DNA from: Sphingomonas sp.
GTDB taxonomy: Bacteria; Pseudomonadota; Alphaproteobacteria; Sphingomonadales; Sphingomonadaceae
Length of the DNA stretch: 64,000 nucleotides
Assembly (NCBI RefSeq): GCF_036388435.1
Contig: NZ_DASVRV010000052.1
Coordinates: forward strand, 2,886 to 66,885
Direction of reading: 5' to 3'
Shown here: positions 1 through 64,000 of the stretch, one piece after another
Layout: every line of letters starts with the position of its first letter
How positions within the stretch are numbered: the first letter of the stretch is position 1
Program-made: the position numbers and the translations under genes
Notes under the pieces: model-generated
Told to the model about the DNA's origin: nothing
Seen by the model: the letters and a program-made list of their open reading frames with translations, nothing else
Database searches by the model: none

Positions 1-273
1 GATCAGCGCGAAGCCGATCCGCAGCACCAGCGCGGCGATGATGCCGATCAGGATGACCTTCTTGCGCTGCTCGTCGGGCAGCCCGGCCGCCAGCGCGCCG
101 ACGACGATGGCATTGTCGCCCGCCAGCACGATGTCGATCAGCAGCACCTGCCCGAACGCGGCCAGGCGCGAGGCTTCGGTGATGTTGGCGAAGTCGGAGA
201 GGGCGAGCTGCCACATCTCGGACAGGGTGGGCGCGGCGGCCGTGGCCGCGGCGGTGAGCAGGGCGAGGATCAT
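1..273 (-). CDS. TerC family integral membrane protein, 5' part only (gene runs off the left edge)
   Basis: Absent from the ORF track because no stop lies in the window. Manual translation from the ATG at 273-271 gives MILALLTAAATAAAPTLSEMWQLALSDFANITEASRLAAFGQVLLIDIVLAGDNAIVVGALAAGLPDEQRKKVILIGIIAALVLRIGFALI. The hydrophobic helices and LAGDNAIVV motif are typical of TerC/YjbE proteins, and third codon positions are nearly all G/C. Confidence 0.7.
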   Translation of the reverse strand, partial: MILALLTAAATAAAPTLSEMWQLALSDFANITEASRLAAFGQVLLIDIVLAGDNAIVVGALAAGLPDEQRKKVILIGIIAALVLRIGFALI

Positions 274-310
274 GGGTTTCGCTTAGAGGCTATGCGGGAA
301 CGGTGAAACC

Positions 311-337
311 CCCGTCCCCAGACTTGATCCGGGTCCC
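311..337. repeat. Degenerate copy of the GACTTGATCCGGG hairpin repeat (REP-like)
   Basis: cccgtccccagacttgatccgggtccc resembles the better-preserved copies at 63486-63515 and 63554-63583. It lies in the non-coding gap between the terC-like gene and rho. Confidence 0.35.
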
Positions 338-452
338 GCTTCTTTCCGAATGGGGATCGCGCCGCGGCAAAGCGGCGTCGTCGGTCGTAGCTGAAGCTAC
401 GCCGGCCGGACGGCCGCGAGTCCCGCGCCAGCGTGGCGCAGGCCGCGGCTCG

Positions 453-1709
453 TCACTGGTTCATGCTGTCGAAGAACACCTCGTTCGACTTCGAATCCTT
501 CATCTTGTCGAGCAGGAACTCCATCGCGTCGATCGTCCCCATCTGCATCAGGATGCGGCGCAGGACCCACATCTTGGACAGCTTGGCCTTGTCGACCAGC
601 AGCTCCTCCTTGCGGGTGCCCGACTTGCCCACGTCGAGCGCGGGGAAGATGCGCTTGTCGGCTACCTTGCGGTCGAGCACGATCTCCGAATTGCCCGTAC
701 CCTTGAACTCCTCGAAGATCACCTCGTCCATCCGGCTGCCCGTGTCGATCAGCGCGGTGGCGATGATCGAGAGCGACCCGCCTTCCTCGATGTTGCGCGC
801 CGCGCCGAAGAAGCGCTTGGGCCGCTGGAGTGCATTGGCGTCGACGCCGCCCGTCAGCACCTTGCCCGAGCTGGGCACGACGGTGTTGTAGGCGCGACCG
901 AGACGCGTGATCGAGTCGAGCAGGATCACCACGTCGCGCTTGTGCTCGACCAGCCGCTTGGCCTTCTCGATCACCATCTCGGCCACCTGCACATGGCGCG
1001 TCGCGGGCTCGTCGAAGGTCGAGGACACGACCTCGCCCTTGACGCTGCGTTGCATGTCGGTGACCTCCTCGGGCCGCTCGTCGATGAGCAGCACGATCAG
1101 AAACACTTCGGGATGATTGTCGGTGATCGCCTTGGCGATGTTCTGGAGCAGCACCGTCTTGCCGACCCGGGGCGGCGCCACGATCAGCGCGCGCTGGCCC
1201 TTGCCCTGGGGCGCGACGATGTCGATCACCCGCGCCGACTTGTCCTTGACCGTCGGGTCGATCTGATCGAGCGTCAGCTTCTCTTCGGGATAGAGCGGGG
1301 TCAGATTGTCGAAATTGACCCGGTGCTTGACCGCCGAGGGATCGTCGAAATTGACCGACACCAGCCGCACCAGCGCGAAATACCGCTCGCCGTCCTTGGG
1401 GCCCCGGATCTCGGCCTCGACCGTGTCGCCGGTCCTGAGCCCGAATTTGCGCACCTGGTTGGGCGAGACATAGATGTCGTCGGGCCCCGCCAGATAGTTG
1501 GATTCCGGCGAACGCAGGAACCCGAAGCCGTCGGGCAGTACCTCGATGGTGCCCAGCCCCATGATCTCGTCGCCATTGTCCGCCTGAACCTTCAGGATCG
1601 CGAACAACAGGTCCTGCTTGCGCAGCGTCGAGGCGCCCTCGACGCCGAGCTCCTCGGCCATGCTCACCAGTTCGGCGGGCTTTTTCGATTTCAAGTCTTT
1701 GAGATGCAT
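453..1709 (-). CDS. rho: Transcription termination factor Rho
   Basis: 418-aa ORF. It has an N-terminal Rho_N-like [25 protein letters not shown], an RNA-binding domain, a Walker A (PPRVGKT) and full-length Rho architecture. Confidence 0.97.
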
Positions 1710-1853
1710 GGGGGGTCTGCCGACAGGGGATCGGGGAAAGCTCGGGATCGCGAAGGGTCGCGTGATACGAAGCTGGAGGCGCGCGAGGCGGAGGACCCGC
1801 CTGCGGTTACAACGGCGACCTAAGGGGAAGGCCGCTGCCCGTCAAGGCGGCGC

Positions 1854-2414
1854 TCAGTCCCGCGCGAAGATCTCGGCGTGCGGAACGACCAGCCCGAGCG
1901 CGGGGAGATGGAGGTCGGCGGGCGCCGGATGGGTCCGGTCGGACCAGGCGTCCGGCCCCGTCCGTTGCAGCACCCGGAGCCGTTCGGCGACCGGGTCGAT
2001 GAAGACGATCGTGTCGATGCCCCCCAGAGCGCGATATTCGTTGAGCTTGACGCCCTCGTCCTGGCGTCGCGTCGTCGGCGACAGGATCTCGATCACGACG
2101 CGCGGATCGCGTAGCGTCTTTTCCTCGTCCTCACTCGCGGCATCGCCGTGGCAGTCCACCGACATGTCGGGATAACGCACCGACAGGTCATGCGTCCTGA
2201 CCGCCATGTCCGACCCGAAGGGCCGGCATCCCGACCCACGCAGCGCACCGCCCAAAAAACGATACAGGTTCATCTGCACCCGCGCATGGGCGCGCGTGCC
2301 CCCCGCCATCATGCGGATCACGCCATTGTCGAGCTCGGCCTTGATGTCCGAACCCCATTCGATCCCCAGGAATTGCTCCGCCGTCAGCAAGGTGAGATCG
2401 GGTTGCGCCGCCAT
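1854..2414 (-). CDS. Uma2 family (DUF820, PD-(D/E)XK-like) endonuclease
   Basis: 186-aa ORF. The core VVIEILSPTTRRQDEGVKLNEYRALGGIDTIVFIDP matches the E-x-LSP...D...K...Y pattern of Uma2 proteins. Confidence 0.7.
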   Translation of the reverse strand: MAAQPDLTLLTAEQFLGIEWGSDIKAELDNGVIRMMAGGTRAHARVQMNLYRFLGGALRGSGCRPFGSDMAVRTHDLSVRYPDMSVDCHGDAASEDEEKTLRDPRVVIEILSPTTRRQDEGVKLNEYRALGGIDTIVFIDPVAERLRVLQRTGPDAWSDRTHPAPADLHLPALGLVVPHAEIFARD

Positions 2415-2457
2415 CCGAGGACCTTACGTCAATCGGCGGCGACGGGGAAGCCGCCGC

Positions 2458-2898
2458 TCAAGGCTTGACCACCACCAGCACGACGATCAGCGCGATCAGC
2501 AGCGCGGGCACCTCGTTGAGCAGTCTGAGCGTCTTGTTCGACACCGTCGCCCGCCCCGCCGCCAGCTTGCGCGCATAGCCGACCGCCCAGCCATGATAGC
2601 CCGTCAGCAGCAGCACGAAGAGCAGCTTGCCGTGCATCCACCCTTGGCTCCAGGCGCCCGACATCGTCGCCAGCACCGCGCCCAGCACCAGCACCACGAC
2701 CATCGCCGGGGTCAGGATGATGCGGCGCAGCTTACCCTCGCGCTCCACCCAGCGCGCGGCGTCGGCGGCGTCCGCCAAATTCTCCTGATGATAGACGAGG
2801 TAGCGCGGTAGCGCGAACAGCCCGGCCATCCAGAAGATCACGAAGATCAGATGCGCCGCCTTGATCCAGTCATACGCCACCAGCAACCGCTCCCACAT
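2458..2898 (-). CDS. hemJ: Protoporphyrinogen oxidase HemJ (UPF0093/CopD-like membrane protein)
   Basis: This is the C-terminal 146 aa of the 468-aa track ORF, from the internal Met (cat at 2896-2898): MWERLLVAYDWIKAAHLIFVIFWMAGLF.... It has four hydrophobic helices, lies next to hemE, and the upstream part of the track ORF is Arg/Gly-rich shadow sequence. Confidence 0.8.
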   Translation of the reverse strand: MWERLLVAYDWIKAAHLIFVIFWMAGLFALPRYLVYHQENLADAADAARWVEREGKLRRIILTPAMVVVLVLGAVLATMSGAWSQGWMHGKLLFVLLLTGYHGWAVGYARKLAAGRATVSNKTLRLLNEVPALLIALIVVLVVVKP

Positions 2899-2903
2899 GC
2901 CCG

Positions 2904-3866
2904 CTATCCCCGCACCCGCGCGATCAGCCGCTCGACATGCGCGATCGGCGTGTGCTGGCCGATGCCATGGCCCAGATTGAATATATGGGGCCGCTCGGGA
3001 AAGGCCGCCAGCACGCGCGCGACCCCGCGGTCGAGCGCGTCGCCGCCGGTCAGCAGCACCAGCGGATCGAGATTGCCCTGCACCGGCATCCCCGTCGGCA
3101 GCACCGCGTCCGCCCAGACCGGATCGACCGTCTCGTCCAGCCCGATCGCGTCGGGCGCGACCCCCGCGGCATAAGCGGCCAGCTTGGCCCCCGCGCCTTT
3201 TGGAAAACCGATGATCGGCGCCTCCGGGCACCGCTCCCGCAGGCGGGCCACGATCCGGGCGTTGGGCTCGATCACCCAGCGGTCGAATTGTTCGGGCGAC
3301 AGCGATCCCGCCCAGCTGTCGAACAGCTGTACCGCTTCCACGCCAGCCTCGATCTGCCGCGCGAGATACTCGACCGTCAGCTCGACGATCGCGTCGATGA
3401 TCTCCCCGAATGCTTGCTCGTCGGCATAGGCGAAGGACCGCGTCTCGCCCTGATCCTTCGATCCCGACCCGTTCACCATGTACGTCGCCACGGTCCAGGG
3501 AGAGCCCGCAAAGCCCAGGAACGTCGTCTCGGGCGGCAGGGCCCCCGCGACCCGCGCCACGGTCGCATAGACCGGCTCCAGCCGCCCTGGTGCCCGCTCC
3601 AGCATTCCCAGCGCCGTGTCGACCAGCCGCGGCGTCAGACGTGGCCCCTCGCCCACCCCGAAGCTCAGATCCTGCCCCAATGCCCAGGGCACCATCAGGA
3701 TGTCGGAGAACAGGATCGCCCCGTCGAACCCGAACCGACGGATCGGCTGCAGCGTCACCTCCGCCGCCGCTTCGGGATCGGTGGCGAGCGCCAGGAAGCC
3801 GCCCTTCTCCGCCCTGAGCGCGCGATATTCGGGCAGGTAGCGCCCCGCCTGCCGCATCAGCCACAT
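2904..3866 (-). CDS. hemE: Uroporphyrinogen decarboxylase (5' end probably extends to about 3947, see findings)
   Basis: 320-aa ORF beginning MWLMRQAGRYLPEYR, with FSDILMVP and other HemE motifs. The in-frame upstream codons encode AKPLLGVLKGRRLDIPP, which looks like the conserved HemE N-terminus. Confidence 0.93.
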   Translation of the reverse strand: MWLMRQAGRYLPEYRALRAEKGGFLALATDPEAAAEVTLQPIRRFGFDGAILFSDILMVPWALGQDLSFGVGEGPRLTPRLVDTALGMLERAPGRLEPVYATVARVAGALPPETTFLGFAGSPWTVATYMVNGSGSKDQGETRSFAYADEQAFGEIIDAIVELTVEYLARQIEAGVEAVQLFDSWAGSLSPEQFDRWVIEPNARIVARLRERCPEAPIIGFPKGAGAKLAAYAAGVAPDAIGLDETVDPVWADAVLPTGMPVQGNLDPLVLLTGGDALDRGVARVLAAFPERPHIFNLGHGIGQHTPIAHVERLIARVRG

Positions 3867-4063
3867 GGGAGGGATGTCGAGCCGTCGACCCTTGAGGACG
3901 CCGAGCAGCGGTTTCGCGCCATAGGGGGCTTCAACGGGCGTCGACAGGGCGGGAGCCTCTCTTCTTCACTAAAGAAGAATCTTGAAAAGGGTTGTGGTGA
4001 TAGTGGGCGCGTTGGGCACGGGGATTAAGCGCCCGTCCCCGATTTGCCAACAGCCGCGCCGGG

Positions 4064-4072
4064 TTGTCCACA
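4064..4072 (+). promoter_or_regulatory. DnaA box-like TTGTCCACA (1 mismatch to TTATCCACA)
   Basis: Read directly from the sequence (gggTTGTCCACAcgc). Confidence 0.45.
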
Positions 4073-4105
4073 CGCATATCCGGGCGAGTCCGCTTCTCGT
4101 CCCCG

Positions 4106-4114
4106 TTACCCACA
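4106..4114 (+). promoter_or_regulatory. DnaA box-like TTACCCACA (1 mismatch)
   Basis: Read directly from the sequence (ccgTTACCCACAggc). Confidence 0.45.
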
Positions 4115-4165
4115 GGCAGTGGACGATCGATCCACCTGTGGGCGGGCATGTGGACCGACGGGCGC

Positions 4166-4174
4166 TTGTCCACC
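4166..4174 (+). promoter_or_regulatory. DnaA box-like TTGTCCACC (2 mismatches)
   Basis: Read directly from the sequence (cgcTTGTCCACCgcc). Confidence 0.35.
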
Positions 4175-4228
4175 GCCCATCGCTCGCTTGGCGCGAGCGG
4201 CCGGTTCCGCTACCCGTCGTCCCCCGGC

Positions 4229-4237
4229 TTATCCACA
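4229..4237 (+). promoter_or_regulatory. Perfect consensus DnaA box TTATCCACA
   Basis: Read directly from the sequence (cggcTTATCCACAgat), 31 nt upstream of the GTG chosen for the DUF299 gene. Confidence 0.6.
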
Positions 4238-4267
4238 GATCGGTCCCGACCCCCACATGATGCTCAA

Positions 4268-5104
4268 GTGACGCGCCTCCATCTGCATCTCCTGTCGGAC
4301 TCGACCGGCGAAACGCTCGAGAACATCGCCAAGGCCGCGCTCGCCCAATATGACGCGGTCGACACCGTTCGGCATTTCTGGCCGATGGTCCGCACCGAGG
4401 CGCATCTGGAGCGCATCCTTCAGGAGATCGCGCAAAATCCCGGGCTCGTCATCTTCACCCTGGTCAACGCCGCGACCAGGCGGACGCTCGAACAGCGCTG
4501 CCGGACGCTGGGGCTTCCCGCGGTCGCTCCGCTCGATCCCGTCAACGACGCGTTGTCGGCGCTGCTCGGCCAGCAGGCCAAGGCACGGCCGGGTCGCCAG
4601 CACGTCCTCGACGCCGCCTATTTCGCGCGGGTGGACGCGATCCAGTTCACCATCGCGCATGACGACGGCATCGGCCAGGACGAATGGGAGGAAGCCGACA
4701 TCATGCTGGCCGGCGTCAGCCGCTCCTCCAAGACCCCGACCTCCATCTATCTCGCCAATCGCGGCTACAAGGTCGCCAACATCCCCGTGGTGGTCGAATC
4801 GCCCCCGCCCCGCGCCTTGTACGAACTCAAGCACCCGCTGATCGTCGGCCTCACCACCAGCGCCGACCGTCTGATCGCCATCCGCCGCAACCGTCTGTTG
4901 TCCCTGAACCAGGCGACCGAGACGAGCTATGTCGAGCAGGAGTCGGTATCCCGCGAGATCGCCTTTGCGCGGCGGATGTTCGCCGACAATGGCTGGCCGG
5001 TGATCGACGTCACCCGCCGCTCGATCGAGGAAACCGCGGCGGCCGTCATCGCCCTGCTGAACGATCGCGACGCGGGCGACGATCGCCGGGAAGGCCGCGC
5101 ATGA
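4268..5104 (+). CDS. Pyruvate,phosphate dikinase / PEP synthase regulatory protein family (DUF299 kinase/pyrophosphorylase)
   Basis: The homologous part starts at GTG 4268 (VTRLHLHLLSDSTGETLE...). It has the P-loop-like GVSRSSKTPTSIYLANRGYKVANIP. The upstream part of track ORF 4064..5104 overlaps the DnaA boxes and looks non-coding. Confidence 0.9.
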   Translation: MTRLHLHLLSDSTGETLENIAKAALAQYDAVDTVRHFWPMVRTEAHLERILQEIAQNPGLVIFTLVNAATRRTLEQRCRTLGLPAVAPLDPVNDALSALLGQQAKARPGRQHVLDAAYFARVDAIQFTIAHDDGIGQDEWEEADIMLAGVSRSSKTPTSIYLANRGYKVANIPVVVESPPPRALYELKHPLIVGLTTSADRLIAIRRNRLLSLNQATETSYVEQESVSREIAFARRMFADNGWPVIDVTRRSIEETAAAVIALLNDRDAGDDRREGRA

Positions 5105-5691
5105 CCCTGATCCTCGCCTCGGGCTCGGCCTCGCGCCGGGCGATGCTCGCCGCGGCCGGGGTGCCGTTCGAGGCGATGAGCCCGCAGGTGGACGAGGACG
5201 CCGCCAAGGCCGCGCTCGGCCGGGAGCGCCCCCGCGACCTGGCGGACGCGCTGGCGGAGCTCAAGGCGGTGAAGCTGTCGCTCCGCTGTCCCGACGCGCT
5301 GGTGCTGGGGTCGGATTCGCTGGTCGCGCTCGACGACGGCACGCTGCTCGACAAACCCGAAAGCCGCGAACAGGCGGCCGACCATCTCGCCCTCATGTCG
5401 GGGCGCGTCCACCGCCTCTGGAGCGCGGCGGTCGTGGCGGAGGGCGGTCGCCCCGTCTGGCGTCATGTCGAGGCGGCGACGATGCATGTCCGCCCGCTGT
5501 CCGACGGCTTCATCCGGCGTTATCTCGACGCGGAATGGCCGGCGATCGCGGGATGCGTCGGCTGCTACCGCGTGGAGGGACCGGGCGTGCAATTGTTCGA
5601 CCGCATCGAGGGATCGCATTTCACCGTGCTCGGCCTGCCGCTCCTGCCCGTGCTCGATTATCTGCGCACCCGGTCGGTCATGCCCCGGTGA
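5101..5691 (+). CDS. maf: Maf-like nucleoside triphosphate pyrophosphatase
   Basis: MTLILASGSASRRAMLAAAGVPFE... is a typical Maf N-terminus. The ATG overlaps the upstream stop (ATGA at 5101-5104). Confidence 0.9.
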   Translation: MTLILASGSASRRAMLAAAGVPFEAMSPQVDEDAAKAALGRERPRDLADALAELKAVKLSLRCPDALVLGSDSLVALDDGTLLDKPESREQAADHLALMSGRVHRLWSAAVVAEGGRPVWRHVEAATMHVRPLSDGFIRRYLDAEWPAIAGCVGCYRVEGPGVQLFDRIEGSHFTVLGLPLLPVLDYLRTRSVMPR

Positions 5692-5717
5692 CCGGCCGTT
5701 CCAGGCATGACCTTCCA

Positions 5718-6557
5718 GTGACCTTCCACGCATCCGGCCACGCATCCGGCCGTCCCTATGCCGAGGTGATCGGCGACCCGATCGCCCACTCCAAATCGCC
5801 GCTCATCCACGGCTTCTGGATAAATGCGCTCGGCCTCGACGCCGATTATCGCGCCACCCGCGTCGTGTCCGACGATCTTCCCGCCTACTTCGCGAGCCGC
5901 CGCGCCGATCCGCACTGGCGCGGCTGCAACGTCACCATTCCCCACAAGCTCGCCGCGCTCGACCATGTGGAGGACCGGGGCGACGTCCGCGCCACCATCG
6001 GCGCGATCAACCTGGCGATGCGCGCGCCGGACGGCGCGCTGATCGGCGCCAATACCGACGCCGGCGGTTTCTACGCGCCGATCGCCGGGTTCGACTTCGC
6101 CGACAGGCCGGCGGTGGTGATCGGGGCCGGCGGCGCCGCCCGCGCGGTGCTCTTCGCGTTGGCGAAGATGGAGGTCGGCCCGGTCACGATCCTCAACCGC
6201 AGTCCGCTCAAGGGGGCCGCGCTTTTGTCCGCCTTCAGGCTCAAGGGCCGCGCCCTGCCCCTATCCGCCCCTGTCCCGCCCGCCGCCCTGCTGGTCAATG
6301 CCAGCGCGCTCGGCATGGCCGGCCATCCCCCGCTCGATCTCGACCTGTCGACGCTGCCCGATGACGCGGTCGTCTATGATCTGGTCTACGCCCCGCTGGA
6401 GACCGATCTTCTGGCCCAGGCCAATGACCGCGGGCTGGAAACCGTCGACGGGCTCGAGATGCTCGTCGGCCAGGCCGCCCTCGCCTTCGAGTTGCTCTTC
6501 GGCATGGAGCCGCCGCGCGAGCGCGACGACGAACTGCGCGAGCTGCTGACGGCATGA
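5718..6557 (+). CDS. aroE: Shikimate dehydrogenase
   Basis: Motifs AHSKSPLIH, NVTIPHK, NTDAGG and GAGGAARA are present. The start is either GTG 5718 or GTG 5688, the latter overlapping the maf stop as GTGA. Confidence 0.9.
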   Translation: MTFHASGHASGRPYAEVIGDPIAHSKSPLIHGFWINALGLDADYRATRVVSDDLPAYFASRRADPHWRGCNVTIPHKLAALDHVEDRGDVRATIGAINLAMRAPDGALIGANTDAGGFYAPIAGFDFADRPAVVIGAGGAARAVLFALAKMEVGPVTILNRSPLKGAALLSAFRLKGRALPLSAPVPPAALLVNASALGMAGHPPLDLDLSTLPDDAVVYDLVYAPLETDLLAQANDRGLETVDGLEMLVGQAALAFELLFGMEPPRERDDELRELLTA

Positions 6558-7144
6558 TCACGGTCGGCCTCACCGGCTCGATCGGCATGGGCAAGTCGAC
6601 GGTCGCCGCGATGTTCGCCGACAAGGGCGTGCCCGTCTTCGACGCCGATGCCGCCGTCCACCGGCTCCAGGGCCCCGCCGGCCGCGTCGTCGCCGCGATC
6701 AAGGCCGCCTTTCCCTCGACCACCGGCCAGGCGGGCGTGAACCGCACCGCGTTGGCGGAGGCGGTGCTGGGTGACGACGCGGCGATGAAGCGGCTCGAAG
6801 CGATCGTCCATCCCGCCGTGGGCGAGGAACGCGCCGCCTTTCTCGCCGACCATCGGGGGGCGCCGATCGTCCTGTTCGATATCCCGCTGTTGTTCGAGAC
6901 GGGCGGCGAGGCGCGGGTCGACAAGGTCGTCGTCGTCTCCGCCGCGCCAGAAATCCAGCGCGCGCGCGTCCTCGCCCGACCCGGCATGACCCCGGCCAGG
7001 CTCGACGCCATCCTCGCCCGCCAGCTTCCCGACGCCGCCAAGCGCGCCCGCGCCGATTTCGTGATCGCGACGGACGTGCCGCCGGACGAGACCCGCGCCG
7101 CCGTCGCCCGCGTCGTCGCTTGCTTGCTGGCCGGCAAAGGCTGA
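6554..7144 (+). CDS. coaE: Dephospho-CoA kinase
   Basis: 196 aa with P-loop GLTGSIGMGKST. The start forms an ATGA overlap with the aroE stop. Confidence 0.93.
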   Translation: MITVGLTGSIGMGKSTVAAMFADKGVPVFDADAAVHRLQGPAGRVVAAIKAAFPSTTGQAGVNRTALAEAVLGDDAAMKRLEAIVHPAVGEERAAFLADHRGAPIVLFDIPLLFETGGEARVDKVVVVSAAPEIQRARVLARPGMTPARLDAILARQLPDAAKRARADFVIATDVPPDETRAAVARVVACLLAGKG

Positions 7145-7154
7145 TATCGCCCCC

Positions 7155-7853
7155 ATGCGCGAGATCGTCTTCGACACCGAAACCACCGGCTTCGATTTTT
7201 CCCGGGGCGACCGCCTCGTCGAGATCGGCTGCATCGAATTGGTCAACCGCGTCGAGACCGGGCGCAGCTTCCACGCCTATCATCACCCCGAACGCGCCAT
7301 GCCGCCCGAGGCGGCGGCGGTGCACGGGCTGACCGACGCCTTCCTGTCGGACAAGCCGCTTTTCCACACCCGCGCCGACGAGCTGCTCGAATTCCTGGGC
7401 GACGCGCCGCTCGTCGCACACAACGCCACGTTCGATTTCGGCTTTCTCAACGGCGAGCTGGGGAAATGCGGGCGCCCGCTCATCCCGCTCGACCGCATGG
7501 TCGACACGCTGCCCATGGCGCGCGTCCGTCATCCCGGCGCCAAGCATAGTCTGGACGCGCTTTGCTCGCGCTTCGGGATCGACCGCTCGCACCGTGTCCT
7601 TCACGGCGCGCTGCTCGACGCGCAGCTGCTCGCGCAGGTCTATGTCGAGCTGACGGGCGGTCGCCAGATCGGCCTGGGGCTGCTCGCCGACCAGCCCGCC
7701 GCCGCCGCTCCGCTCGTCGCCGATCGGCCCCGTATCGCCCGGCCCGCCAGAGTTTTCGAGCTTGGGGCGGGAGAACTTGCCGCGCATCGCGCGTTCATCT
7801 CCACCCTCGCCGATCCCCTTTGGGGGAAGGACGACGCAGCAGTGACAACATGA
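7155..7853 (+). CDS. dnaQ: DNA polymerase III subunit epsilon (3'-5' exonuclease)
   Basis: 232 aa with Exo I (VFDTETTG), Exo II (HNATFDFGFL) and Exo III (HGALLDAQLLAQVY) motifs. Confidence 0.93.
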   Translation: MREIVFDTETTGFDFSRGDRLVEIGCIELVNRVETGRSFHAYHHPERAMPPEAAAVHGLTDAFLSDKPLFHTRADELLEFLGDAPLVAHNATFDFGFLNGELGKCGRPLIPLDRMVDTLPMARVRHPGAKHSLDALCSRFGIDRSHRVLHGALLDAQLLAQVYVELTGGRQIGLGLLADQPAAAAPLVADRPRIARPARVFELGAGELAAHRAFISTLADPLWGKDDAAVTT

Positions 7854-7866
7854 ACGGAGTAGGTTG

Positions 7867-8451
7867 ATGGAGATTCGGGTATCGGGCCACCAGGTCGAGG
7901 TGGGCGACGCGCTCAAGACCCATGTCGAGGACCGTCTCCAGGCGATCGCGGCCAAATATTTCACCCGCGCCATCTCGTCCGACACGACGTTCGGCAAGGG
8001 GCCGCACGACCATGGCTTCACCTGCGCCATCGCCACCCATGTCACCCGCGGGCTCGTGCTCAAGGGCCGCCACCAGGCCCAGGACGCGCACGTCGCCTTC
8101 AACGGCGCCGCCGATCACCTCGAGAAACAGCTTCGCCGCTATAGCCGTCGCCTCAAGGACCATCATGCCCTCGAGACGGTCGAGGTCGCCGAGGCGGGCG
8201 CCTACGACAATGCCCGTTACACCCTGTTCCAGGAACCCCATGTCGACGAGGAGGAAGTTCCCGACGCCCCGCTGATCGTCGCGGAGACGCGGGTCGACGT
8301 GCCCGACGCCAGTGTCGGCGACGCGGTGATGATGCTCGATCTGCGCAACACCGCCGCCCTGTTGTTCAAGAATTCGGGAACGGGCGATTACAACATGGTC
8401 TATCGGCGCGGCGACGGCACGATCGGCTGGGTGGAACCGCACGGCGCCTGA
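7867..8451 (+). CDS. hpf: Ribosome hibernation promoting factor, long form
   Basis: MEIRVSGHQVEVGDALKTHVEDRL... plus a C-terminal dimerisation-type domain (DVPDASVGDAVMMLDL...YRRGDGTIGWVEP). ATG 7867 is preferred over the track's TTG at 7864. Confidence 0.9.
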   Translation: MEIRVSGHQVEVGDALKTHVEDRLQAIAAKYFTRAISSDTTFGKGPHDHGFTCAIATHVTRGLVLKGRHQAQDAHVAFNGAADHLEKQLRRYSRRLKDHHALETVEVAEAGAYDNARYTLFQEPHVDEEEVPDAPLIVAETRVDVPDASVGDAVMMLDLRNTAALLFKNSGTGDYNMVYRRGDGTIGWVEPHGA

Positions 8452-8525
8452 CGCTTCCGCAACGGGTCCCGTCGCGCTAAGGGCCGCCGCGCCGGCGGCC
8501 GAATTGCGGCCTATGGCGCGACGGG

Positions 8526-9008
8526 ATGACCAACGACCCCATGTCCGATCTGAGCGACTTGTTGCGGCCCGATGCCGTCGCCTTCGACCTGGCGAGCAGC
8601 GGCAAGAAGGCGCTGCTTCAGGCGATGGCGGCGCTCGTCGCCCCGCAGGTCGGACTCGACCCGCGTCTCGTCGCCGATCGGCTGGGCGAGCGGGAGCGAC
8701 TGGGCTCGACCGGCTTCGGCCACGGCGTCGCCATCCCGCACGGCCGCGTCGAGGGACTGACCCAGATCGTCGGCGCCTTTGCCCGGCTCGCCCATCCGGT
8801 CGAGTATCAGGCGGTCGACGACCTGCCCGTCGACCTGATCTTCCTGCTGCTGTCACCGGTCGACGCGGGCGCCGATCATCTGAAGGCGCTGGCCCGCGTC
8901 TCGCGCACGCTGCGCGACGCCCGCTTCCTCGCCAAGCTGCGCGGCGCCGGGTCGCGCGACGCACTGTTCGCGCTGTTCACGACGGACGAGGCCCGTGACG
9001 CGGCCTGA
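8526..9008 (+). CDS. ptsN: PTS IIA-like nitrogen regulatory protein
   Basis: 160 aa with the phosphorylatable-His motif GHGVAIPHG. It follows hpf, as in many proteobacteria. Confidence 0.88.
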   Translation: MTNDPMSDLSDLLRPDAVAFDLASSGKKALLQAMAALVAPQVGLDPRLVADRLGERERLGSTGFGHGVAIPHGRVEGLTQIVGAFARLAHPVEYQAVDDLPVDLIFLLLSPVDAGADHLKALARVSRTLRDARFLAKLRGAGSRDALFALFTTDEARDAA

Positions 9009-9450
9009 GGGAGAGGCCGCGCATTACCGCGCGCTGGAGTCGCTCTACGCCGCGGCGCCGATCAACAAGCTGTTCGATTCGACGCTGGAGATCGAGTCGG
9101 GGGGCTTGGCCCGCATCCGCTTCACCCTCGACGAGCGCCATTTCCACGCCGCCGGCGCCGTTCACGGCACCAGCTATTTCAAGATGCTCGACGATGCCGC
9201 CTTTTACGCCGCCAACAGCCTGGTCACCGACCGTTTTCTGCTGACGACCGCCTTCACCCTGTTGTTCACCCAGCCGCTCGGCGTCGGCCCCGTCATCGCC
9301 GAGGGACGCTGGACCAACGGACGCCGCCGCGTCTTCAACGCCGACGCCCGGCTGCTCGACGCCGGCGGGGAGGAGGTCGCGCGCGGCACGGGAACCTTCA
9401 TGCGCTCGCGCATCCCGCTCGCGACGCTCCCCGGCTATCGGACGGCGTGA
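8995..9450 (+). CDS. PaaI family (hotdog fold) thioesterase
   Basis: 151 aa. The size and HGTSYFKMLDDAAFYAAN ... GRWTNGRRRVFNADARLLD pattern are typical of PaaI/YdiI-type thioesterases. The GTG start overlaps the end of ptsN. Confidence 0.7.
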   Translation: MTRPEGEAAHYRALESLYAAAPINKLFDSTLEIESGGLARIRFTLDERHFHAAGAVHGTSYFKMLDDAAFYAANSLVTDRFLLTTAFTLLFTQPLGVGPVIAEGRWTNGRRRVFNADARLLDAGGEEVARGTGTFMRSRIPLATLPGYRTA

Positions 9451-9785
9451 ACGGACGCCTGCCCGCCTCGGTCGTCGCCAGCGCGCTGATCCGGCGCGTC
9501 AACGATGCGGGCGGCTTCGCGGTGGTGCGCGCCAGGGGCGACCCACAGGCGGGCGCGCTCCTGCTCCTGACGCGCGCGCGCGACGGGACGACGCGGCTGT
9601 TCGAGCGCGGGCTCGGCGCGTCGGGCGCATCGGAGTCGATCGAGTCGACTCCGACCGGCGCCTCCCCGGAGTCGGTCGAGGAATATTGGCGCAAGCGCCG
9701 CGCGCGCGACCCCGATCTGTGGGTGATCGAACTGGACATCCCGGACGCGGAACGGTTCGCCGCTGAAACGCTGGGTGGCGATTGA
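9447..9785 (+). CDS. DUF1491 family protein
   Basis: 112 aa. The N-terminal LPASVVASALIRRVNDAGGFAVVRARGD resembles the alphaproteobacterial DUF1491 family as I recall it. The call is from memory only. Confidence 0.5.
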   Translation: MNGRLPASVVASALIRRVNDAGGFAVVRARGDPQAGALLLLTRARDGTTRLFERGLGASGASESIESTPTGASPESVEEYWRKRRARDPDLWVIELDIPDAERFAAETLGGD

Positions 9786-9958
9786 CGCTCCCGTCACCCT
9801 GGGCAAGGGCGGCATCATCGAAATAAGCGTTGTGCCGAACCCGTGTGCGATACGGTGGCGGTTACGCAGTCGGGGGGCAATCCAGGACCGGCGCGCAGGC
9901 TTGCGAAGCTCAAGCCACGCCGCCGGTTCGCGAACCAACCGCATATTTGTGACGACCA

Positions 9959-10600
9959 GTGACGATCCTTCAACGCGCCGCCACGTTTGCGGTCATGACC
10001 CTCGCCCTTGGTGGCCTGATGTCCACCAGCACCATCACCAACGCCGCCGAACTCGACCGGCCCGCGCTGACCACCTCTCTCACCACACCCGCCATCAACG
10101 CCCCGGCCCAGACGCCGGTTCCCACGGTTTTTCCGACGCTTGATCCCGAAGCATCCGCCGCGCCGAAACCGGCGCCTGCGACCTTCACCTCGCTCGACCA
10201 CGCGGTCGCCGCCCATGCCGCCGGCGAGACCGACAATGCCGAGGCGCTTCGCTGCCTCGCCACCACCATCTATTTCGAATCCAAGGGCGAGCCGCTCGCC
10301 GGCCAGCTCGCGGTCGCGAACGTCGTGCTGAACCGCGCCAAGTCGGGGCGCTTCGCCGCCGATGTCTGCGGCGTCGTCAAACAGCGCGGGCAATTCTCCT
10401 TCGTCCGCCGTGGCGTCCTGCCCAGCGTCGACGCGGTGAACCGCATGTATCGCACCGCCGAAGCGGTCGCCAAGGTCGCCCTGGCCTCCGCGTGGAAGAG
10501 CCCCGCGCCCGATGCGCTGTTCTTCAACGGTCGCAAGGTCGGTCTGCCCGGCCGGTTGACCAAAGTCGCGCTGATCGGGAATCATATCTTTTATCGGTGA
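9959..10600 (+). CDS. SleB-type cell wall hydrolase, secreted
   Basis: 213 aa with a signal peptide and a Pro/Ala-rich linker. The C-terminal domain LATTIYFESKGEPLAGQLAVANVVLNRAKSGRFAADVCGVVKQRGQFSF is typical of Hydrolase_2/SleB. Confidence 0.8.
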   Translation: MTILQRAATFAVMTLALGGLMSTSTITNAAELDRPALTTSLTTPAINAPAQTPVPTVFPTLDPEASAAPKPAPATFTSLDHAVAAHAAGETDNAEALRCLATTIYFESKGEPLAGQLAVANVVLNRAKSGRFAADVCGVVKQRGQFSFVRRGVLPSVDAVNRMYRTAEAVAKVALASAWKSPAPDALFFNGRKVGLPGRLTKVALIGNHIFYR

Positions 10601-10714
10601 CACGCAGGGCGGGCGGCGCCACCTTGGCGCAGGACCCGCCCAAGCCCGGCCGGGCTAGCATCGCTACGACCGACGGCGCGGCTTCGCCGCGACGCATCCC
10701 CCAAGTCTCTTGCC

Positions 10715-11236
10715 TTGTTCTACGCCTGTTCCTATCCGGCTCCGGTGCTGAAGGAACCGCCCCTCTCCTGCCTCGACCCCGCGACCGGAACGCTCTGCGC
10801 CGCCGACGTCGCGCGCGGGGTCACGCGGATGCTCCACCGGCACGACCTGACCGCGATGGCGGAGGTGCCGCTCGACAATGGCCGTCGCGCCGACCTGATG
10901 GCGATCGACGCCAGGGGACGGATCGTCATCGTCGAGATCAAGGTGTCGCGCGCCGATCTGCTCGGGGACGGCAAATGGCCCGACTATCTGGGTCAGTGCG
11001 ATCGCTATTACTGGGCCTTGCCCGCCGGGTTCGACACGGCGCCGCTCGATGCCCCCGCCTTTCTGCCGCACCGCACGGGCGTGATCGTCGCCGATCAGTA
11101 TGATGCGGAGATCGTCCGCGAGGCGTCGACCGAGGCGCTCGCCGCGCATGTGCGCAAACGCTGTACCCTGTCCTTCGCCAGGCGCGCGGCGCGGCGCATG
11201 CTCGCGCTCACCGATCCCGACGCCTATACCAGCTAG
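10715..11236 (+). CDS. MmcB family DNA repair protein (PD-(D/E)XK fold)
   Basis: The core GRRADLMAIDARGRIVIVEIKVSRADLLGDGKWPDYLGQCDRYYWA fits the MmcB pattern. The exact start is uncertain, with GTG 10745 also possible. Confidence 0.6.
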   Translation: MFYACSYPAPVLKEPPLSCLDPATGTLCAADVARGVTRMLHRHDLTAMAEVPLDNGRRADLMAIDARGRIVIVEIKVSRADLLGDGKWPDYLGQCDRYYWALPAGFDTAPLDAPAFLPHRTGVIVADQYDAEIVREASTEALAAHVRKRCTLSFARRAARRMLALTDPDAYTS

Positions 11237-11829
11237 AGCTTGGGTCCCGACATCGCGCCGCGCGCGCGCTTGGGCGCCTCCGCGAGCAATTTGGCCAACG
11301 CCGGGTTGCGCGCGTCGCGGCGCGCATAATCGCGCGCGGACATGCCCGCGACATTGTCCGTCTGGTCGGGATCGGCGCCCGCCGTCAGCAACAGGCGCGC
11401 GGTCGTGACGTCGCGACGCTGTACCGCGCGGATCAGCGGCGTCTCACCCCCGCCATTGCCCAGATTCACATTGGCGCGTCCCGCCACCAGCACCGGGATC
11501 AGCCCGGCATGACCGGCCGTCACCGCCAGCAGGAGCGGGGTATCCCCGCGCCCGTCGCGCACATTGGGGTCGGCACCCTTCTGCAGCAGATAGCGCAGGT
11601 ACACCTCGTCGCCGCGCCGTGCGACGATATGGAGGGCGGTCTCGCCGCTACCCACGTCGCGCGTGTTGATGATGTTCGCGCCCGGGCGATCGAGGATCGC
11701 GAGCACGTCATTGCCCTTGGCGTCGCGCACCGCCTGCAGGAACTTGTAGCTTTCCGACTGCTGCTGCGCCCCGGCGGGAACGGCGATGGCGAGCAGCAGC
11801 ATGGCGGGGAGAAAGGCTCTTGGCGACAT
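11233..11829 (-). CDS. Secreted ankyrin repeat protein
   Basis: The start is taken at the internal Met (MSPRAFLPAMLLLAIAVPAGAQ signal peptide). Repeated G-ETALH/TPL..A......LL..GADPN units follow. Confidence 0.85.
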   Translation of the reverse strand: MSPRAFLPAMLLLAIAVPAGAQQQSESYKFLQAVRDAKGNDVLAILDRPGANIINTRDVGSGETALHIVARRGDEVYLRYLLQKGADPNVRDGRGDTPLLLAVTAGHAGLIPVLVAGRANVNLGNGGGETPLIRAVQRRDVTTARLLLTAGADPDQTDNVAGMSARDYARRDARNPALAKLLAEAPKRARGAMSGPKL

Positions 11830-11905
11830 CGCGCGGGATCCCGGATAGATTGGCCGAACAGGTGACTTGCTCACCCGCCGCTAACAGATCAAGGCTGGCT
11901 TCGTC

Positions 11906-12496
11906 ATGAATATTCGCTCGACCTTGGCGGCCGCCGGGCTGGCGTTGCTGCTCGCCGGGTGCGGCGCCGCGACCCCGCCCGAGCAGCCGCCGCTTGCCGG
12001 TGCCCGCATCGGCGGCCCCTTCGCGCTGACCGACGAGAATGGCCGCGCGACGACCGACCGCGACCTGACCGGAAAGTGGCGCATCATGTATTTCGGCTAC
12101 ACCTTCTGCCCCGACATCTGCCCGACCGACGCGCGGAACATCGGGGCGGGGCTCAAGCGCTTCGAGGCGGAGGACCCCGATCGTGGCGCGCGGGTGACGC
12201 CGGTGTTCGTAACGGTCGATCCCGCGCGCGACACGCCCCAGGTGCTCAAAGCCTTCACCGACGCCTTTCACCCCCGCATGATCGGCCTGACCGGCAGCGG
12301 GGACGCGATCGCGCGCGTCGCGAAAAGCTATGCCGTCTATTACAGCAAGGGTGATCCCGCCCCCGGCGGCGGCTATCTGATGGATCATCAGCGGGTCACC
12401 TACCTCATGGACCCGCAAGGTCGTCCCGTGGCGCTGCTGCCCGCCGACAAGAGCGCCGACGCGGTCGCGGCCGAACTGGCGCGGTGGGTCCGATGA
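11906..12496 (+). CDS. SCO1/SenC family copper chaperone, lipoprotein
   Basis: 196 aa with lipobox LLAGC, the CPDICP (CxxxC) motif and the conserved His region (YLMDHQRVTYLMDP). Confidence 0.9.
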   Translation: MNIRSTLAAAGLALLLAGCGAATPPEQPPLAGARIGGPFALTDENGRATTDRDLTGKWRIMYFGYTFCPDICPTDARNIGAGLKRFEAEDPDRGARVTPVFVTVDPARDTPQVLKAFTDAFHPRMIGLTGSGDAIARVAKSYAVYYSKGDPAPGGGYLMDHQRVTYLMDPQGRPVALLPADKSADAVAAELARWVR

Positions 12497-12521
12497 CGCG
12501 CCGCGCGCTTGGAGGGGTCCG

Positions 12522-12953
12522 ATGACGCGCTTCTGGGAGGATACGCCGCTCGACCGGCTCGACCGCGCGCAATGGGAGCAATTGTGCGACGGGTGCGGGA
12601 AATGCTGCATCCACAAGCTCGAGGACGAGGAGACGGGGGAGCTCCTCGCCACCAACGTCGCCTGCCGCCTGCTCGACGGGCGCACCGGACTGTGTTCGAA
12701 CTACAAGCACCGCCGCGCCTATGTGTCCGAATGCGTGCGGCTCACCCCCGCCAACGTCCATGGGATCGACTGGCTGCCGTCGACCTGCGCCTATCGCCTG
12801 CGCGCCAACGACGAGCCGCTGCCCGACTGGCATCACCTCAACTCGGGCGACCGTGAAGCGGTCCACCGCGCGGGCCAGTCGGTACGCGGTTGGACGATCA
12901 GCGAGGACGTGGCGGGCGACCTGGAGCATCATCTGGTCGACCGCGACCTGTGA
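12522..12953 (+). CDS. YcgN family cysteine-cluster protein (UPF0260)
   Basis: 143 aa with the CDGCGKCC cluster and later conserved Cys residues. Confidence 0.85.
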   Translation: MTRFWEDTPLDRLDRAQWEQLCDGCGKCCIHKLEDEETGELLATNVACRLLDGRTGLCSNYKHRRAYVSECVRLTPANVHGIDWLPSTCAYRLRANDEPLPDWHHLNSGDREAVHRAGQSVRGWTISEDVAGDLEHHLVDRDL

Positions 12954-13630
12954 GCGACACGTTCGAGGTCGTGCGGCATCCCCGCGCCAGGCGGGCGCGG
13001 CTCACCTTCGATCCGGCGAGCGGGCGCGCGCGGCTGGTGCTCCCCGCCCGCGCGGCGCTGAAACCGGCGCTCGCCTGGGCGCGCGGCAAGAGCCAATGGC
13101 TCGACGAGCAACGCGCCGGGCTGCCACAGGCGCGACCTTTCGTCTCCGGCGCGGCGATCGAGGTCGCGGACGAGCGGCTGGAGCTGCTGTGGCGACCTGG
13201 TTCGCGTCGCACCCTGACCCGCGACGGCTACCGGTTGGTGGGGGAGGGGCCGCCCGAGACGCTGGCCCGCCGCGTCGAGGCCTGGCTCAGGCGCGCGAGC
13301 CTCGACCTGCTGACCCGCGAGACGACCGAGTTCGCGGCCAAGGCAGGGGTAAGCGTCGCCAAGGTCATGGTCGGCGACCCGCGCGGGCGCTGGGGCAGTT
13401 GCTCGGGCAGCGGGGCGATCCGCTATAGCTGGCGGCTGGTCCTCGCCCCCGGCTGGGTGCGCCGTGCCACCGTCGCGCACGAGGTCGCGCACCGCGTCCA
13501 TATGGATCACGGCCCCGCTTTTCACGCGCTGGTGCGGGACCTGCTGGAGGAGGATCCGACGCCCGCGCGCGCCTGGCTGCGCACGCACGGGGCGGGACTT
13601 CACTGGATCGGGCGCTCTTCCTCGTCATAG
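12950..13630 (+). CDS. YgjP-like metal-dependent hydrolase (DUF45 / M48 family)
   Basis: It starts at GTG 12950, a GTGA overlap with the ycgN-like stop. The HEVAH zinc motif and the WGSCS..G.IRYSWRL pattern are present. Confidence 0.8.
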   Translation: MSDTFEVVRHPRARRARLTFDPASGRARLVLPARAALKPALAWARGKSQWLDEQRAGLPQARPFVSGAAIEVADERLELLWRPGSRRTLTRDGYRLVGEGPPETLARRVEAWLRRASLDLLTRETTEFAAKAGVSVAKVMVGDPRGRWGSCSGSGAIRYSWRLVLAPGWVRRATVAHEVAHRVHMDHGPAFHALVRDLLEEDPTPARAWLRTHGAGLHWIGRSSSS

Positions 13631-15717
13631 TCGCGCGGCACCTCGACCCGCGGCGCGGGGCGTCGCGGCCGTTCGTCGCGGCCCGTCGCCCGGTCGATCC
13701 AGTCCTGGTCGAAGCGCTGGGGCGACTCGGCTTCCTCCTCGGGCGGCGCGGGGCGCGGCTCGAAGTCGGGCGCCGCCGGGGCTGCGGGGGTCTCGCCATC
13801 GATCGCCAAAGGGTCGCCGTTCTCGTCGACGAACATCTGATTGTCGGGGGCTCCGAAATAGCTCTCCTCATCGGGTTCGAGCTGCCATTCCGGGAGCGTC
13901 ACCTCGGTCTCGAACTGCTCGATCGGGCGCTTGGCGACGGCCGCGCGCATGAACTGGGCGAAGGCGCGCGCCGGGGCGCGGCCGCCCGACAAACCGGCGA
14001 CCGGCCGCGCATTGTCGCGCCCCATCCACACGCCCGTGGTCAGCCCGCTCGAAAAGCCCAGGAACCAGCCGTCCTTGGCCGAACTGGTCGTGCCGGTCTT
14101 GCCCGCGACGGGGCGGCCGATCTGCGCCTCGCGGCCTGTGCCGGCATTGACGGCGGTCTGGAGCAGGTCGGTCATCTGCGCGGCCACATAGGGCGCGACG
14201 AGGACGCGGCTGCGATCGACCTCGTGGCGGTAGATCGTCTCCCCGTCCGCGCTCACCCGCGTGATGCCATAGGGCACGACGGCGATGCCCTTCGAGGCGA
14301 CCGAGGCGAAGGCGCGGGTCATGTCGATCAGCCGGACGTTCGAGGTGCCGAGCACCATGGACGGATGGGTGTTGACCGGGGTGGTGATCCCGAACCGCCG
14401 CGCCATGTCAGCCACCGTCGAGAAACCGACCTCCTGGCCCAGCTTGGCCGCGATCGTGTTGAGCGAATAGGCGAAGGCGGTCCGCAGCGTCACCGCGCCC
14501 GAATTGCGCCGGGAATCGTTGCGCGGGCTCCACCCCTCGATCGTCACCGGCTCGTCGATCACCGAGTCCTCGGGCTTGTGCCCATTTTCCAGCGCGGCGA
14601 GATAGACGAACAGCTTGAACGCCGAACCCGGCTGGCGTTGCGCCTGGGTCGCGCGGTTGTAGATCGAGGACACATAATCCTTGCCGCCGACCATCGCCCG
14701 CACGGCGCCGTCGCGGTCGAGCGAGACCAGCGCCCCCTGCGTGCCCGTCGGCGTCTGCGCGCGGATGGCGGCATCGGCGGCGCGCTGCATCGCGGGGTCG
14801 AGCGTCGTCCACACATCGAGCGGCGCGTCCTGTTCGTCGATCAGCAGGTCGAGCTGGGGCAGCGCCCAGTCGGTGAAATAGCGCACGCTGTTCTGGCGCG
14901 GCGCGGGCTCCAGCTTGAGTTCCTGCGGGTCGGCATCGGCGGCCTCCGCCGCGGTGATCGCTCCCGTCTCGACCATGGTCTGAAGCACCACGCCCGCGCG
15001 GCCCTGCGCGGCCTCCGCATCGGCGGTGGGGGAATAGTTGGAAGGTGCCTTAACCAGCCCGGCGATCACCGCCGCCTCCGACAGGCTCAACTGTCCCGCG
15101 CCATGCCCGAAGAAGCGACGGCTGGCGGCGTCGATGCCGTAGGCGCCACCGCCATAGTAGACCTTGTTCAGATATAGTTCGAGGATCTGGTTCTTGGAGA
15201 ATTTGCGCTCCATCGCCAGCGCCAGGATCCATTCGCGGAATTTGCGTCCGAATTTCTTCTGGCTCGACAGGAAGACGTTGCGCGCGAGCTGCTGGGTGAT
15301 CGTCGATCCCCCTTGCGTCCACCGTCCGCGCTCCCAGCGTACCTTGGCGGCGCGCGCGAGCCCGATCGGGTCGACACCGGGATGATTACGGAAGCGCCGA
15401 TCCTCGACCGACACGGTCGCGTCGCGCATCACCTGCGGGATCTGACCATAGGGAAGCCACTGACCGTAACTCGGCCCGAGCGACACCAGGATCGATCCGT
15501 CGGCGGCATGGACCCGGATCATCTGCCCATTGGGGGACGATCGAAGCTGGTCGAAGCTGGGAAGCTGCGACCGCGTGACATAGACCGCGATAACGAGCGC
15601 GCCGAGCGCCAGCACGCCCAAGGCGACCAGCACTTGGAAGGTGCGGACGATGCGGCGGCGCCAGGGAGAATGCCGGGGTTTCGGCGAACGCCGGGGCTGA
15701 GGGGTGCGCGCTGCCAT
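13600..15717 (-). CDS. Class A penicillin-binding protein (glycosyltransferase + transpeptidase)
   Basis: 705 aa with an N-terminal TM anchor. GT51 motifs (EDRRFRNHPGVD, GGSTITQQL) and transpeptidase motifs (SAFK, KTGTT) are present. The C-terminal tail is acidic and Pro-rich. Confidence 0.93.
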   Translation of the reverse strand: MAARTPQPRRSPKPRHSPWRRRIVRTFQVLVALGVLALGALVIAVYVTRSQLPSFDQLRSSPNGQMIRVHAADGSILVSLGPSYGQWLPYGQIPQVMRDATVSVEDRRFRNHPGVDPIGLARAAKVRWERGRWTQGGSTITQQLARNVFLSSQKKFGRKFREWILALAMERKFSKNQILELYLNKVYYGGGAYGIDAASRRFFGHGAGQLSLSEAAVIAGLVKAPSNYSPTADAEAAQGRAGVVLQTMVETGAITAAEAADADPQELKLEPAPRQNSVRYFTDWALPQLDLLIDEQDAPLDVWTTLDPAMQRAADAAIRAQTPTGTQGALVSLDRDGAVRAMVGGKDYVSSIYNRATQAQRQPGSAFKLFVYLAALENGHKPEDSVIDEPVTIEGWSPRNDSRRNSGAVTLRTAFAYSLNTIAAKLGQEVGFSTVADMARRFGITTPVNTHPSMVLGTSNVRLIDMTRAFASVASKGIAVVPYGITRVSADGETIYRHEVDRSRVLVAPYVAAQMTDLLQTAVNAGTGREAQIGRPVAGKTGTTSSAKDGWFLGFSSGLTTGVWMGRDNARPVAGLSGGRAPARAFAQFMRAAVAKRPIEQFETEVTLPEWQLEPDEESYFGAPDNQMFVDENGDPLAIDGETPAAPAAPDFEPRPAPPEEEAESPQRFDQDWIDRATGRDERPRRPAPRVEVPRDYDEEERPIQ

Positions 15718-15784
15718 GGATGCGGCGCAGGATTACCCGGTCATCCTGAACGCGGCAAGAACGCCGCGCATGATCCGAGGGCGG

Positions 15785-16189
15785 TCAGCTACGCGGCTTG
15801 AACTCCAGCGACACCGAATTCATGCAGTAACGCTGGCCGGTGGGCGGCGGGCCGTCGGGAAAGACATGGCCCATATGGCTGTCGCACCGCGCGCAGCGCG
15901 TTTCCGTACGCGTCATGCCGTGACTGACATCTTTATGGTCGCTCACCCGGTCCGGCTCGATCGCGCGGGTGAAGCTGGGCCAGCCCGAGCCCGAATCATA
16001 TTTGTCGGCGCTGTCGAACAATTCGAGCTGGCACGCCGCGCAGCGATAGACGCCATCGGCCTTGTTGTCGTTGTAGCGGCCGGAAAAAGCGCGCTCGGTG
16101 CCCGCTTCGCGCAGCACATGATATTGCTCGGGAGAGAGGCGCTTGCGCCACTCGTTTTCGGACAGGGTCAGGCGTTCCATCCCGCTCAT
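15785..16189 (-). CDS. msrB: Peptide-methionine (R)-S-oxide reductase
   Basis: The start is the internal Met (MSGMERLTLSENEWRKRL...), preceded by AAGGAAG. Two CxxC zinc pairs and the catalytic RYCMNS are present. Confidence 0.93.
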   Translation of the reverse strand: MSGMERLTLSENEWRKRLSPEQYHVLREAGTERAFSGRYNDNKADGVYRCAACQLELFDSADKYDSGSGWPSFTRAIEPDRVSDHKDVSHGMTRTETRCARCDSHMGHVFPDGPPPTGQRYCMNSVSLEFKPRS

Positions 16190-16218
16190 TTCGGCTTCCT
16201 TCCGGTCGCGTTCAAGGG

Positions 16219-17307
16219 TCACGCCATTCTGGTCGCGCGCGCGATGAGCTGGATCAGGAAAGGCGCGCGCGCGAGCCAGGGCAGGGCGGCCGGCGCGACC
16301 GGTCCCTCCGCCAGATCGCGGACCAGCCCGGCCACGCGGATCGGTCGCGCGGCCCGGGCGGCGAAGCGGCGCTGCCATGCCGCGCTCGCCATCGGTCCGC
16401 CGCCGGCATGAGCGGCCGCCGCCGAACAGCCGCTCGCGATCGCGATGCCCATGCCCTCGCCCGCCAGCGACGGGATCACCGCCGCCTGGTCGCCCAGCCG
16501 GAACAGCCCCGCCATCCCCTCGCGCATCCGCCAGCCATAGGGGACGTTGGCGACCGCATCGATGCCGCTTCCCGTCGCGCGCATCGCCAGCCGGTCGCCA
16601 AAGGCGGGCGCCGCGTCCGCGATGGCCCGGAGCAGCGCCTCGGGCGACCCCGCCTCATGCAGCCGCGAGCGTCGCACCGCCAGGCACAGATTGGCCGATC
16701 CGTCCTCCTGCACCGCGAGCCCGGCATAGCCACGGTCGAACAGGTGAAGCTCGATCGCATCCTCGATCCGGCGGCGCATCGCGTCCGAGGGGGCGAGCCG
16801 CACCCGTATACCCAAGGCCGGATCGTCGCCCGGCCCCGGCGTCGGTCGGGCGAGCCCGCGTAGATCGTGCTTGCCCGTCGCCAGGAAGAGCGCGTCGGGC
16901 GCGATCACCGTCCCGTCCGCCAGGACGACGGAGCCGGCCTCCGCGCTCCGCACCGCGACGCCGCGCTCCACCCCCGCGCCCGCGCGCTCGGCCTCCGCGA
17001 GCATCAGCGTGTCGAGCGTCCGCCTGGACACGGCGAGCGCCGGATAGGGCAGGGGGGCCTCCACCTCGCGCGTCCCCGCGAAAACATGAACGCGCCCGAT
17101 CCGGCGCCGGCTCAGCCGGTCGGGATCGACCCCCAGCGCGCGGATACGGTCGAGCGTCCGCCAGCTCAGAAACCCGCCGCACAGCGCGTCACCCGTCTGG
17201 CGCGTCCGCTCCAGGATCACGGGACGTGAATCGGCGCGCGCCAGCCCGATCGCCGCCGCGCTTCCCGCCGGCCCGGCGCCGATGATCAGCGCAGGCGTTC
17301 GACGCAT
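16219..17307 (-). CDS. FAD-dependent oxidoreductase (aromatic hydroxylase / geranylgeranyl reductase-like)
   Basis: 362 aa with the N-terminal dinucleotide-binding ALIIGAGPAGSAAAIGLA and a later GD..A motif (RLGDQAAVIPSLAGEGMG). Confidence 0.8.
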   Translation of the reverse strand: MRRTPALIIGAGPAGSAAAIGLARADSRPVILERTRQTGDALCGGFLSWRTLDRIRALGVDPDRLSRRRIGRVHVFAGTREVEAPLPYPALAVSRRTLDTLMLAEAERAGAGVERGVAVRSAEAGSVVLADGTVIAPDALFLATGKHDLRGLARPTPGPGDDPALGIRVRLAPSDAMRRRIEDAIELHLFDRGYAGLAVQEDGSANLCLAVRRSRLHEAGSPEALLRAIADAAPAFGDRLAMRATGSGIDAVANVPYGWRMREGMAGLFRLGDQAAVIPSLAGEGMGIAIASGCSAAAAHAGGGPMASAAWQRRFAARAARPIRVAGLVRDLAEGPVAPAALPWLARAPFLIQLIARATRMA

Positions 17308-17966
17308 AGCCGGAACGGAAAGGCACGGAATATGCGCGCGCCGTCGACGCCCGCCTCCGCCAGAATGTCACGCCACTCGGCAGGACGAAAAGATCGGGCG
17401 ATCGAGATGCGGCCATCGTGGCGCACGATCGGGTGCCAGCGCGCCAGCATGGCGAGCAGCGGATAACCCGCATGAGCGAAGCGGTGGCGGTGGAGGTCGT
17501 TGACGAACCAGCAACGCGCATTGGCTTCCATGAAGCGCAGAAAGGCGAGGAGCTGCGGATGCGTCATGTGATGCGCGACGAGGCTGGAAACGACCGCGTC
17601 CCAATCGCCGCCCATATCGGCATAATCGCCGGTGACGTAGCGGATCGGCATGGTCGCGGGAGTATGCGCCGTCGCGGCGGGCGCGCTACGCGGGTTCAGA
17701 TCGACGCCGACCAGCTCGGCGGTGACGTCATGCCGCGCCGCCCAGCGTGAAATGCTGCGCAGCATATCCCCGTCGCCGAAGCCGACATCGAGCAGGCGCA
17801 ACCGACGATTCCGCACCGCGCGCTTCAGAAAGGCGAGGGTGGGCCGGCGGGCCATCGTGGCGCTGTTCACCCGCGCCAGATCGCCGATCAGTGCCGAATA
17901 GACCGCGGGATCGAGGTCGTCGGCATCCATCAGTTCGTCGGCGGTGGAGCGACGGGCGAGCGTCAC
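17286..17966 (-). CDS. Class I SAM-dependent methyltransferase
   Basis: The start is GTG 17966, overlapping the PKS stop as GTGA. SAM motif I RLLDVGFGDGDM is present. The 3' end overlaps the flavoprotein start by 22 nt. Confidence 0.8.
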   Translation of the reverse strand: MTLARRSTADELMDADDLDPAVYSALIGDLARVNSATMARRPTLAFLKRAVRNRRLRLLDVGFGDGDMLRSISRWAARHDVTAELVGVDLNPRSAPAATAHTPATMPIRYVTGDYADMGGDWDAVVSSLVAHHMTHPQLLAFLRFMEANARCWFVNDLHRHRFAHAGYPLLAMLARWHPIVRHDGRISIARSFRPAEWRDILAEAGVDGARIFRAFPFRLCVERLR

Positions 17967-19027
17967 GCGGCGGCGCTCCGAAAGCCGAAGCCCTCCGCCG
18001 CCAGCCCCGGCCCGAAGGCGAGCGCCAGCCCCTCGCGCACCGCCGGCCCGTCGAGCAGCCGGGCAAGCACGAACATGAGCGTCGCCGAAGACATGTTGCC
18101 GCAATCGGCGAGCACGCCGCGCGAAACGGCGAGCGCGTCGTCAGGCAGACGAAACGCGGTCTGCACCGCGTCCAGGATCGATCGCCCGCCGGCATGGACC
18201 GCCCAGCCATCGATGGATGCGGGCGGTCGTCCCCCCGTCGCGTCGCGCGCCAGATCGGGGTCGCCCAGTGCCTGGGCGATCCGCCCCGGTACCTCGCCGG
18301 ACAGGTGCATCGCGAAACCGTGATCGGTGATGTTCCAGCGGATCAACGCGTCCGAATCGGGCAAGGTCGTCGCGAAAGGCTGGTCGATCGCGAAGCCGCG
18401 CGGCTCGGCGGTCACCAGCGCCGCCGCGGCGCCGTCACCGAACTGAAGCATCGCGAGCAACGGTTCGAGCGCCTCGACCTCCTGCAGGTGAAGCGTCGAA
18501 AGCTCCACCGTCACGACGAGCACGCGCGCGGCCGGGTCGGAGCGGACGACGTGGCGCGCGCTGCGCAGCGCCGCGACCGCGGCGTAACAGCCCATGAAGC
18601 CGACGAGCAGGCGCTCGACCGAGGGCGCCAGTTCCAATCGTCGCGCAAGGATCTGGTCGATCCCCGGCGCGACGAAGCCGGTGCAGCTCGCCACCACGAG
18701 ATGGGTGATCCCCGCGAGCGACACCCGCTCGCCGAGCGCGGCGACCGCGCGCAATGCGAGGTCCGGCGCCGCCTCGGCATAGACCGCCATCCGCCGCGCG
18801 GTGCCCGGACGCTCGCCATGGTAGAAGCCGTCAGGGTCGACGGGCGACCCGCCCACCGACGTCTCGGGGAGCACCGACCAGCGGTGACGGATGCTCGCGC
18901 GGCCGGCCATGCGATCGAACAGCTTCCGCTCGCGCGGCGACACGCGCGTGCGCGCCCAGGCGATGAACGCGTCATGGATGTCATGGGCAGGCACGGCGGT
19001 GCCGACGGCGTTGATATGGGGCGTCAA
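17963..19027 (-). CDS. Type III polyketide synthase (chalcone/stilbene synthase superfamily)
   Basis: 354 aa. The Cys-His-Asn triad contexts are present: VVASCTGFVAPG, WAVHAGGRSILD and CGNMSSATLMFVL. Confidence 0.92.
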   Translation of the reverse strand: MTPHINAVGTAVPAHDIHDAFIAWARTRVSPRERKLFDRMAGRASIRHRWSVLPETSVGGSPVDPDGFYHGERPGTARRMAVYAEAAPDLALRAVAALGERVSLAGITHLVVASCTGFVAPGIDQILARRLELAPSVERLLVGFMGCYAAVAALRSARHVVRSDPAARVLVVTVELSTLHLQEVEALEPLLAMLQFGDGAAAALVTAEPRGFAIDQPFATTLPDSDALIRWNITDHGFAMHLSGEVPGRIAQALGDPDLARDATGGRPPASIDGWAVHAGGRSILDAVQTAFRLPDDALAVSRGVLADCGNMSSATLMFVLARLLDGPAVREGLALAFGPGLAAEGFGFRSAAA

Positions 19028-19152
19028 GCGAAGAACTCGGAGGAACCAGCCCCTTCAACGCGCCAGTCCGGATAAGTGCCCCAAGCGCGTCCGGTCGCCG
19101 GCCGGTCGGCGTGTCCGCGCGGACGATCCTCCCGCGCGGCCATCCCGACGGC

Positions 19153-22122
<2,970 letters not shown>

Positions 22123-22353
22123 TTCTGTTCCCCGATCGGCAGCCGTCCCTGTTCAGCGGCCTTGATGTGGATCGGTTAGAAGCGTGCCGTGTCGTCGATC
22201 AACAGCAAGAGACCACCCCGCCGATCTAATCGTGCGAGAATATACCTGTATCAACCCGAGCACGGCCGACGACGGTGTTTGAACTGGCGATGCAGGCCAG
22301 CGATGGGCAAGTTTCGGCCGATGAGGGGCAATCAGCATCGTGCATATGCGCCG

Positions 22354-23592
22354 ATGACGCGCCGGACGCTGCTCGCGACCGGCGGCGCGGCGCTCGTCAC
22401 GGCCTGCGCGCGGGGCCGCGATCCGGAAGCGCTCAGGCTTTGGGCGATGAGCTACGAGGGCGATTATTCGCCGCTGCTGATGCCGGCATTCACCCGGGCG
22501 ACGGGCATTCCGGTCGAGGTGCAGTCGCTCCCCTGGACCGCCGCGCACGAGAAGCTGCTGACGGCCCATGCCGGGGACTCGCTGCCCGACGTGCTGATGC
22601 TGCCCAATGGCTGGGTCGGCGAGTTCGCGCTGGTCGGCGCGCTGGTGCCCGTCGTCGATCCCGCCTTCGTGGCCGACCTGTTTCCCGGCACGATCGAGAC
22701 GGTGCGCGCGGGCGGGGTCGATTTCGCCGTGCCCTGGTCGGTCGCGCCGCAGGTGCAATTCTACCGCCGCGACCTGCTCGCCCGCGCCGGGTACGACACG
22801 CCGCCGGCCGATTGGGACGGCTGGCGCGCGATGGGCCGCGCGCTGAAGCGGCGGCGGCCGGACGATTACGTCATGCTCCTGCTCCTCAACTGGCCCGACG
22901 CGCTGTTCACCTTCGCGGGGCAGGCGGGGGCGAAGCTGCTGCGCGACCGGGACACGCGGGGGAATTTCCGCACGCCCGAATTCCGCGCCGCCCTGGGCTT
23001 CTACAAGTCGCTGTTCGACGACGGATTCGCGCCGCGTGCGTTGTCGACCGAGATCCAGGACCCGCTCGCCGCCTTCGCCCAGGGCTATTTCGCCATCTAT
23101 CCCAACGGGCCGTCCCTGCTGCTCGACCTGCACCGCCGCCGTGCCGAGATCGCGGCAGATCATTGGGGGATCGCGCGAATGCCGGGGCCGCGCGGTCCGG
23201 GCGCGGCGTCGGGCGTCAGCGCCAGCCTGTGCGTGTCCGCTCGCTCGCATCGTCCGGCCGACGCCTGGAGCCTGGTCCGCCACATGACCTCGACGGCGAC
23301 GGAGCTTCGCTTCCAGACCCTTATCGGCAACCTTCCCGCGCGGCGGAGCGCATGGGATCACCCGCAATTGTCGATCCCGCTGCTGCGGCCGTTCGCCGAG
23401 CAGATGCTCGAACCCGCGCCGGCGCCGTCCATCGTTGAATGGGAGCGCATCCGCCTGGAGGTGCAGCTGATCGCCGAACGCGTGGTGCGCGGCCTGGTCA
23501 CGATCGATCAGGGCCTGATCGAGATGAACCGCCGTGCGGACCGGCTGCTCGCCAGGCGTCGCGCGCTGGTCGAGGCGGGGAAGATCGCATGA
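22354..23592 (+). CDS. ABC transporter substrate-binding lipoprotein (carbohydrate-type, family 1)
   Basis: The start is chosen at MTRRTLLATGGAALVTAC, which has a twin-Arg-like n-region and a lipobox. The remainder looks like an extracellular solute-binding protein. Confidence 0.85.
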   Translation: MTRRTLLATGGAALVTACARGRDPEALRLWAMSYEGDYSPLLMPAFTRATGIPVEVQSLPWTAAHEKLLTAHAGDSLPDVLMLPNGWVGEFALVGALVPVVDPAFVADLFPGTIETVRAGGVDFAVPWSVAPQVQFYRRDLLARAGYDTPPADWDGWRAMGRALKRRRPDDYVMLLLLNWPDALFTFAGQAGAKLLRDRDTRGNFRTPEFRAALGFYKSLFDDGFAPRALSTEIQDPLAAFAQGYFAIYPNGPSLLLDLHRRRAEIAADHWGIARMPGPRGPGAASGVSASLCVSARSHRPADAWSLVRHMTSTATELRFQTLIGNLPARRSAWDHPQLSIPLLRPFAEQMLEPAPAPSIVEWERIRLEVQLIAERVVRGLVTIDQGLIEMNRRADRLLARRRALVEAGKIA

Positions 23593-24470
23593 CGCGGCAG
23601 GAGCGCGCGGCCTGGGCGTTCACGCTGCCGGTGCTGGCGGTTATCGCGCTCGTCTTCGTCGTGCCGACCGCGCTGGCGATGGCGCTGAGCGTCACCGATT
23701 ACGACCTGTACGCGCTGGCCGACTGGTCGAACCTGAATTTCGTCGGGCTCGGCAATTTCGCCGACCTCCTGTCGACTCCGCTCTTCTGGCGGGCGCTGGG
23801 CAACACCGCGCTGTTCGCGCTGATCGGGGTGCCCGCCGCGATCGGCGCGTCGCTCGCCACCGCCCTGCTCCTCAACTCGGCGACCGTGCGGTGGAAGCCC
23901 TTCTGGCGCGTGCTGCTGTTCGCGCCCTACGTGACCAGCGTGGTCGCGACCGCCGTGGTGTGGCGCTTCCTGCTCAACACGCGGTTTGGGCTGATCAACT
24001 ATGCGCTGGGCCTCGTGAACATCCCGCCGGTCGACTGGCTGGGCGATCCGCGCGCGTCGATCCCGGCGATCCTGTTGTTCGTGACGTGGAAGATCTTCGG
24101 CTACAACATGATCGTGTTCACCGCGGCGCTGGCGGCGGTGCCCGGCGACCTGATGGAGGCCGCGCGGCTCGACGGGGCGGGGCGGTGGACGCGCTTTCGC
24201 CACGTGACCCTGCCGGCTATCGGTCCGACCCTGATCTTGGCGGGGGTGATGAGCGTGGCGGGATTCCTGCAGCTCTTCGCCGAGCCCTATGTGATGACGC
24301 TGGGCGGCCCCGCGCAGAGCACGGTCACCGTCCTGTACTTCATGTTCGACGAGGGGTTCAAATGGTGGAACCTGGGACAGGCCTCCGCGGTGGCGTTCGT
24401 GCTGTTCCTGCTGATCCTGGCGCTCACCCTGATCCAGACGCGAATCGGGCGGCGGTACGAATGGCTTTGA
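23589..24470 (+). CDS. Carbohydrate ABC transporter permease (MalF/UgpA-like)
   Basis: The start forms an ATGA overlap with the binding-protein stop. Six hydrophobic segments and the EAA-type loop (EAARLDGAGRWTRFRHVTLP) are present. Confidence 0.88.
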   Translation: MTRQERAAWAFTLPVLAVIALVFVVPTALAMALSVTDYDLYALADWSNLNFVGLGNFADLLSTPLFWRALGNTALFALIGVPAAIGASLATALLLNSATVRWKPFWRVLLFAPYVTSVVATAVVWRFLLNTRFGLINYALGLVNIPPVDWLGDPRASIPAILLFVTWKIFGYNMIVFTAALAAVPGDLMEAARLDGAGRWTRFRHVTLPAIGPTLILAGVMSVAGFLQLFAEPYVMTLGGPAQSTVTVLYFMFDEGFKWWNLGQASAVAFVLFLLILALTLIQTRIGRRYEWL

Positions 24471-25312
24471 GACGCCTGCGCGCGGTGCTGCTCAACGCGG
24501 CCGTCGCGCTGCTCACGCTGGTCACGATCGCGCCGCTCGCCTGGATGGTGACGGTGTCGTTCATGCCGCGCGGCGAATCGAGCGCCTTTCCGCCGCCCTT
24601 CCTGCCCAGCCGGTGGAGCTGGGAGAATTATCACGAACTGCTCGCGCGGCGACTGATCGACGGGGCGTGGTTCGATTACCGCATCGTCCCCGCGATCGGG
24701 AACAGCCTGCTCGTCGCGGCGATCTCGACCGTGCTCGGGCTGCTGCTGACGGTGCCGGCGGGCTATGCCTTCGCCAAGCTGCGCTTCCGGGGGCGCGAGC
24801 GGTTGCTCCAACTGCTGATCGCGTCGCTGGTCGTGCCGGGGCAGGTGGCGATGCTGCCCTTGTTCCTGTTGTTCAGGGAATTGGGGCTGGTGAACAGCTA
24901 TGCCGGGGTGATCCTGCCGTCGCTGGCGGGGATCTTCGCGGTGCTGTTCGTGCGTCAGGCGACGCTCGCCATCCCCGACGAGATGATCGACGCCGCGCGG
25001 CTCGACGGCGCGAGCGAAGCGCGCATCTTTCGCGTGATCGTGCTGCCGCTGCTGGCGCCGGTGACGGTGACGCTCGCCTTGTTCATGTTCCTGGGAAGCT
25101 GGAACGATTTCCTCTGGCCGCTGATCGTGCTGGCCGACCAGCATCTCTATACGCTGCCCGTCGCGCTGGCCGCGATCGCGCGCGAACATGCGGCGGACGG
25201 CGAGCTGATGATGGCGGGGGCGGTGGTGACGACGATGCCGGTGCTGCTGCTCTTCCTGGCGCTCCAGCGCTATTATATCGGCGGGCTGCTGGGGGGCAGC
25301 ATCAAGGGCTGA
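24461..25312 (+). CDS. Carbohydrate ABC transporter permease (MalG/UgpE-like)
   Basis: ATG 24461 overlaps the upstream gene by 10 nt. The EAA loop is DAARLDGASEARIFRVIVLP. Confidence 0.88.
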   Translation: MALRRLRAVLLNAAVALLTLVTIAPLAWMVTVSFMPRGESSAFPPPFLPSRWSWENYHELLARRLIDGAWFDYRIVPAIGNSLLVAAISTVLGLLLTVPAGYAFAKLRFRGRERLLQLLIASLVVPGQVAMLPLFLLFRELGLVNSYAGVILPSLAGIFAVLFVRQATLAIPDEMIDAARLDGASEARIFRVIVLPLLAPVTVTLALFMFLGSWNDFLWPLIVLADQHLYTLPVALAAIAREHAADGELMMAGAVVTTMPVLLLFLALQRYYIGGLLGGSIKG

Positions 25313-26393
25313 GCGGGGAAAAGGCCCGGCCGTCCGCGCCGAACAGATGGGCGTCGCCCGGCGCCACGGCGAACCGGAGCGTCTCGCCCAGGGTCACGGC
25401 GCGGTCACCGGGAAGCTGCGCCACCACCGTGTCGGTTCCGCCCCGCGCGCCCAGATGCGCGAAGGACAAGGGGCCCAGCCGCTCGAACAGCTCCACCGCG
25501 CCGCCGAACGGGCCGGCCGCGTCCACGCGCAGATGCTCCGGCCTGATCCCCAGCGTCGCGGGCGACCCGATCGCCTCGCCCGGCACCCGCGCGGCGATCC
25601 GCACCGCGTCGCCGTCGGGCAGGCGCACCGTCGCACCCCAGGCGTCGGCCGCGTCGATCGTGACCGGGAGCAGGTTCATCGCCGGCGAGCCGATCGCCCG
25701 CGCCACCGCAAGATTGGCGGGGCGGGCATAAAGCGCCATCGGGGCGCCGACCTGCTCGATTCGTCCCTCCGCCATGACGACGATGCGGTTCGCGAGCGTC
25801 ATCGCCTCGAGCTGGTCGTGCGTGACGTAGATCATCGTGCTGCCGAGCTGCTGGTGCAGCCGGGCGAATTCATGGCGCATCCGCACGCGCAGCGCGCTGT
25901 CGAGGTTCGAGAGCGGCTCGTCGAGCAGGAGGACCTGGGGCTCGCGCACGATCGCGCGGGCGATCGACACGCGCTGGCGCTGCCCGCCCGACAGCGCGCG
26001 GGGCCGGCGATCGAGCAGGGCGGTCAGGTCCAGCGCCTGGGCCACCGCCGCGACGCGTTCGGCGGCCTCGCGCTTGGGCCGTTTCGCGACGGTGAGCGGG
26101 AAGGCGATGTTCCCGGCGACCGTCAGATGGGGGTAGAGCGCATAGGATTGGAACACCATCGCCACCCCGCGCTCGGCGGGCGCGACATGGGTCACGTCAT
26201 GTCCGCCGATTGCCACGCGGCCGGCGCTCGGCTCCTCCAGCCCCGCCAGGAGCCGCAGCAAGGTCGACTTGCCGCACCCCGACGGCCCCATGACGACGAC
26301 GAACTCGCCATGATCGATCGCCAGGTCGGCGGGATGAAGCACCGTCACGTCGCCGAAGCGCTTCGTCAGTCCCGCGATCTCGACGCGTGCCAT
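25302..26393 (-). CDS. ABC transporter ATP-binding protein (MalK/UgpC type with C-terminal regulatory domain)
   Basis: The start is the internal Met MARVEIAGLTKRF. Walker A GPSGCGKST, signature LSGGQRQR and Walker B LLLDEPLS are present. The gene converges on the permease genes and overlaps them by 11 nt. Confidence 0.92.
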   Translation of the reverse strand: MARVEIAGLTKRFGDVTVLHPADLAIDHGEFVVVMGPSGCGKSTLLRLLAGLEEPSAGRVAIGGHDVTHVAPAERGVAMVFQSYALYPHLTVAGNIAFPLTVAKRPKREAAERVAAVAQALDLTALLDRRPRALSGGQRQRVSIARAIVREPQVLLLDEPLSNLDSALRVRMRHEFARLHQQLGSTMIYVTHDQLEAMTLANRIVVMAEGRIEQVGAPMALYARPANLAVARAIGSPAMNLLPVTIDAADAWGATVRLPDGDAVRIAARVPGEAIGSPATLGIRPEHLRVDAAGPFGGAVELFERLGPLSFAHLGARGGTDTVVAQLPGDRAVTLGETLRFAVAPGDAHLFGADGRAFSPLSP

Positions 26394-26535
26394 GCCGTCC
26401 TCCCCTGCCGGACGCCATCCGTCGGGCGCACGGCGGATGCAAGGGAGTGGCTCGAAGCTAGGGCCAGGAAAACGCACCGGGCCACCACGCGCCGCGATCC
26501 GCCTCGCGTCCGTCCGCCAGCGATCTATGCTCACC

Positions 26536-26560
26536 TATGTTTTTAATTTTTTTTAATATA
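26536..26560. promoter_or_regulatory. Almost pure A/T tract in the divergent promoter region
   Basis: tatgtttttaattttttttaatata is 25 nt with a single G. It lies between the ABC ATPase gene and the autotransporter gene, in otherwise GC-rich DNA. Confidence 0.4.
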
Positions 26561-26668
26561 CCATCCTGACGGGAGCCATTTCGCGGCGCCCATGTTGTGC
26601 GTGGGGGCGATTCGGGTCGTTCATCGCGGATGACCGCGCGGATACGGCGCCCCGGGGGTAGATTTACG

Positions 26669-29600
26669 ATGATCAATGGTTCCGCAATTTCCCTTTCGGG
26701 AGAAATTCGTCGTGCTGCGCTGGGAAGCATCTCGCTGGCGGTTCTCGCGGTGCTCGGCGCGACGGCAGGCCATGCTCAGGCGCTTCGGCCCGATTATTCA
26801 CCGGCCGCCGACAATGGCGGGGGCGCCGACCCCGACCGGGCCAGGATCATCACGCGGACCGACACCACCGGGACGATCACCGGCGACTATTCGCTGCGCG
26901 GCACCAGCGCGCGGCGGTTCCGGTTCGACAGCTACACCGTCGCCGAACGTCAGGCGCGCGGCGAGGTCGTATCGGGCTATGACGCGATCGACGGGCGGGT
27001 CAGCGTCGCGCTCGGCGCCGAGGAGAAGCGCACGGTCGTCACCTATCCCGACCAGATCAAGGGCACCAATGTCGCGACCCCGGTCTATGACAACGACCTG
27101 TTGACTGCCTTTAGCGCGACCGATCGCGATACCGCCGCCTTTTTCGACACGGGATCGCCGGTCTATGGCGACCTGCGCCTCGCCAATATCAGCGGTTCGG
27201 ACGTGACGATCGCCACCGGCAGCAAGGCGAAAAGCGTCTACGATACTGCCAACCTGGCGATCGTGACCGCGGACAGCGGCTCGACGCTCTACAATGTCGC
27301 CGCGGGCAGCAACATCGTGTATGACGCCGTGACCGCCACGATGAGCGGCATCGACCAGGACGGCCTGCGCCAGCGCGCGACGCAGGACTATCTGGTCAAC
27401 GTCACGACCTTTTCGGGCGTGACCTTCAACGGCGACGACAGCGTCACCGACCTCGCGAGTCTGAAGCGCTACAACACCAGCCTGATCTCCCGGCTGCAAA
27501 GCGGCGCGATCACGCCGGATCAATATGAGGGCATGATCCAGGCGGCTGCGCAGACGTCCGAGCGGACGGTCACCGTGCGCAACGAGCCGCTCGACCGCTA
27601 CCGTGCGCCGCCGACGACGAGCGAGCGCCTGTTCATCAAGCTCGATCGTTCGACGCTGGTCACCACCACCGATTCCCGGCTCGTCGGCATGGCGCAGGCG
27701 GATCGCAACACCGATGGCGGCAACACGCTGATCCTGGCGCAAAACGGGTCGGTGGTCACCAATAACGGCGTCGTCACGCAGGCGGGCGCCGGCCCCGGGA
27801 TACGCCTCGACGGCGCGGGCACGACCCTGGTCAACACGGCGACGGGCGTTATCGGCATCGGCTATGAGGTTCTCGACCGGTCGAGCGGCACCGCGGTCGC
27901 GACGGGCAGCGACAACCGCGCCCATACCACCGACAATGTCGCGATCCTCGCCAGCAACGGCGCGGCGATCGGCAATGCCGGCATCATCAACGTCGCCAAT
28001 CGCGATATCGCCAGCCTTCCCAACAATCCGGAGTTCGGCAAGGCCAATGTCGGCATCGTCGTCGGATCGGGCGCGACCGCGTCAAATACCGGCACCATCC
28101 TGATCGGCGGCGGCGCCAGCGTCGCGGCCAATCAGCTCGGCTCCTTCGACGGCGCGGCCGGTCTCGTCGCGATCGGCGGCGGTACCGCCGCCAACGCCGC
28201 GGGCGGCCTGATCCGCGTCGGCACGAGCTTCGCCGAGACCAGCGCCGATCTGGCGACGGTCACCGACATCGTCTCGATCAACCCCGCATCGGGGATGACC
28301 TCGCTTTCGGGTGGCGGCGCGCTGATAAACGCCGGCACGATCCGCGTCGGCGTGCTGGCGCAGAACGCGACCGGCATCAAGATCGGCGGTGACGGCGGCA
28401 CCGCGGTCAACAGCGGCGCGGTCACGCTCGATGCGTCGCCCGCGACCAGCCCGGTCCGGCGCAACGCCGCGATCTCGGTGTTGGGCAGCGGCGTGGCCGG
28501 TGCGGTCAATGCCACCAACACCGCGACCGGCGTCATCACGCTGGGCGGCATCAACAGCGTCGGCCTGCTGGTCGAGAACGGCGTCGCCGGCGGATCGGCA
28601 CGCGCGGTCAATGACGGCGCGATCGTCATCAACGGCGGCGTCTCGTCCGATCGCCTGCGCAATTACGGCATCTATGTCGGCAACGCATCGTCCTCGGCGG
28701 TGCAGAACGGTGCGGTCACCATGCGCGGCGAGGGCGCGATCGGCACCCATGCGCGCAACGGCGGCACCGTAACCGTCGGCGCGAACGGCACCGTCGATTT
28801 CCAGGGCGCGCGCCAGATCGGCTATTACGCGCTCGGCGCCGGATCGACGATCACCGGCGGATCGACGATGACCGACATCGACACGGCGTCCTCCACCGGC
28901 CTTCGGGTCGAAGGTGGCGCAGCGGCGCGCGGCGCCGGGCTGATGTTCACCGTGTCCGGCGCCGGTGCGTTCGGCATCGTCGGCTCCGGCGCCTCGTCGG
29001 GCACCACCGTCGACGCGGCGGGCGTGCAGATCGCGGTCTCGGGCGCGGGCGGCACCGGCATCGTGATCGAGGGCGGCGCGACCGGTATCGTCGATGCGAC
29101 CAGCGACATCCGCCTGACGGGCGCGAACACCATCGCGGTCCTGGTCGATGGGCAGGGTCGCGACATAGACGGCGTCGCGACCGGCACCCCGGTCGCCGCC
29201 ACCAGCCTAGCAGCGGGCGCGAACCTGGCGTCGTCGGCCGCCAACGTCACCGGCTATGTCGTGCGCAACCAGGCCCAGCTCACCCATTCGGGTATGATCG
29301 CCTTTGCCGGCGCGAACGGCTCCGCCATCGTCGGCACCACGGGCGCGCGGATCGCCAATAGCGGTACGATCGGCCTGGGCGGCGGCGCCAGTTTCGGCAT
29401 CGACCTTGCCGGAACGGGCACCACGGGCACGCATACCGGCAGGCTGACGGGCAGCGGCACGGGCGTGCGCATCGCCAGCGGCGCGGCCTTCGCCAACAAC
29501 GGCGCGATCGCCCTGACGTCGGGCACCAGCATCCTGATCGACGGCGCGGGATCGACGCTGTCGGGCACCGGCACCGGCGCCGTGTCGGTCGGCGAGGGAG

Positions 29601-32068
29601 TCGCCGCGTTGCGCCTGGTCAATGGCGGAGCGGCGAACACGGCCGGCAGCTTCACCGGCGGCGGCACCGCGCACGGCGTGCTGGTCGATACCGGCGCGGG
29701 CGCGCTGACGCTGGGCGCGGGAACGATCACGACGACGGGCAGCGGCAACGCCATCGAGAATACCGCCGGGTCCACTGCGATCCGGCTGAACGGCTCGACG
29801 TTGATCGCGAACGGTTCGGGCGCGGCGGTGCATAGCGCGGTCGCGCTCGATCCGGCCTCGACCGCGACGCTGACGGCCGCGGGCGCGAACAGCACGGGCT
29901 TTGATTTTTCGGGAACGGGCGGCGCGAGGACGACGGGCAATCTGGCGCTCGGCGATGGCTTGGCGATCACCGGCAGCGGCGCCGGTTCGACCGGCGTCCG
30001 GCTGAACACCGGCGGTCAGGTGACGCTGGCGGGTCGCGTCGCGATCACCAATGCGCAAGGCGGCTCGGCGATCGTGGCGGGCCCCGCGTCGTCGCTGAGC
30101 AACGGCGGCACCCTGACCTCGGCCAGCACCGCGGCGCCGGTCGTCGATCTGCGCGGCGGCACGCCGGTGTTCGTCAATACCGGCACCATCACCGCAGCCT
30201 CGACGACCGCGACCGCGATCCTCGGCGGCGGCAATGGTCAGGCGGTGACCCTGAGCGCCGGCCCGGTCACGGGCGCGGTGACGCTGGGTGCGGGTAACGA
30301 CATCTTCCTGATGACCGGCGGGACGCTGGCCGGCGCGTTCGATGCGGGCGCGGGCAACGACACCGCGACGTTCCGCGGCCTTACCGACGCCAATCTGTCG
30401 GGCGTCACCGCCATCGCCGGGAGCGGCACCGCAGCGGGCGGCGACACGCTTACCTTCGACGCGACGATCTCCACCGGCACGCGCCGGATCACCGGATTCA
30501 ACGCGGTCAATTTGAGCAACAGCTCGACGCTCACCGCCGATGGCGACCTGATCCTGGCCGGGGGAACGATGACGATCGGCTCGGGCTCGACCTTCTTCGC
30601 CGGCAACGGCGTGCGCGGCACGGTCGGCGCGGCGACGGGCGGCACGGCGAGCGTCGTCAATGCCGGGATCATCGACCTGACCAACGGCGCATCCGGCGCG
30701 ACCGACACGTTGACGATCCGCGGCAATTATGTCGGCCAGAACGGCACCATCAGGCTTCAGACGGTGCTGGCCGGCGACGGGTCACCGTCCGATCGCCTCG
30801 TCATCGACGGCGGCGCGGTGAGCGGGACCACGATGATCCAGATCACCAATGCGGGCGGCCTGGGCGCGCGGACGACGGGCGACGGCATCGAGGTCGTCAG
30901 CGCGATCAACGGCGGCACGACGACCGCGACGACGACCGGCGCCGGCTTCACGCTCGCGGGCGAACATGTGGATGCGGGGGCGTTCGAATACCGGCTCTAT
31001 GCTTCCGGCCTGACAGGCACGAGCCAGAGCTTCTTTTTGCGGACCCAGGCCAACAATCAGACGCCCGTGACACCCGTGACGCCGGCCGATCCGACCTTCC
31101 GGGTCGAAGTACCGCTTCTGAGCACGGTGGCGGGTACATTGCGCCGTGGCGACCTCGCCATGCTCGGCACCTATCACCAGCGCATGGGCGATGAGAACGG
31201 GACAATCGCCCGCGACTTCACCGTACCGGGCCGGTTATGGGGCCGCGTGATCGCGGATGACGGGCGGGTCCGGCAGGGCGGGGATGCGCGACCGACGACC
31301 GATGGACGGACATACGGATTCCAGATCGGCGTCGACCTTTTCCGCTTCGGAACCGGCGGCGGGCATCATGATCTCGGCGTCTATGGCGGATATACCGAAG
31401 GGAAGTTCGACGTCAGCGGGTTCGCTGGCGGGATTCAGGGCCGGGCGGTCGGCCGGTTCGATCCGCGCAGCACCTATGCGGGCCTGTACTGGACCTATCT
31501 GTCCGACAGCGGCTTCTACGCCGATACCGTTGTCCAGCACAGCTGGTATGGCGGCCGGGCCGTGGCGACGAACGGCAACGTCGCCCCGATCGACGGCACC
31601 GGGATCCTCGCCTCGGTCGAGACGGGTTACGCGTTTCCCCTCTCGCCGACCTGGGTGCTGGAACCGCAGGCGCAGCTGATCGCGCAGGGCAATTCGCTCG
31701 ACGATGTGGTCATCCCCAATGCGCTGGTCCAGCAGCGCGACCGCGGCCAGCTGACCGGCCGGATCGGCCTGCGTACCCGCGGCCGCTACGACACGAGCGC
31801 CGGCGCGATCCAGCCCTATCTGCGCGCCAATCTGTGGAAAGCGTTCGCTTCCACCGATCGCACGCTCTTCATCACGCCGGCGGCGACCACGCCGGTGCGG
31901 ACATCGAATTCGGCGCTATGGGCGGAGGCCGGCGCCGGCATCACCTGGTCGCTGAGCCCGCGCCTGGTGCTGTACGGCGAGGCGGATTACCGGCGGTCGC
32001 TGGACGATGGACAAGGCGTGGTGGGTCGATCCGTCGGCGGCTCGGCCGGGCTGAGGATCAGCATGTAG
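26669..32068 (+). CDS. Large autotransporter (type Va secretion) outer membrane protein, adhesin-like passenger
   Basis: The start is chosen at MINGSAISLSGEIRRAALGSISLAVLAVLGATAGHAQA (signal peptide). A ~1450-aa Gly/Ala/Thr-rich passenger has recurring xNxGxI beta-helix rungs. An autochaperone-like GNYVGQNGTIRLQTVLAGDGSPSDRLVIDGG follows, then a C-terminal ~280-aa beta-barrel (GYAFPLSPTWVLEPQAQL...). Confidence 0.88.
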   Translation: MINGSAISLSGEIRRAALGSISLAVLAVLGATAGHAQALRPDYSPAADNGGGADPDRARIITRTDTTGTITGDYSLRGTSARRFRFDSYTVAERQARGEVVSGYDAIDGRVSVALGAEEKRTVVTYPDQIKGTNVATPVYDNDLLTAFSATDRDTAAFFDTGSPVYGDLRLANISGSDVTIATGSKAKSVYDTANLAIVTADSGSTLYNVAAGSNIVYDAVTATMSGIDQDGLRQRATQDYLVNVTTFSGVTFNGDDSVTDLASLKRYNTSLISRLQSGAITPDQYEGMIQAAAQTSERTVTVRNEPLDRYRAPPTTSERLFIKLDRSTLVTTTDSRLVGMAQADRNTDGGNTLILAQNGSVVTNNGVVTQAGAGPGIRLDGAGTTLVNTATGVIGIGYEVLDRSSGTAVATGSDNRAHTTDNVAILASNGAAIGNAGIINVANRDIASLPNNPEFGKANVGIVVGSGATASNTGTILIGGGASVAANQLGSFDGAAGLVAIGGGTAANAAGGLIRVGTSFAETSADLATVTDIVSINPASGMTSLSGGGALINAGTIRVGVLAQNATGIKIGGDGGTAVNSGAVTLDASPATSPVRRNAAISVLGSGVAGAVNATNTATGVITLGGINSVGLLVENGVAGGSARAVNDGAIVINGGVSSDRLRNYGIYVGNASSSAVQNGAVTMRGEGAIGTHARNGGTVTVGANGTVDFQGARQIGYYALGAGSTITGGSTMTDIDTASSTGLRVEGGAAARGAGLMFTVSGAGAFGIVGSGASSGTTVDAAGVQIAVSGAGGTGIVIEGGATGIVDATSDIRLTGANTIAVLVDGQGRDIDGVATGTPVAATSLAAGANLASSAANVTGYVVRNQAQLTHSGMIAFAGANGSAIVGTTGARIANSGTIGLGGGASFGIDLAGTGTTGTHTGRLTGSGTGVRIASGAAFANNGAIALTSGTSILIDGAGSTLSGTGTGAVSVGEGVAALRLVNGGAANTAGSFTGGGTAHGVLVDTGAGALTLGAGTITTTGSGNAIENTAGSTAIRLNGSTLIANGSGAAVHSAVALDPASTATLTAAGANSTGFDFSGTGGARTTGNLALGDGLAITGSGAGSTGVRLNTGGQVTLAGRVAITNAQGGSAIVAGPASSLSNGGTLTSASTAAPVVDLRGGTPVFVNTGTITAASTTATAILGGGNGQAVTLSAGPVTGAVTLGAGNDIFLMTGGTLAGAFDAGAGNDTATFRGLTDANLSGVTAIAGSGTAAGGDTLTFDATISTGTRRITGFNAVNLSNSSTLTADGDLILAGGTMTIGSGSTFFAGNGVRGTVGAATGGTASVVNAGIIDLTNGASGATDTLTIRGNYVGQNGTIRLQTVLAGDGSPSDRLVIDGGAVSGTTMIQITNAGGLGARTTGDGIEVVSAINGGTTTATTTGAGFTLAGEHVDAGAFEYRLYASGLTGTSQSFFLRTQANNQTPVTPVTPADPTFRVEVPLLSTVAGTLRRGDLAMLGTYHQRMGDENGTIARDFTVPGRLWGRVIADDGRVRQGGDARPTTDGRTYGFQIGVDLFRFGTGGGHHDLGVYGGYTEGKFDVSGFAGGIQGRAVGRFDPRSTYAGLYWTYLSDSGFYADTVVQHSWYGGRAVATNGNVAPIDGTGILASVETGYAFPLSPTWVLEPQAQLIAQGNSLDDVVIPNALVQQRDRGQLTGRIGLRTRGRYDTSAGAIQPYLRANLWKAFASTDRTLFITPAATTPVRTSNSALWAEAGAGITWSLSPRLVLYGEADYRRSLDDGQGVVGRSVGGSAGLRISM

Positions 32069-32124
32069 GGAACGCGACGACCACGCGTCGGCGCGGGCCC
32101 GCTTTAGACATGGTGTAAGGGATC

Positions 32125-32163
32125 GCCCGCTCCGATCGGTCGTCCCGACCGATCGGAGCGGGC
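32125..32163. terminator. Perfect 18-bp-stem hairpin between the autotransporter gene and tRNA-Leu
   Basis: gcccgctccgatcggtcg tcc cgaccgatcggagcgggc, 57 nt after the autotransporter stop. No U-tract follows, so terminator function is only inferred. Confidence 0.5.
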
Positions 32164-32240
32164 CGGCCGAAGGGCGGAAGGTCGAAAGCGGCGCTTTCAG
32201 TGCGCTCTGTCAAGGTCCGGCTGTTCCGAGCGGGACGATA

Positions 32241-32327
32241 TGGTGCGGTCGAGAAGACTCGAACTTCCACGGCCTTTCGGCCACAACGACCTCAACGTTG
32301 CGCGTCTACCAGTTCCGCCACGACCGC
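32241..32327 (-). tRNA. tRNA-Leu (anticodon GAG)
   Basis: The manual fold of GCGGTCGTGGCGGAACTGGTAGACGCGCAACGTTGAGGTCGTTGTGGCCGAAAGGCCGTGGAAGTTCGAGTCTTCTCGACCGCACCA gives a 7-bp acceptor stem. The anticodon stem is CAACG/CGTTG with loop TTGAGGT. It has a long variable arm, a T-arm (GTTCGAGTC) and an encoded CCA. Confidence 0.93.
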
Positions 32328-32410
32328 ACGTGAAACCTTCGGTCGCAAGACCAAGGCCCGGTAGGCGAGCGCCACTAGCAAAGCCGGTCGGGCGGCGCAA
32401 CGCTTAACGT

Positions 32411-33208
32411 CTAGCCTTCCTGCCCGGCGAAGCTCAGCTCCAGCCGCTTGGAATTGGCGGGCACGTCGAGCTTGGCCGAGTTGAAGTCGATCGATCCGCC
32501 CGGCGCCAGCGTGCGGCGCTGGGGAGTGATGGTCCAGCTATAGACCAGCCGCCCGCCGCCGTCGCGCAGCTCGGCGCGGATATCGGGCACCCGCTGCTGC
32601 GCGGTGCTGGGATTGAGCACTTGGCCGCTCACCGCGAACAGTTCGGACCCGTTGTCGAGTTCGCGGCGCTCGATCGGATTGTCCTTGATGCGCAGCGCGG
32701 TCTCGCCGCCGCCGGGCAACCCCAGCCGGCTGGCGAGCCCGGGTGCCCCGGTATACAGGATCGCGCCCGTCCCGGCGAGCATCAGCAGTCCCGCCGCCAC
32801 CGCCGCCGCCGTCCAGCGTCGCGCGGGGTTGCGACGTGCCGGCGCGGGCTCGCCAGCATAGCCGCCGATCGTCGGTTCCAGATAGGGCTGGACCGGCGGC
32901 GGGGGCGGGGGGGCGTCGACCTGGAGCGGCTTGAGCGGAGGCGGCGGTGCCGCGATGATCGGGGTCGGGGTCGGGATCGGAACCGGCGCGACGGCGGGCT
33001 CCGGCGCGCGCTGGATCGGTGCCGGTTCGGGCGCAGGGGCGGGCGGCGATGCCGCGTCGATCTCGGCCGCGGGCGCCAGCTCGAGCGCGGCGGGCGCCTG
33101 AAACCAGCTATGGCGACATTGGGCGCAGCGCACGGTCCGGCCCGCCGTCCCGATGGCGCTGTCGGGCACCAGATAGCGGGTGCTGCACTCGGGGCATTCC
33201 AGGATCAT
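32411..33208 (-). CDS. MJ0042-type zinc-ribbon protein with Pro-rich linker, TM segment and DUF3426-like C-terminal domain
   Basis: It starts [35 protein letters not shown] (two CxxC pairs). It lies divergent from ftsE, as is common in alphaproteobacteria. Confidence 0.8.
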
Positions 33209-33359
33209 CGGGCGTATACCGGACGCAGGCGGGGAGATCCCGCGCTGGCAGGGCCAAGGTTAAGCACGTCGAACCGCGCGGGTGCAAGTGCCGCTCCGGC
33301 GGAGGTCGGCCCGACCGGCTTCTTGCGACATGGGCCGAAGCTTGTAAGTGTCGGGGCGC

Positions 33360-34064
33360 ATGGCGACCATCGTCCAGTTCGAGAATGTCGGCCTGCGATA
33401 CGGCACGGGGCCAGAGACGCTGTCGGACATCAGCTTCTCGCTGGGATCGGGTGCGTTCCACTTCCTCACCGGCGCGTCGGGGGCGGGCAAGACCTCGCTC
33501 CTGAAACTGCTTTACCTCGCGCAGCGGCCCAGCCGGGGCGTGATCCGGCTGTTCGGCGAGGATGCGGTGACCATGCCGCGCGCGCGGCTGCCCGGTTTCC
33601 GGCGGCGGATCGGGGTGGTGTTCCAGGATTTCCGCCTGGTCCCGCATCTGTCCGCCTGGGACAATATCGCGCTCCCCTTGCGCGTCGCCGGCGTCGTCGA
33701 GGCCGATCTGGAACAGCCCGTGCGCGAGATGCTGGCCTGGGTCGGGCTGGCGGAGCGCGCCCATGCCCGCCCCGCGACGCTGTCGGGCGGCGAGCAGCAG
33801 CGCGTGGCGATCGCGCGCGCGGTGATCGCGCGGCCCGAACTGCTCGTGGCGGACGAGCCGACCGGCAATGTCGACCCCGACATGGCCGACCGGCTGATGC
33901 ACCTGTTCGAATCGCTCCATCGGCTCGGCACCACCGTGGTGATCGCGACCCACGACCTGCACCTGCTCGGCCGCGTTCCCCATGCCCAGATGCTCCGGCT
34001 CGACCGGGGGCATCTGCTCGATCCCACCGGATCGCTCCGCTATCCGCCGCGCGAGGCGTCGTGA
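33360..34064 (+). CDS. ftsE: Cell division ATP-binding protein FtsE
   Basis: Walker A GASGAGKTS, signature LSGGEQQR and Walker B LLVADEPT are present. ATG 33360 is preferred over the track's GTG at 33348. Confidence 0.92.
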   Translation: MATIVQFENVGLRYGTGPETLSDISFSLGSGAFHFLTGASGAGKTSLLKLLYLAQRPSRGVIRLFGEDAVTMPRARLPGFRRRIGVVFQDFRLVPHLSAWDNIALPLRVAGVVEADLEQPVREMLAWVGLAERAHARPATLSGGEQQRVAIARAVIARPELLVADEPTGNVDPDMADRLMHLFESLHRLGTTVVIATHDLHLLGRVPHAQMLRLDRGHLLDPTGSLRYPPREAS

Positions 34065-34939
34065 GCGACGGCGGCGAGACCGGCGCCCGCGTCCTCGACG
34101 AGGCGGGGGGGCTGCGCGCGATGACGGGGATCATGGGCATCATGCTGTTCCTGCTGATGCTGGCCGCCGCGCTCGGGCTGGGAACGCTGGGCGCGGCACG
34201 GACGCTCGACCGCCAGCTCGCCGGGCGCCTGACGGTGCAGGTCGTGGACGGCGATCCGGCCACGCGCGATGCCGCCGCCGCCCGCGTGGCGGGGGTGCTG
34301 CGCGGCCTGCCCGGGGTGGCGCGGGTGGCGCCGGTCGACCGCGCGGCGCTGCAACGCCTGGTCGAGCCCTGGCTCGGCGCCGAGGCGGAGGCCGGCGCGC
34401 TCCCCATCCCCGCGCTGATCGACGTCGACCTGACCGGCGAGGAAGCGGGGGACGCGGTCGCGGCCGCCGTCGCCCGTGCCGTTCCGACCGCGCGGGTCGA
34501 TCGCCATGCGGCATGGATGTCGCCGGTCAGCCGCTTCATGACGCTCCTGACCGGGCTCGCCGCCGCCCTGGTCGGGGTGTTGGGCGCGGCGACGCTGGCG
34601 GTGGTGGTGCTGGCGGTGCGGAGTGGGCTCGACGTCCACCGCGGCACGATCGAGGTGATGCACATGCTCGGCTCCACCGACGTCCAGGTCGCGCGGCTGT
34701 TCCAGCGGCGGATCGCGCTCGACGCGCTGATCGGCGGGGGCTTGGGCGGGCTGCTGGCGCTGGTCGTCATATGGCTGCTGGGGCGCCAACTCGGCGCGCT
34801 GGGGTCGGAGCTTCTGGGCGGGGTGAATTTGGGGCGGGCGGACTGGGCGGTGCTGCTGCTGCTGCCGCTGCTGTTCGTGGGACTGGCGACCTTCGCGGCG
34901 CGGCGGGCGGTGCTAGGGCATCTGGAGCGCAGCTTGTGA
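34061..34939 (+). CDS. ftsX: Cell division permease-like protein FtsX
   Basis: The GTG start forms a GTGA overlap with the ftsE stop. It has four TM segments with a large first periplasmic loop, and position and size fit FtsX. Confidence 0.8.
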   Translation: MSDGGETGARVLDEAGGLRAMTGIMGIMLFLLMLAAALGLGTLGAARTLDRQLAGRLTVQVVDGDPATRDAAAARVAGVLRGLPGVARVAPVDRAALQRLVEPWLGAEAEAGALPIPALIDVDLTGEEAGDAVAAAVARAVPTARVDRHAAWMSPVSRFMTLLTGLAAALVGVLGAATLAVVVLAVRSGLDVHRGTIEVMHMLGSTDVQVARLFQRRIALDALIGGGLGGLLALVVIWLLGRQLGALGSELLGGVNLGRADWAVLLLLPLLFVGLATFAARRAVLGHLERSL

Positions 34940-35472
34940 TCGCGCGGCTGGCGTCGCTGCTGGTGATCGCCTGGGCGCTGGGGTTCGCCGCGTTCGGCGT
35001 GTCGCTGCCCGGACCGCTGGAGGGGGCGACCACCGATGCCATCGTCGTGCCGACCGGCGGGGCGGGGCGGATCGACCGCGGGCTGGAGCTGATGGCGGCG
35101 CGGCAGGCCAAGCGGATGCTGGTGACGGGCGTCGGGTCCGGCGTCCGTCCGCGCGACCTGGCGGCGACCTACCGCAAGTCCGCGCGGCTGTTCCGCTGCT
35201 GCGTCGACCTGGGGACGGACGCGGTCGACACGCGCTCCAATGCCGAGGAGACGGCGCGCTGGCTGCGCGGGCATCGCTATCGCACGGTCAGGCTCGTCAC
35301 CGCCGACTGGCACCTGCCGCGCGCGCGGATGGAGTTGGCGGCGGTGATGGGGCGCGACGCGGTGATCCTGGGCGACGGGGTGCCCGGCGAGCCGCGCGTC
35401 GGGACGCTGGTCAACGAGTATAACAAGCTGCTGCTGCGCTGGGTCGCGTTGCGGGTGGGGATCGGTGGATGA
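34936..35472 (+). CDS. YdcF family (DUF218) protein
   Basis: The GTG start overlaps the ftsX stop. It has a TM anchor, then DAIVVPTGGAGRIDRGLEL...VDTRSNAEETARWL, typical of DUF218. Confidence 0.75.
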   Translation: MIARLASLLVIAWALGFAAFGVSLPGPLEGATTDAIVVPTGGAGRIDRGLELMAARQAKRMLVTGVGSGVRPRDLAATYRKSARLFRCCVDLGTDAVDTRSNAEETARWLRGHRYRTVRLVTADWHLPRARMELAAVMGRDAVILGDGVPGEPRVGTLVNEYNKLLLRWVALRVGIGG

Positions 35473-36164
35473 ATAGCTTGCGGACCTGGCTGTACCGGCT
35501 GATCTTCTATGCGGGATCGGTGCCGATCGTGGGGACCGCGCCGATCTCCGCGCTGTTCGGGCGGCGGGCGGCGATCAACCATGCGCTCGCTTGGTTCACC
35601 TGGCACCGCTGGTGCACGCGCTGGATCGTCGGCATCCGCGTGCGGGTGGAGGGGAGATGGCCTTCCTATCCCGTGCTCTACGCGGGCAAGCACCAGGCGA
35701 TGTTCGAGACGATCGAGGTGGCGCTGATCCTGGGCGGGCCGGCGATCGTCCTCAAGCAGGAACTGACGCGCATCCCCTTTTGGGGGTACGCCACGCGCAA
35801 ATACGGCCATATCTCGGTCGACCGCGAGGCGTCGGCCAAGATGCTCCGCCGGATGATGGCGGAAAGCGCCGAGCTGAAGGCGGAGGGGCGGTCGATCCTG
35901 ATCTTCCCCGAAGGCACGCGGGTGCCGCCGGGCGAGCAACCGCCTTTGCGCGCCGGGTTCGCGGGGCTGTACAAGGTGCTGAAGCTGCCCGTCGTCCCGG
36001 TCGCGACCGATAGCGGACTGGTCTGGCCGCGCCATGGTCCCAAGCGGCCGGGCGTCATCACGCTGCGTTTCGGCGAGGAGATTCCGGCCGGGCTGCCGCG
36101 AGAAGAAGCAGAGACCCGCGTCCATGCCGCCATGAACGCATTGGAGCCGCCCTCAAGGATGTGA
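35469..36164 (+). CDS. plsC: 1-acyl-sn-glycerol-3-phosphate acyltransferase family protein
   Basis: 231 aa with an acyltransferase block I-like KHQAMFET and block III FPEGTR. The start forms an ATGA overlap with the upstream stop. Confidence 0.82.
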   Translation: MNSLRTWLYRLIFYAGSVPIVGTAPISALFGRRAAINHALAWFTWHRWCTRWIVGIRVRVEGRWPSYPVLYAGKHQAMFETIEVALILGGPAIVLKQELTRIPFWGYATRKYGHISVDREASAKMLRRMMAESAELKAEGRSILIFPEGTRVPPGEQPPLRAGFAGLYKVLKLPVVPVATDSGLVWPRHGPKRPGVITLRFGEEIPAGLPREEAETRVHAAMNALEPPSRM

Positions 36165-37061
36165 CCGGCCGAAATCCTCGCGGGCGTCGTCCTGGCCCTG
36201 TTCGACGATCGAGCGGCGGACGGCGCGGGTGCGGGTGAAGAGGTCGTGGAGCGTGTCGCCGTCGCCCCAGCGGATCGCGCGCTGGAGCGCGCTGAGGTCC
36301 TCCGAGAAGCGCTGGAGCATGTCGAGCACCGCCTCGCGGTTCGACAGGAACACGTCGCGCCACATGGTCGGGTCGGAGGCGGCGATGCGGGTGAAGTCGC
36401 GAAAGCCGCCGGCCGAATATTTGATCACCTCCGACCGGGTCACCTCCTCCAGGTCGCTGGCGGTGCCGACGATGGTATAGGCGATGAGATGGGGCAGGTG
36501 GCTCGTCACCGCGAGCACGCGGTCGTGATGGTCGGGGTCCATCAGCTCGACCTCCGCCCCGAGCCGGCGCCAAAAGGCGGAAACGCGTTCGACCGCCTCG
36601 GGCGGCGAGCCGGTGGTCGGGGTCAGGATGCACCAGCGCCCCTGGAACAGCGACGCGAAGCCCGCCTCCGGCCCACTCCGCTCCGTGCCCGCGACCGGAT
36701 GGGCGGGGACGATCGCGACGCCGGGCAGCGCCGCCGCCAGCGAGCGCGCGACCGAGCCCTTGGAGCTGCCGACATCGGTGACGACCGCGTCGGCGGGGAG
36801 GTCAGCCGCGATCTCGGCCGCGGCCGCGCCGATCGCGCCGACCGGCACGCACAGGATGACGAGGTCGGCGTCGGTCACCGCCGCGCCCGGCGTGTCCGCG
36901 ACGTCGTCGCACAGGTCGAGCCGGATGGCGGCGGTGCGCACGTCGGCGTCGGCGTCATGGCCGGTCAGCCGCACGGTCGGCATCGCCTGGCGGACGGCGC
37001 GCGCGACGGAGGAGCCGATCAGCCCCAGCCCGATCACCGCCACGCGCGCGAAGGGGGGCAA
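36153..37061 (-). CDS. tyrC: Prephenate / arogenate (cyclohexadienyl) dehydrogenase
   Basis: 302 aa with the Rossmann motif VAVIGLGLIGSS, AHPVAGTE and DHHDRVLAVTSHLPH. Confidence 0.88.
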   Translation of the reverse strand: MPPFARVAVIGLGLIGSSVARAVRQAMPTVRLTGHDADADVRTAAIRLDLCDDVADTPGAAVTDADLVILCVPVGAIGAAAAEIAADLPADAVVTDVGSSKGSVARSLAAALPGVAIVPAHPVAGTERSGPEAGFASLFQGRWCILTPTTGSPPEAVERVSAFWRRLGAEVELMDPDHHDRVLAVTSHLPHLIAYTIVGTASDLEEVTRSEVIKYSAGGFRDFTRIAASDPTMWRDVFLSNREAVLDMLQRFSEDLSALQRAIRWGDGDTLHDLFTRTRAVRRSIVEQGQDDAREDFGRSHP

Positions 37062-37063
37062 GA

Positions 37064-38164
37064 TCAGCCCGCCCGCCCGACCAGCCGGCGGAGCGCGGCG
37101 GCGACGCCGCGCGTCTCCTCGGCGGTGCCGATCGTGATGCGCAGCGCCTGGGGCAGCTTCTGGCCGGGAAGCCAGCGGACGATGTAACCTTCGTCCATCA
37201 AGCCTTTATAGGCCGCCTCGGCGGTGAGCGCGCCTTCGAACACAACCAGCACGAAATTGGCCTGGCTGGGGATGGCGCGCAGGCCGGCATTACCCAGGCT
37301 CGCGATCTCGTCGGAGAACCAGCGGCGGAGCTCGGCGTTCTCGCGGCGGCAGCGTTCCACCCAGCCATGGTCGGCGAGCGCGGCGACGGCGGCGTGCTGG
37401 CCGGCGATCGTCATCGAGAAGGGCAGGCGGATGCGGTGCATCGCGTCGACGATCGGCGCCGCGCCGTAACCCCAGCCGATCCGTTCGGCGGCGAGCCCGT
37501 ACATCTTGGAAAAGGTGCGCGTGACGAGGACGTTCGCGGCGGTGGCGGCGAGCGCCATCCCGCCATCGTCATGGTCGCCGTCGATATATTCGGCATAGGC
37601 ATGGTCGAGGACGAGGAGCACGGTCGCCGGCAGGGCGGCGTGGAGCCGGGCGATCTCCGCCCGCGCGGCATAGGTGCCCGTGGGATTATTTGGGTTGGCG
37701 ACGAAGACGACCCGCGTGCGCTCCGTCACGCAGGCGAGGATCGCGTCGACATCGGTGGCATAGTCGCGGTCGGGGGCGATCACCGGGGTGGCGCCCGTCC
37801 GCCGGGCCGCGATCTCGTAGACCGCGAAGCCGTAGCGGACGAAGATCACCTCGTCCCCCGGCCCGGCGAAGGCGCCGGCCGCCAGGTGCAGCACCTCGTC
37901 CGAGCCGTTGCCGTAGATGATGCGGGCGGGATCGAGGCCGTGCACCGCCGCCAGCGCCTCGCGGACGATCGACCCGGACGCGTCGGGATAGCGTTCCAGG
38001 CTGTCCGCCGCCGCCGCGAAGGCGGCGCGGGCCCCGGCGGGGGTGCCGAGCGGGTTCTCGTTGGAGGACAATTTGACCACCTTGCGGCCGTCATCGGTCG
38101 TGGAGCGCCCGGGGACATAGGGCGCGATGTCCATGATCCAGGGCTTGGGGACGGGTGCGTTCAT
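37064..38164 (-). CDS. hisC: Histidinol-phosphate aminotransferase
   Basis: The start is the internal Met [28 protein letters not shown] and the PLP-Lys context [15 protein letters not shown] are present. The stop is 2 nt from the tyrC start. Confidence 0.9.
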
Positions 38165-38384
38165 GGGCGGGCGCTTAGCAGGTTTCGGGCGGGCGGAAAC
38201 CAGGGGCGCGTACGGCGCGCGCGGGCGGAAGTTCAATGGAAGTTCAGGCGGAAACGATAGCGGGGACACTATTGCTAGGCGTTCGCGGGAACGGGGGGCG
38301 GAACGGGGCGAGTCTCGTCATCGGCCGGGTCAAGCATGGGGGACGCTTGTAGGACAGCCCCGATCTACCTTAGGCGGGGCCACT

Positions 38385-39497
38385 ATGTCATCGGACCAGC
38401 GTTTCGGCCTCGATCGCCGCGTCACGCTCGCCGGGCCGCTTTCGCTCGACGGGGGCGGGACGCTGGCGCCGGTCGAGATCGCGTACGAGACCTATGGCGC
38501 GCTCGACGCCGACCGGTCGAACGCGGTGCTGATCTGCCATGCGCTGACGGGGGACCAGCATGTCGCCAGCGTCCATCCGCGCACCGGCAAGCCCGGCTGG
38601 TGGACGCGGATGGTGGGGGAAGGACGGCCGATCGACCCCGCGCGGCATTTCGTGGTGTGCGCCAACGTGCTGGGCAGCTGCATGGGATCGTCGGGCCCGG
38701 CGAGCATGGGGTCCGACGGGCGGCCCTATGCGATGCGCTTCCCGGTCATCACGATCCGCGACATGGTGCGCGCGCAAGCCTTGCTGCTCGATCATCTGGG
38801 GGTCGGGACGCTCGCCGCGGTGGTCGGCGGGTCGATGGGGGGGATGCAGGCGCTGAGCTGGGCCGCGACCTATCCGCGCCGGGTGCGATCGGCGGTGGTG
38901 ATCGCGTCGACCGCGCGCCACACCGCGCAGAACATCGCCTTTCACGAGGTCGGGCGCCAGGCGGTGATGGCCGATCCCGATTGGCGCGGGGGCGATTATT
39001 ATGGCGGCGACGCGCCGGCGGCGGGCCTCGCCGTGGCCCGGATGGCGGCACACATCACCTATCTGTCGGAGGCGGGGCTGACGGAGAAGTTCGGGCGCAA
39101 GCTGCAGGCGCGGGACACGAAAGGGTTCGGGTTCGACGCCGATTTCCAGGTCGAATCCTATCTGCGTCATCAGGGGATCAGCTTCGTCGACCGCTTCGAC
39201 GCCAATTCCTACCTCTACATCACCCGCGCGATGGATTATTTCGATCTGGCCGAGGAGCATGGCGGGCTGCTGGCCGATGCGTTCCGGGGAACGGCCACGC
39301 GCTTCTGTCTGGTCAGCTTCGATACCGACTGGCTCTATCCGACCGCCGAGTCACGCCGGGTCGTCCACGCGCTCAACGCGGCGGGGGCGGCCGCCAGCTT
39401 CGTCGAGTTGTCGAGCCCGTTCGGCCATGACGCGTTCCTGCTCGATTCGCCCGAGCTGACCCGCGTGGTCGACGGCTTCCTGAGGGCGGGCGCGTGA
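38385..39497 (+). CDS. metX: Homoserine O-acetyltransferase
   Basis: It starts MSSDQRFGL.... It has the nucleophile elbow GGSMGGMQA, the CHALTGDQH region and the C-terminal GHDAFLLD. Confidence 0.93.
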
Positions 39498-40078
39498 TCT
39501 TGCGGCCCGATCTGGGGATCATCGCGGAGCATGTCGCGCCCGGATCGCGGGTGCTCGACATCGGGTGCGGCGACGGCGGGCTGATGGCGGCGCTCAGGAA
39601 CAAGGGTGCCGATGCGCGCGGGCTGGAGATCGACGGCGCCAATGTCGCCGCGGCCGTCGCGCGCGGGCTGTCGGTGGTGCAGGGCGATGCCGACCGCGAC
39701 CTGGCCGATTATCCCGACCGCAGCTTCGACTATGCGGTGCTCAGCCAGACGCTCCAGACGACGCGCGCGCCCGACCAGGTGCTGGGCCACCTGCTCCGCA
39801 TCGGGCGGCGGGCCTTTGTCAGCTTTCCCAATTTCGCGCATTGGCGGGTGCGCGTCTCACTGCTCTGGGGCGGGCGGATGCCGGTGACGCGGCTGTTGCC
39901 CGAGGGCTGGTACGACACGCCCAATATCCACCACCTGACCGTGGACGATTTCCGCGCCTTCGTACGCGAGCGCGGGATCGTGGTGGAGGGGGCCTGGTTC
40001 CTGGCCGGCGCGGGGCGGACGGGAGCCGCGACCGCCAATCTGCTGGCCGAGCATGCGGTGTTCCTGCTGCGATTGTAA
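39494..40078 (+). CDS. metW: Methionine biosynthesis protein MetW
   Basis: The GTG start overlaps the metX stop (GTGA). The SAM-MT-like [11 protein letters not shown] and full-length MetW-like sequence are present. Confidence 0.92.
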
Positions 40079-40146
40079 TTAATTATCGGGGAACCGGCCC
40101 CGCGGTCCGGCGTTGCCTTCGAACTTAACCTGGATTTGAAAAGCCC

Positions 40147-40551
40147 ATGGGCAAGACCGCCTTGATCGTCGAGGACGAGATTTTCGTCGCCCTCGACCTG
40201 GAACGTATCCTCACCGAGGCCGGCTATTCGGTGCGCGCGATCGCGCCCGACAGCGCAGCCGCGCTGGCCGCGGCGCCCGATTGCGACTTCGCGCTGGTCG
40301 ACGTGAATCTGCGCGACGGTTGCACCGGCCCCGATATCGCCCGGCGGATCGCGCGCGATCACGGGGTGAAAGTGGTGTTCGTCACCGCCAATCCCGGCCA
40401 GATCGGCGAGGCGGGCCATGCGCTTGGCTATGTCCGCAAGCCGTTCAGCGAGGCCGCGATCCTGGCGGCCGCCCAGCTGGCGGGAAGCGAGCATCACGCC
40501 GCCGCGAACGACGATCTCCAGCAGATCGGCCGCGTCGCCGCGACGAGCTGA
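40147..40551 (+). CDS. Single-domain (CheY-like) response regulator
   Basis: 134 aa with ALIVEDEIFVALDLE, the phospho-acceptor context FALVDVNLRDG and KPF. Confidence 0.85.
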   Translation: MGKTALIVEDEIFVALDLERILTEAGYSVRAIAPDSAAALAAAPDCDFALVDVNLRDGCTGPDIARRIARDHGVKVVFVTANPGQIGEAGHALGYVRKPFSEAAILAAAQLAGSEHHAAANDDLQQIGRVAATS

Positions 40552-40560
40552 ACGCCGACG

Positions 40561-42063
40561 CTAGCGGCGGCTGAACGCCGCCAGCGGGACGTTGAGCGAG
40601 ACGACCAGCCCGTCGGATCGCCAGTCGCGCCGGATTTCGCCGCCGAGTTGCCGGACCGCGCTCAGTTCCACCAACTGCGTGCCGAAGCCGGTGGCGCCGC
40701 TCGGCGCGGTGACGGGCGGCCCTCCGCGTTCGGTCCAGCGGATCGCCGCGTCGGTCTCGCCGCGGGTGATGGCGACCGACACCTCGCCTTCGGCGGCCGA
40801 CAGCGCGCCATATTTGGTCGCGTTGGTCGCCAGCTCGTGGAACAGCAGCGCGAAGGGGGTGGCCGAGCGGTCGTCGATCGGCACGTCGTCGCCCTCGATG
40901 CGGACACGGCTATAGGGCGCGAACAGCTCGGCGAGCAGGCCGTGCAGCGAGTCGGGCGGGGTGTCGCGGCGCGACTGGGCGCTGTGGGGCCGGACGAAAT
41001 CATGCGCGCGACCCAGCGCGGTGATCCGCTGGCGCAGGTCCACCGCCGCATCGGCGAGGCCGGGGCGGCTCTTGGCGGCGAGCGTGATCAGGCCGGAAAT
41101 CACCGCGAAGATGTTCTTGATGCGGTGGCTGAGCTCCTGGCTGACCATCTCGCGCTCCTCCAGCGCCAGTTTCTGTTCGTGGATGTCGGTACAGGTGCCG
41201 AACCAGCGCGTGATCGCGCCGGCTTCGTCGCGGACCGGCAAGGCACGGCCGAGGACCCAGCGATATTGGCCGTCATGGCGGCGCAGCCGATATTCGATAT
41301 TGTAGGGCTCGCCGGTGTCGAGCGACTGTCGCCAGCGCGTCCAGCCGCGCTCGCGGTCGTCGATGTGGAACACCTCGTCCCAGGCCTCGCCGTCGGTGGA
41401 GCCTTCGGGCACGCCGGTGAACTGATACCAGCGCGCGTTCCAGTAATCGACCAGCCCGTCGGGGCCCGCCGACCACACCATCTGCGGCATGGCGTCGGCC
41501 AGGGTGCGGAAGCGGAGTTCCGATTCGGCGAGCCGCGCCTGCGCGCCCGCGCGCGCCTCCTCGCGCTCGCGCTCGACGCGGCGATCGTCGAGCCGGGCCA
41601 TGGCGGCCTTGGCGAGGATGGCGAGCCCATGGCGCTGAACATCGGTCAGCCCCGCGCGCGGGGCGGTGTCGTAGACGCACAGGCTGCCCAGCGTCTCGCC
41701 CCCGGGCGTGACGAGCGGCGCCCCGGCATAGAAGCGCAGCGCGAAATCGCCCGTGACATAGGGATTGTCGGCGAAGCGCGGATCGGCGGCGGCGTCGGGC
41801 ACGACCGTCACATCGCGCTCGCCCATGAAATGGGTGCAGAAGCTGACGGCGCGCGGGCTGCCCGGCAGGTCGACGCCGTGCGCGGACAGGAAATGCTGAT
41901 GATCCTCGTCCATCACCGTCACCGTGGCGAGCGGCGCCCCGAGCAGCTCGGCGGCGAAATCGGCCAGGTCCGCCATGTCGCGGCGCGCGGTCGCGCCCGC
42001 CACGTCATAGGGCGCGACGATGCGGGCGCGGTCGGCGGCGTCGCTGGGCTCGGATGGATGCAA
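40561..42063 (-). CDS. GAF-PAS sensor histidine kinase of the HWE / HisKA_2 type
   Basis: 500 aa with a GAF-like N-terminus and a PAS domain (MPQMVWSAGPDGLVDYWNARWYQFTG). The H-box is ELSHRIKN, and the HWE-type ATPase region has HELATNATKYGA and IRWTERGGP. Confidence 0.85.
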   Translation of the reverse strand: MHPSEPSDAADRARIVAPYDVAGATARRDMADLADFAAELLGAPLATVTVMDEDHQHFLSAHGVDLPGSPRAVSFCTHFMGERDVTVVPDAAADPRFADNPYVTGDFALRFYAGAPLVTPGGETLGSLCVYDTAPRAGLTDVQRHGLAILAKAAMARLDDRRVEREREEARAGAQARLAESELRFRTLADAMPQMVWSAGPDGLVDYWNARWYQFTGVPEGSTDGEAWDEVFHIDDRERGWTRWRQSLDTGEPYNIEYRLRRHDGQYRWVLGRALPVRDEAGAITRWFGTCTDIHEQKLALEEREMVSQELSHRIKNIFAVISGLITLAAKSRPGLADAAVDLRQRITALGRAHDFVRPHSAQSRRDTPPDSLHGLLAELFAPYSRVRIEGDDVPIDDRSATPFALLFHELATNATKYGALSAAEGEVSVAITRGETDAAIRWTERGGPPVTAPSGATGFGTQLVELSAVRQLGGEIRRDWRSDGLVVSLNVPLAAFSRR

Positions 42064-42077
42064 GGCGATATGCCGCC

Positions 42078-42614
42078 TTAGAACGGCACGTCGTCGTCGA
42101 GATCGTCGGCGAACCCACCGCTCTGGCCGAACCCACCGCCCTTGGCGGCGGCGCCGCCGCCACGGTTGCCGCCACCATAACCACCGCCCGAGCCGCCGCC
42201 GAACTCATCGCCGCCGCCGCCGAAGTCACGCCCGCCGCCCCCGCCGCCGCCCTGCCCGCCGCCGGGACCGTCCAGCATCGTCATGACGCCACCGAAGCGC
42301 GGCACCACGACTTCGGTGGTGTAGCGGTCGGCGCCGTTCTGGTCCTGCCATTTACGCGTCTGGATCTGGCCCTCGATATAGACCTTCGATCCTTTGCGCA
42401 GGAACTTCTCCGCCGTCTCGCCGATGCGCTCGTCGAAGATGGCGACCTGGTGCCATTCGGTCTTCTCCTTGCGCTCGCCCGACTGGCGGTCCTTCCAGGA
42501 CTCGGAGGTCGCGATGCGCAGATTGACGACCTTGCCGCCATTCTGGAACGCCTTGGACTCGGGGTCCTTGCCCAGATTGCCGACCAGGATGACCTTGTTG
42601 ACGCTGCCCGCCAT
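42078..42614 (-). CDS. ssb: Single-stranded DNA-binding protein
   Basis: It has the OB-fold N-terminus [19 protein letters not shown], a Gly-rich linker and the acidic tip DDLDDDVPF. Confidence 0.95.
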
Positions 42615-42624
42615 ATATACTCCG

Positions 42625-44472
42625 TTACAGGCCCAGCCCGACGGCGGCCCAATAGGTTATGCCCGCCATGACGTAGGCCGTTGCGAACAGATAGCCAACC
42701 ATGAACAGCGGCCAGCGCCAGCCGTTCGTCTCCCGCCGGGCGACCGCGATCGTGGAGATGCATTGGGGGGCGAAGACGAACCACATCAGGAACGCCAGCG
42801 CGGTCGGCAGGCTCCAGCGGGTGCGCAGATTGTCGCGGATCGTCGTCTGCCCACGCTCGCCCTCGGGATCGTCGACCGCGTAGACGGTGCCAATCGCCGC
42901 GACCGCCACCTCGCGCGCGGCCATGGCGGGGATGAGCGCCAGCGCGATGTCGCGGTTGAAGCCGATGGGGGCGACCACCAGCTCGACGCCGTTCGCGATC
43001 CGCCCGGCGACCGAATAGTCGACCGGCGACACGGCGCTGCCCGCGGGCGGCTTGGGGAAGCTGAGCAGCGCCCAGAGCACGATCGTGGTCACCGCGATGA
43101 TCGTGCCCGCGCGCTTCAGGAAGATGGCGGCGCGGGTCCATAGCCCGATCAGCAGGTCGCGCGGGCGCGGCCATTGATATTTGGGCATTTCCAGCATGAA
43201 GCCCGACGACGCGCCCTTGGTGACGGTGCGCCGCAGCAGCAGCGCCGCGACGAACGCCCCCAGGATGCCGAACAGGTACAGGCCGAGCAGCACCAGCCCC
43301 TGCAGCCCCACGAACGGGGCGAGCCGGCGGTCGGGGATGAAGGCGCCGATGATGACGGTGTAGACGGGCAGCCGGGCCGAACAGGTCATCAGCGGCGCGA
43401 CCAGGATGGTGGTCAGCCGGTCCTGCTCGTCGTCGATGGTGCGCGTCGCCATGATGCCCGGCACCGCGCAGGCGAAGCTCGACAAGAGGGGGATGAAGGC
43501 CCGCCCCGACAGCCCCGCGCGCGCCATGACCCGGTCCATCAGGAAGGCGGCGCGGACCATATATCCCGACGCTTCGAGCACGAGGATGAAGGCGAACAGG
43601 ATCAGGATCTGGGGCAGGAACACCACCACCGCGCCCACCCCCGCCAGCACGCCGTCGGTGAGCAGGCCGCGCAGCGCGCCGTCGGGCAAGGCCGATTCGA
43701 CTTGGGCCGAAAGCGCGGCGATGCCCGATTCGATCCAGCCGATCGGGGCCTCCGACCAGCTGAACACCGCCTGGAACATCACGAACAGCAAGGCGACGAG
43801 CAGCGCCGGGCCCGCGACCGGATGGAGCGCGACGCCGTCGATCCGGTGCGCCCAGCGCCTGGCGGGCGTCTCGCTGACCACCGCCGCCGCCGCCAGCGCG
43901 CGGGCGCGTTTCTGGAGCAGGCCGAGCGGTTCGGGATCGGCGGCGGGGCGGGGCTTGGCGGCGGCGGCGCGGGCGACGGCTTCGAGCAGGTCGGGCAGCC
44001 CACGCTTGCGCACGGCGACGGTGGGCAGCACGGGGACGCCCAGCTCGCGCGCCAGCGCCTCCGGGTCGAGTACCAGCCCGTCGCGCTCGGCCAGGTCCAC
44101 CATGTTGAGCGCGACGACGACGGGCAGCCCCAGCGCGATGATCTGGAGCGCGAAGCGGAGATGATTGTCGAGATTGGCGGCGTCGAGCACCACGACCAGC
44201 GCGTCGGGCCGACGCTCGCCCGCCAGCCGCCCCATCACCATGTCGCGCGTCACCGCCTCGTCGAGCGAGACGGGGTCGAGGCTGTAGGCGCCGGGCAGGT
44301 CGACCAGTTCGGCGGGGCGTCCGTCGGGGAGCACCAGGCGCCCGGACTTACGCTCCACGGTGACGCCGGGATAATTGCCGACCTTCTGCCGCGCGCCGGT
44401 GAGCGCGTTGAACAGGGCGGTCTTGCCGGCATTGGGATTGCCGACGAGCGCGATAAGCGGGGCGGGCGTCAT
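42625..44472 (-). CDS. feoB: Ferrous iron transporter FeoB
   Basis: 615 aa with an N-terminal G-domain ([16 protein letters not shown]) followed by a polytopic membrane domain. Confidence 0.93.
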
Positions 44473-44494
44473 GCCCTGGAGCGTGGGTGGAGGA

Positions 44495-44767
44495 TCAGGC
44501 CGCGACGGGCGCGACGTGGATCGTCGCGGCGACCGCGCGGCGGATGGCGACGGTCATGCGGCCGATCCGGCAGGCGATTGGCCCGCCGCGGGCGCCGGCG
44601 CGGTGCAGCACCTCGACCCCCACGCCCTCGTCGAAGCCGAGCTCGCGCAGCCGCCGCGCCTCGGGCACGCCGAGCCTGTCCCATTCGATCGCCGACACCG
44701 TCGCGCGCTGGAAACGCGGAAGCGATTCGAGGCTGAGCGCAGGCGCGACCGGTCGGGACATATCCAT
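44495..44767 (-). CDS. feoA: FeoA family protein
   Basis: The start is chosen at MDMSRPV. The 20 codons upstream in the track ORF have poor third-position GC, about 11/20. The SH3-like motif LRELGFDEGVGVEV is present. Confidence 0.8.
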   Translation of the reverse strand: MDMSRPVAPALSLESLPRFQRATVSAIEWDRLGVPEARRLRELGFDEGVGVEVLHRAGARGGPIACRIGRMTVAIRRAVAATIHVAPVAA

Positions 44768-44807
44768 TGCGAAGCGGTAGCATCTCGGCGCGCGTAGAGA
44801 AAGTCCT

Positions 44808-44824
44808 TTGCGAACCATTCTCAA
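44808..44824. promoter_or_regulatory. Inverted repeat TTGAGAA-N3-TTCGCAA upstream of feoA (candidate iron-responsive operator)
   Basis: Read on the minus strand. It lies 41-57 nt upstream of the chosen feoA start, and the arms are complementary at 6 of 7 positions. Confidence 0.3.
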
Positions 44825-44839
44825 CATTTCGCGCGAGCA

Positions 44840-45499
44840 TCAGCGCTCCGGATAGCGCAGCCGGCCGACGAAGCGCGACAGGCTGGGGCGGTAGCGCGCG
44901 CGTTTGGTCATGCCCGCCTTGAACGTCTCGAAGCGCAGGATGCCGTCGATCCGGCGCTGGAGAAAGGCGCGGCTGTCGGCGAAACCCTCGCTCCCGTCGT
45001 CGAGGAACACCGTCACGGTGGCGCCATAGACGCCGAGCAGGATGGCGCGCTTGCTGTAATGGTTCAGGTCGGTCGCGGTGTCGCCCGCGCGGCGCCAGAT
45101 CAGGTCGACGGTGCGCCAGCCGAGCCGGGCGGCGCGCGCGAGATTGCCGGGCGTGGCGAGCACGGCCAGCGCGCGGCGCAGCGCCTCGCGCTCGGGGGCG
45201 ACCGCGTCGAGCCGCGCCTCGACCAGCAGCGCGATGCGGTCGCGGACCTTGGCGGCGGCGAGCGTCTCGGCGGACACGGCGTGCGCCATCGCGCGGTCGA
45301 CCGACAGGAACCAGGCGTCGATCATGTCGACCGCGCCGCCGGGATAGGCGAGCCGGGCGACGTCATGGTCGATCCCGGCCGCGTCGGCGGCTGCCCCGAG
45401 CGCGTCGTCGCTCCAGCCGTCGAAACCGGCATTGGCGGCGATGCGCGGGGCTAAGGCGATGCGCAGTTCGTCGAGGGTAGCGTCGGACAGATCGGTCAT
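44840..45499 (-). CDS. COQ9 family protein (rpsU-divergently-transcribed-protein type)
   Basis: This is the C-terminal 219 aa of the 533-aa track ORF, from MTDLSDATLDELRIALAPRIAANAGFDGWSDDAL. The family assignment is from memory of this conserved alphaproteobacterial protein. Confidence 0.6.
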   Translation of the reverse strand: MTDLSDATLDELRIALAPRIAANAGFDGWSDDALGAAADAAGIDHDVARLAYPGGAVDMIDAWFLSVDRAMAHAVSAETLAAAKVRDRIALLVEARLDAVAPEREALRRALAVLATPGNLARAARLGWRTVDLIWRRAGDTATDLNHYSKRAILLGVYGATVTVFLDDGSEGFADSRAFLQRRIDGILRFETFKAGMTKRARYRPSLSRFVGRLRYPER

Positions 45500-46431
45500 G
45501 CCGGTTCCTTTACCGGGCGGATATCGGCGTCCGCCGCGTCGCCTGCAACCGGCCCGCGCCGGACGAGCACCAGGGCGGCGGCGACCAGCGCGATGCCGAC
45601 GAGATCGGGAGCGCCGAGCGTCTCGCCGTAGACGATCCACCCGACCGCGCCCGCCACCACCGGCTGGATCAGCAGCGCGATGCCCACCACCAGCGGCGAC
45701 AATTTGCCCAGCGCATAGATCATCAGCCCCTGGCCGAGCACCTGGCTCGCCAGCGCCAGCCCGATCAGCGGCGCCCAGTCGCCCGGCCGGACGCGCTCGC
45801 CCAAGCCCCAGGCGAACAGGAGCAGCGGCACCACGCTGGCGAGCGTTGACAACGCCAGCGCGGGAAGCGGCGCCATGGTGTCGCGGGCGCGGGCCATGCA
45901 GATGAAATACACCGTGTAGAGCAGCCCGGCGAGCAGGCAGAGCAGGTCGCCCACCAGGTTGCGCGGATCGAGCTGGTAGCTGCGCCCCATCAGCAGCAGC
46001 GCCCCGGCCGCGGCGAGTGCGAGCGCGACCCCTTGCGTCCGCGTCGGCCAGGCGCGCGCGACGAGAAAGCCGTAGACGGGAAAGATCAGCGTCGCCGAAT
46101 TGCCGAACAGCGTCGCGTTGGCGAGGGTAGTGCGCAGGATGCCCAGATGCCAGCTCGCCAGGTCGGCCGCGAAGCAGACCCCGCCGGCCGCGAGTATCCA
46201 CCACAGGCGCGGGGACAGCCGCACGGGTCGCCCGCCGCTTCCCCAGGCGAGCGCGACCAAGAGCGGCGCGGCGAGTGCGATCCGCCAGAAACCCGACGCG
46301 ACCGGCCCCGTATCCGCCAGCCGCACGAACCAGGGCCCGAAGGCGAGCGCGACGTTGGCGACGACCAGCGCGGCGAAGGCGCGGCTGCTTGTCGCGGGTA
46401 AAGCAGAGATTGGGGCGTCGGCCGGGTGCAT
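45496..46431 (-). CDS. EamA/DMT family transporter
   Basis: The start is the internal Met MHPADAP. About ten hydrophobic helices form two EamA-like halves. The stop overlaps the COQ9-like start (ATGA). Confidence 0.8.
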   Translation of the reverse strand: MHPADAPISALPATSSRAFAALVVANVALAFGPWFVRLADTGPVASGFWRIALAAPLLVALAWGSGGRPVRLSPRLWWILAAGGVCFAADLASWHLGILRTTLANATLFGNSATLIFPVYGFLVARAWPTRTQGVALALAAAGALLLMGRSYQLDPRNLVGDLLCLLAGLLYTVYFICMARARDTMAPLPALALSTLASVVPLLLFAWGLGERVRPGDWAPLIGLALASQVLGQGLMIYALGKLSPLVVGIALLIQPVVAGAVGWIVYGETLGAPDLVGIALVAAALVLVRRGPVAGDAADADIRPVKEPA

Positions 46432-46498
46432 ATCGCGCCATAGCCGCCTATCTCGCCCCGACCCAGGCCCTATAGCCGCAGGCCCCATAGGAGTTTCC

Positions 46499-47581
46499 AT
46501 GCCCAGCCTTTTCGATCCGGTCCAGCTCGGCGCCGTTCATGCGCCCAACCGCATCCTCATGGCCCCGCTGACGCGCGGTCGCGCCACCAGGGAGGCGGTG
46601 CCGACGCCGATGATGGTCGATTATTACCGCCAGCGCGCAGGCGCGGGGCTGATCATCTCCGAAGCGACGGGCATCAGCCGCGAGGGGCTGGGCTGGCCCT
46701 ATGCGCCCGGGCTGTGGACCGACGCACAGGCGGAGGGCTGGCGGCCCGTCACCGACGCCGTCCATGCGGCGGGCGGGCGCATCGTCGCGCAGCTCTGGCA
46801 TATGGGTCGCCAGGTCCATTCCAGCGTGATCGGCGGGCAGCCGGTGTCGTCCTCCGCGACCGCGACGGACGGCATGGCGCACACCTATGAGGGCAAGCAG
46901 CCCTTCGAGGTCGCGCGGCCGCTGGCGCTGGACGAGATGCCGCGGCTGCTCGACGATTACGCGCTGGCGACGCGCAACGCGCTGGCGGCGGGGTTCGACG
47001 GGGTGCAGATCCACGCCGCGAACGGCTATCTGATCGACCAGTTCCTGCGCGACGGCGCCAACCACCGCACCGACGCCTATGGCGGCGCCCCCGAGAACCG
47101 CATCCGCCTGCTGCGCGAGGTGACGGAGCGCGTCGCGTCGATCGCGGGGGCGGACCGGACGGCGGTCCGGCTATCCCCCAACGGCGACAGCCAGGGCGTC
47201 GACGACAGCGATCCGCCGGCGGTGTTCATCCCCGCCGTGCGCGCGCTGGGCGAGATCGGCATCGCGTTCCTGGAGCTGCGCGAGCCGGGCCCCGAGGGCA
47301 GTTTCGGCAGCACCGACGTGCCGCGCCTGTCGCCGCTGATCCGCGAGGCGTTCACGGGCCCGCTGGTGCTCAATTCCGATTACGGCGCGGCGAGCGCGCA
47401 GGCGGCGCTCGATAGCGGGGTGGCCGACGCGATCGCGTTCGGGCGTCCCTACATCGCCAACCCCGACCTGGTCGACCGCTTCCGCGCGGGCGCCCCGATC
47501 GCCCCGGACGACATGAAGACCTGGTACAGCCAGGGGCCGGAGGGGTATGTGGACTATCCGGCGCTGGCGCAGGCGGCGTAG
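46499..47581 (+). CDS. Old Yellow Enzyme family alkene reductase (N-ethylmaleimide reductase-like)
   Basis: It starts MPSLFDPVQLGAVHAPNRILMAPLTR. HAANGYLIDQFL and the FGRPYIANPDL motifs are present. Confidence 0.9.
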   Translation: MPSLFDPVQLGAVHAPNRILMAPLTRGRATREAVPTPMMVDYYRQRAGAGLIISEATGISREGLGWPYAPGLWTDAQAEGWRPVTDAVHAAGGRIVAQLWHMGRQVHSSVIGGQPVSSSATATDGMAHTYEGKQPFEVARPLALDEMPRLLDDYALATRNALAAGFDGVQIHAANGYLIDQFLRDGANHRTDAYGGAPENRIRLLREVTERVASIAGADRTAVRLSPNGDSQGVDDSDPPAVFIPAVRALGEIGIAFLELREPGPEGSFGSTDVPRLSPLIREAFTGPLVLNSDYGAASAQAALDSGVADAIAFGRPYIANPDLVDRFRAGAPIAPDDMKTWYSQGPEGYVDYPALAQAA

Positions 47582-47603
47582 CGGCCGGTTCGCCGGGATG
47601 GAG

Positions 47604-47634
47604 CGCCCGGGCGGGCCTATGTCCGGCCCGGGCG
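47604..47634 (+). terminator. GC-rich hairpin downstream of the alkene reductase gene
   Basis: cgcccgggc ... gcccgggcg gives 9-bp complementary arms 23 nt after the stop. There is no clear U-tract. Confidence 0.35.
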
Positions 47635-47718
47635 AGCCTGTGGCACGGGTGCCTGCCTTTGGTGGGTAGGCGACGCCGCGCATTTGGCGCACATTCGTCT
47701 GACGCAGTCCTCCTGATC

Positions 47719-47744
47719 GTGTCACAACCGTTCGGTTGTGACAC
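47719..47744. repeat. Perfect 26-bp palindrome GTGTCACAACCG-TT-CGGTTGTGACAC (copy 1)
   Basis: Read directly from the sequence. The arms are 12 bp with a 2-nt spacer. It lies 30 nt beyond the stop of the orphan lipoprotein gene. Confidence 0.9.
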
Positions 47745-47773
47745 CGGCCCGTCACGCGTTCTTTCAGCGAGCA

Positions 47774-48493
47774 TCAGATGATGTAGGTAAAGCGATGCCC
47801 TATGACGCTCCATCCATCTGCATCCCGGCGAAGCGCATAAAGGTGGCCCGCAGTTGCCGACGAACGAGAAACGAAGGCCCAGCCTTGATATATAGTCGGA
47901 CGTGAGAGACGGGCTCCACAATCTGATTTCAGTGCAATATCCGGCAAATCGCCTCCAGTCAGAAATACGGCACGGCGCTTGCGCGGCGCAGCCATCGCTG
48001 CATCAGCGTAGGCTTCTGCAACTGTCAGTTCGACAGATGATGGAAGCGTCACGTTGCCTTCATCCACGGACCCCCATGATCCACGCTGATCGGCGATGAT
48101 CCACTCGCGGACGTCGGCAGCGGTGGGCCGATTCTTGCCCTCTTGACGTAGTTCGTCGACGGCAGCCTTCCGGAGGCTTGCATCAACGTTGCCCTCATCA
48201 AGCGCCGGGTTAAGGCAACCAAGTTCGCCTTTGGGATCTAGGAAGCGGTGGAGCGCTCCGACAACGGCAACTTCTTCGCGAGCGTTTGTGCTTGGAATGC
48301 GGCCCGTGCCGGGCAAGAAAATGACGCTGCCTTTACTTCCTGCGCGCACGGGCGGGGAGTAGATCGCGGTTCCCGCAGATGACGTTGCGCCGCCACCGCC
48401 CGATTGAGTAGCGCACGCCCCCAGAGCTAGTGACCCGATCACAGTCGATGCGAAGTACCGAGCAGCCCAAGCGACCATGTATCCTGTTAACAC
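47774..48493 (-). CDS. Hypothetical lipoprotein, no recognisable family (orphan)
   Basis: 239-aa ORF, and the only long ORF in this visibly lower-GC stretch. The signal peptide has lipobox SLALGAC. The start is GTG 48493 or ATG 48478, the latter preceded by AGGA. No motif was recognised. Confidence 0.55.
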   Translation of the reverse strand: MLTGYMVAWAARYFASTVIGSLALGACATQSGGGGATSSAGTAIYSPPVRAGSKGSVIFLPGTGRIPSTNAREEVAVVGALHRFLDPKGELGCLNPALDEGNVDASLRKAAVDELRQEGKNRPTAADVREWIIADQRGSWGSVDEGNVTLPSSVELTVAEAYADAAMAAPRKRRAVFLTGGDLPDIALKSDCGARLSRPTIYQGWAFVSRSSATAGHLYALRRDADGWSVIGHRFTYII

Positions 48494-48514
48494 CCGACTT
48501 TAATTTAGGCCAGA

Positions 48515-48540
48515 GTGTCACAACCGGTCGGTTCTGACGC
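48515..48540. repeat. Second copy of the 26-bp palindrome, GTGTCACAACCG-GT-CGGTTCTGACGC (10/12 arm pairs)
   Basis: Read directly from the sequence, in the same orientation as copy 1. It lies 22 nt upstream of the GTG start of the orphan lipoprotein gene. Confidence 0.85.
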
Positions 48541-48673
48541 GGCGAGCCGATCCATGCTTTTCCGAGCACCCGAGGGTGTCAAAAACCCCGGTCGGAATGG
48601 CGGGTTTCGAGCGGTGCCCGATCGAGCGGGAGCGTCCAGCAGGTCAGGGAGATCACTCGCGCGCGGTTTCGCG

Positions 48674-49087
48674 TCAACCGAAGCGTTCCCGGAGTGCCAG
48701 CATCGCGAGCGCCGCCTGGGCCGCGCCGCCGCCCTTGTCGCCTTCGGTGGGGCGGGCGCGGGCCAGGGCCTGGGCTTCGTTCTCGACCGTCAGGATGCCG
48801 TTGCCGATGGCGAGGCCGTCCATGGTCAGGGCCATGATCCCGCGCGCGGACTCGCCCGCGACGATCTCGAAATGATAGGTCTCGCCGCGGATGACGACGC
48901 CGAGCGCGACGAAGGCGTCGTACCGTTCGGCGGCGAGGGCGATGACGCCGGGGACTTCGAGCGCGCCGGGCACCGTCACCGTCTCATGCTCATGCCCCGC
49001 CGCTTCGATCGCCGCGCGGGCGCCGTGGAGGAGCAGGTCGTTGAGGTGGTCGTAGAAGCGCGCCTCGACGATCAGGATGGTGGCCAT
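48674..49087 (-). CDS. ribH: 6,7-dimethyl-8-ribityllumazine synthase
   Basis: 137 aa with [20 protein letters not shown]..., VPGALEVP and [12 protein letters not shown], as expected for RibH. Confidence 0.93.
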
Positions 49088-49098
49088 GATTTCTCTTT

Positions 49099-49180
49099 CG
49101 TTCGCCCTAAGTGGCGGGTTCCGCCCGGCGGTCCTTCGATACGCCGGTTCGACAGGCTCACCGGCTACTCAGGACGAACG
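49099..49180 (-). other. Predicted structured intercistronic RNA (three-way-junction-like) between ribB and ribH
   Basis: On the mRNA strand, a 10-bp closing helix (CGUUCGUCCU / AGGGCGAACG, one G:U) encloses hairpins GCCGGU...ACCGGC and GGCGG-AAC-CCGCC. It ends 11 nt before the ribH start region. Confidence 0.3.
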
Positions 49181-49210
49181 GGGGTGGGGTGCAGGGGAGG
49201 ACTGGTCGCC

Positions 49211-50356
49211 CTAGTCCGCGTGAACGACCGGGCGCTCGCCGACGATTGACAGGCCGTAGCCGTCGAGCCCGACCAATGTGTGGTGGGTGTTGGTGAGGAG
49301 GATCATCTCCTCCACGCCGAGTTCGGTCAGGATCATCGCGCCGACGCCGTAATCGCGCAATTCCTCCATGTCGGCGGCGCGTTCGCCCGCCTTGATGCGG
49401 ACGGCGGCGGTGAAGGCGTCCTGGCGGGGCTTGTTGATGACGACGATGACGCCGGCGCCCTCCTGCGCGATCAGTTCCATCGAGCGGGCGAGCAGCCCGG
49501 CGCGCTCGTCGGCCTCGCCGAACAGGTCGGCGAAGGGGTTGAGCGCGTGCATCCGCACCAATGTCGGGCGGCTGGGATCGACGCGGCCCTTGACCAGCGC
49601 CATCTGCTCGGTCCCCGCCGCCTTGTTCCAGAAGGTGATGGCGGTCCATTCGCCGCCCCAGCGGCTGGTGAAGCGCGCCTCGGCGCGGCGCTCGACGAAA
49701 TGGTCGTAGCGGCGGCGATAGGCGATCAGGTCGCGGATGGTGCCGATCTTGAGGTTGTGGAGCTGCGCGAAGGCGACGAGGTCGTCCATGCGGCTCATCG
49801 TGCCGTCCTCGTTCATGATCTCGCAGATCACGCCCGAGGGGTTGAGCCCGGCGAGGCGCGACACGTCGACCGCCGCCTCGGTATGGCCGGTGCGCACCAG
49901 CACGCCGCCGTCGCGCGCGACGAGGGGGAAGATATGGCCGGGGGTGACGATCTCGTCACGGCTCTTGGACGAGTCGATCGCCACCGCGACGGTGCGCGCG
50001 CGGTCGGCGGCCGAGATGCCCGTCGTCACCCCGTCGCGCGCCTCGATCGAGACGGTGAAGGCGGTCTCGTGGCGGGTGCCGTTGTGGCGGCTCATCAGGT
50101 CGAGCCCGAGTTCCTCGACGCGGCGCTTGGTGAGCGCCAGGCAGATCAGCCCGCGGCCGTGCCGGGCCATGAAGTTGATCTTCTCCGGCGTCGCCATCTG
50201 CGCGGGGATGACGAGGTCGCCCTCATTCTCCCGGTCCTCGTCGTCGACCAGGATGAACATGCGGCCGTTCTTGGCCTCGTCGATGATCTCCTCGGGCGAG
50301 GACAGGAAGGCGTGGCGCAGGCGGGACAGCTCGGCGCGGGGAAAGTTAGCGGCCAC
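49211..50356 (-). CDS. ribB: 3,4-dihydroxy-2-butanone-4-phosphate synthase with a C-terminal GTP cyclohydrolase II-like domain that appears degenerate
   Basis: 381 aa. The N-terminal half has DHBP synthase motifs (DDEDRENEGDLV, RTGHTEAAVD). The C-terminal half aligns to RibA but has HALNPFAD and ADERAG where RibA has HSECLTGD and RCDCG. Confidence 0.9.
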   Translation of the reverse strand: MAANFPRAELSRLRHAFLSSPEEIIDEAKNGRMFILVDDEDRENEGDLVIPAQMATPEKINFMARHGRGLICLALTKRRVEELGLDLMSRHNGTRHETAFTVSIEARDGVTTGISAADRARTVAVAIDSSKSRDEIVTPGHIFPLVARDGGVLVRTGHTEAAVDVSRLAGLNPSGVICEIMNEDGTMSRMDDLVAFAQLHNLKIGTIRDLIAYRRRYDHFVERRAEARFTSRWGGEWTAITFWNKAAGTEQMALVKGRVDPSRPTLVRMHALNPFADLFGEADERAGLLARSMELIAQEGAGVIVVINKPRQDAFTAAVRIKAGERAADMEELRDYGVGAMILTELGVEEMILLTNTHHTLVGLDGYGLSIVGERPVVHAD

Positions 50357-50963
50357 GGTGATGCTCCATGCGGCGGAGATAGCGGGCGAGCACGTCGATC
50401 TCGATGTTGACGCGGTGCCCGGGGCGCAGATCGCCCAGGGTCGTCGCCCCCTGGGTGTGCGGGATGACGTTGACCGAGAAGCGCGTGGCTTCGGGCTGAT
50501 CCTCGACGGTGTTGACCGTCAGCGACACGCCGTCGACCGTCACCGATCCCTTGGGCGCCAGAAAGGGGGCGACCTCCTCGGAGACCGCGAAGACGAGGCG
50601 CCTGGAGTCGCCGTCGGGCGTCATGTCGACCACTTCGGCGACGCCGTCGACATGGCCGGTGACGATATGGCCGCCCAGCTCGTCGCCGAGCCGCATCGCG
50701 CGTTCGAGGTTGAGGCGGCGACCCTGGGTCCACTGATCCGCCGGGGTGCGGGCGAGCGTCTCGCCCGACACGTCGACGGCGAACCAGCCCGGAGACCCAC
50801 TCGCCGCCTTATCGACGACGGTCAGGCAGACGCCGGAGCAGGCGATGGAGGCGCCCAGGTCGACGCCGTCGGTGTCATAGGCGGTGGCGATCACGACGCG
50901 CAGGTCGCCGCGCGCCTCGACGCGCGCCACGGTGCCGATGTCGGTGATGATGCCGGTGAACAT
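50346..50963 (-). CDS. ribE: Riboflavin synthase (alpha chain)
   Basis: 205 aa from MFTGIITDIGTV..., with duplicated lumazine-binding repeats (GASIACSGVCLTV / KGSVTVDGVSLTV). Confidence 0.92.
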   Translation of the reverse strand: MFTGIITDIGTVARVEARGDLRVVIATAYDTDGVDLGASIACSGVCLTVVDKAASGSPGWFAVDVSGETLARTPADQWTQGRRLNLERAMRLGDELGGHIVTGHVDGVAEVVDMTPDGDSRRLVFAVSEEVAPFLAPKGSVTVDGVSLTVNTVEDQPEATRFSVNVIPHTQGATTLGDLRPGHRVNIEIDVLARYLRRMEHHRGR

Positions 50964-51916
50964 TAGCGCCGCTCGTAGACCTCGAGCCGGTCGCTGCCAA
51001 GCGCGCGCGCGTCGTGGAGCCGCCAGCGGCCATGCGCGCCCGCCAGCTCGGTCAGGCCGATATCGCCGATCGCGGGGAGCCCGGCGCCCAAGATGATCGG
51101 TGCGCGGTAGAGGAGGAGGCGGTCGACGAGATCGGCGGCCAGGAACGCCGCCGCCGCGCCCGCGCCGCCCTCGACCAGGAGGTGATCGACGTTCGCGAGG
51201 TCGGCGACGGCATGGGGGGAGGAGATCCACAGCGGCGGGTCGTTCTCGACGCCCGGCGGCGCGCTGCTCAGCACGACCCGCCTCGGGCCGCGCGCCTCCA
51301 GCCCCGGAAGCCGCACGTCGAGTCGGGGGGCGTCGGCGTTCCAGGTGCCGCGCCCGACCAGGATCGCCTCGTGACGCGCGCGTTCGAGATGGGCATGGGC
51401 GCGGGCCTCGGGACCGGTGATCCAGCGGCTTTCGCCCGAGGAAAGCGCGATGCGGCCGTCGAGCGAGGTGGCGAGCTTGAGCGTGACATGCGGCCGGCCA
51501 CGGGTCCGACAAGTGAGGAAGCCCGCCATCGATCGCCGCGCGGCGTCGGCGCCGGGACCGACCTCCACCGCGATTCCCGCCGCACGGAGCCGGGCGAACC
51601 CCTCGCCGTTCGTGCGCGGATCGGGGTCGCCCAGCGCGGCGACGACGCGCGCGACCCCGGCCGCGATCAGCCCGTCGGCGCAGGCGGGGCCGCGTGTCGA
51701 TCGGTGCGCGCAGGGTTCGAGCGTCGTGTAGCAAGTCGCGCCGCGCGATTCGGTGCCGGCCAGACCCAGCGCCATCGCCTCGGCATGGGGGCGCCCGCCC
51801 GGTTGCGTCCAGCCGCGCCCGACCACGCGCCCGCCCGCGACGATCACGCAGCCGACGGGCGGATTGGGCGCGGTCCGGCCCCGGCCGCGCTCACCGAGCG
51901 CGATCGCCGCGCCCAT
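50963..51916 (-). CDS. ribD: Bifunctional diaminohydroxyphosphoribosylaminopyrimidine deaminase / 5-amino-6-(5-phosphoribosylamino)uracil reductase
   Basis: It has the deaminase zinc motifs HAEAMAL and PCAH...PAC, then a reductase domain. The N-terminus may extend a few codons; an in-frame CTG upstream encodes LTPNDARW. Confidence 0.9.
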   Translation of the reverse strand: MGAAIALGERGRGRTAPNPPVGCVIVAGGRVVGRGWTQPGGRPHAEAMALGLAGTESRGATCYTTLEPCAHRSTRGPACADGLIAAGVARVVAALGDPDPRTNGEGFARLRAAGIAVEVGPGADAARRSMAGFLTCRTRGRPHVTLKLATSLDGRIALSSGESRWITGPEARAHAHLERARHEAILVGRGTWNADAPRLDVRLPGLEARGPRRVVLSSAPPGVENDPPLWISSPHAVADLANVDHLLVEGGAGAAAAFLAADLVDRLLLYRAPIILGAGLPAIGDIGLTELAGAHGRWRLHDARALGSDRLEVYERR

Positions 51917-51936
51917 CCAGCGCGCGTCGTTCGGCG

Positions 51937-52284
51937 TCAGAGGCCGACGCTCTTCAGCTTGTCGTCGAGCCGCTTGAACGATGCCTGGCGCTCGAGCTCC
52001 AGCCGGCGCCGCTCGGCCAGCAATTTCGCCTTGGCGGCGCCGTCGATCTTCTGCTGCGCGACGATCTCGGCGTCGGTGCGGTCGAGGCGGTATTGCTCCA
52101 CATAGATGATGTCGGGGCGATATTCCTCCGTGCCGCCACCCTCGCGCGCGAAGGCATAGACGAAGAAGGTGGTGACGATCATCGCCAGCAGCAGGAAGCC
52201 GAGCTCATAGGGTTGGCGCGCGCCGAAGAAGCGACGCAGGTCCTGATAGGCGCGGACGGGCGACAGGCGACTGAAGAACTGCAT
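51937..52284 (-). CDS. Hypothetical small membrane-anchored protein with C-terminal coiled-coil-like region
   Basis: 115 aa with one TM helix (LGFLLLAMIVTTFFVYAF) and a charged helical tail (KAKLLAERRRLELERQASFKRLDDKLK). No family was recognised. Confidence 0.5.
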   Translation of the reverse strand: MQFFSRLSPVRAYQDLRRFFGARQPYELGFLLLAMIVTTFFVYAFAREGGGTEEYRPDIIYVEQYRLDRTDAEIVAQQKIDGAAKAKLLAERRRLELERQASFKRLDDKLKSVGL

Positions 52285-52373
52285 GGCGGCGAAGATAAGC
52301 GTGCCTGGCGGTCATTGCGAGCCCATGCGACCGAAGCGACCGCTCGCTCGTTCGGGGCGGGAAGGAGTCCGCG

Positions 52374-52988
52374 ATGCTCGAACATGTTCCCGCCTGGCTG
52401 GGCCGCACCCTGTCGCCGCTGCGCGCCGGGGTGGAGAAGCTCGCCGTGGTCGAATTGGGCGCGGGATTGCCCGAGCTGGAGCTGATGAGTCCCGCCTTCG
52501 GGCATGGCGGGCGGTTGCCGGCGCGTTTCACCGCGGATGGCGCGGGACGCTCGCCCCCGCTCGTCTGGACCGCGCCGCCCGCGGGCACGGCGCGGCTGGC
52601 GCTGCTGGTCGAGGATGCCGACGCGCCCGCGCCCCAACCGCTGGTCCATGCGGTGATCTGGGGGCTGGCGGCGGATGCGGGGCGGCTGGAGGAGGGCGCG
52701 ATCGTCGCGGACGGCGACGGCTTCGCGGGGCGCGACGTCGGGCGCAACAGCTATTTCCGCGAGGGCTGGCTGCCGCCCGATCCGCCGACCGGGCACGGCG
52801 AGCACCGCTACGCCTTTCAGCTCTTCGCGCTGGGCGCGCACGCGCCCGATCCGGGGGGGAATCCGGGTCGGGCGGCGCTGGTGGAGGCGATGCGCGGGCA
52901 TGTGCTCGCGGCGGGGCTGCTGGTCGGCACCTATTCGCGCGAGGAGCCGGCCCCGATCGGGCCGGTCGGCGCCACCGCGCGGGCCTGA
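52374..52988 (+). CDS. YbhB/YbcL family Raf-kinase-inhibitor-like (PEBP) protein
   Basis: 204 aa with the PEBP signature regions LVEDADAP and GHGEHRYAFQLFAL. Confidence 0.85.
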   Translation: MLEHVPAWLGRTLSPLRAGVEKLAVVELGAGLPELELMSPAFGHGGRLPARFTADGAGRSPPLVWTAPPAGTARLALLVEDADAPAPQPLVHAVIWGLAADAGRLEEGAIVADGDGFAGRDVGRNSYFREGWLPPDPPTGHGEHRYAFQLFALGAHAPDPGGNPGRAALVEAMRGHVLAAGLLVGTYSREEPAPIGPVGATARA

Positions 52989-52995
52989 CCGCGCT

Positions 52996-53079
52996 TCAGA
53001 CGATCGGGGGGGCGCTCATCGCGATGAGGACGGCGGTGCAGGCGAAGCCCGCGACGGCGAAGGCGAACTGACGGATCAT
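52996..53079 (-). CDS. Candidate small hydrophobic protein, 27 aa
   Basis: Below the ORF-track cutoff. Manual translation gives MIRQFAFAVAGFACTAVLIAMSAPPIV. AAGGAAAC lies 7 nt upstream of the ATG, and 26 of 27 third positions are G/C. Confidence 0.45.
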   Translation of the reverse strand: MIRQFAFAVAGFACTAVLIAMSAPPIV

Positions 53080-53107
53080 GTCTAGGTTTCCTTGCGAGCG
53101 TCGCCGA

Positions 53108-53218
53108 TCAGGCGACCGGGAGGATGGGAACGGCGGTGCCGACCGCGACCGCGGCGAAGGCGAGAGCGGCGACGAAGGAGACGACGACGCGCCGAGCGGA
53201 CTGGAAATCGATGGTCAT
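53108..53218 (-). CDS. Candidate small hydrophobic protein, 36 aa
   Basis: Below the ORF-track cutoff. Manual translation gives MTIDFQSARRVVVSFVAALAFAAVAVGTAVPILPVA. AGGAAAGGA lies about 8 nt upstream of the ATG, and 32 of 36 third positions are G/C. Confidence 0.45.
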   Translation of the reverse strand: MTIDFQSARRVVVSFVAALAFAAVAVGTAVPILPVA

Positions 53219-53235
53219 TGACTGGGTCCTTTCCT

Positions 53236-53273
53236 GGTATCCCGCGGCGCGAACCTCTCGCGCCGCCGATACC
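53236..53273 (-). promoter_or_regulatory. Strong hairpin immediately 5' of the ribosome-binding site of the 36-aa ORF
   Basis: The mRNA sense is GGUAUCGGCGGCGCGA-GAGGU-UCGCGCCGCGGGAUACC, with 9 + 6 bp arms and a small bulge. AGGAAAGGA follows directly, and no U-tract is present. Confidence 0.4.
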
Positions 53274-53399
53274 GGAAGCATTGCATCCTCCGTGCCAATT
53301 CCGAGTTTCGGCCGCGATCAAGCGGTTAGCGGCAGGGTCGTTTTCGAGTTGGGATTTCGCGCCAGAAGCGACCGTTGCGGACGCCAATTTCTGGCGGGA

Positions 53400-54407
53400 T
53401 CAGCCCGCGCAGAGCCGATCGCGGCCGGTCGACTTGGCGGTGTAGAGAAACCGGTCGGCGCGCGCGAACGCGTCTTCGAGATTTTCGCCGGGCTGCACGG
53501 CCGTCAGCCCCACCGAAACCGTGACGCGCCCGATCAGCATGTCGGTTTCGCGCGAGCGGAAGCGCTTGGCCGCGACGCTCTCGCGTGCGCGGTCGAGGAC
53601 GGCCTGCGCGCGCTGGAGGGCGATGCCCGTCAGCAGCACCGCGAACTCCTCGCCGCCGTGGCGTGCGACCAGATGGCCCTCGCAGGCGACGCGCAGCGTG
53701 TCGGCGATCGCGCTCAGCACCCGGTCGCCGACGCCGTGTCCGCAGCCGTCGTTGATGCGCTTGAACCGGTCGATGTCGCACAAGGCCAGGCAGGCGCCTC
53801 CGCGCAACGCGGCGAAGGCTTCCGCGAAGGCGCGGCGGTTGGGCAGTCCGGTGAGCACGTCGATCCGGGCGCTGGCCTGCGCCTCTTCCAGCTTGGCGCG
53901 CAGATCCTCGCTTTCGCGTGTCGCCTGTTCGAGGCGCTGCTCGGCCGCATGGACGCGCGACAGGACGGCGCCGGTGATCCGGGCGAGTTCGGCCATGCCG
54001 CCCGCCGCGCCGACCGCACCCATCGATGCCGCATGTTCGGCGAGGTCGCGGCCGAAGTCCCGCGTCTCCTCGTGCATCGCGCGCGCGACCCGCGCGAGAT
54101 CCTCGACCCGCAACCGGGTCTCGTCGACAAGATGATTGGTCGGCGCGGCGGCCTTGTCGGGCGAGGCGGCGACCACGGTGCCGCCGAGCTTCTCGATGTC
54201 GGCGCGGCTGATCCGGACGCCGTCGTCGGTGATCCGGGCCACCGCCTCGGCAAGCGCGCCCGACGGATTGCTGAGCACGTCATAGGCGAAGTGATAATGG
54301 GCCGGCTCGGGGCTCAGCCGGTGTTCGAGCAGGAACGCGCCGACGCGGGCGAACAGATCGTCCCCCGCGCCATTCGTCCGCCCGTCCCGCGCCAGCGCGC
54401 CCCGCAT
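53400..54407 (-). CDS. Diguanylate cyclase (GGDEF domain) with coiled-coil-rich N-terminal region
   Basis: 335 aa with DVLTGLPNRRAF, the active-site GGEEF and the RxxD-like context. No TM segment is evident. Confidence 0.9.
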   Translation of the reverse strand: MRGALARDGRTNGAGDDLFARVGAFLLEHRLSPEPAHYHFAYDVLSNPSGALAEAVARITDDGVRISRADIEKLGGTVVAASPDKAAAPTNHLVDETRLRVEDLARVARAMHEETRDFGRDLAEHAASMGAVGAAGGMAELARITGAVLSRVHAAEQRLEQATRESEDLRAKLEEAQASARIDVLTGLPNRRAFAEAFAALRGGACLALCDIDRFKRINDGCGHGVGDRVLSAIADTLRVACEGHLVARHGGEEFAVLLTGIALQRAQAVLDRARESVAAKRFRSRETDMLIGRVTVSVGLTAVQPGENLEDAFARADRFLYTAKSTGRDRLCAG

Positions 54408-54472
54408 CGTCCAATCCCATCCGAATCCGTCGGCCCGGCGTCTACCTCTAGGGCGCAGAAGTTAGGAATATG

Positions 54473-55003
54473 TCACCGGGCGCGGGGCAGCTTCTTCACC
54501 GCGGCCAAGGTCGTCGAGACATGTTCGGCGGGGTTCATGTCGCTATGGACGAACGCCACGCGCCCGTCCCGCGCGATGACGTAGCTGGTCCGGCTGGAAA
54601 CGCTGCGCCCCTGGATCTGGCGGGGAAAGGCCACGTCGAAGCCCCGGATGACGCCCGGCCCCGCGCTGGCCACGGCGAACTTGCCCGCGCATTCGGTGGC
54701 GGAGAATTTCCGGAGCTGTTCAACCGGATCGGCGGACATGCCGATCACGGTCGCGCCAGCCGCGCGGAACTCGCCCACCTTGTCGGCGAAGGCGCGCGCC
54801 TCGGCGTTGCAGCCGCTGGTGAAGGCGGCGGGGAAGAAATACAGCACCACGGGGCCGCGCTTGAGCTGTTCCGACAGCGTCACGTTGAAGATCTTGCCCG
54901 CGATCGCGCCGCGCGTGGTGAAATCGGGCGCCTTGGCTCCGGGCGCGAGCGCCGCGAAAGCGGGAGCGCCGAACAGGGCGAGCGTGAGGGCGAGGCGGCG
55001 CAT
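54473..55003 (-). CDS. Secreted peroxiredoxin (AhpC/TSA, redoxin family)
   Basis: The start is taken at MRRLALTLALFGAPAFA (signal peptide). The peroxidatic Cys context is FFPAAFTSGC. Confidence 0.85.
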   Translation of the reverse strand: MRRLALTLALFGAPAFAALAPGAKAPDFTTRGAIAGKIFNVTLSEQLKRGPVVLYFFPAAFTSGCNAEARAFADKVGEFRAAGATVIGMSADPVEQLRKFSATECAGKFAVASAGPGVIRGFDVAFPRQIQGRSVSSRTSYVIARDGRVAFVHSDMNPAEHVSTTLAAVKKLPRAR

Positions 55004-55044
55004 GACGTTACTCCCGAAGTGGTCGCGCATGCTACCCGCCCGCG

Positions 55045-55078
55045 CCCGGCATTGCCAGCGGCCCGGCATTGCCAGCGG
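55045..55078. repeat. Perfect tandem duplication of a 17-bp unit (CCCGGCATTGCCAGCGG x2)
   Basis: Read directly from the sequence. It lies in the divergent intergenic region between the peroxiredoxin and the inositol monophosphatase family gene. Confidence 0.9.
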
Positions 55079-55104
55079 CCCCGGGCGGCGACTAGGCGGG
55101 CGCG

Positions 55105-55899
55105 ATGCGCGTGACCCAGGCCGATCTCGACCTCGCCGGACGCCTCGCCGATGCGGCGGGCGCGGCGATCCGACCCTATTTCCGTAGCGCGCACGGCGCC
55201 GAGCTGAAGGAGGACGGCTCCCCGGTGACGCTCGCCGACCGCGCGGCAGAGGCGGCGATGCGGCGCCTGCTGGACGCGGAGGCGCCCGGCGACGGGGTGG
55301 TGGGCGAGGAATATGGCGAGAAGCCCGGCGTCACGGGGCGTTGCTGGGTGCTGGACCCGATCGACGGCACGCGCAGCTTCACCGTGGGACGGCCGATCTT
55401 CGGGACGCTGATCGCTTTGGTGGTCGAGGGCTGGCCGGTGCTGGGGGTGATCGACCAGCCGATCGCGCGCGAGCGCTGGCTGGGCGTCGCGGGGCGGCCC
55501 ACGACCTTCAACGGCGCCCCCGTCCGCACCCGCGCGCTGCCCGAGCTGGCGGGCGCGGCGCTCGCCACCACCAGCCCGCACTTGTTCGGCGCGGCGGAGG
55601 TCGCCCCGTATATGGCGCTGGTCGCGTCGGTCTATGGCGCCAGCACGGGGCAGGGGCCGGTCTATGGCGGCGACTGCTATAATTACGGGCTGCTGGCGAG
55701 CGGGCATCTGGACCTGGTGTGCGAGGCGGGGCTGAAGCTCCACGATTTCGCCGCCCTGGTGCCGGTGGTCGAGGGAGCCGGGGGACGGATGTGCGACTGG
55801 AACGGCGACCCGCTGACGGCCGAGTCGGGAGGCGACGTGCTGGCGATCGGCGATCCCGCGCGGGTGGATGACGTTCTGGAAGCGATGCGGTCGGCTTAG
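55105..55899 (+). CDS. Inositol monophosphatase family protein (possibly histidinol-phosphatase HisN type)
   Basis: 264 aa with the motifs VGEEYG, WVLDPIDGTRSF and GGDCYNYGLLASG. Confidence 0.85.
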   Translation: MRVTQADLDLAGRLADAAGAAIRPYFRSAHGAELKEDGSPVTLADRAAEAAMRRLLDAEAPGDGVVGEEYGEKPGVTGRCWVLDPIDGTRSFTVGRPIFGTLIALVVEGWPVLGVIDQPIARERWLGVAGRPTTFNGAPVRTRALPELAGAALATTSPHLFGAAEVAPYMALVASVYGASTGQGPVYGGDCYNYGLLASGHLDLVCEAGLKLHDFAALVPVVEGAGGRMCDWNGDPLTAESGGDVLAIGDPARVDDVLEAMRSA

Positions 55900-55908
55900 C
55901 GGTTTCAG

Positions 55909-56124
55909 TTCTCGCGAAGACGCGAAGACGCGAAGGAGTTGATTCGCGCGGAGGCGCGGAGAGGGTGTGTGTCGGCCGCCGATTTCAAGAGCGCCGCGCC
56001 GGCGGCAGGTATTGGCGGACTTGCCCGGCTATGAAGGCCGCTCGCGCGGCGGGCTGTCCTTCTCCGCGCCTCCGCGTGTCCGCGCGAATTCCTTTTTCTT
56101 TACGTCTTGGCGTTTTCGCGTGAA
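55909..56124. repeat. ~215-bp element with long imperfect terminal inverted repeats (MITE-like / extragenic palindrome)
   Basis: The left arm is ttctcgcgaagacgcgaagacgcgaaggag..ttcgcgcggaggcgcggagagg (55909-55966). The right arm, reverse-complemented, is ttcacgcgaaaacgccaagacgtaaagaaaaaggaattcgcgcgg..aggcgcggagaagg (56058-56124). It fills the gap between convergent genes. Confidence 0.6.
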
Positions 56125-56144
56125 CCGACAACTCCGGTCCGCGC

Positions 56145-58238
56145 TCAAAAAATCCCCAGGAACTTCTTGCGCTTGCCGTTCTCTTCCTTGCTCGTGGTGC
56201 CGCGTCCGACATCGTCGCGCTTGTCGCCGCCCCTGGTGCGTTGCGCCGCCGCCGTCGCGCCGCCCAGCACCGGGCCGCAGGCGGCGGACTTCGCGTCGCC
56301 GATATCGACGAACGCCAGCACCGCGCCCACCGGCGAGGCGACCAGCGCCAGCCCGAGCCCGACGCCCGCGCGCGCCACCAGTTGCGGGCTGATCACGTCG
56401 AGCTTGGGCGCCGCGAAATGACCGCCGATGCCGACGGGCGACTGGCCGGAGAAGAGCGAGAATTTCTTGCCGTCGGCGCGCACCGCGAGATCGATCGCCT
56501 CCGTGCGGAAGCTGAATCCGCCCCGGCCCAGCACGACGTTCTTGGTCGTGTCGATCAGGATCGGATCGGCCGCCGCGACGCCGTTCCGCACGGTGAAGCC
56601 GATCAGCCCGCAATTGATGCGCACGGGCTCCTTCAGCTTCCGCTGGAACATCTTGTAGGCGAAGGTGCCCAAGTCGAGTTCCGACAGCTGGGCGTTGCGC
56701 GTCCACATCGTCCCCGCCGGGATGGTGATCGCGATCCGCCCGTTCGCGGTCGACAGCGAGCGGTGGACGGTGTCGCCGACCCCGACCAGCTGCGCGCGCG
56801 CGCGGACGGTGCCCGAGGTCCCGGCCTCCTCGACGCCCCAGCCCGCCAGCAGCCGCGCGATCGGGGTCGGTGCCAGGCGGATATCGTATTTGGTCCGCAC
56901 GGGCGCCTGACGCGCGTCAATGACGATGTCCGACGCGACCTCGCCGCGCGCCATGCTGAAGGTCAGCGGCGACAAGGTCAGCAGGCTGCGGTCGAGGTCG
57001 AGCGTCAGATCGATGTTCGAGATCGGCACCCGGCGCGAGCGCACGGCCGCGACCTTGTAGCGCACGTCCGCGTCGAACCGCCGGAGCGCGTCGACCCGCA
57101 GCCGCGCGTCGGGGAGGAGCCGGGGCACGGGCCCGCGCTGGCCGGACGCGGCCGCCACGCCCCTGGTCGCGATCAGATCGGGATTATAGCCCATGAAGGG
57201 GGCGACATCGACGATGTCGAGGCTGCGCGTCGTCAGATCGGCGTCGATATGGATGCGCGGATCGCCGCGCCGCACGGTGAAACGCCCGGCGATGTCGCTG
57301 TCGCCGAAGCGGCCCGTCAACCGGGTGAAGCGATAATCATTGCCCTGCTTCACCATCCGCGCGCGCATCCGGTAGGCGCGCGACTCGGGGATGGCGACGC
57401 CCAGGATGTTCAGGAGCTCGGCCATGTTCCAACCGCGTGCCGAGACGCGCAGCGGGACGCCCTCGATCTGCGTCGCGCTGGGCAGGGTGCCGGCCACGTC
57501 GATCCAGTCGCGGCCGAAGCGCGCAGTGGCCTGAAGCTTGTTCTCGCCATTGGCGACGGTGGAATTGGGCGACAGCAGCGACCCCGAAAGCGTGAAGGCC
57601 GAGTCGAGCGCGCGGCCGGTGCCCGAAAAGCGAAGCCGGTCGTTGATCCGCCCGGCGCCCGCCCGGATCGTCTCGAAGCCGACATCGACGAGGATGCGCA
57701 TGCGGGGATCGAGATAGCGCAAGGTGGTGCCGGACACCGTCGCGCGCCCGATCAGCGGCATCTCGAACGGCTCACCTTTCCCCTCAGAGAAGGTCCAGGT
57801 GTTGCGCCGGTGCGCCGCATCCCATTCCAGGTCGAGGCGCCCGTCGATCAGGTCGAGCCAGCGCATCCGCCGCCGGCCCCAGAGGAGCGACAGGGGCGGG
57901 ATGCGCGTCTCGATCCGCCGGGCGGAGAACAGGTCGGGACGCGTCGCCCAGGCCGGGTTGGCGATGCGCATCCGCTCGGCCACGAACTTGATGTCGACCG
58001 GCGCGAAATAGAGCTGGAAGTCGCCACCGACGCTGACCTCGCGCTCCAGCGAGCGGCCGACGATCGACTCGAAGGTTCCCCGCAGAAAGCGGCCTTTGGT
58101 GATGTAGAGGACCAGCCAGATCGCGAAGATCGTGCCGAGGACGCCCAGCACGACGTTGCGCACGATCTTCCACGCCCGCTTCTTGCGCGGGGGTGGCCGG
58201 TCGGTTTCGACCTCGGTACGCACGGCCGATACATCCAT
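56145..58238 (-). CDS. AsmA family outer-membrane-biogenesis-related protein
   Basis: The start is the internal Met MDVSAVRTE.... It has an N-terminal TM anchor (VVLGVLGTIFAIWLVLYI) and a ~650-aa periplasmic beta-rich region whose ends resemble AsmA/DUF3971-type proteins. The family call is moderate. Confidence 0.65.
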   Translation of the reverse strand: MDVSAVRTEVETDRPPPRKKRAWKIVRNVVLGVLGTIFAIWLVLYITKGRFLRGTFESIVGRSLEREVSVGGDFQLYFAPVDIKFVAERMRIANPAWATRPDLFSARRIETRIPPLSLLWGRRRMRWLDLIDGRLDLEWDAAHRRNTWTFSEGKGEPFEMPLIGRATVSGTTLRYLDPRMRILVDVGFETIRAGAGRINDRLRFSGTGRALDSAFTLSGSLLSPNSTVANGENKLQATARFGRDWIDVAGTLPSATQIEGVPLRVSARGWNMAELLNILGVAIPESRAYRMRARMVKQGNDYRFTRLTGRFGDSDIAGRFTVRRGDPRIHIDADLTTRSLDIVDVAPFMGYNPDLIATRGVAAASGQRGPVPRLLPDARLRVDALRRFDADVRYKVAAVRSRRVPISNIDLTLDLDRSLLTLSPLTFSMARGEVASDIVIDARQAPVRTKYDIRLAPTPIARLLAGWGVEEAGTSGTVRARAQLVGVGDTVHRSLSTANGRIAITIPAGTMWTRNAQLSELDLGTFAYKMFQRKLKEPVRINCGLIGFTVRNGVAAADPILIDTTKNVVLGRGGFSFRTEAIDLAVRADGKKFSLFSGQSPVGIGGHFAAPKLDVISPQLVARAGVGLGLALVASPVGAVLAFVDIGDAKSAACGPVLGGATAAAQRTRGGDKRDDVGRGTTSKEENGKRKKFLGIF

Positions 58239-58452
58239 GTGAGTAAATCGCGTACGGGGGCGAAACGGTTCCCGCCGCCGGCGAAGCGGCCGTCGGACGG
58301 CGCGCGGTGCTCGACGCCGGCCGGACGGGCACGTTGCAATCCGCACCGTCCCCGTCTATGCGCGCCCGTTCCCGAGCGATGCGGATTCAGACGGCCCGGC
58401 CACAAGGGCTGCCGCGGCCGTCCCAGGCATCGCCACCATGGAAGGAGTGAAA

Positions 58453-58656
58453 ATGCCCAAGCTCAAGACCAAGAGCGGCGTGAAGAAGCGCTTCAAGCTC
58501 ACCGCCACCGGATTGTTGAAGCACGGCGTTGCCGGCAAGCGCCACCGCCTGCTTCATCACAACGGCAAGTATATCCGCCAGAATCGCGGCACCAAGGTGC
58601 TGTCCAAGGCCGACACCGCCGCGGTGAAGGCCTGGGCCCCCTACGGTCTCGGCTGA
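58453..58656 (+). CDS. rpmI: 50S ribosomal protein L35
   Basis: It starts MPKLKTKSGVKKRFKLTATG..., preceded by GGAAGGAG. The track ORF starts 15 nt upstream. Confidence 0.95.
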   Translation: MPKLKTKSGVKKRFKLTATGLLKHGVAGKRHRLLHHNGKYIRQNRGTKVLSKADTAAVKAWAPYGLG

Positions 58657-58673
58657 GCGGAAAGGATTAAACA

Positions 58674-59039
58674 ATGGCACGCGTCAAACGGGGTGTAACC
58701 ACCCGCGCCAAGCACAAGCGGATCCTGGAACAGGCGAAGGGCTATTATGGCCGTCGCAAGAACACGATCCGCATCGCCCGCCAGGCCGTCGAAAAGGCCG
58801 GGCAATATGCCTATCGCGACCGCAAGGTGAAGAAGCGGACCTTCCGGGGTCTGTGGATCCAGCGCATCAACGCCGGCGTGCGGGCCGAGGGCCTGACCTA
58901 TTCGCAGTTCATGCACGGGCTGAAGCTCGCGGGCGTCGAACTGGACCGGAAGGTCCTGGCCGACATCGCGATGCATGAAGGCGCGGCGTTTACCGCGATC
59001 ATCGCGCAGGCGAAGGCGGCTCTGCCCCAAGCCGCCTGA
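58674..59039 (+). CDS. rplT: 50S ribosomal protein L20
   Basis: 121 aa, starting [30 protein letters not shown].... Confidence 0.96.
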
Positions 59040-59065
59040 AGGCGACCTGCCGACCGCTCGAATGG

Positions 59066-59097
59066 GGGCGCGGGTGGATTGCCACCCGCGCCCTTTT
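59066..59097 (+). terminator. Canonical intrinsic terminator / attenuator between rplT and pheS
   Basis: A 12-bp stem gggcgcgggtgg / ccacccgcgccc with loop attg is followed by tttt. Confidence 0.8.
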
Positions 59098-59130
59098 CGT
59101 TAGGGGCCGTCCCGATCACCCGAGGACTTC

Positions 59131-60249
59131 ATGACCGACCTCCCCGCCTTGTCCGACCACCTCCTGACCTCGATCGAGGCGTCCGCCTCGCTCGACGCGT
59201 TGGAGGCGGTGCGCGTTGACGCCCTGGGGAAGCAGGGGCGGGTGACCGCGCTGCTCAAGACGCTGGGCGCGATGACGCCGGACCGGCGTCAGGCCGAGGG
59301 TCCGCCGATCCAGGCGTTGCGCGAGACGGTCACGGCCGCGATCGCCGCGCGCAAGGCGCATCTGGAGCAGCTGGCGCTGGATGCCCGGCTGGCGGGCGAG
59401 CGCGTCGACATGACGCTGCCCGTCGACCTGCCCGCGACGGGAACGATCCACCCGGTCAGCCAGGTCATGGACGAGCTGGCGGAAATCTTCGCCGATCTGG
59501 GCTTCGCGGTGGCGACCGGGCCCGAGATCGAGTCCGACTGGTATAATTTCGACGCGCTGAACATCCCGGAGACGCATCCAGCGCGCGCGATGCATGACAC
59601 CTTCTATGTCCAGGAAAGGCGGGAGCCTGACGCTTCCGGCCTTCGCGACCGCGAAGCGAAGTCGTTGCTCCGTACCCATACGTCCCCCGTCCAAATCCGC
59701 ACAATGCTGGCCCAGAAGCCGCCTATCAGAATCATCGCGCCGGGCCGCACCTATCGCTCGGACTCCGACGCGACGCACACGCCCATGTTCCACCAGGTGG
59801 AGGGGCTGGTGATCGATCGCGGCATCCATCTCGGGCATCTGAAATGGACGCTGGAGACCTTCCTCAAGGCCTATTTCGAGCGCGAGGACATCGTGCTCCG
59901 GCTGCGGCCAAGCTATTTTCCTTTCACGGAACCCTCGGTGGAGATCGATGTCGGGTATACACTGGTGAAGGGCAAGCGCGTCATCGGCGGCTCTGGCGCC
60001 GACGAGCAGGGGGGATGGCTCGAGGTGCTGGGCAGCGGCATGGTCCACCGCAAGGTGATCGAGGCATGCGGGCTTGATCCGGAGGAGTGGCAGGGCTTCG
60101 CCTTTGGCTGCGGGATCGATCGTCTGGCGATGCTGAAATACGGCATGGACGACCTGCGTCCGTTCTTCGACGGCGACCTGCGCTGGCTGAAACATTACGG
60201 CTTCTCGGCGCTCGACGTGCCGACCCTGTCCGGGGGAGTAGGCGCATGA
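59131..60249 (+). CDS. pheS: Phenylalanine--tRNA ligase alpha subunit
   Basis: 372 aa with [23 protein letters not shown] and class II motifs ([22 protein letters not shown]). Confidence 0.95.
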
Positions 60250-62597
60250 AGTTCACGCTGAGCTGGCTCAAGGAGCATCTCGACACTGAAGCGACCTTGG
60301 ACCAGGTGGTCGAGACGCTCACCCGCATCGGGCTGGAGGTGGAGGGCGTCACCGATCCCGGCGCGAAGCTCGCGGCCTTTCGCGTCGCGCGCGTACTGAC
60401 GGCCGAGCGTCATCCGCAGGCGGACAAGCTGCAGGTGCTGTCGGTCGATGCGGGGGACGGCCCGGTGCAGGTCGTGTGCGGCGCCCCCAATGCGCGCGCG
60501 GGGCTGGTCGGCGTGTTCGGAGCGCCTGGCGCCCATGTGCCGGGGTCGGGGATCACGCTCAAGGTCGCGGCGATCCGGGGTGTCGAATCGAATGGCATGA
60601 TGTGCTCGACGCGCGAGCTCGAGCTGGGCGACGAGCATGACGGCATCATCGAACTGCCCGACGACGCCCCGGTCGGCGTCGCCTATCCCGATTATGCGGG
60701 GCTGAGCGATCCCGTGATCGACATCAGCGTCACCCCCAATCGGCAGGACTGCATGGGCGTGCGCGGCATCGCGCGCGATCTCGCCGCCGCCGGTCTGGGC
60801 ACGCTCAAACCGTTTCACGTGAAACACGCGGCCGGCGAGGGTACCGGGCCCGAGGTGACGATCGCGGACGCGGAGGGTTGCCCGGCCTTCTACGCGCAAG
60901 CCGTCACGGGCGTCGTCAATGGCGAGGCGCCCGACTGGATGCGACGCCGCCTCGTCGCGATCGGGCAGAAACCCATCTCGGCGCTGGTCGACATCACCAA
61001 TTATGTGATGATCGATCTCGGCCGTCCCCTGCACGTCTATGACCGCGCGACGCTTCGCGGCGGGCTCGTCGCGCGCAAGGCGCGTAGTGGTGAGCAACTG
61101 GTCGCGCTCAACGGGCGCAGTTACACGCTCGACGAGACGATGACGGTGATCGCCGACGGGGCGGTGGTGCACGACATCGGCGGGATCATGGGCGGCGAGC
61201 ATTCGGGCGTATCGGCCGGGACGACCGACATCGTGATCGAATGCGCCTGGTTCGATCCCGATACCATCGCGCGCACCGGCCAGAAGCTTCTGCTGACCAG
61301 CGATGCGCGCCAGCGTTTCGAGCGCGGGGTCGATCCGGCCTTTCTCGACGAGGGACTGGCGCACGCGACCGCGCTCGTGCTCGACATTTGCGGCGGCACC
61401 CCGAGCGCCGTCACGCGCGCGGGCCAGCCGCCGGTCGAGCCACGCGCCATCGCCTACGACCCGTCGCGGACCGAGACGCTGGGGGGCTTGGCGGTAGCGC
61501 CGGATCGCCAGCGCGCGATCCTCGCCTCGCTCGGCTTCGAGGTGGCGGAGGATTGGCGGGTCACCGTCCCGACCTGGCGCCGCGATGTCGATGGTCCCGC
61601 CGATCTGGTCGAGGAAGTGATCCGCATCGAGGGCATCGACAAGGTGCCGTCGGTGCCGCTGGAACGCCCCGCCGGGGTCGCGCGCCCGACCGCCACGCCC
61701 GCGCAGAAGCTGGAGCGCCGCCTGCGCCGCGCCGCCGCCGCGCGCGGATTGGACGAGGCCGTGACCTGGAGCTTCATATCGGACGCGGCGGCCGCGCCGT
61801 TCGGGGGCGGCGCCTGGACGCTCGCCAACCCGATCAGCGAGGAATTGAAGGTCATGCGCCCCTCGCTCCTGCCGGGGCTGTTGAGCGCGACGCTCGCCAA
61901 TCTCCGCCGCTCGGCCGGATCGGTGCGGCTGTTCGAGATCGGCCGCCGCTATCTGGCGGATGAGGAGCGCCCGACGCTCGGGCTCGTCCTCGCCGGCGAT
62001 CGTCGCGCGCGGGGCTGGCGTGAGGGCAAGGCGGCGGGCTTCGATGCGTTCGACGCCAAGGCCGAGGCGCTGGCGCTGCTCACGGCGGCGGGGGCGCCGG
62101 TCGACAATCTGCAGGTGATGGGGGACGCGGGCGACGCGTGGCATCCCGGCCAGTCGGGGACGCTCCGCCTCGGCCCCAAGACGGTGCTCGCCGCTTTCGG
62201 GATGGTGCATCCGAGCGTGCTCAAGGCGTTCGACCTGTCGGGCGCGGTCGCCGCGGTCGAGTTGTATCTCGACGCGATCCCGCCCAAGCGCGCGGCGGGC
62301 TTCGCACGCCCGCCCTTCGCGCCGCCCGCGCTTCAGCCGGTGCGCCGCGACTTCGCGTTCCTGGTCGCGCCCGATCTCGCCGCCGATGCGCTGGTGCGCG
62401 CGGTCAGGGGCGCGGACAAGGTCGCGATCGTCTCGGCGCGGGTGTTCGACCTGTTCGAGCGGGAAGGCGAGAAGTCGGTCGCGGTCGAGGTGATGCTCCA
62501 GCCGGGCGAAAAGAGCTTCACCGACGCCGAACTCAAGGCGATCGCGGACAAGGTCGTTGCGGCGGCGGCCAAGCAGGGCGCTCGGCTGCGTGGCTGA
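60246..62597 (+). CDS. pheT: Phenylalanine--tRNA ligase beta subunit
   Basis: It starts [14 protein letters not shown] as an ATGA overlap with the pheS stop. It is ~783 aa with tRNA-binding, B3/4, B5 and anticodon-binding-like regions. Confidence 0.95.
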
Positions 62598-63465
62598 ACC
62601 GATCCGCATCGGCAACGACCGACTCTCGGCCGCGATCGATCCGCTCGGCGCCGAGCTGTCGCATCTGTGGGATGCGGATGGCCGGGAGCTGATGACCGAT
62701 GCCGACCCGGCTTTCTGGACCGGGCGGGCACCGATCCTGTTCCCGATCGTCGGGCGGGCGAATGGCGACGTACTGCGCATCGACGGCGCCGACTATTCGA
62801 TGCCCAAGCACGGCTTCGCGCGACGGTCGCTGTTCGAAGTCGTCACGGCGGAGGAGGCGCGGGCCGTGTTCGCGCTCGTCGACTCCGACGCGACGCGTGC
62901 CGCCTATCCCTTCGCCTTCCGGTTGGAAGTGACGTTCCGGATCGAGGGGGCGACCCTTCTGACCGAGGTCGCGATCGAGAATCGCGGCTGCGGGGCGATG
63001 CCGGCGCAGTTCGGCTTCCACCCCGCCTTCGCCTGGCCGCTGCCCTATGGCCGCGACCGCGCCGCGCACCGCATCCTGTTCGAGGCGGACGAGCCGGGCG
63101 ATTTGCGCGCGATCACCCCCGAAGGCTTCATCGCCCCCGAGGATCGGCCTACGCCGCTCGACGGGCGCGTGCTGCGGCTGCGCGACGCGTTGTTCGACGA
63201 CGACGCGCTGGTCTGGGACCCCGTGCGGTCGCAGCGCCTGCGCTACGGGGCGCCGGACGGGCCGCAGCTCGACATCGCCTTTCCCGCCACGCCCAGGCTG
63301 GGCATCTGGACCAAGCCGGGCGCGCGCTTCGTCTGCGTCGAGCCCTGGCATGGGATCGCCGATCCGGCGGGCTATGCGGGCGACTTCCGCGACAAGCCCG
63401 GCGTGTTCGAGATCGCGCCCGGCGACGCCAAGCGGGTGAGCATGAGCGTGACGCTGGTGCCGTAG
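62590..63465 (+). CDS. Aldose 1-epimerase family protein
   Basis: The GTG start overlaps the pheT end by 8 nt. The motifs FPIVGR, KHGFAR, FGFHPAF and EPWHG are typical of the galactose mutarotase-like fold. Confidence 0.75.
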   Translation: MAEPIRIGNDRLSAAIDPLGAELSHLWDADGRELMTDADPAFWTGRAPILFPIVGRANGDVLRIDGADYSMPKHGFARRSLFEVVTAEEARAVFALVDSDATRAAYPFAFRLEVTFRIEGATLLTEVAIENRGCGAMPAQFGFHPAFAWPLPYGRDRAAHRILFEADEPGDLRAITPEGFIAPEDRPTPLDGRVLRLRDALFDDDALVWDPVRSQRLRYGAPDGPQLDIAFPATPRLGIWTKPGARFVCVEPWHGIADPAGYAGDFRDKPGVFEIAPGDAKRVSMSVTLVP

Positions 63466-63485
63466 CGCGTCCGTGACTATTTAAG

Positions 63486-63583
63486 CCGTCACCCCGGACT
63501 TGATCCGGGGTCCATCGGTGTACGCATCCCGCCATTGCCGAATTCGCACAACGATGGATGCCGGAACGGGTCCGGCATGACGG
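63486..63583. repeat. Inverted pair of ~30-nt hairpin repeats (REP/BIME-like) upstream of prfC
   Basis: Copy A is ccgtcaccccggacttgatccggggtccat (63486-63515). Copy B, reverse-complemented, is ccgtcatgccggacccgttccggcatccat (63554-63583). Each copy is itself a 7-bp hairpin. Confidence 0.6.
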
Positions 63584-63597
63584 ATTGAAACAAGACC

Positions 63598-64000
63598 ATG
63601 ACCTCCCCCCGCCGCACCTTCGCCATCATCTCCCACCCCGACGCCGGCAAGACCACGCTGACGGAAAAGCTGCTGCTCGCCGGCGGCGCCATCCATCTGG
63701 CGGGCGAGGTCAAGGCCAAGGGCCAGCGCCGCCTGGCGCGGTCGGACTGGATGAAGATCGAACAGCAGCGCGGCATCTCGGTCACCTCGTCGGTGATGAC
63801 CTTCGAGACGGACGGCATCACCTTCAACCTGCTCGACACGCCGGGGCACGAGGATTTCTCGGAGGACACGTATCGCACGCTGACCGCGGTCGATTCGGCG
63901 GTGATGGTGATCGACGCGGCGCGCGGGATCGAGGCGCAGACGCGCAAATTGTTCGAGGTGTGCCGCCTGCGCTCGGTGCCGATCATCACCTTCGTCAACA
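63598..64000 (+). CDS. prfC: Peptide chain release factor 3, 5' part only (runs off the right edge)
   Basis: Absent from the ORF track because no stop lies in the window. Manual translation gives [70 protein letters not shown]...[10 protein letters not shown]. The G1 and G3 motifs and RF3-specific context are present. Confidence 0.9.

Follow-up and report, generated by a model that had tools for sequence, protein, structure and literature searches.

The non-coding gap between the divergent hemE and DUF299 genes, at positions 3948-4267 of the 64-kb stretch of Sphingomonas DNA analysed here ('the window'), is very probably the DnaA-dependent origin of replication (oriC) of the chromosome, and an origin of the alphaproteobacterial hemE type. 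A preliminary description of the sequence had named this gap as oriC, a reading that is supported by gene context, a conserved cluster of DnaA boxes, an AT-rich tract and published predictions. The identification is correct but ordinary and brings no new biology, an origin at hemE having already been predicted for the family by DoriC/Ori-Finder. These tools place oriC at hemE in most Sphingomonadaceae (PMC4741004), and the same location is given for Sphingopyxis granuli TFA and eight other Sphingopyxis, with an alignment that marks conserved DnaA boxes and a putative DNA unwinding element (DUE) (PMC4741004), for Sphingomonas sp. MM-1 and Sphingobium strains (PMC5144681), and for Novosphingobium PP1Y and N. 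aromaticivorans (PMC4059872). Further afield, marker frequency in Hyphomonas peaks close to hemE (PMC6650430), and the Caulobacter origin, Cori, has been mapped at hemE/duf299 (PMC6393856), which bears out the earlier statement that the C. crescentus origin sits between these two genes. A search of the literature turned up no sphingomonad in which an origin has been mapped or tested experimentally.

To the left of the gap, on the minus strand, Pfam identifies rho (453-1709), a Uma2-family gene (1854-2414), hemJ/UPF0093 (2458-2898) and, as the left border, hemE, encoding uroporphyrinogen decarboxylase (2904-3947; URO-D, E = 4.8e-107, open-frame residues 18-352). On the right, the border is formed by the plus-strand DUF299/kinase-pyrophosphorylase gene with its GTG start (4268-5104; Kinase-PPPase, E = 1.6e-91), followed on the same strand by maf, aroE, coaE, dnaQ and hpf. 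The hemE/ori/DUF299-maf-aroE-coaE-dnaQ arrangement given in the preliminary description is thus matched gene for gene by the Pfam order; it is the gene cluster of hemE-type alphaproteobacterial origins attributed to Brassinga, Siam and Marczynski (2001), as cited in PMC4741004. Third-position GC frame analysis likewise returns the five minus-strand genes claimed for the left side; on the right, the plus orientation stands and the claimed count of eleven genes comes out as 10 or 11 by third-position GC and Pfam, the first minus-strand gene being an ankyrin gene at 11233-11880. For comparison, related loci of 12.8 kb each were gathered by a DUF299 protein scan, taking one genome per species, to give 80 loci, nearly all from Sphingomonas with a few from Stakelama or unclassified strains. 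The gap lies between the same divergent neighbours, hemE and DUF299, in 79 of these 80, and in the remaining one the contig ends too early. The conserved sphingomonad arrangement runs rho, membrane protein, hemE (PMC4741004), and the flanks of the window agree with it: rho, membrane protein (hemJ) and hemE on one side of oriC, yqfL (DUF299) on the other. The window differs in the Uma2-family gene, a putative endonuclease, lying between rho and hemJ. None of dnaA, dnaN, parAB or gidAB is found among the 40 annotated genes of the window.

The left boundary of the gap depends on where hemE begins. Its open frame starts after a TGA at 3966-3968, and no ATG, GTG or TTG occurs in it ahead of the conserved KPLL motif; position 4 of the Pfam URO-D profile aligns with residue 18 of this frame, and a start at the ATG at 3866 would cut off the conserved URO-D N-terminus. 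The sole candidate is a CTG at 3945-3947 on the minus strand, 8 nt downstream of a Shine-Dalgarno-like GAGAGG (3956-3961, minus strand), and hemE probably starts there. Because the ATG at 3866 would truncate URO-D and only the CTG is left, the non-coding gap is taken as 3948-4267, about 320 nt; the gap of ~400 nt first described is indeed non-coding over this span, but its left boundary at 3867 does not hold, hemE probably extending to 3947. The same situation recurs among relatives: 29 of the 80 sequences, the window included, lack a canonical hemE start, and 26 of those 29 (the window and 25 related loci, among them L005, L006, L008, L010-L016, L018-L020 and L027) carry a single CTG with a Shine-Dalgarno-like motif upstream. 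In other species a TTG or ATG stands at the aligned L-T-D codon. To judge from the aligned sequences, the CTG start of hemE is probably one that relatives share.

Every motif coordinate given in the preliminary description proved exact on re-reading, including those of four same-strand DnaA boxes. The most conserved is the perfect box TTATCCACA at 4229-4237 (plus strand), 31 nt upstream of the DUF299 start, in which TT..CCACA is invariant or nearly so and at whose position 77 of the 80 sequences have a box with at most one mismatch. Also on the plus strand are TTACCCACA at 4106-4114, for which the genus consensus is again TTATCCACA and which follows a conserved GTCCCCG; TTGTCCACC at 4166-4174, with two mismatches and the consensus TTATCCACC; and TTGTCCACA at 4064-4072, with one mismatch. 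All four are present, but the last is specific to the window's own clade, an aligned box occurring only in the window and two relatives (L001 and L002). The list was also incomplete, for it missed a set of inverted boxes at 4118-4157 that are degenerate in this strain and were overlooked for that reason. These begin with TCGTCCACT at 4118-4126 (minus strand; consensus TCATCCACA, position-conserved as CTGTGGAT), which is paired head to head with the box at 4106-4114. There follow a weak pair, CGATCCACC (plus) and CCGCCCACA (minus), at 4128-4145 (inverted repeat I11), where the genus consensus is the inverted box CTGTGGACG, and CGGTCCACA at 4149-4157 (minus strand; consensus T(T/C)ATCCACA). This last is better conserved than any other inverted box: among 20 diverse sequences its TGTGGA is invariant but for the second G, which is nearly so.

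In this strain most of the boxes in the gap are degenerate, and only three have one mismatch or fewer. At that threshold the 64-kb window contains five matches to TTATCCACA, whereas shuffles predict 2.03; three of them fall within 174 nt, in the gap, and at the window's background rate the chance of such a three-box cluster is ~3e-7 for a given 400-nt stretch. At two mismatches or fewer the gap is not exceptional, its 4 boxes per 300 nt equalling the interior of aroE at ~5.7-6.1 kb, so that the signal in this strain rests on the three good boxes. Neither rival cluster was retained as an origin candidate: that at 5.7-6.1 kb is coding, and the next densest, at 47.8-48.35 kb, lies inside a low-GC open reading frame and so is not non-coding either; neither is conserved as a cluster. 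The latter frame (239 aa, 47774-48493, minus strand) lacks third-position GC bias and is flanked by copies of a palindromic element of ~26 nt, GTGTCACAACCGTTCGGTTGTGACAC at ~47720-47745 and a variant at ~48516-48541; from its sequence, the segment 47720-48541 looks like a small acquired insert.

The nearest relative is 94% identical to the window in its DUF299 protein and 76% in its gap, and a set of 57 gaps that are less than 85% identical to one another has only ~58-61% identity to it. Six boxes keep both position and orientation across these 57 non-redundant sequences: 4106-4114 (+), 4118-4126 (-), 4137-4145 (-), 4149-4157 (-), 4166-4174 (+) and 4229-4237 (+). DnaA boxes with one mismatch or none number 9.21 per kb over the 79 gaps but 0.055 per kb over 916 kb of flanking sequence, a 169-fold enrichment; for GANTC, the motif methylated by CcrM, the densities are 14.3 and 2.27 per kb, a 6.3-fold enrichment. 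These figures come from related loci and hence do not count independent events. The window's cluster, the enrichment and the six position-conserved boxes together make up a cluster of DnaA boxes in non-coding DNA, as an oriC has.

Such a cluster could also be imagined in a divergent promoter, with DnaA regulating the transcription of hemE and/or the DUF299-maf-aroE-coaE-dnaQ operon and initiation taking place elsewhere, for example near dnaA. The best conserved box, at 4229-4237, does lie between a promoter-like element and the DUF299 start, the hemE leader overlaps the AT-rich tract, the window's own GC-skew minimum lies away from the gap, and the annotated part of the window is without dnaA, dnaN and parAB; but at least six boxes in both orientations, held at fixed spacing over ~130 nt and accompanied by a degenerate array beside the AT tract, go far beyond known DnaA-regulated promoters. 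The same locus is moreover the mapped origin of Caulobacter, with a marker-frequency peak nearby in Hyphomonas, and is picked by Ori-Finder, which uses whole-genome skew, in complete sphingomonad genomes. We therefore hold a promoter without an origin to be quite improbable, and continue to read the gap as oriC.

An origin requires a place to open, and the gap contains a candidate in an AT-rich tract at 3961-3990, ~70% A+T in a genome of 69% G+C, which overlaps the hemE leader. By nearest-neighbour energy the 30-mer at 3959-3988 stands at -33.9 kcal/mol against a mean of -48.2 (sd 3.3), and at lengths of both 30 and 40 nt only one other stretch of the 64 kb is less stable than the tract. (The least stable 30-mer of the window, 26535-26564, is 87% A+T, includes TTTAATTTTTTTTAA, and lies between a divergent ABC-transporter ATPase gene and a gene for an 1832-aa autotransporter.) Among the 80 sequences, the median of the maximum A+T over 30 nt is 73% at the same place, and in the Sphingopyxis alignment the matching stretch is labelled as a putative DUE. 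The earlier proposal of a candidate unwinding element here accordingly gains from both its low stability and an AT-richness kept in relatives: a short (30 nt), AT-rich putative DUE adjoins the DnaA boxes.

Between the tract and the boxes lie three abutting degenerate 9-mers, TGTGGTGAT, AGTGGGCGC and GTTGGGCAC, at 3993-4019 (minus strand), which keep the TGTGG/GTNGG half of an inverted DnaA box; in the alignment (A1), T79, G80, T81 and G83, then G89, T90, G92 and G93, and finally G97, T98 and G100 are invariant or nearly so. In the genus consensus the third 9-mer reads CGTGGATAG, two mismatches from TGTGGATAA, and at the position of the array Sphingopyxis has TTGTGGTGGTTTGTGG...GGATAGC. We propose from these sequences that the 9-mers may be low-affinity DnaA sites pointing toward the AT tract. 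The arrangement may be likened to Escherichia coli oriC, where the DUE is flanked by a box whose TTATCCACA strand reads toward the DUE, and then by low-affinity arrays and anchoring boxes; unlike E. coli, the present locus has GANTC and no GATC/SeqA system, different flanking genes, and no 13-mer repeats. It also resembles the basal unwinding system of Bacillus subtilis in that box-like 9-mers point toward the AT tract. The rule for that system calls for three or more NAN trios no farther than 16 nt from a box that has at most two mismatches and faces an AT-rich region, and trios of the GAAGAAGAG type have been tabulated for Phenylobacterium (PMC8287927). In the window, AAA-GAA-GAA (three NAN units) occurs at 3971-3979, 13 nt from TGTGGTGAT (3993-4001), as is expected by chance in an A-rich tract, and this nearest oriented box has three mismatches where the rule allows two; the genus-consensus box CGTGGATAG, with two mismatches, is more than 16 nt from any NAN run. 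The window therefore departs from the trio rule.

The GC skew is compatible with an origin at the gap, although within the window it does not pinpoint it. The cumulative minimum falls at 17,378, ~13 kb to the right of the gap, on a curve that is flat over 12-18 kb, in a window of 64 kb with only 4 kb to the left of the gap. Skew is negative from 2000 to 12000 (-0.03 to -0.13 per kb) regardless of gene orientation, which shifts the local cumulative minimum to 17,378; in the plus-strand genes at 4.3-12 kb it is -0.083, whereas a leading strand departing from 4.1 kb would show the opposite sign. The closest relatives (L001, L003 and L009) also have negative skew in the DUF299-dnaQ genes, and most species do not. 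Beyond 12 kb the plus-strand skew is positive (+0.036 in plus-strand and +0.021 in minus-strand genes) and it stays so from ~18 kb to 64 kb in genes of both orientations, which fits an origin to the left of ~12-18 kb with a fork moving rightward. Among relatives, the 4 kb to the right have a higher skew than the 4 kb to the left in 72% of 65 loci (mean difference +0.032), a comparison confounded with gene orientation and hence accorded little weight.

Taken at face value, the minimum at 17,378, the flat stretch at 12-18 kb and the orientation-independent negative skew over 2-12 kb could instead mean that the origin lies 8-14 kb to the right, the hemE gap being a relic. Such a displaced origin is scarcely credible: offsets of ~10 kb are within the noise of skew curves, a relic would not hold six boxes in register across a genus, and the 12-19 kb interval is fully coding, with no non-coding gap and only scattered two-mismatch boxes, none with one mismatch or fewer. 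The interval, considered as a candidate and rejected on these grounds, is occupied by SCO1, a YgjP-like protein, a class A PBP, a FAD-binding protein, an unannotated ORF (17286-18104) and a type III PKS. The AT skew of the window is strong, and opposite in sign, in two stretches, from +0.19 to +0.22 at 17000-19000 in the minus-strand genes of the type III polyketide synthase region, and from -0.19 to -0.25 at 23000-25000 in the plus-strand genes of an ABC permease region.

The regulatory elements of the gap, read as oriC, are only partly those of Caulobacter. Both GANTC sites noted in the preliminary description are present, but as a pair they are not significant alone, ~0.57 being predicted per 400 nt. 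One, GAATC at 3977-3981, is inside the AT tract, where GA(A/T)TC is kept in most relatives; the other, GAGTC at 4086-4090, is part of a GATTC(GATTC) cluster conserved in relatives. With a median of four GANTC per gap and the 6.3-fold enrichment given above, the relatives have the clustered sites of the Cori type. Over the whole window GANTC is ~3.3-fold under-represented (91 against 304 expected), a scarcity that fits a genome with CcrM-type methylation, as against the enrichment in the relatives' origin gaps. CtrA sites (TTAA-N7-TTAA) are absent from the window's gap even with one mismatch allowed, and a full site occurs in just one of the 80 related gaps and is absent from the other 79; the multiple CtrA sites that overlap the DnaA sites of Cori are missing here. 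The only near matches to this motif in the window are the least stable 30-mer at 26535-26564 and one at 40125.

The left half of the gap is marked by a conserved module, GGGG(A/C)TTA.GCG...TTGCCAACAG, at 4020-4053, in which CAACA is invariant and TGC, TTA and GGG nearly so, and which may be a hemE promoter (TTGGCA-N17-TAA.CC read leftward) or the site of an IHF-like factor. Here a block ending in TGCCAACAG(C)TTGAC follows the 9-mer array. The 15-mer TGCCAACAGNTTGAC occurs once per locus, at this position only, in 59 of the 80 loci and never in the flanks. Its CTTGAC half has been lost in the window's clade (window 4045-4072; L001, L002 and L009), and in the window, L001 and L002 an extra DnaA box lies ~10 nt downstream instead. 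A check for IHF sites found a CAA-N4-TTG core inside TGCCAACAGCTTGAC in 59 of the 80 loci, the TTG half being lost in the window. Toward the other border, the element G.TTGGCG-N15-GCTA(C/G)C at 4186-4213 (plus strand), with G, T, T, G, G and then T and A downstream invariant, appears promoter-like for the DUF299 gene. A scan with E. coli consensus sequences called no E. coli-type promoters or terminators in the gaps of the window or of two relatives (L022 and L005).

Conserved blocks of this kind might also reflect a product, either a small RNA or a short protein, encoded in the region. Caulobacter Cori contains an sRNA gene (PMC6393856) and ORFs of 80-95 aa overlap the gap, but those ORFs fail the third-position GC test and the indels among relatives are not multiples of three. 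As for RNA, the gap matches no Rfam family at gathering score, and RNAalifold finds no conserved structure, its consensus reaching -5.8 kcal/mol with a covariation term of -0.1 and 7 of its 14 pairs arising from pairing between inverted DnaA boxes. An RNA gene in the gap was accordingly rejected, the only tRNA lying at 32241-32327, and a coding or RNA explanation of the conserved blocks is most unlikely. Conservation of the blocks is better read as that of oriC.

From the observed anatomy we infer each step by which initiation might proceed. DnaA would sit on the better boxes at 4106-4114, 4149-4157 and 4229-4237, and in this clade also at 4064-4072, from which cooperative binding of DnaA-ATP would spread to the weaker boxes (4118-4145 and 4166-4174) and the same-orientation 9-mers (3993-4019). 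The resulting oligomer would be directed leftward into the AT tract at 3961-3990, leading to melting and helicase loading. Transcription of hemE and DUF299 would start inside the origin and may help or modulate its opening, by analogy with Caulobacter. The GANTC sites would make the region a target of CcrM methylation, and CtrA, being without binding sites here, would have no direct role.

Set against its closest published counterparts, the locus is a recognisable member of the family with a few traits of its own. In a by-eye comparison without statistical alignment, the published alignment text having been machine-read, the flanking genes and the order of blocks agree with the Sphingomonadaceae oriC: the Sphingopyxis order of AT-rich putative DUE, TGTGG repeats, ..GGATAGCGCGCTTTAGGCG.., ..TTGGCCAAC...TTGAC and then boxes is the same here, and Sphingopyxis and the Sphingomonas consensus share a head-to-head box pair (..TCCACAGC TTGTGGAT..) followed by further boxes. 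This strain differs in having boxes more degenerate than the genus consensus, in lacking the CTTGAC half of the 15-mer, and in its extra box at 4064-4072, which recurs only in its two closest relatives. Cori, for its part, contains G and W DnaA boxes, five CtrA sites, an IHF site, five GANTC sites and an AT-rich region (PMC6393856). The present origin resembles it in position between hemE and DUF299, in weak or moderate DnaA boxes, in an AT-rich region on the hemE side, in GANTC sites and, as the promoter-like elements suggest, in having the transcription start regions of both flanking genes inside it. The chief difference is that none of the five CtrA sites of Cori has a counterpart here; furthermore, near-consensus boxes are more numerous than in Cori, the window having a perfect TTATCCACA and most relatives several, and no sRNA was detected.

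These differences allow a more speculative reading, in which sphingomonad origins would form a distinct, CtrA-free regulatory variant of the hemE-type origin with three features; taken jointly, we consider it doubtful. The first is that TGCCAACAGNTTGAC and the adjacent GGGGCTTATGCGG would bind an origin-specific factor or form an origin-embedded hemE promoter, which would drive transcription through the unwinding element. The second is that the weak CTG start of hemE would keep strong origin transcription from overproducing the enzyme, and the third that the window's clade would have swapped half of the 15-mer for an extra DnaA box. Three side points, the lack of CtrA sites, the origin-only 15-mer and the CTG start that hemE probably has next to the candidate unwinding element, offer a starting point for a modest comparative study, which would bear on the regulation of origins in an order for which the literature yielded no experimentally tested one. 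In the meantime, the identification fixes the origin for annotation, for analyses of replichores and strand bias, and for the building of oriC-based vectors.

Follow-up and report, generated by a model that had tools for sequence, protein, structure and literature searches.

A block of about 0.96 kb between an alkene reductase gene and ribH, within a stretch of 64,000 nucleotides of Sphingomonas sp. DNA (contig NZ_DASVRV010000052.1; hereafter the window), carries a single gene framed by two copies of a 26-bp palindrome and raises the question of what kind of element this is and by which route it came to lie there. The initial annotation had judged by eye that the region is A/T-richer than its surroundings, and the computed values uphold this: GC in 300-nt windows is 0.57–0.63 across 47700–48600 and 0.70–0.74 on either side, and the block as a whole (47719–48676) has a GC content of about 0.59. 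For the 234-aa gene, GC3 comes to 0.553, compared to 0.92 for the reductase, 0.91 for ribH, 0.95 for ribBA and 0.89 for EamA. Both flanking genes are native and lie outside the block, an Old Yellow Enzyme-type alkene reductase on the plus strand (46499–47581; PF00724, E=1e-69) and ribH, encoding lumazine synthase, on the minus strand (48674–49087; PF00885, E=1e-40). When the interval was compared across relatives, as had been suggested, one locus (L138) was found in which the ribH–reductase interval is empty and spans 143 bp; even the nearest relative with an empty site shares only 90% identity in the reductase and is too diverged for exact insertion junctions to be read. At another locus (L009), the same cargo gene and sites lie between unrelated genes. 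With its GC3, the empty site of the relative and the same cassette in another context, the module 47719–48676 is horizontally acquired and foreign in composition, in line with the earlier proposal of a single-gene cassette with the palindromes as its limits.

The cargo gene lies on the minus strand and encodes a predicted lipoprotein, identified as an open reading frame with homologs. If a GTG start is used, the reading frame extends over 47774–48493 and gives the 239 aa originally assigned to the protein. The ATG at 48478 (47774–48478, 234 aa) appears the likelier start, however, since an AGGA is located 5–8 nt upstream of it, the resulting length equals that of protein cluster P0001 and the start coincides with that of an 80% relative (P0002). 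The lipobox LALGAC noted at the outset stands, while the length is to be revised; likewise, the upstream palindrome is where it was placed, but at 36 rather than 22 nt from the likelier ATG. The 36 nt in between (48479–48514, minus strand) form the 5' leader with the AGGA ribosome-binding site and are 78% identical to L009.

All three repeats reported earlier, the two palindromes and a weaker third relative, are present in the window. The downstream copy, GTGTCACAACCGTTCGGTTGTGACAC at 47719–47744, is a perfect palindrome that lies 29 nt past the cargo stop codon, and the second copy, GTGTCACAACCGGTCGGTTCTGACGC, is found at 48515–48540. No other such 26-mer occurs in the 64-kb window at up to 3 mismatches (shuffles expect 0), and there are still only two at up to 6 mismatches over the 22 specified positions (0.1 expected). 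Allowing up to 2 mismatches, the third relative, GTGTCAAAAACC (48576), is the one additional half-site between 47000 and 49200. As had been observed, neither palindrome is followed by a T-run, which the sequence and a terminator scan both confirm. An ECF41 sigma-factor promoter (−35 element TGTCACA) was considered and rejected, as no CGTC −10 element is found at 16 nt and a sigma factor would leave the dyad symmetry unexplained.

Similar sites occur across the Sphingomonadaceae with the consensus GTGTCA-N-AACCG-NN-CGGTTGTGACAC, whose 12-bp arms are conserved around a central dinucleotide that varies freely (~140 site instances). We found at least 119 site loci, nearly all of them in Sphingomonadaceae and few per genome. 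The initial annotation had also considered a generic, abundant REP sequence untied to this gene; the site is indeed family-wide and has no special tie to this gene, but it is not abundant. Two inverted half-sites of about 12 bp around a free 2-bp centre have the layout expected of a serine-recombinase crossover site, with a staggered cut at the centre (PMC4513852, PMC2428073). In the window, the downstream copy (minus strand) is a lone site I at the module boundary, a perfect 12-2-12 match to the family consensus with the centre AA in module orientation (TT on the plus strand). The upstream copy, also on the minus strand, has the centre AC in module orientation (GT on the plus strand), a cargo-proximal arm that matches the consensus perfectly and a distal arm with 2 mismatches.

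Together with the third relative, the upstream palindrome forms an 86-bp res-like site on the minus strand, composed of an inverted-repeat site I (48515–48540), a 35-bp spacer (48541–48575) and a head-to-tail accessory site II (48576–48600; CATTCCGACCGGGGTTTTTGACAC in module orientation). An alignment of 41 AC-type sites revealed a conserved spacer motif, GGAAAAGCGTGG (family motif ...GGAAAAGC(A/G)TGG...), as well as a half-site like CGGTTNTGACAC at −47 in 37 of the 41, with the second half of site II, wherever one can be recognised, at −60 and likewise oriented. The site II repeat is perfect (L141); on an S. melonis plasmid it reads ATTCTGACAC GGG GTTCTGACAC, with the recombinase ATG 6 nt away from this head-to-tail site II on one side and site I 35 nt away on the other. 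The distance of 6 nt between recombinase ATG and site II is seen on plasmids. In the window, the place that the recombinase gene takes on plasmids is occupied by a distal conserved part of ~75 nt ('M-left', 48601–48676, minus strand) that reaches the ribH stop codon. An nhmmer profile of the conserved module of ~135 nt, which without exception flanks the AC site on its outer side, matches the window at 48676–48545 with E=6.7e-13. About half of the AA sites elsewhere are followed by a further element, E; a profile search detected it neither in the window nor in L009, and the downstream site of the window has neither an accessory site nor E beside it. Rfam gave no match to RNA families at the modules. 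A target-site- or att-like duplication of the outer flanks was considered and rejected, as M-left and E are alike only at the family level (score 17.6 within the same locus, 14.7 across loci and 15.0 for the reverse-complement control).

The layout of the upstream site is that of a Sin-type res, which comprises 86 bp with an inverted-repeat site I, cleaved with a 2-nt overhang, and a head-to-tail site II (PMC2428073). As in the Sin-type res of Staphylococcus plasmids, the spacer measures about 35 bp, and on plasmids the site is found directly upstream of a recombinase gene. For activity, a Sin-type res depends on a DNA-bending protein (HU or IHF) bound in the spacer. A resolvase/invertase gene with a PF00239 Resolvase and an HTH domain lies within 1.5 kb of the site in 17 of the 119 loci and constitutes the top neighbour cluster, and on PLSDB plasmids the conserved module adjoins genes annotated as 'recombinase family protein'. 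The best solved relative of this neighbour is the Gin invertase (E=3e-38), followed by gamma-delta/Tn3 (~1e-23), while Sin is more distant (6e-11), and by these PDB matches the associated recombinase does not fall into the Sin/beta subgroup. We regard the site as a putative Sin res in layout and do not class it as a Sin system, from which it differs further in that the res of the window is a chromosomal orphan and, together with a lone site I, encloses a cargo gene. Three recombinase subtypes occur near these sites as candidates for the cognate enzyme, an ambiguity that weighs against the reading as a recombinase-moved module; subtype A includes WP_062126974.1 of the S. melonis TY plasmid (NZ_CP017579). 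The 64-kb window contains no recombinase gene, and a recombinase remnant adjoining its res was rejected, as the tblastn matches there are at chance level only.

Breakpoints at the site centre were found in comparisons between loci. L021 and L055 are identical in 300 of 300 positions up to the left arm and drop to 24% identity from the centre onward; between L055 and L061 the left side is random and the right side 300/300 identical; and L096 and L143 are 91–96% identical on one side only. Because flanks that are identical over 300 positions break exactly at the site centres, the sites are genuine crossover points. The recombinant joint between L021 and L061 would pair an AA with a GA centre, a mismatch that the standard rule disfavours and that counts against the reading of the block as a recombinase-moved module. 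The window and L009 show the same kind of break: homology to this 80%-identical copy is confined to the DNA between the two sites, with identities of 100% at the sites, 69–84% inside the module and 34–46% outside. The downstream site is identical in 26 of 26 positions, and homology stops at its outer edge. At the upstream site I, centre and proximal arm are identical (14/14), followed by 9/12 in the distal arm and 46% in the spacer.

The arrangement seen in the window recurs. At least 19 loci have the order res with centre AC, 0.5–2.7 kb of cargo and site I with centre AA, and no more than one pair has any of the remaining three arrangements. The cargo between AC and AA sites is diverse and may be in either orientation relative to them, and adjacent blocks show further pairs of the same polarity. 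We consider it fairly probable that the block is a recombinase-less gene module with recombination sites as its boundaries, moved by a recombinase acting in trans, and that the sites belong to a small serine recombinase of the resolvase/invertase type common on plasmids of Sphingomonadaceae and Paracoccus. Supply in trans is plausible given one complete Novosphingopyxis MAG, in which a plasmid carries the recombinase with res(AC) and the chromosome holds two modules that lack a recombinase. As to the route of mobility, we infer that a recombinase provided in trans, for instance from a plasmid, would bring in or swap cargo through two site-specific exchanges, one between AC sites and one between AA sites, by cointegrate formation and subsequent resolution as proposed for Xer-dependent dif modules. 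Since their central dinucleotides differ, the two ends of a module would by the standard rule be unable to recombine with each other. Bound at the upstream site, the recombinase would probably double as a repressor of the cargo gene, in the manner of resolvases at res. Wild-type resolvases normally need a full res on both partners, so the activity of a lone site I is putative, which speaks against this explanation; a first arrival at a site-less interval of the L138 type would likewise fall outside the proposed exchange. More tentatively, though with a real chance of holding, we propose that Sphingomonadaceae and some neighbouring Alphaproteobacteria possess recombinase-less modules, extending from an orphan Sin-like res (AC) to a lone site (AA), and that a small serine recombinase encoded on plasmids shuffles these modules between plasmid and chromosome via two heterospecific exchanges.

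Among the alternatives, the one that survives best, though we judge it unlikely, is a passive scar, that is, the leftover of an integrated plasmid or island with a res and a second site that no longer act, having arrived by homologous or illegitimate recombination or the like. A remnant of this sort would fit a 64-kb window devoid of a recombinase, an upstream site whose distal arm and M-left are degenerate, the absence of the E element and the existence elsewhere of orphan res modules that have no AA site close by, for example on an S. aliaeris plasmid. It fits poorly with the recurrence of one polarity and of short cargo at no fewer than 19 loci across genera, with homology to L009 that stops precisely at both sites, with a downstream 26-mer that is perfect and the same in both copies despite a 16% difference in their coding DNA, and with the recent crossovers at such sites elsewhere.

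A mainly regulatory role appears less probable still. The dyads would then serve as operators for a dimeric helix-turn-helix repressor, either the recombinase or a catalytically inactive relative, with the downstream copy acting as a second operator or roadblock. The upstream site is so close to the start codon, at 36 nt, that a promoter must overlap it, and the sequence of both arms is conserved. A consensus scan of the leader detected no sigma-70-like promoter, and any promoter of the cargo gene must, on the predicted gene start, overlap site I or sit in the res-like region. Tn3/gamma-delta resolvase, moreover, binds res and represses transcription. The orientation of the cargo relative to the AC and AA sites, however, varies, and with it the placement of the sites with respect to promoters; the accessory site, the adjacency of recombinase genes and the breaks at site centres point to recombination. 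Of the dimeric repressor operator considered in the initial annotation, the dyad bound by a dimer is retained, but the most likely binder is a recombinase, given the breaks of flank homology at the centres. Regulation is compatible with a trans-mobilised module as a secondary, though not the sole, role of the sites.

The mechanism first suggested for this locus, which takes the palindromes for the subterminal hairpins of a non-autonomous IS200/IS605-type element (PATE) or of a REP doublet, mobilised as single-stranded DNA by a Y1 transposase, is not supported and very improbable. Perfect palindromes at both ends without classical terminal inverted repeats or target duplication would agree with it, but the neighbours of the 119 sites include no Y1 transposase or RAYT cluster, the recurrent neighbour being a serine recombinase. 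Instead of the structure-conserved, imperfect hairpins associated with a Y1 HUH transposase, it is the sequence that is conserved here, in arms kept across genera without compensatory changes around a variable 2-nt centre; low copy number, the head-to-tail accessory site typical of res architecture and crossovers that map to the dyad centre also oppose it. Transcription terminators or generic structural hairpins flanking the gene by chance can be set aside with similar confidence, for although the downstream copy lies just past the stop codon and the scan gives one terminator-like stem on the plus strand partly overlapping it, there is no T-run on the strand of the gene, the same 26-mer also lies upstream of the gene and its exact sequence is kept across genera and contexts.

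Read as a module moved by a serine recombinase, the locus resembles several known systems in part. The hix sites of the Hin invertase are 26 bp long; cleavage falls on base pairs of the central core, and it is their identity that controls religation (PMC4513852). The window sites share this length with hix and gix, the sites of the Hin and Gin invertases, but no enhancer or Fis system such as accompanies these was identified here; between two sites with unlike centres neither inversion nor deletion is expected, and one site has a res-type accessory site. With regard to hix and gix, the half-site TTATCAAAAACC presumably resembles GTGTCAAAACCG. Closer in overall organisation are the Xer-dependent dif modules of Acinetobacter, for which exchange has been proposed to begin with cointegrate formation between two sites whose spacers match and to end with resolution at the other pair (PMC13141974, PMC6449649). 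They too are small, with one to few genes and short recombination sites at their ends, lack a recombinase of their own and are found as the same module in different contexts. Their dif site, however, measures 28 bp, a 6-bp spacer separating its XerC arm from its XerD arm (PMC13141974), whereas the sites described here are symmetric dyads; the 11-6-11 sites of the tyrosine recombinases XerC/XerD are thus opposed to 12-2-12 sites of a serine recombinase. The dif modules further differ in that site orientation alternates and that they reside mainly on Rep_3 plasmids, while many of the copies considered here are chromosomal, with a full res at one end, a lone site at the other and a polarity set by the AC/AA centres. 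Integron cassettes likewise consist of a single promoter-poor gene with an imperfect palindromic site, carry diverse cargo and rely on a recombinase in trans. They depend, in contrast, on an IntI tyrosine integrase, attC sites with R''/L''/L'/R' cores, arrays and an attI platform, whereas the sites here are 26-bp double-stranded dyads without GTTRRRY or RYYYAAC cores, and neither arrays nor a tyrosine integrase are among the recurrent neighbours.

Small serine recombinases have been seen mainly as resolvases of plasmids and transposons or as invertases. The occurrence of similar site pairs around many different genes in Sphingomonadaceae suggests a previously undescribed way of shuffling small gene modules. 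If the broader proposal is true, these modules would represent a new class that parallels integron cassettes and Xer dif modules but is served by a serine recombinase, and would add a third site-specific route for the exchange of gene modules. They would amount to natural recombinase-mediated cassette exchange, in which the unlike central dinucleotides would do what heterospecific sites do in engineered systems. Such exchange would account for some single-gene islands of low GC that occur in sphingomonads with neither a transposase nor an integrase in the vicinity, and annotators would gain a simple searchable signature, the 26-mer together with the 86-bp res. Literature searches turned up no account of these sites, nor of modules bounded by serine-recombinase sites in sphingomonads, and the paper on plasmid pMOS6 makes no mention of a resolvase.

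The protein carried by the module of the window is an orphan, as first described. It has no match in Pfam, NCBIfam, PADLOC or PHROGs, a profile search against the PDB gave nothing, and an AlphaFold2 model (pLDDT 79) found no match with E<0.1 in Foldseek against the PDB. Foldseek gave weak hints of an NTF2-like fold (E of about 0.1–0.3). In other Sphingomonas, homologs of the lipoprotein that have native GC are located after rplJ-rplL. The cargo is a predicted exported lipoprotein and, with a dN/dS of 0.32 relative to L009, is under purifying selection.

Between the gene of an Old Yellow Enzyme-type reductase (46499-47581, GC3 0.92) and ribH (48674-49087, GC3 0.91), the GC content drops to 0.57-0.63 over approximately 47700-48600, compared to 0.70-0.74 on either side (300-nt windows). 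The only real gene of this block has a GC3 of 0.553, with values of 0.95 and 0.89 for the neighbour genes ribBA and EamA, respectively. These computed values bear out the initial annotation, which had judged the stretch A/T-richer by eye, and we regard the block as almost certainly foreign DNA. The gene is flanked by a perfect palindrome, GTGTCACAACCG-TT-CGGTTGTGACAC (47719-47744), and a second copy, GTGTCACAACCG-GT-CGGTTCTGACGC (48515-48540). That two 26-bp palindromes surround the gene in the same orientation was thus confirmed, and within the 64-kb window they are unique: they are the sole matches at up to 3 mismatches (0 expected), and even when up to 6 of the 22 specified positions may mismatch, just these two are found (0.1 expected). 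A weaker third relative noticed at the outset is likewise real, being the sole additional half-site of the region, at 48576. A short adjacent direct repeat, GCCCGGGCGGGCCTATG / GCCCGGGCGAGCCTGTG (47605-47642), lies past the reductase stop but short of the downstream site; the DNA there is GC-rich and does not belong to the module.

The most likely start of the lipoprotein gene, on the reverse strand, is the ATG at 48478, which is accompanied by an AGGA ribosome-binding site; this start is favoured as it agrees with the database protein cluster P0001 and with the relative P0002. The lipoprotein gene and its upstream palindrome therefore stand as first described, but the protein is likelier 234 than 239 aa long and the palindrome lies 36 rather than 22 nt from the start codon. 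Relatives are rare (10 clusters among 5.8 billion proteins), no family match was found in Pfam, NCBIfam, PADLOC, PHROGs or a PDB profile search, and an AlphaFold2 model (pLDDT 79) gave no PDB match with E<0.1 by Foldseek. In three Sphingomonas genomes (loci L007, L008 and L010, ~6001-6670), homologs with 47-58% identity follow rplJ-rplL immediately; there they show native composition (GC3 0.81-0.88) and no palindromes. A terminator-like hairpin precedes these three homologs, and in a lower-GC lineage (L011-L016) the homolog is placed among OmpA-family and small hypothetical genes. The P0002 copy at locus L009, 80% identical and flanked by a short-chain dehydrogenase gene on one side and the 3' end of a regulator gene on the other, is likewise low in GC (GC3 0.56) and carries the same palindromes on both sides. 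Comparison of the window and L009 copies yields a dN/dS of 0.32, indicating purifying selection on the lipoprotein. In the window, this rare Sphingomonas protein is encoded by a foreign copy of its gene.

Scanning one genome from each species retrieved at least 119 stretches matching the palindrome, nearly all of them in Sphingomonadaceae and with few copies per genome. The consensus is GTGTCA-N-AACCG-NN-CGGTTGTGACAC; among the matches listed, the arm sequence is kept across genera while the central two bases vary (AA 55, AC 50, GA 18, AG 12). In module orientation, the two centres of the window read AA (downstream copy) and AC (upstream copy). Conserved arms around a free 2-bp centre are the hallmark of a site with a 2-bp core that binds a dimeric protein, and they fit neither a REP nor a terminator. 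Clustering of every ORF up to 1.5 kb away from a site put a small serine recombinase (Pfam Resolvase with a C-terminal HTH) on top, present at 17 loci among the matches listed. Its closest solved relative is the Gin invertase (E=3e-38), followed by the gamma-delta and Tn3 resolvases (~1e-23) and Sin (6e-11). Three recombinase subtypes occur near the sites: in subtype A the res (site I, spacer and site II) is found at the 5' end of the recombinase gene, and in subtypes B and C it is the 3' end that carries a site or res. Recombinase genes of the Gin-like (subtype B) and subtype-A-like kinds stop 4-150 nt short of an AA-type site (L105 5887-6762; L027 5006-5702; L021 2939-3525). In layout, the 26-mers resemble hix and gix; the hix sites of Hin are 26 bp long and are cut at the central core base pairs, where a mismatch prevents ligation (PMC4513852). 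We consider it highly probable that the palindromes are serine-recombinase sites. The initial annotation was right on both horizontal acquisition and delimitation by the palindromes, but the hairpin-transposon mechanism it proposed is wrong, given the conserved arms with a free centre and the recurrent neighbourhood of a serine recombinase.

In sites with an AC centre, one side is taken up by a conserved ~135-nt module. In 37 of 41 AC sites, a strong half-site like CGGTTNTGACAC is located 47 nt from site I, and where the second half of site II is recognisable it follows 13 bp farther out in the same orientation, so that site I (26 bp), spacer (35 bp) and head-to-tail site II (25 bp) add up to 86 bp. 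On an annotated S. melonis TY plasmid the order is recombinase ATG, 6 nt, ATTCTGACAC GGG GTTCTGACAC, 35 nt, GTGTCACAACCG-GA-CGGTTGTGACAC. The module profile matches the window at 48545-48676 (E=6.7e-13), where an orphan res consists of site I (48515-48540), the spacer and site II (48576-48600), to which the weaker third relative corresponds; the ~75 nt beyond site II up to the ribH stop (M-left) take the place of the recombinase gene on plasmids, and no recombinase is encoded within the 64-kb window. Downstream, the palindrome is a site I on its own, with no accessory site beside it. The upstream element shares the published 86-bp layout of the Sin res, in which site I is inverted, site II has a head-to-tail arrangement and HU or IHF binds the spacer (PMC2428073), but as the recombinases near these sites fall outside the Sin subgroup we do not class it as a Sin system. 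On the Paracoccus marcusii plasmid pMOS6 (L142 3660-3925), a res(AC) lies beside a recombinase gene of which only the 5' part is left, truncated by an IS5-family transposase gene; no resolvase is mentioned in the published plasmid description.

Three loci, two from one S. guangdongensis genome (L021 3500 and L061 2524) and one from Sphingomonas sp. EC-HK361 (L055 581), bear on the function of the sites. L021 and L055 are identical at 300/300 positions through the left arm and match at 24% from the centre on; between L055 and L061 the left sides are unrelated and the right sides identical at 300/300 positions. L055 is thus a recombinant of the left side of L021 and the right side of L061, joined at the site centre, which indicates very recent transfer with site-specific exchange; the parental centres are AA and GA. 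The same one-sided pattern is seen between L096 and L143 at 91-96% identity. These alignments show the sites to be real crossover points.

The reductase-ribH interval itself is variable. The same cassette is present at L136 and L137 (reductase ortholog 98% identical). At L138 (90%) the two genes are 143 bp apart (4587-4729), with REP-like CCCTCTCCCGCGAAAGCGGGAGAGGG hairpins and neither site nor module. At L139/L140 (88%) the interval (4587-6130) is filled by two other genes of native GC, a GldB_lipo-like 297-aa gene and a 158-aa gene, near a diverged palindrome, GGGTCGCAACCA-CT-CGGTTGCGACCC (L139 4639), after the reductase stop. Both intervals are orthologous to window 47582-48673. Given this variation, the block is an insertion, or a replacement, in a hotspot.

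The finding points to a family-wide site system rather than a single odd cassette. Nineteen two-site pairs among the loci listed, window and L009 included, share one strand and one order: module-res with AC, cargo of 0.5-2.7 kb, site I with AA. Each of the remaining three possible AC/AA arrangements occurs at most once among the two-site loci listed, and at least 4 further pairs of the same polarity lie in neighbouring 8-kb blocks of the same contigs. The cargo is diverse (LysR and AraC regulators, transporters, an acetyltransferase, peptidase-like and exported proteins), occurs in either orientation and is often lower in GC than its flanks. A conserved ~75-nt element akin to the distal module part comes after roughly half of the AA sites and is absent from the window. 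At L074 (3955-4280) this element (~60-75 nt) occurs in ~4 tandem copies beside a TC-centred site and behaves like a small repeat unit of its own. A complete Novosphingopyxis MAG carries recombinase and res(AC) on its 28-kb plasmid 3, and its chromosome harbours two AC...AA modules that lack a recombinase (3,026,736-3,029,335 and 879,896-882,155; records NZ_OZ244708.1 with L017, L068 and L109, and NZ_OZ244710.1 with L053), which makes supply of the recombinase in trans plausible.

Between the window and L009, homology is bounded by the sites. The AA site is identical (26/26), as are, in the AC site, the centre together with the arm next to the cargo (14/14), and identity amounts to 69% from the stop codon to the AA site, 84% in the coding region and 78% in the 5' leader. 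Outside, it falls to 9/12 in the distal arm of the AC site, 46% in the spacer, 35% in M-left and 34-46% past the AA site; at site II, the 68% is due to nothing more than the common motif. By this profile, the cargo has been joined in each lineage to different res modules and outer DNA, with the joints at the sites, and what is inherited as a unit at the reductase-ribH locus is the stretch between the sites. A recombinase supplied in trans would exchange the cargo, AC with AC and AA with AA, in two events, formation of a cointegrate and then resolution on the other side; with unlike centres, the ends would be unable to delete or invert the cargo between them. When bound to the site that precedes the start codon by 36 nt, the recombinase would probably also repress the cargo gene. 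We regard site anatomy, recombinase linkage, centre crossovers, the empty site and site-bounded homology as established; that the block was moved by recombination at these sites is reasonably likely, and the specific two-step heterospecific exchange is a tentative proposal, rated somewhat below even.

Membership in IS200/IS605, REP, integron or Xer systems was rejected, as each fails a defining feature. As a mobile entity, the Xer-dependent dif module is the closest concept, although recombinase class and site design differ from the present modules; the route of cointegrate and subsequent resolution has been proposed for single dif modules in Acinetobacter (PMC13141974). In our literature searches, neither these sites nor such modules were described. 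Elsewhere in the window, the cumulative GC skew drops from position 1 to ~18-19 kb and climbs thereafter; the turn at ~18000-19000 could be a strand-bias switch or a mere change in gene orientation.

What the first reader, a model, noticed from the sequence alone, without database searches (positions are those of the whole stretch)
52996..53400. Two tandem tiny hydrophobic ORFs (36 and 27 aa) with strong RBSs behind a long structured leader, downstream of a diguanylate cyclase
Seen: both ORFs were missed by the ORF track because they fall below its size cutoff. The first is MTIDFQSARRVVVSFVAALAFAAVAVGTAVPILPVA (53218-53108), and the second is MIRQFAFAVAGFACTAVLIAMSAPPIV (53079-52996). They are 28 nt apart and each is preceded by a strong Shine-Dalgarno (AGGAAAGGA, AAGGAAAC). 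Their third-position G/C counts, 32/36 and 26/27, are typical of real genes here. Both look like a lone signal peptide or single TM helix ending in a Pro-rich tip. They follow the GGDEF gene on the same strand after a 181-nt spacer, which contains a 15-bp bulged hairpin (53236-53273) abutting the first RBS. Known: small hydrophobic proteins of this size include type I toxins and regulatory or accessory subunits of membrane complexes. They are systematically under-annotated. Inference: this is a paralogous pair of membrane micro-proteins, possibly co-regulated with c-di-GMP signalling, or a type I toxin-like module with a 5' structure controlling translation. I recognise no family.
Basis: partly seen in the sequence, partly recalled or inferred. 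Interest (0 to 1): 0.65.

Follow-up and report, generated by a model that had tools for sequence, protein, structure and literature searches.

The report
Stress-regulated membrane micro-protein operon
The two tiny ORFs are real, conserved single-helix membrane micro-protein genes of Sphingomonas that have their own sigma-54 promoter with a phage-shock (PspF)-type enhancer, so they are probably unrecognised members of the membrane-stress response and not an appendage of the neighbouring c-di-GMP gene.

Summary
ORF1 (36 aa) is conserved in about 60 Sphingomonas loci. It belongs to a stand-alone family of 136 clusters (50% identity) with no Pfam or NCBIfam model. ORF2 (27-31 aa) follows it in 49 of 59 loci. 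Both show coding-type codon periodicity. They are not detectably paralogous.

The 181-nt "leader" is a complete enhancer-dependent promoter:
- an invariant sigma-54 -24/-12 element, TGGCACG-N5-TGCAA
- two upstream repeats of the form TGGCG..ATTT..CCAAC
- an IHF-like AT-rich spacer

A matrix built from these repeats finds the known E. coli PspF sites. It scores 14-22 bits upstream of sORF-pspA-pspC operons of related Sphingomonadaceae. In Sphingobium the ORF1 homologue sits directly before a PspC-domain gene.

A CU-rich anti-Shine-Dalgarno stretch lies just upstream of the predicted start site and covaries with the ORF1 ribosome-binding site. Read-through transcripts from the GGDEF gene should therefore be translationally silent.

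Best reading: an orphan Psp-type envelope-stress operon encoding two new membrane micro-proteins. A type I toxin and c-di-GMP co-regulation are not supported. Not shown: pspF or pspA in this genome, the start site, expression, and biochemical function.

The parts
53400..54407 (-). Upstream neighbour: a 335-aa GGDEF diguanylate cyclase. This is context, not part of the unit. Its stop codon lies 13 nt from the first enhancer repeat, with no terminator in between.
   Evidence: Pfam GGDEF E = 3.7e-34. The terminator scan found none. The block AsmA / inositol monophosphatase / AhpC-TSA / GGDEF / ORF1 is syntenic across Sphingomonas.
53390..53410 (-). Possible distal enhancer site, palindromic and read on the opposite strand, overlapping the GGDEF stop codon.
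   Evidence: The matrix scores 10.2 bits at -113 from TGGCAC, which is 44 nt (two repeat spacings) from the proximal site.
53372..53387 (-). Enhancer repeat A (TTGGCGTCCGCAACGG). It is degenerate in this window. Its consensus in relatives is TTGGCG.aATtTgC.
   Evidence: It sits at a fixed position, 89-90 nt upstream of TGGCAC, in relatives. It scores below 5 bits in the window itself.
53346..53366 (-). Enhancer repeat B (TCTGGCGCGAAATCCCAACTC), a PspF-type upstream activating site.
   Evidence: It scores 18.9 bits at -69. A TGGYG match at this site was found in 39 of the 58 loci listed, always 66-68 nt upstream of TGGCAC. The same matrix finds the E. coli pspA UAS I and II, the pspG UAS, and psp operons of Sphingomonadaceae. 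The background rate for scores of 14 bits or more is 2e-5 per position.
53316..53328 (+). IHF-like site (GATCAAGCGGTTA, one mismatch to WATCAANNNNTTR) in the spacer between enhancer and promoter. It is weak in this window.
   Evidence: 56% of loci have one mismatch or none, against 5% of shuffles, mostly at one fixed position. The spacer is 55% A+T against 33% for the loci as a whole.
53282..53297 (-). Sigma-54 promoter TGGCACGGAGGATGCA, with GG at 53296-53295 and GC at 53284-53283. The predicted start site is near 53271.
   Evidence: It is the only match in the window. TGGCA and TGC are invariant (2.0 bits per position) in 61 distinct loci, 70-82 nt before the ORF1 ATG.
53274..53278 (-). CU-rich anti-Shine-Dalgarno stretch (CUUCC). 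UUCC (53277-53274) pairs with GGAA (53234-53231) of the ORF1 ribosome-binding site. It lies upstream of the predicted +1, so it is present only in read-through RNA.
   Evidence: The SD is at least 60% paired in 50 of 56 loci when the RNA starts at -11, and in 10 of 56 when it starts at +1. Duplex energy with the locus's own partner is -8.10 kcal/mol, against -5.66 +/- 0.31 for permuted partners; 0 of 20000 permutations were as low.
53236..53273 (-). Stem-loop at the 5' end of the predicted transcript. The conserved ATCGG lies in its 5' arm.
   Evidence: It folds at -25.2 kcal/mol, z = -3.2. A hairpin at the same place appears in all 54 sequences folded, with different stem sequences. The core pair varies GC/AU in 12 of 40 sequences.
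53227..53235 (-). Shine-Dalgarno sequence of ORF1 (AGGAAAGGA).
   Evidence: An SD-like motif is present upstream of ORF1 in 59 of 59 loci.
53108..53218 (-). ORF1: a 36-aa single-pass membrane micro-protein. It has an N-terminal R/R region, a helix at residues 5-29, and the C-terminal tail P-x-x-P-[IV]-A.
   Evidence: It is conserved in about 60 loci. It matches 109 database proteins and 136 clusters at 50% identity, all tiny, with the match always at the C-terminus. AlphaFold gives a helix at 5-29 with pLDDT 83. Codon periodicity p = 5e-5.
53086..53093 (-). Shine-Dalgarno sequence of ORF2 (AAGGAAAC).
   Evidence: An SD-like motif is present upstream of ORF2 in 45 of 49 loci.
52996..53079 (-). 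ORF2: a 27-aa single-pass membrane micro-protein. The family consensus is MxRSxxxGLxAFxxTxLLI.
   Evidence: It is present 5-53 nt after ORF1 in 49 of 59 loci. It is absent in 10, including the closest relative L001. Codon periodicity p = 0.003.
52374..52988 (+). Convergent downstream neighbour: a PEBP/YbhB-family protein. This is context only. Its stop lies 8 nt from the ORF2 stop.
   Evidence: Pfam PBP E = 2.1e-31. The downstream neighbour differs among relatives: PEBP, an esterase, or YetF.

Best explanation
The region 53410-52996 (minus strand) is an autonomous two-gene operon.

How it is transcribed and translated:
- It is transcribed by sigma-54 RNA polymerase from TGGCACG-N5-TGCA (53297-53282).
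- Transcription is activated from upstream repeats of the type bound by the psp-operon activator PspF. An AT-rich, IHF-like spacer lies between the repeats and the promoter.
- The transcript should begin at about 53271, at the foot of a stable 5' stem-loop. This leaves the ORF1 ribosome-binding site free.
- RNA that reads through from the GGDEF gene also carries the CU-rich anti-SD (53278-53274). This extends the stem over the ribosome-binding site and should block translation.

What it encodes:
- Two unrelated single-helix inner-membrane micro-proteins, predicted to lie N-in/C-out.
- ORF1 is the core gene and ORF2 is an accessory gene.
- I infer that they are made when the inner membrane is stressed. 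I infer that they act within the membrane as effectors or modulators of the phage-shock response, through helix-helix contacts with each other or with PspC-type proteins.

Shown:
- The genes are real.
- The promoter, enhancer and leader architecture is conserved.
- That architecture is shared with psp operons.

Inferred:
- The identity of the activator.
- The transcription start site.
- The insulation of read-through RNA.
- The stress induction.
- The molecular role of the proteins.
For: Real genes:
- ORF1 and ORF2 are conserved downstream of the orthologous GGDEF gene across Sphingomonas.
- Start, stop and SD positions are fixed.
- Codon periodicity p = 5e-5 and 0.003, and half of single-base codon changes are synonymous.
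- The ORF1 family comprises 136 stand-alone clusters.
- ORF1 is predicted to form a helix at residues 5-29.

Sigma-54 promoter:
- It is invariant in 61 distinct loci at a fixed distance from ORF1.
- The enhancer repeats sit at fixed positions, -67 and -90.
- An IHF-like site is enriched, 56% against 5% in shuffles.

Link to Psp:
- In Sphingobium the same promoter drives the ORF1 homologue followed by a 61-aa PspC-domain gene.
- A metagenome scan with the enhancer-plus-promoter pattern gave 18 hits. They include sORF-pspA-pspC operons (L089, L097), a pspF/pspA divergent pair (L106), a Toastrack locus (L101) and further ORF1 loci.
- The matrix built only from ORF1 loci scores 14-22 bits, at matching positions, upstream of four independent psp operons. 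The background rate is 2e-5 per position.
- The same matrix picks out the E. coli pspA UAS I and II and the pspG UAS.
- In E. coli, PspF binds two UAS at pspA and one at the orphan pspG, with help from IHF (PMC3709507, PMC9239133).
- The psp operons of relatives start with a 45-aa hydrophobic sORF weakly similar to ORF1: hhalign P = 2.7e-4, and 7-13 bits against shuffles. They share the same +1 CATCGG/hairpin/anti-SD leader.

Anti-SD:
-. The concept was described for sigma-54 promoters in bioRxiv 10.1101/086108.
Against: - No pspF, pspA or rpoN could be shown in the window's own genome. None lies in the 64 kb or in the 13-kb loci.
- The matches to the E. coli PspF sites are modest (8-9 bits). 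Several higher-scoring chance hits occur in the 3.5-kb and 7-kb test regions.
- Enhancer repeat A and the IHF-like site are weak in this particular window.
- Homology between ORF1 and the psp-operon sORF is only suggestive (probability 42%).
- The start site is predicted from the -12 element and was not mapped. If transcription started a few bases earlier, the anti-SD would be part of the native mRNA.
- dN/dS is only moderately low (about 0.5-0.6).
- There are no expression or protein data.
Confidence: 0.6

Rival explanations
1. The promoter is sigma-54-dependent but is served by a different enhancer-binding protein, for example NtrC, a TacA-like activator or a c-di-GMP-responsive FleQ-like activator. 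The micro-proteins would then belong functionally with the adjacent diguanylate cyclase.
For: GGDEF-ORF1 synteny is conserved through the genus. In Caulobacter, c-di-GMP activates the ShkA-TacA sigma-54 pathway (PMC7010744). The activator was not identified in this genome.
Against: The enhancer matrix matches psp operons and the E. coli PspF sites. The pattern scan returned psp, Toastrack and ORF1 loci, with no nitrogen or flagellar genes. The Sphingobium homologue has lost the GGDEF neighbour but kept the promoter, and is paired with pspC. The anti-SD argues for uncoupling from upstream transcription.
Confidence: 0.15
2. The ORFs are 3' cistrons of the GGDEF transcript. The structured spacer is a translational control leader in that mRNA.
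For: There is no terminator between the GGDEF stop and ORF1. The genes are on the same strand. The long form of the RNA folds stably with the SD paired.
Against: An invariant sigma-54 promoter plus enhancer occupies the spacer. In the long RNA the SD is occluded, so read-through RNA should be poorly translated. Homologous cassettes exist without any GGDEF gene.
Confidence: 0.1
3. This is a type I toxin-antitoxin-like module. One or both peptides would be membrane-depolarising toxins, held in check by RNA structure or by an antisense RNA.
For: The peptides are small and hydrophobic. The 5' UTR is structured and has an SD-sequestering helix.
Against: - The locus is single-copy and lies in conserved core-genome synteny.
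- There is no Rfam RNA, promoter-like site or terminator-like site on the opposite strand.
- The ORF1-ORF2 spacer and the 3' flank vary in length and sequence.
- The promoter needs an enhancer-bound activator.
- PADLOC and PHROGs gave no hits.
- ORF1 homologues head psp-type operons.
Confidence: 0.07
4. The conserved element is a non-coding RNA or a purely regulatory DNA region, and the ORFs are incidental open frames in GC-rich DNA.
For: In this GC-rich DNA several alternative frames also stay open over these short stretches.
Against: Variation is three-periodic, with position 2 the most constrained. ATG, stop and SD are conserved, and ORF1 lengths are limited to 33-37 aa across loci. Conservation is at the amino-acid level, with half of single-base codon changes synonymous. 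Rfam gave nothing.
Confidence: 0.04

Closest known systems
E. coli pspG, the orphan PspF/sigma-54-dependent gene for a small inner-membrane Psp effector
   Same: It is a stand-alone locus away from pspA. It has a sigma-54 promoter with a PspF UAS and an IHF-assisted architecture. It encodes a small integral membrane protein (PMC3709507, PMC9239133; sequence).
   Different: PspG is 80 aa and has its own Pfam family. ORF1 and ORF2 are 36 and 27 aa and match no family. This locus has two cistrons, two enhancer repeats and a promoter-embedded anti-SD.
E. coli pspABCDE promoter region (UAS I, UAS II, IHF site, sigma-54 promoter)
   Same: There are two enhancer repeats about 20-23 bp apart, an AT-rich IHF-type spacer, and a -24/-12 promoter. 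The repeat sequences are related: TGGCGAATTT / AATTCGCCAC against TGGCG..ATTT..CCAAC.
   Different: The enhancer sits about one helical turn closer to the promoter here. The -12 element is the canonical TGCA rather than TTGT. The first gene is a micro-protein, not pspA.
sORF-pspA-pspC-76-aa operons of Sphingomicrobium and related Sphingomonadaceae
   Same: These operons have the same enhancer matrix hits, sigma-54 promoter, +1 CATCGG/CATGG motif, 5' hairpin and, in some, the anti-SD. They also start with a small hydrophobic ORF of the shape M..R..(hydrophobic)..VGAAV.P.
   Different: Their sORF is 43-45 aa, has an extra AQA-x-AAP-x-V-x-NA tail, overlaps pspA, and is only weakly similar to ORF1. 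The window's operon carries ORF2 instead of pspA/pspC.
CT-rich insulator motifs inside sigma-54 promoters (Levy et al., bioRxiv 10.1101/086108)
   Same: A short CU-rich stretch within the promoter is complementary to the downstream SD. It is predicted to silence translation of read-through transcripts only.
   Different: The reported motifs lie within 25 bp of the SD. Here the anti-SD is about 40-50 nt away and is brought next to the SD by an intervening hairpin. Support here comes from natural covariation, not from reporter assays.
Type I toxins (e.g. TisB, Hok, Ibs)
   Same: Small size, a single hydrophobic helix, and a structured 5' UTR that can hide the SD.
   Different: No antisense RNA gene was found. 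The locus is conserved, single-copy and syntenic, and it uses enhancer-dependent transcription.

Membership tests
Sigma-54-dependent promoter | GG and GC doublets exactly 10 nt apart in a TGGCAC-N5-TTGCW context | tested here: met
   TGGCACGGAGGATGCA lies at 53297-53282. These positions are invariant in 61 distinct loci.
Sigma-54-dependent promoter | Upstream enhancer sites for an activator, usually with a DNA-bending site in between | tested here: met
   The repeats sit at fixed positions, -67 and -90. An IHF-like site is found in 56% of loci against 5% of shuffles, and the spacer is AT-rich.
Sigma-54-dependent promoter | rpoN present in the genome, and a start site about 12 nt downstream of the GC | not testable with these tools
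   There is no rpoN or GAFTGA-type activator in the window or the loci held. The whole genome was not available, and there are no transcript data.
PspF (phage-shock) regulon | Enhancer sequence of the kind bound by PspF | tested here: met
   The matrix from ORF1 loci recovers the E. coli pspA UAS I and II (9.4 and 9.2 bits; in shuffles of the UAS region the maximum reached this value in 0.4% of trials) and the pspG UAS (8.3 bits). It scores 14-22 bits upstream of four psp operons and 19 bits next to a pspF gene.
PspF (phage-shock) regulon | Physical linkage of homologues to psp genes | tested here: met
   In Sphingobium the ORF1 homologue is followed by a PspC-domain gene. An ORF1-like sORF heads pspA-pspC operons.
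PspF (phage-shock) regulon | pspF and pspA present in the same genome | not tested
Psp genes are reported in the related Zymomonas (PMC8645129) and in some Alphaproteobacteria (PMC11237479).
PspF (phage-shock) regulon | Induction by inner-membrane or proton-motive-force stress, dependent on PspF | not testable with these tools
   This needs experiments.
Known small Psp proteins (PspB, PspD, PspG, LiaI) | Sequence membership in their Pfam/NCBIfam families | tested here: not met
   ORF1 and ORF2 have no significant Pfam or NCBIfam hit. The only weak hit, DUF7472, is below its cut-off.
Type I toxin-antitoxin | Cis- or nearby-encoded antisense RNA with its own promoter | tested here: inconclusive
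   There is no promoter-like or terminator-like site and no Rfam hit on either strand. There are no conserved blocks outside the ORFs and the promoter. The absence of a consensus match is not proof.
Type I toxin-antitoxin | Patchy or multicopy genomic distribution | tested here: not met
   There is one copy in the window (logic), and it keeps the same synteny across the genus.
Promoter-embedded anti-SD insulator | A CU-rich motif within the sigma-54 promoter that is complementary to the downstream SD | tested here: met
   50 of 56 loci, and 0 of 20000 permutations.
Promoter-embedded anti-SD insulator | Motif within 25 bp upstream of the SD | tested here: not met
   The distance here is about 40-50 nt, bridged by the inner hairpin.
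c-di-GMP riboswitch or other known leader RNA | Match to an Rfam covariance model | tested here: not met
   Only two chance-level hits, with E about 7.
Paralogous gene pair (ORF1/ORF2) | Detectable sequence or profile similarity | tested here: not met
   hhalign gives probability 1.9% over 12 columns. The ORF2 consensus scores no better than shuffles against the ORF1 HMM.

The most novel reading that the evidence does not exclude
ORF1 and the 45-aa sORF that heads psp operons in Sphingomonadaceae are one ancient family of "cargo-less signal-peptide-like" micro-proteins. They would form a previously unknown, dedicated component of the phage-shock signalling machinery, for example a stress-induced ligand or decoy for PspC/PspB or for the secretion and signal-peptidase apparatus. 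Their sigma-54 promoters would have evolved a built-in anti-SD, so that only activator-driven transcripts are translated.
Probability: 0.25. Interest if true: 0.7.

Novelty: new variant of a known kind. Interest (0 to 1): 0.6.

Why it matters
- The PspF regulon has been characterised essentially only in enterobacteria, where pspG is the only target outside the psp operon (PMC9239133). This locus points to a PspF-type regulon in Sphingomonadaceae.
- The locus adds two micro-protein families that no database models, plus a third found at the head of psp operons. These are concrete, testable candidates for new players in membrane-stress sensing or repair.
- It gives a natural, covariation-supported example of a promoter-embedded anti-SD that separates an enhancer-dependent operon from an upstream gene. 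That mechanism has so far been supported mainly by synthetic libraries.
- On the practical side, annotation pipelines miss ORF2 almost entirely and often over-extend ORF1.

Tried and rejected
- Rfam search of 52500-53900 found only chance hits.
- The sigma-70 promoter and intrinsic terminator scans found nothing.
I worked around this with a concatenated ORF1+ORF2 alignment.
- RNAalifold on a MAFFT alignment of the leader recovered only a 4-bp core, because indels misalign the stems. I replaced it with per-sequence folding and a partner-permutation test.
- NtrC and TacA as the activator were considered from the literature. They were dropped when the pattern scan returned psp loci. The paper with TacA ChIP data was not held.
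- A search for an activator or rpoN in the window and loci found none.
- I tried to get organism names for PspA hits, but no names were on record.
- PHROGs and PADLOC gave nothing.
- "Open in all species" was tried as a coding test, but it is uninformative in GC-rich DNA because several frames stay open.
- RiPP precursor was considered because one relative (L083) has PqqD, sulfotransferase and kinase genes nearby. It was rejected because that cluster is absent from the other loci.
- A leader peptide for a downstream gene was rejected. The next gene is convergent and differs among relatives.
Full report
**Observation.** The window is GC-rich (about 72%) Sphingomonas-like DNA. On the minus strand, ORF1 (53218-53108, 36 aa) and ORF2 (53079-52996, 27 aa) are exactly as described.
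- They are 28 nt apart.
- Each is preceded by a purine-rich Shine-Dalgarno sequence.
- G/C at third codon positions is 32/36 and 26/27, like the flanking genes.
- They lie in a 411-nt gap between two convergent genes: a GGDEF diguanylate cyclase (53400-54407, minus) and a PEBP/YbhB-family gene (52374-52988, plus).
- The hairpin at 53273-53236 folds at -25.2 kcal/mol.
- The ORF finder reports a 57-aa version of ORF1 starting at 53281. Relatives show that this extension is not conserved.

**Are they genes?** I fetched 80 loci around orthologues of the GGDEF protein.
- About 60 Sphingomonas loci carry an ORF1 homologue about 180-200 nt downstream. It is 33-37 aa long, with the consensus M-x-x-R-F-x-x-A-Q-R-x-A-x-S-x-V-G-A-L-x-F-A-A-x-A-V-x-x-A-x-P-x-x-P-I-A. 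The stop codon always comes directly after that alanine.
- ORF2-like peptides (consensus MxRSxxxGLxAFxxTxLLI, mostly 28 aa) follow 5-53 nt later in 49 of 59 loci. They are absent in 10, including the closest relative.
- Nucleotide variation is three-periodic. For ORF1, entropy at codon positions 1/2/3 is 0.90/0.50/0.98 (permutation p = 5e-5). For ORF2 it is 1.03/0.77/1.12 (p = 0.003).
- Half of all single-base codon differences are synonymous. Pooled pN/pS is 0.6-0.7, and median dN/dS is about 0.5-0.6.
- A profile search of 5.8 billion proteins found 109 relatives. All are tiny, and where they have a name it is only "hypothetical protein". None has a Pfam domain.
- An exhaustive HMMER search of 1.84 billion representatives found 136 clusters. 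The match always lies at the C-terminus of a 33-96-aa call and is never embedded in a larger protein.
- Pfam, NCBIfam, PHROGs and PADLOC have no model for either peptide.
- AlphaFold predicts one helix for ORF1 (residues 5-29, pLDDT 83) and a non-helical proline-rich tail.
- ORF1 and ORF2 are not detectably related to each other (hhalign probability 1.9%).

**The spacer is a promoter, not a leader.** I aligned the 230 nt upstream of ORF1 from 59 distinct loci. Outside the GGDEF coding end, the only invariant block is AAAC-TGGCACG-N5-TGCAA, a textbook sigma-54 -24/-12 element. It lies 70-82 nt before the ATG. In the window it is TGGCACGGAGGATGCA at 53297-53282, the only such match in 64 kb.
- Two repeats lie upstream at rigid positions, 66-68 nt and 89-91 nt from TGGCAC. 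Their combined consensus is ..TGGCG.aaTtT.CCA...
- The spacer between repeats and promoter is 55% A+T, against 33% for the loci as a whole.
- That spacer carries a WATCAANNNNTTR (IHF-type) match with at most one mismatch in 56% of loci, against 5% of shuffles, mostly at one position.
- In this window the proximal repeat is strong (18.9 bits). The distal repeat and the IHF-like site are weak.

**Which regulon?** Three independent lines point to the phage-shock (Psp) response.
- *Sphingobium sp. AP50.* Here the ORF1 homologue keeps the same promoter and hairpin, has no GGDEF neighbour, and is followed by a 61-aa PspC-domain protein.
- *The metagenome scan.* I scanned the metagenome collection with a pattern for two enhancer repeats plus the promoter, designed to exclude most ORF1 loci. 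It gave 18 matches.
  - Two are sORF-pspA-pspC operons (L089, L097).
  - One is a divergent pspF/pspA pair whose PspF is 58% identical to E. coli PspF (L106).
  - One is a membrane protein followed by a Toastrack (DUF4097) protein, a known Psp/Lia partner domain (L101).
  - Four are ORF1 or ORF1-like loci.
  - Six are intragenic chance hits, and the other four lead other or unclear genes.
- *The weight matrix.* A matrix built only from the ORF1 loci scores 14-22 bits at -60 to -106 upstream of four independent psp operons. The background rate for 14 bits or more is 2e-5 per position.
  - In E. coli it picks out the two known PspF sites of pspA (9.4 and 9.2 bits, 20 nt apart; in shuffles of the UAS region the maximum reached this value in 0.4% of trials) and the single site of pspG (8.3 bits).
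  - The E. coli architecture is two UAS at pspA, one at the orphan pspG, and assistance by IHF (PMC3709507). [quoted passage not shown]

**Psp operons of relatives start with a similar micro-protein.** In Sphingomicrobium and related metagenomic genomes the operon reads: DUF3297 | small gene (opposite strand) | sigma-54 promoter | 43-45-aa hydrophobic sORF | PspA | PspC | 76-aa protein.
- The 76-aa protein has one N-terminal helix and a coiled-coil tail. Pfam does not recognise it as PspB.
- The sORF family has about 1500 database members and no family model.
- It is weakly similar to ORF1: 7-13 bits against the ORF1 HMM, reached by at most 1 of 200 composition-matched shuffles, and hhalign P = 2.7e-4 with probability 42%.
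- An intermediate 49-aa peptide (L095) scores 22.7 bits.
- The psp leaders also share the +1 CATCGG/CATGG motif, the 5' hairpin and, in several, the anti-SD.
- The ORF1 operon therefore looks like a duplicated "promoter plus first gene" cassette of the psp operon. That is an inference.
- In Zymomonas, a related genus, a small gene annotated pspD (ZMO1062) directly precedes pspA-pspB-pspC and is co-induced with them (PMC8645129). I could not inspect its sequence.

**The structured leader.** Every leader folds into a stem-loop that starts at the predicted +1, which lies 12 nt after the C of the -12 GC. The stem sequences differ between clades. The more informative finding concerns the 9-11 nt between the -12 element and +1.
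- This stretch is CU-rich and complementary to the ORF1 ribosome-binding site. Examples are CCUUUGG/CCAAAGG, UCCCU/AGGGA, UUCGAU/AUCGAA, and in the window UUCC (53277-53274) with GGAA (53234-53231).
- If the RNA is folded from -11, the SD is at least 60% paired in 50 of 56 distinct loci. If it is folded from +1, this holds in only 10 of 56.
- Each locus's anti-SD fits its own SD better than those of other loci: -8.10 against -5.66 +/- 0.31 kcal/mol, with 0 of 20000 permutations as low. That is covariation.
- No terminator separates the GGDEF stop from the enhancer, so read-through RNA is expected. Such RNA carries the anti-SD and should be translationally silent. Sigma-54-initiated RNA lacks it.
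- This matches the "insulation" by CT-rich motifs reported for sigma-54 promoters (bioRxiv 10.1101/086108). Here, however, the motif is 40-50 nt from the SD and is brought close by the hairpin.
- The conclusion depends on the predicted start site.

**Mechanism proposed.**
- Membrane stress releases the PspF-type activator.
- The activator binds the repeats at about 53346-53387, and possibly 53390-53410.
- With DNA bending, it activates sigma-54 polymerase at 53297-53282.
- The resulting mRNA carries a protective 5' hairpin and a free ribosome-binding site, and it yields ORF1 and ORF2.
- These insert as single helices. The arginines near the N-terminus predict an N-in topology.
- They act within the membrane as Psp effectors or modulators.

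The genes, the conserved promoter/enhancer/leader design and its sharing with psp operons are shown. The activator's identity, the start site, the insulation, the induction and the proteins' role are inferred.

**What argues against.**
- I could not show pspF, pspA or rpoN in this organism.
- The matches to the E. coli sites are modest, and chance hits of similar score occur.
- The homology between ORF1 and the psp sORF is not established.
- ORF2 is dispensable in several lineages.
- No transcript or protein data exist.

**Rivals.**
- A different sigma-54 activator tied to c-di-GMP signalling (0.15).
- Simple co-transcription with the GGDEF gene (0.10).
- A type I toxin-like module (0.07).
- A non-coding element with incidental ORFs (0.04).

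**Verdict.**
- The locus is best described as an orphan, Psp-type, sigma-54-dependent operon for two new membrane micro-protein families, with a promoter-embedded anti-SD.
- It is a new variant of a known kind of system.
- It is moderately to highly interesting for the envelope-stress, small-protein and sigma-54 fields.

Noticed in passing
L108:9871-10008, L109:9877-10008, L111:9025-9162, L112:9871-10008, L114:2822-2959: A 43-45-aa hydrophobic sORF (consensus MSxQSxxTRTLVAAAAALxMSTVAVGAAVGPAQAxAAPxQVSxNA) heads pspA-pspC operons in Sphingomicrobium-like genomes and overlaps the pspA start by 8 nt. It has about 1500 database relatives, all named "hypothetical", and no Pfam or NCBIfam model.
   Followed up: partly
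L089:2121-2354; L108:11191-11421: The last gene of these psp operons encodes a 76-77-aa protein with an N-terminal helix and a coiled-coil tail, which is PspB-like architecture. Pfam and NCBIfam do not recognise it as PspB.
   Followed up: partly
L101:12875-14190: A PspF-type enhancer plus sigma-54 promoter precedes a 134-aa multi-pass membrane protein with no Pfam family. A secreted Toastrack (DUF4097) protein follows it. This is a possible further Psp-regulon unit in a 57% GC organism.
   Followed up: partly
L098:3007-3720: The same enhancer and promoter pattern precedes two tandem small secreted proteins (84 and 86 aa), each with a conserved Cys pair. Their function is unknown.
   Followed up: no
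L001:6856-6990 versus L002:6534-6651: The closest relative of the window (GGDEF 78% identical) has lost ORF2 entirely. The next closest keeps it at 96% identity. ORF2 loss is therefore recent and recurrent (10 of 59 loci).
   Followed up: partly
window 53108-53281: Public protein collections hold both the 36-aa ORF1 and a 57-aa over-extended call of the same gene. Many relatives are likewise recorded with spurious N-terminal extensions that run through the sigma-54 promoter.
   Followed up: yes
L107:2034-2056 (E. coli pspA 5' UTR): The E. coli pspA leader also begins with a small hairpin (GUUCAG...CUGAAC) just downstream of the sigma-54 promoter. This resembles the 5'-terminal stem-loop seen here.
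   Followed up: partly
L083:1-1779: One relative carries an HPr-kinase-like gene, a sulfotransferase, PqqD and a 32-aa ORF a few kb upstream of its GGDEF gene. This looks like a lasso-peptide/RiPP cluster and is not conserved in other loci.
   Followed up: no
window 49211-51916: Riboflavin biosynthesis genes (ribBA-like at 49211-50356, a riboflavin synthase-like C-terminal part of the 50346-51734 ORF, and ribD-like at 50963-51916) lie on the minus strand just downstream of the PEBP gene region. No RFN/FMN riboswitch was searched for.
   Followed up: no
L081:4803-4985 and L111:8806-8913: Further very small called genes (60 aa and 35 aa) lie on the opposite strand, immediately upstream of the sigma-54 promoters of the Sphingobium ORF1-pspC unit and of one psp operon. 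They were not examined.
   Followed up: no
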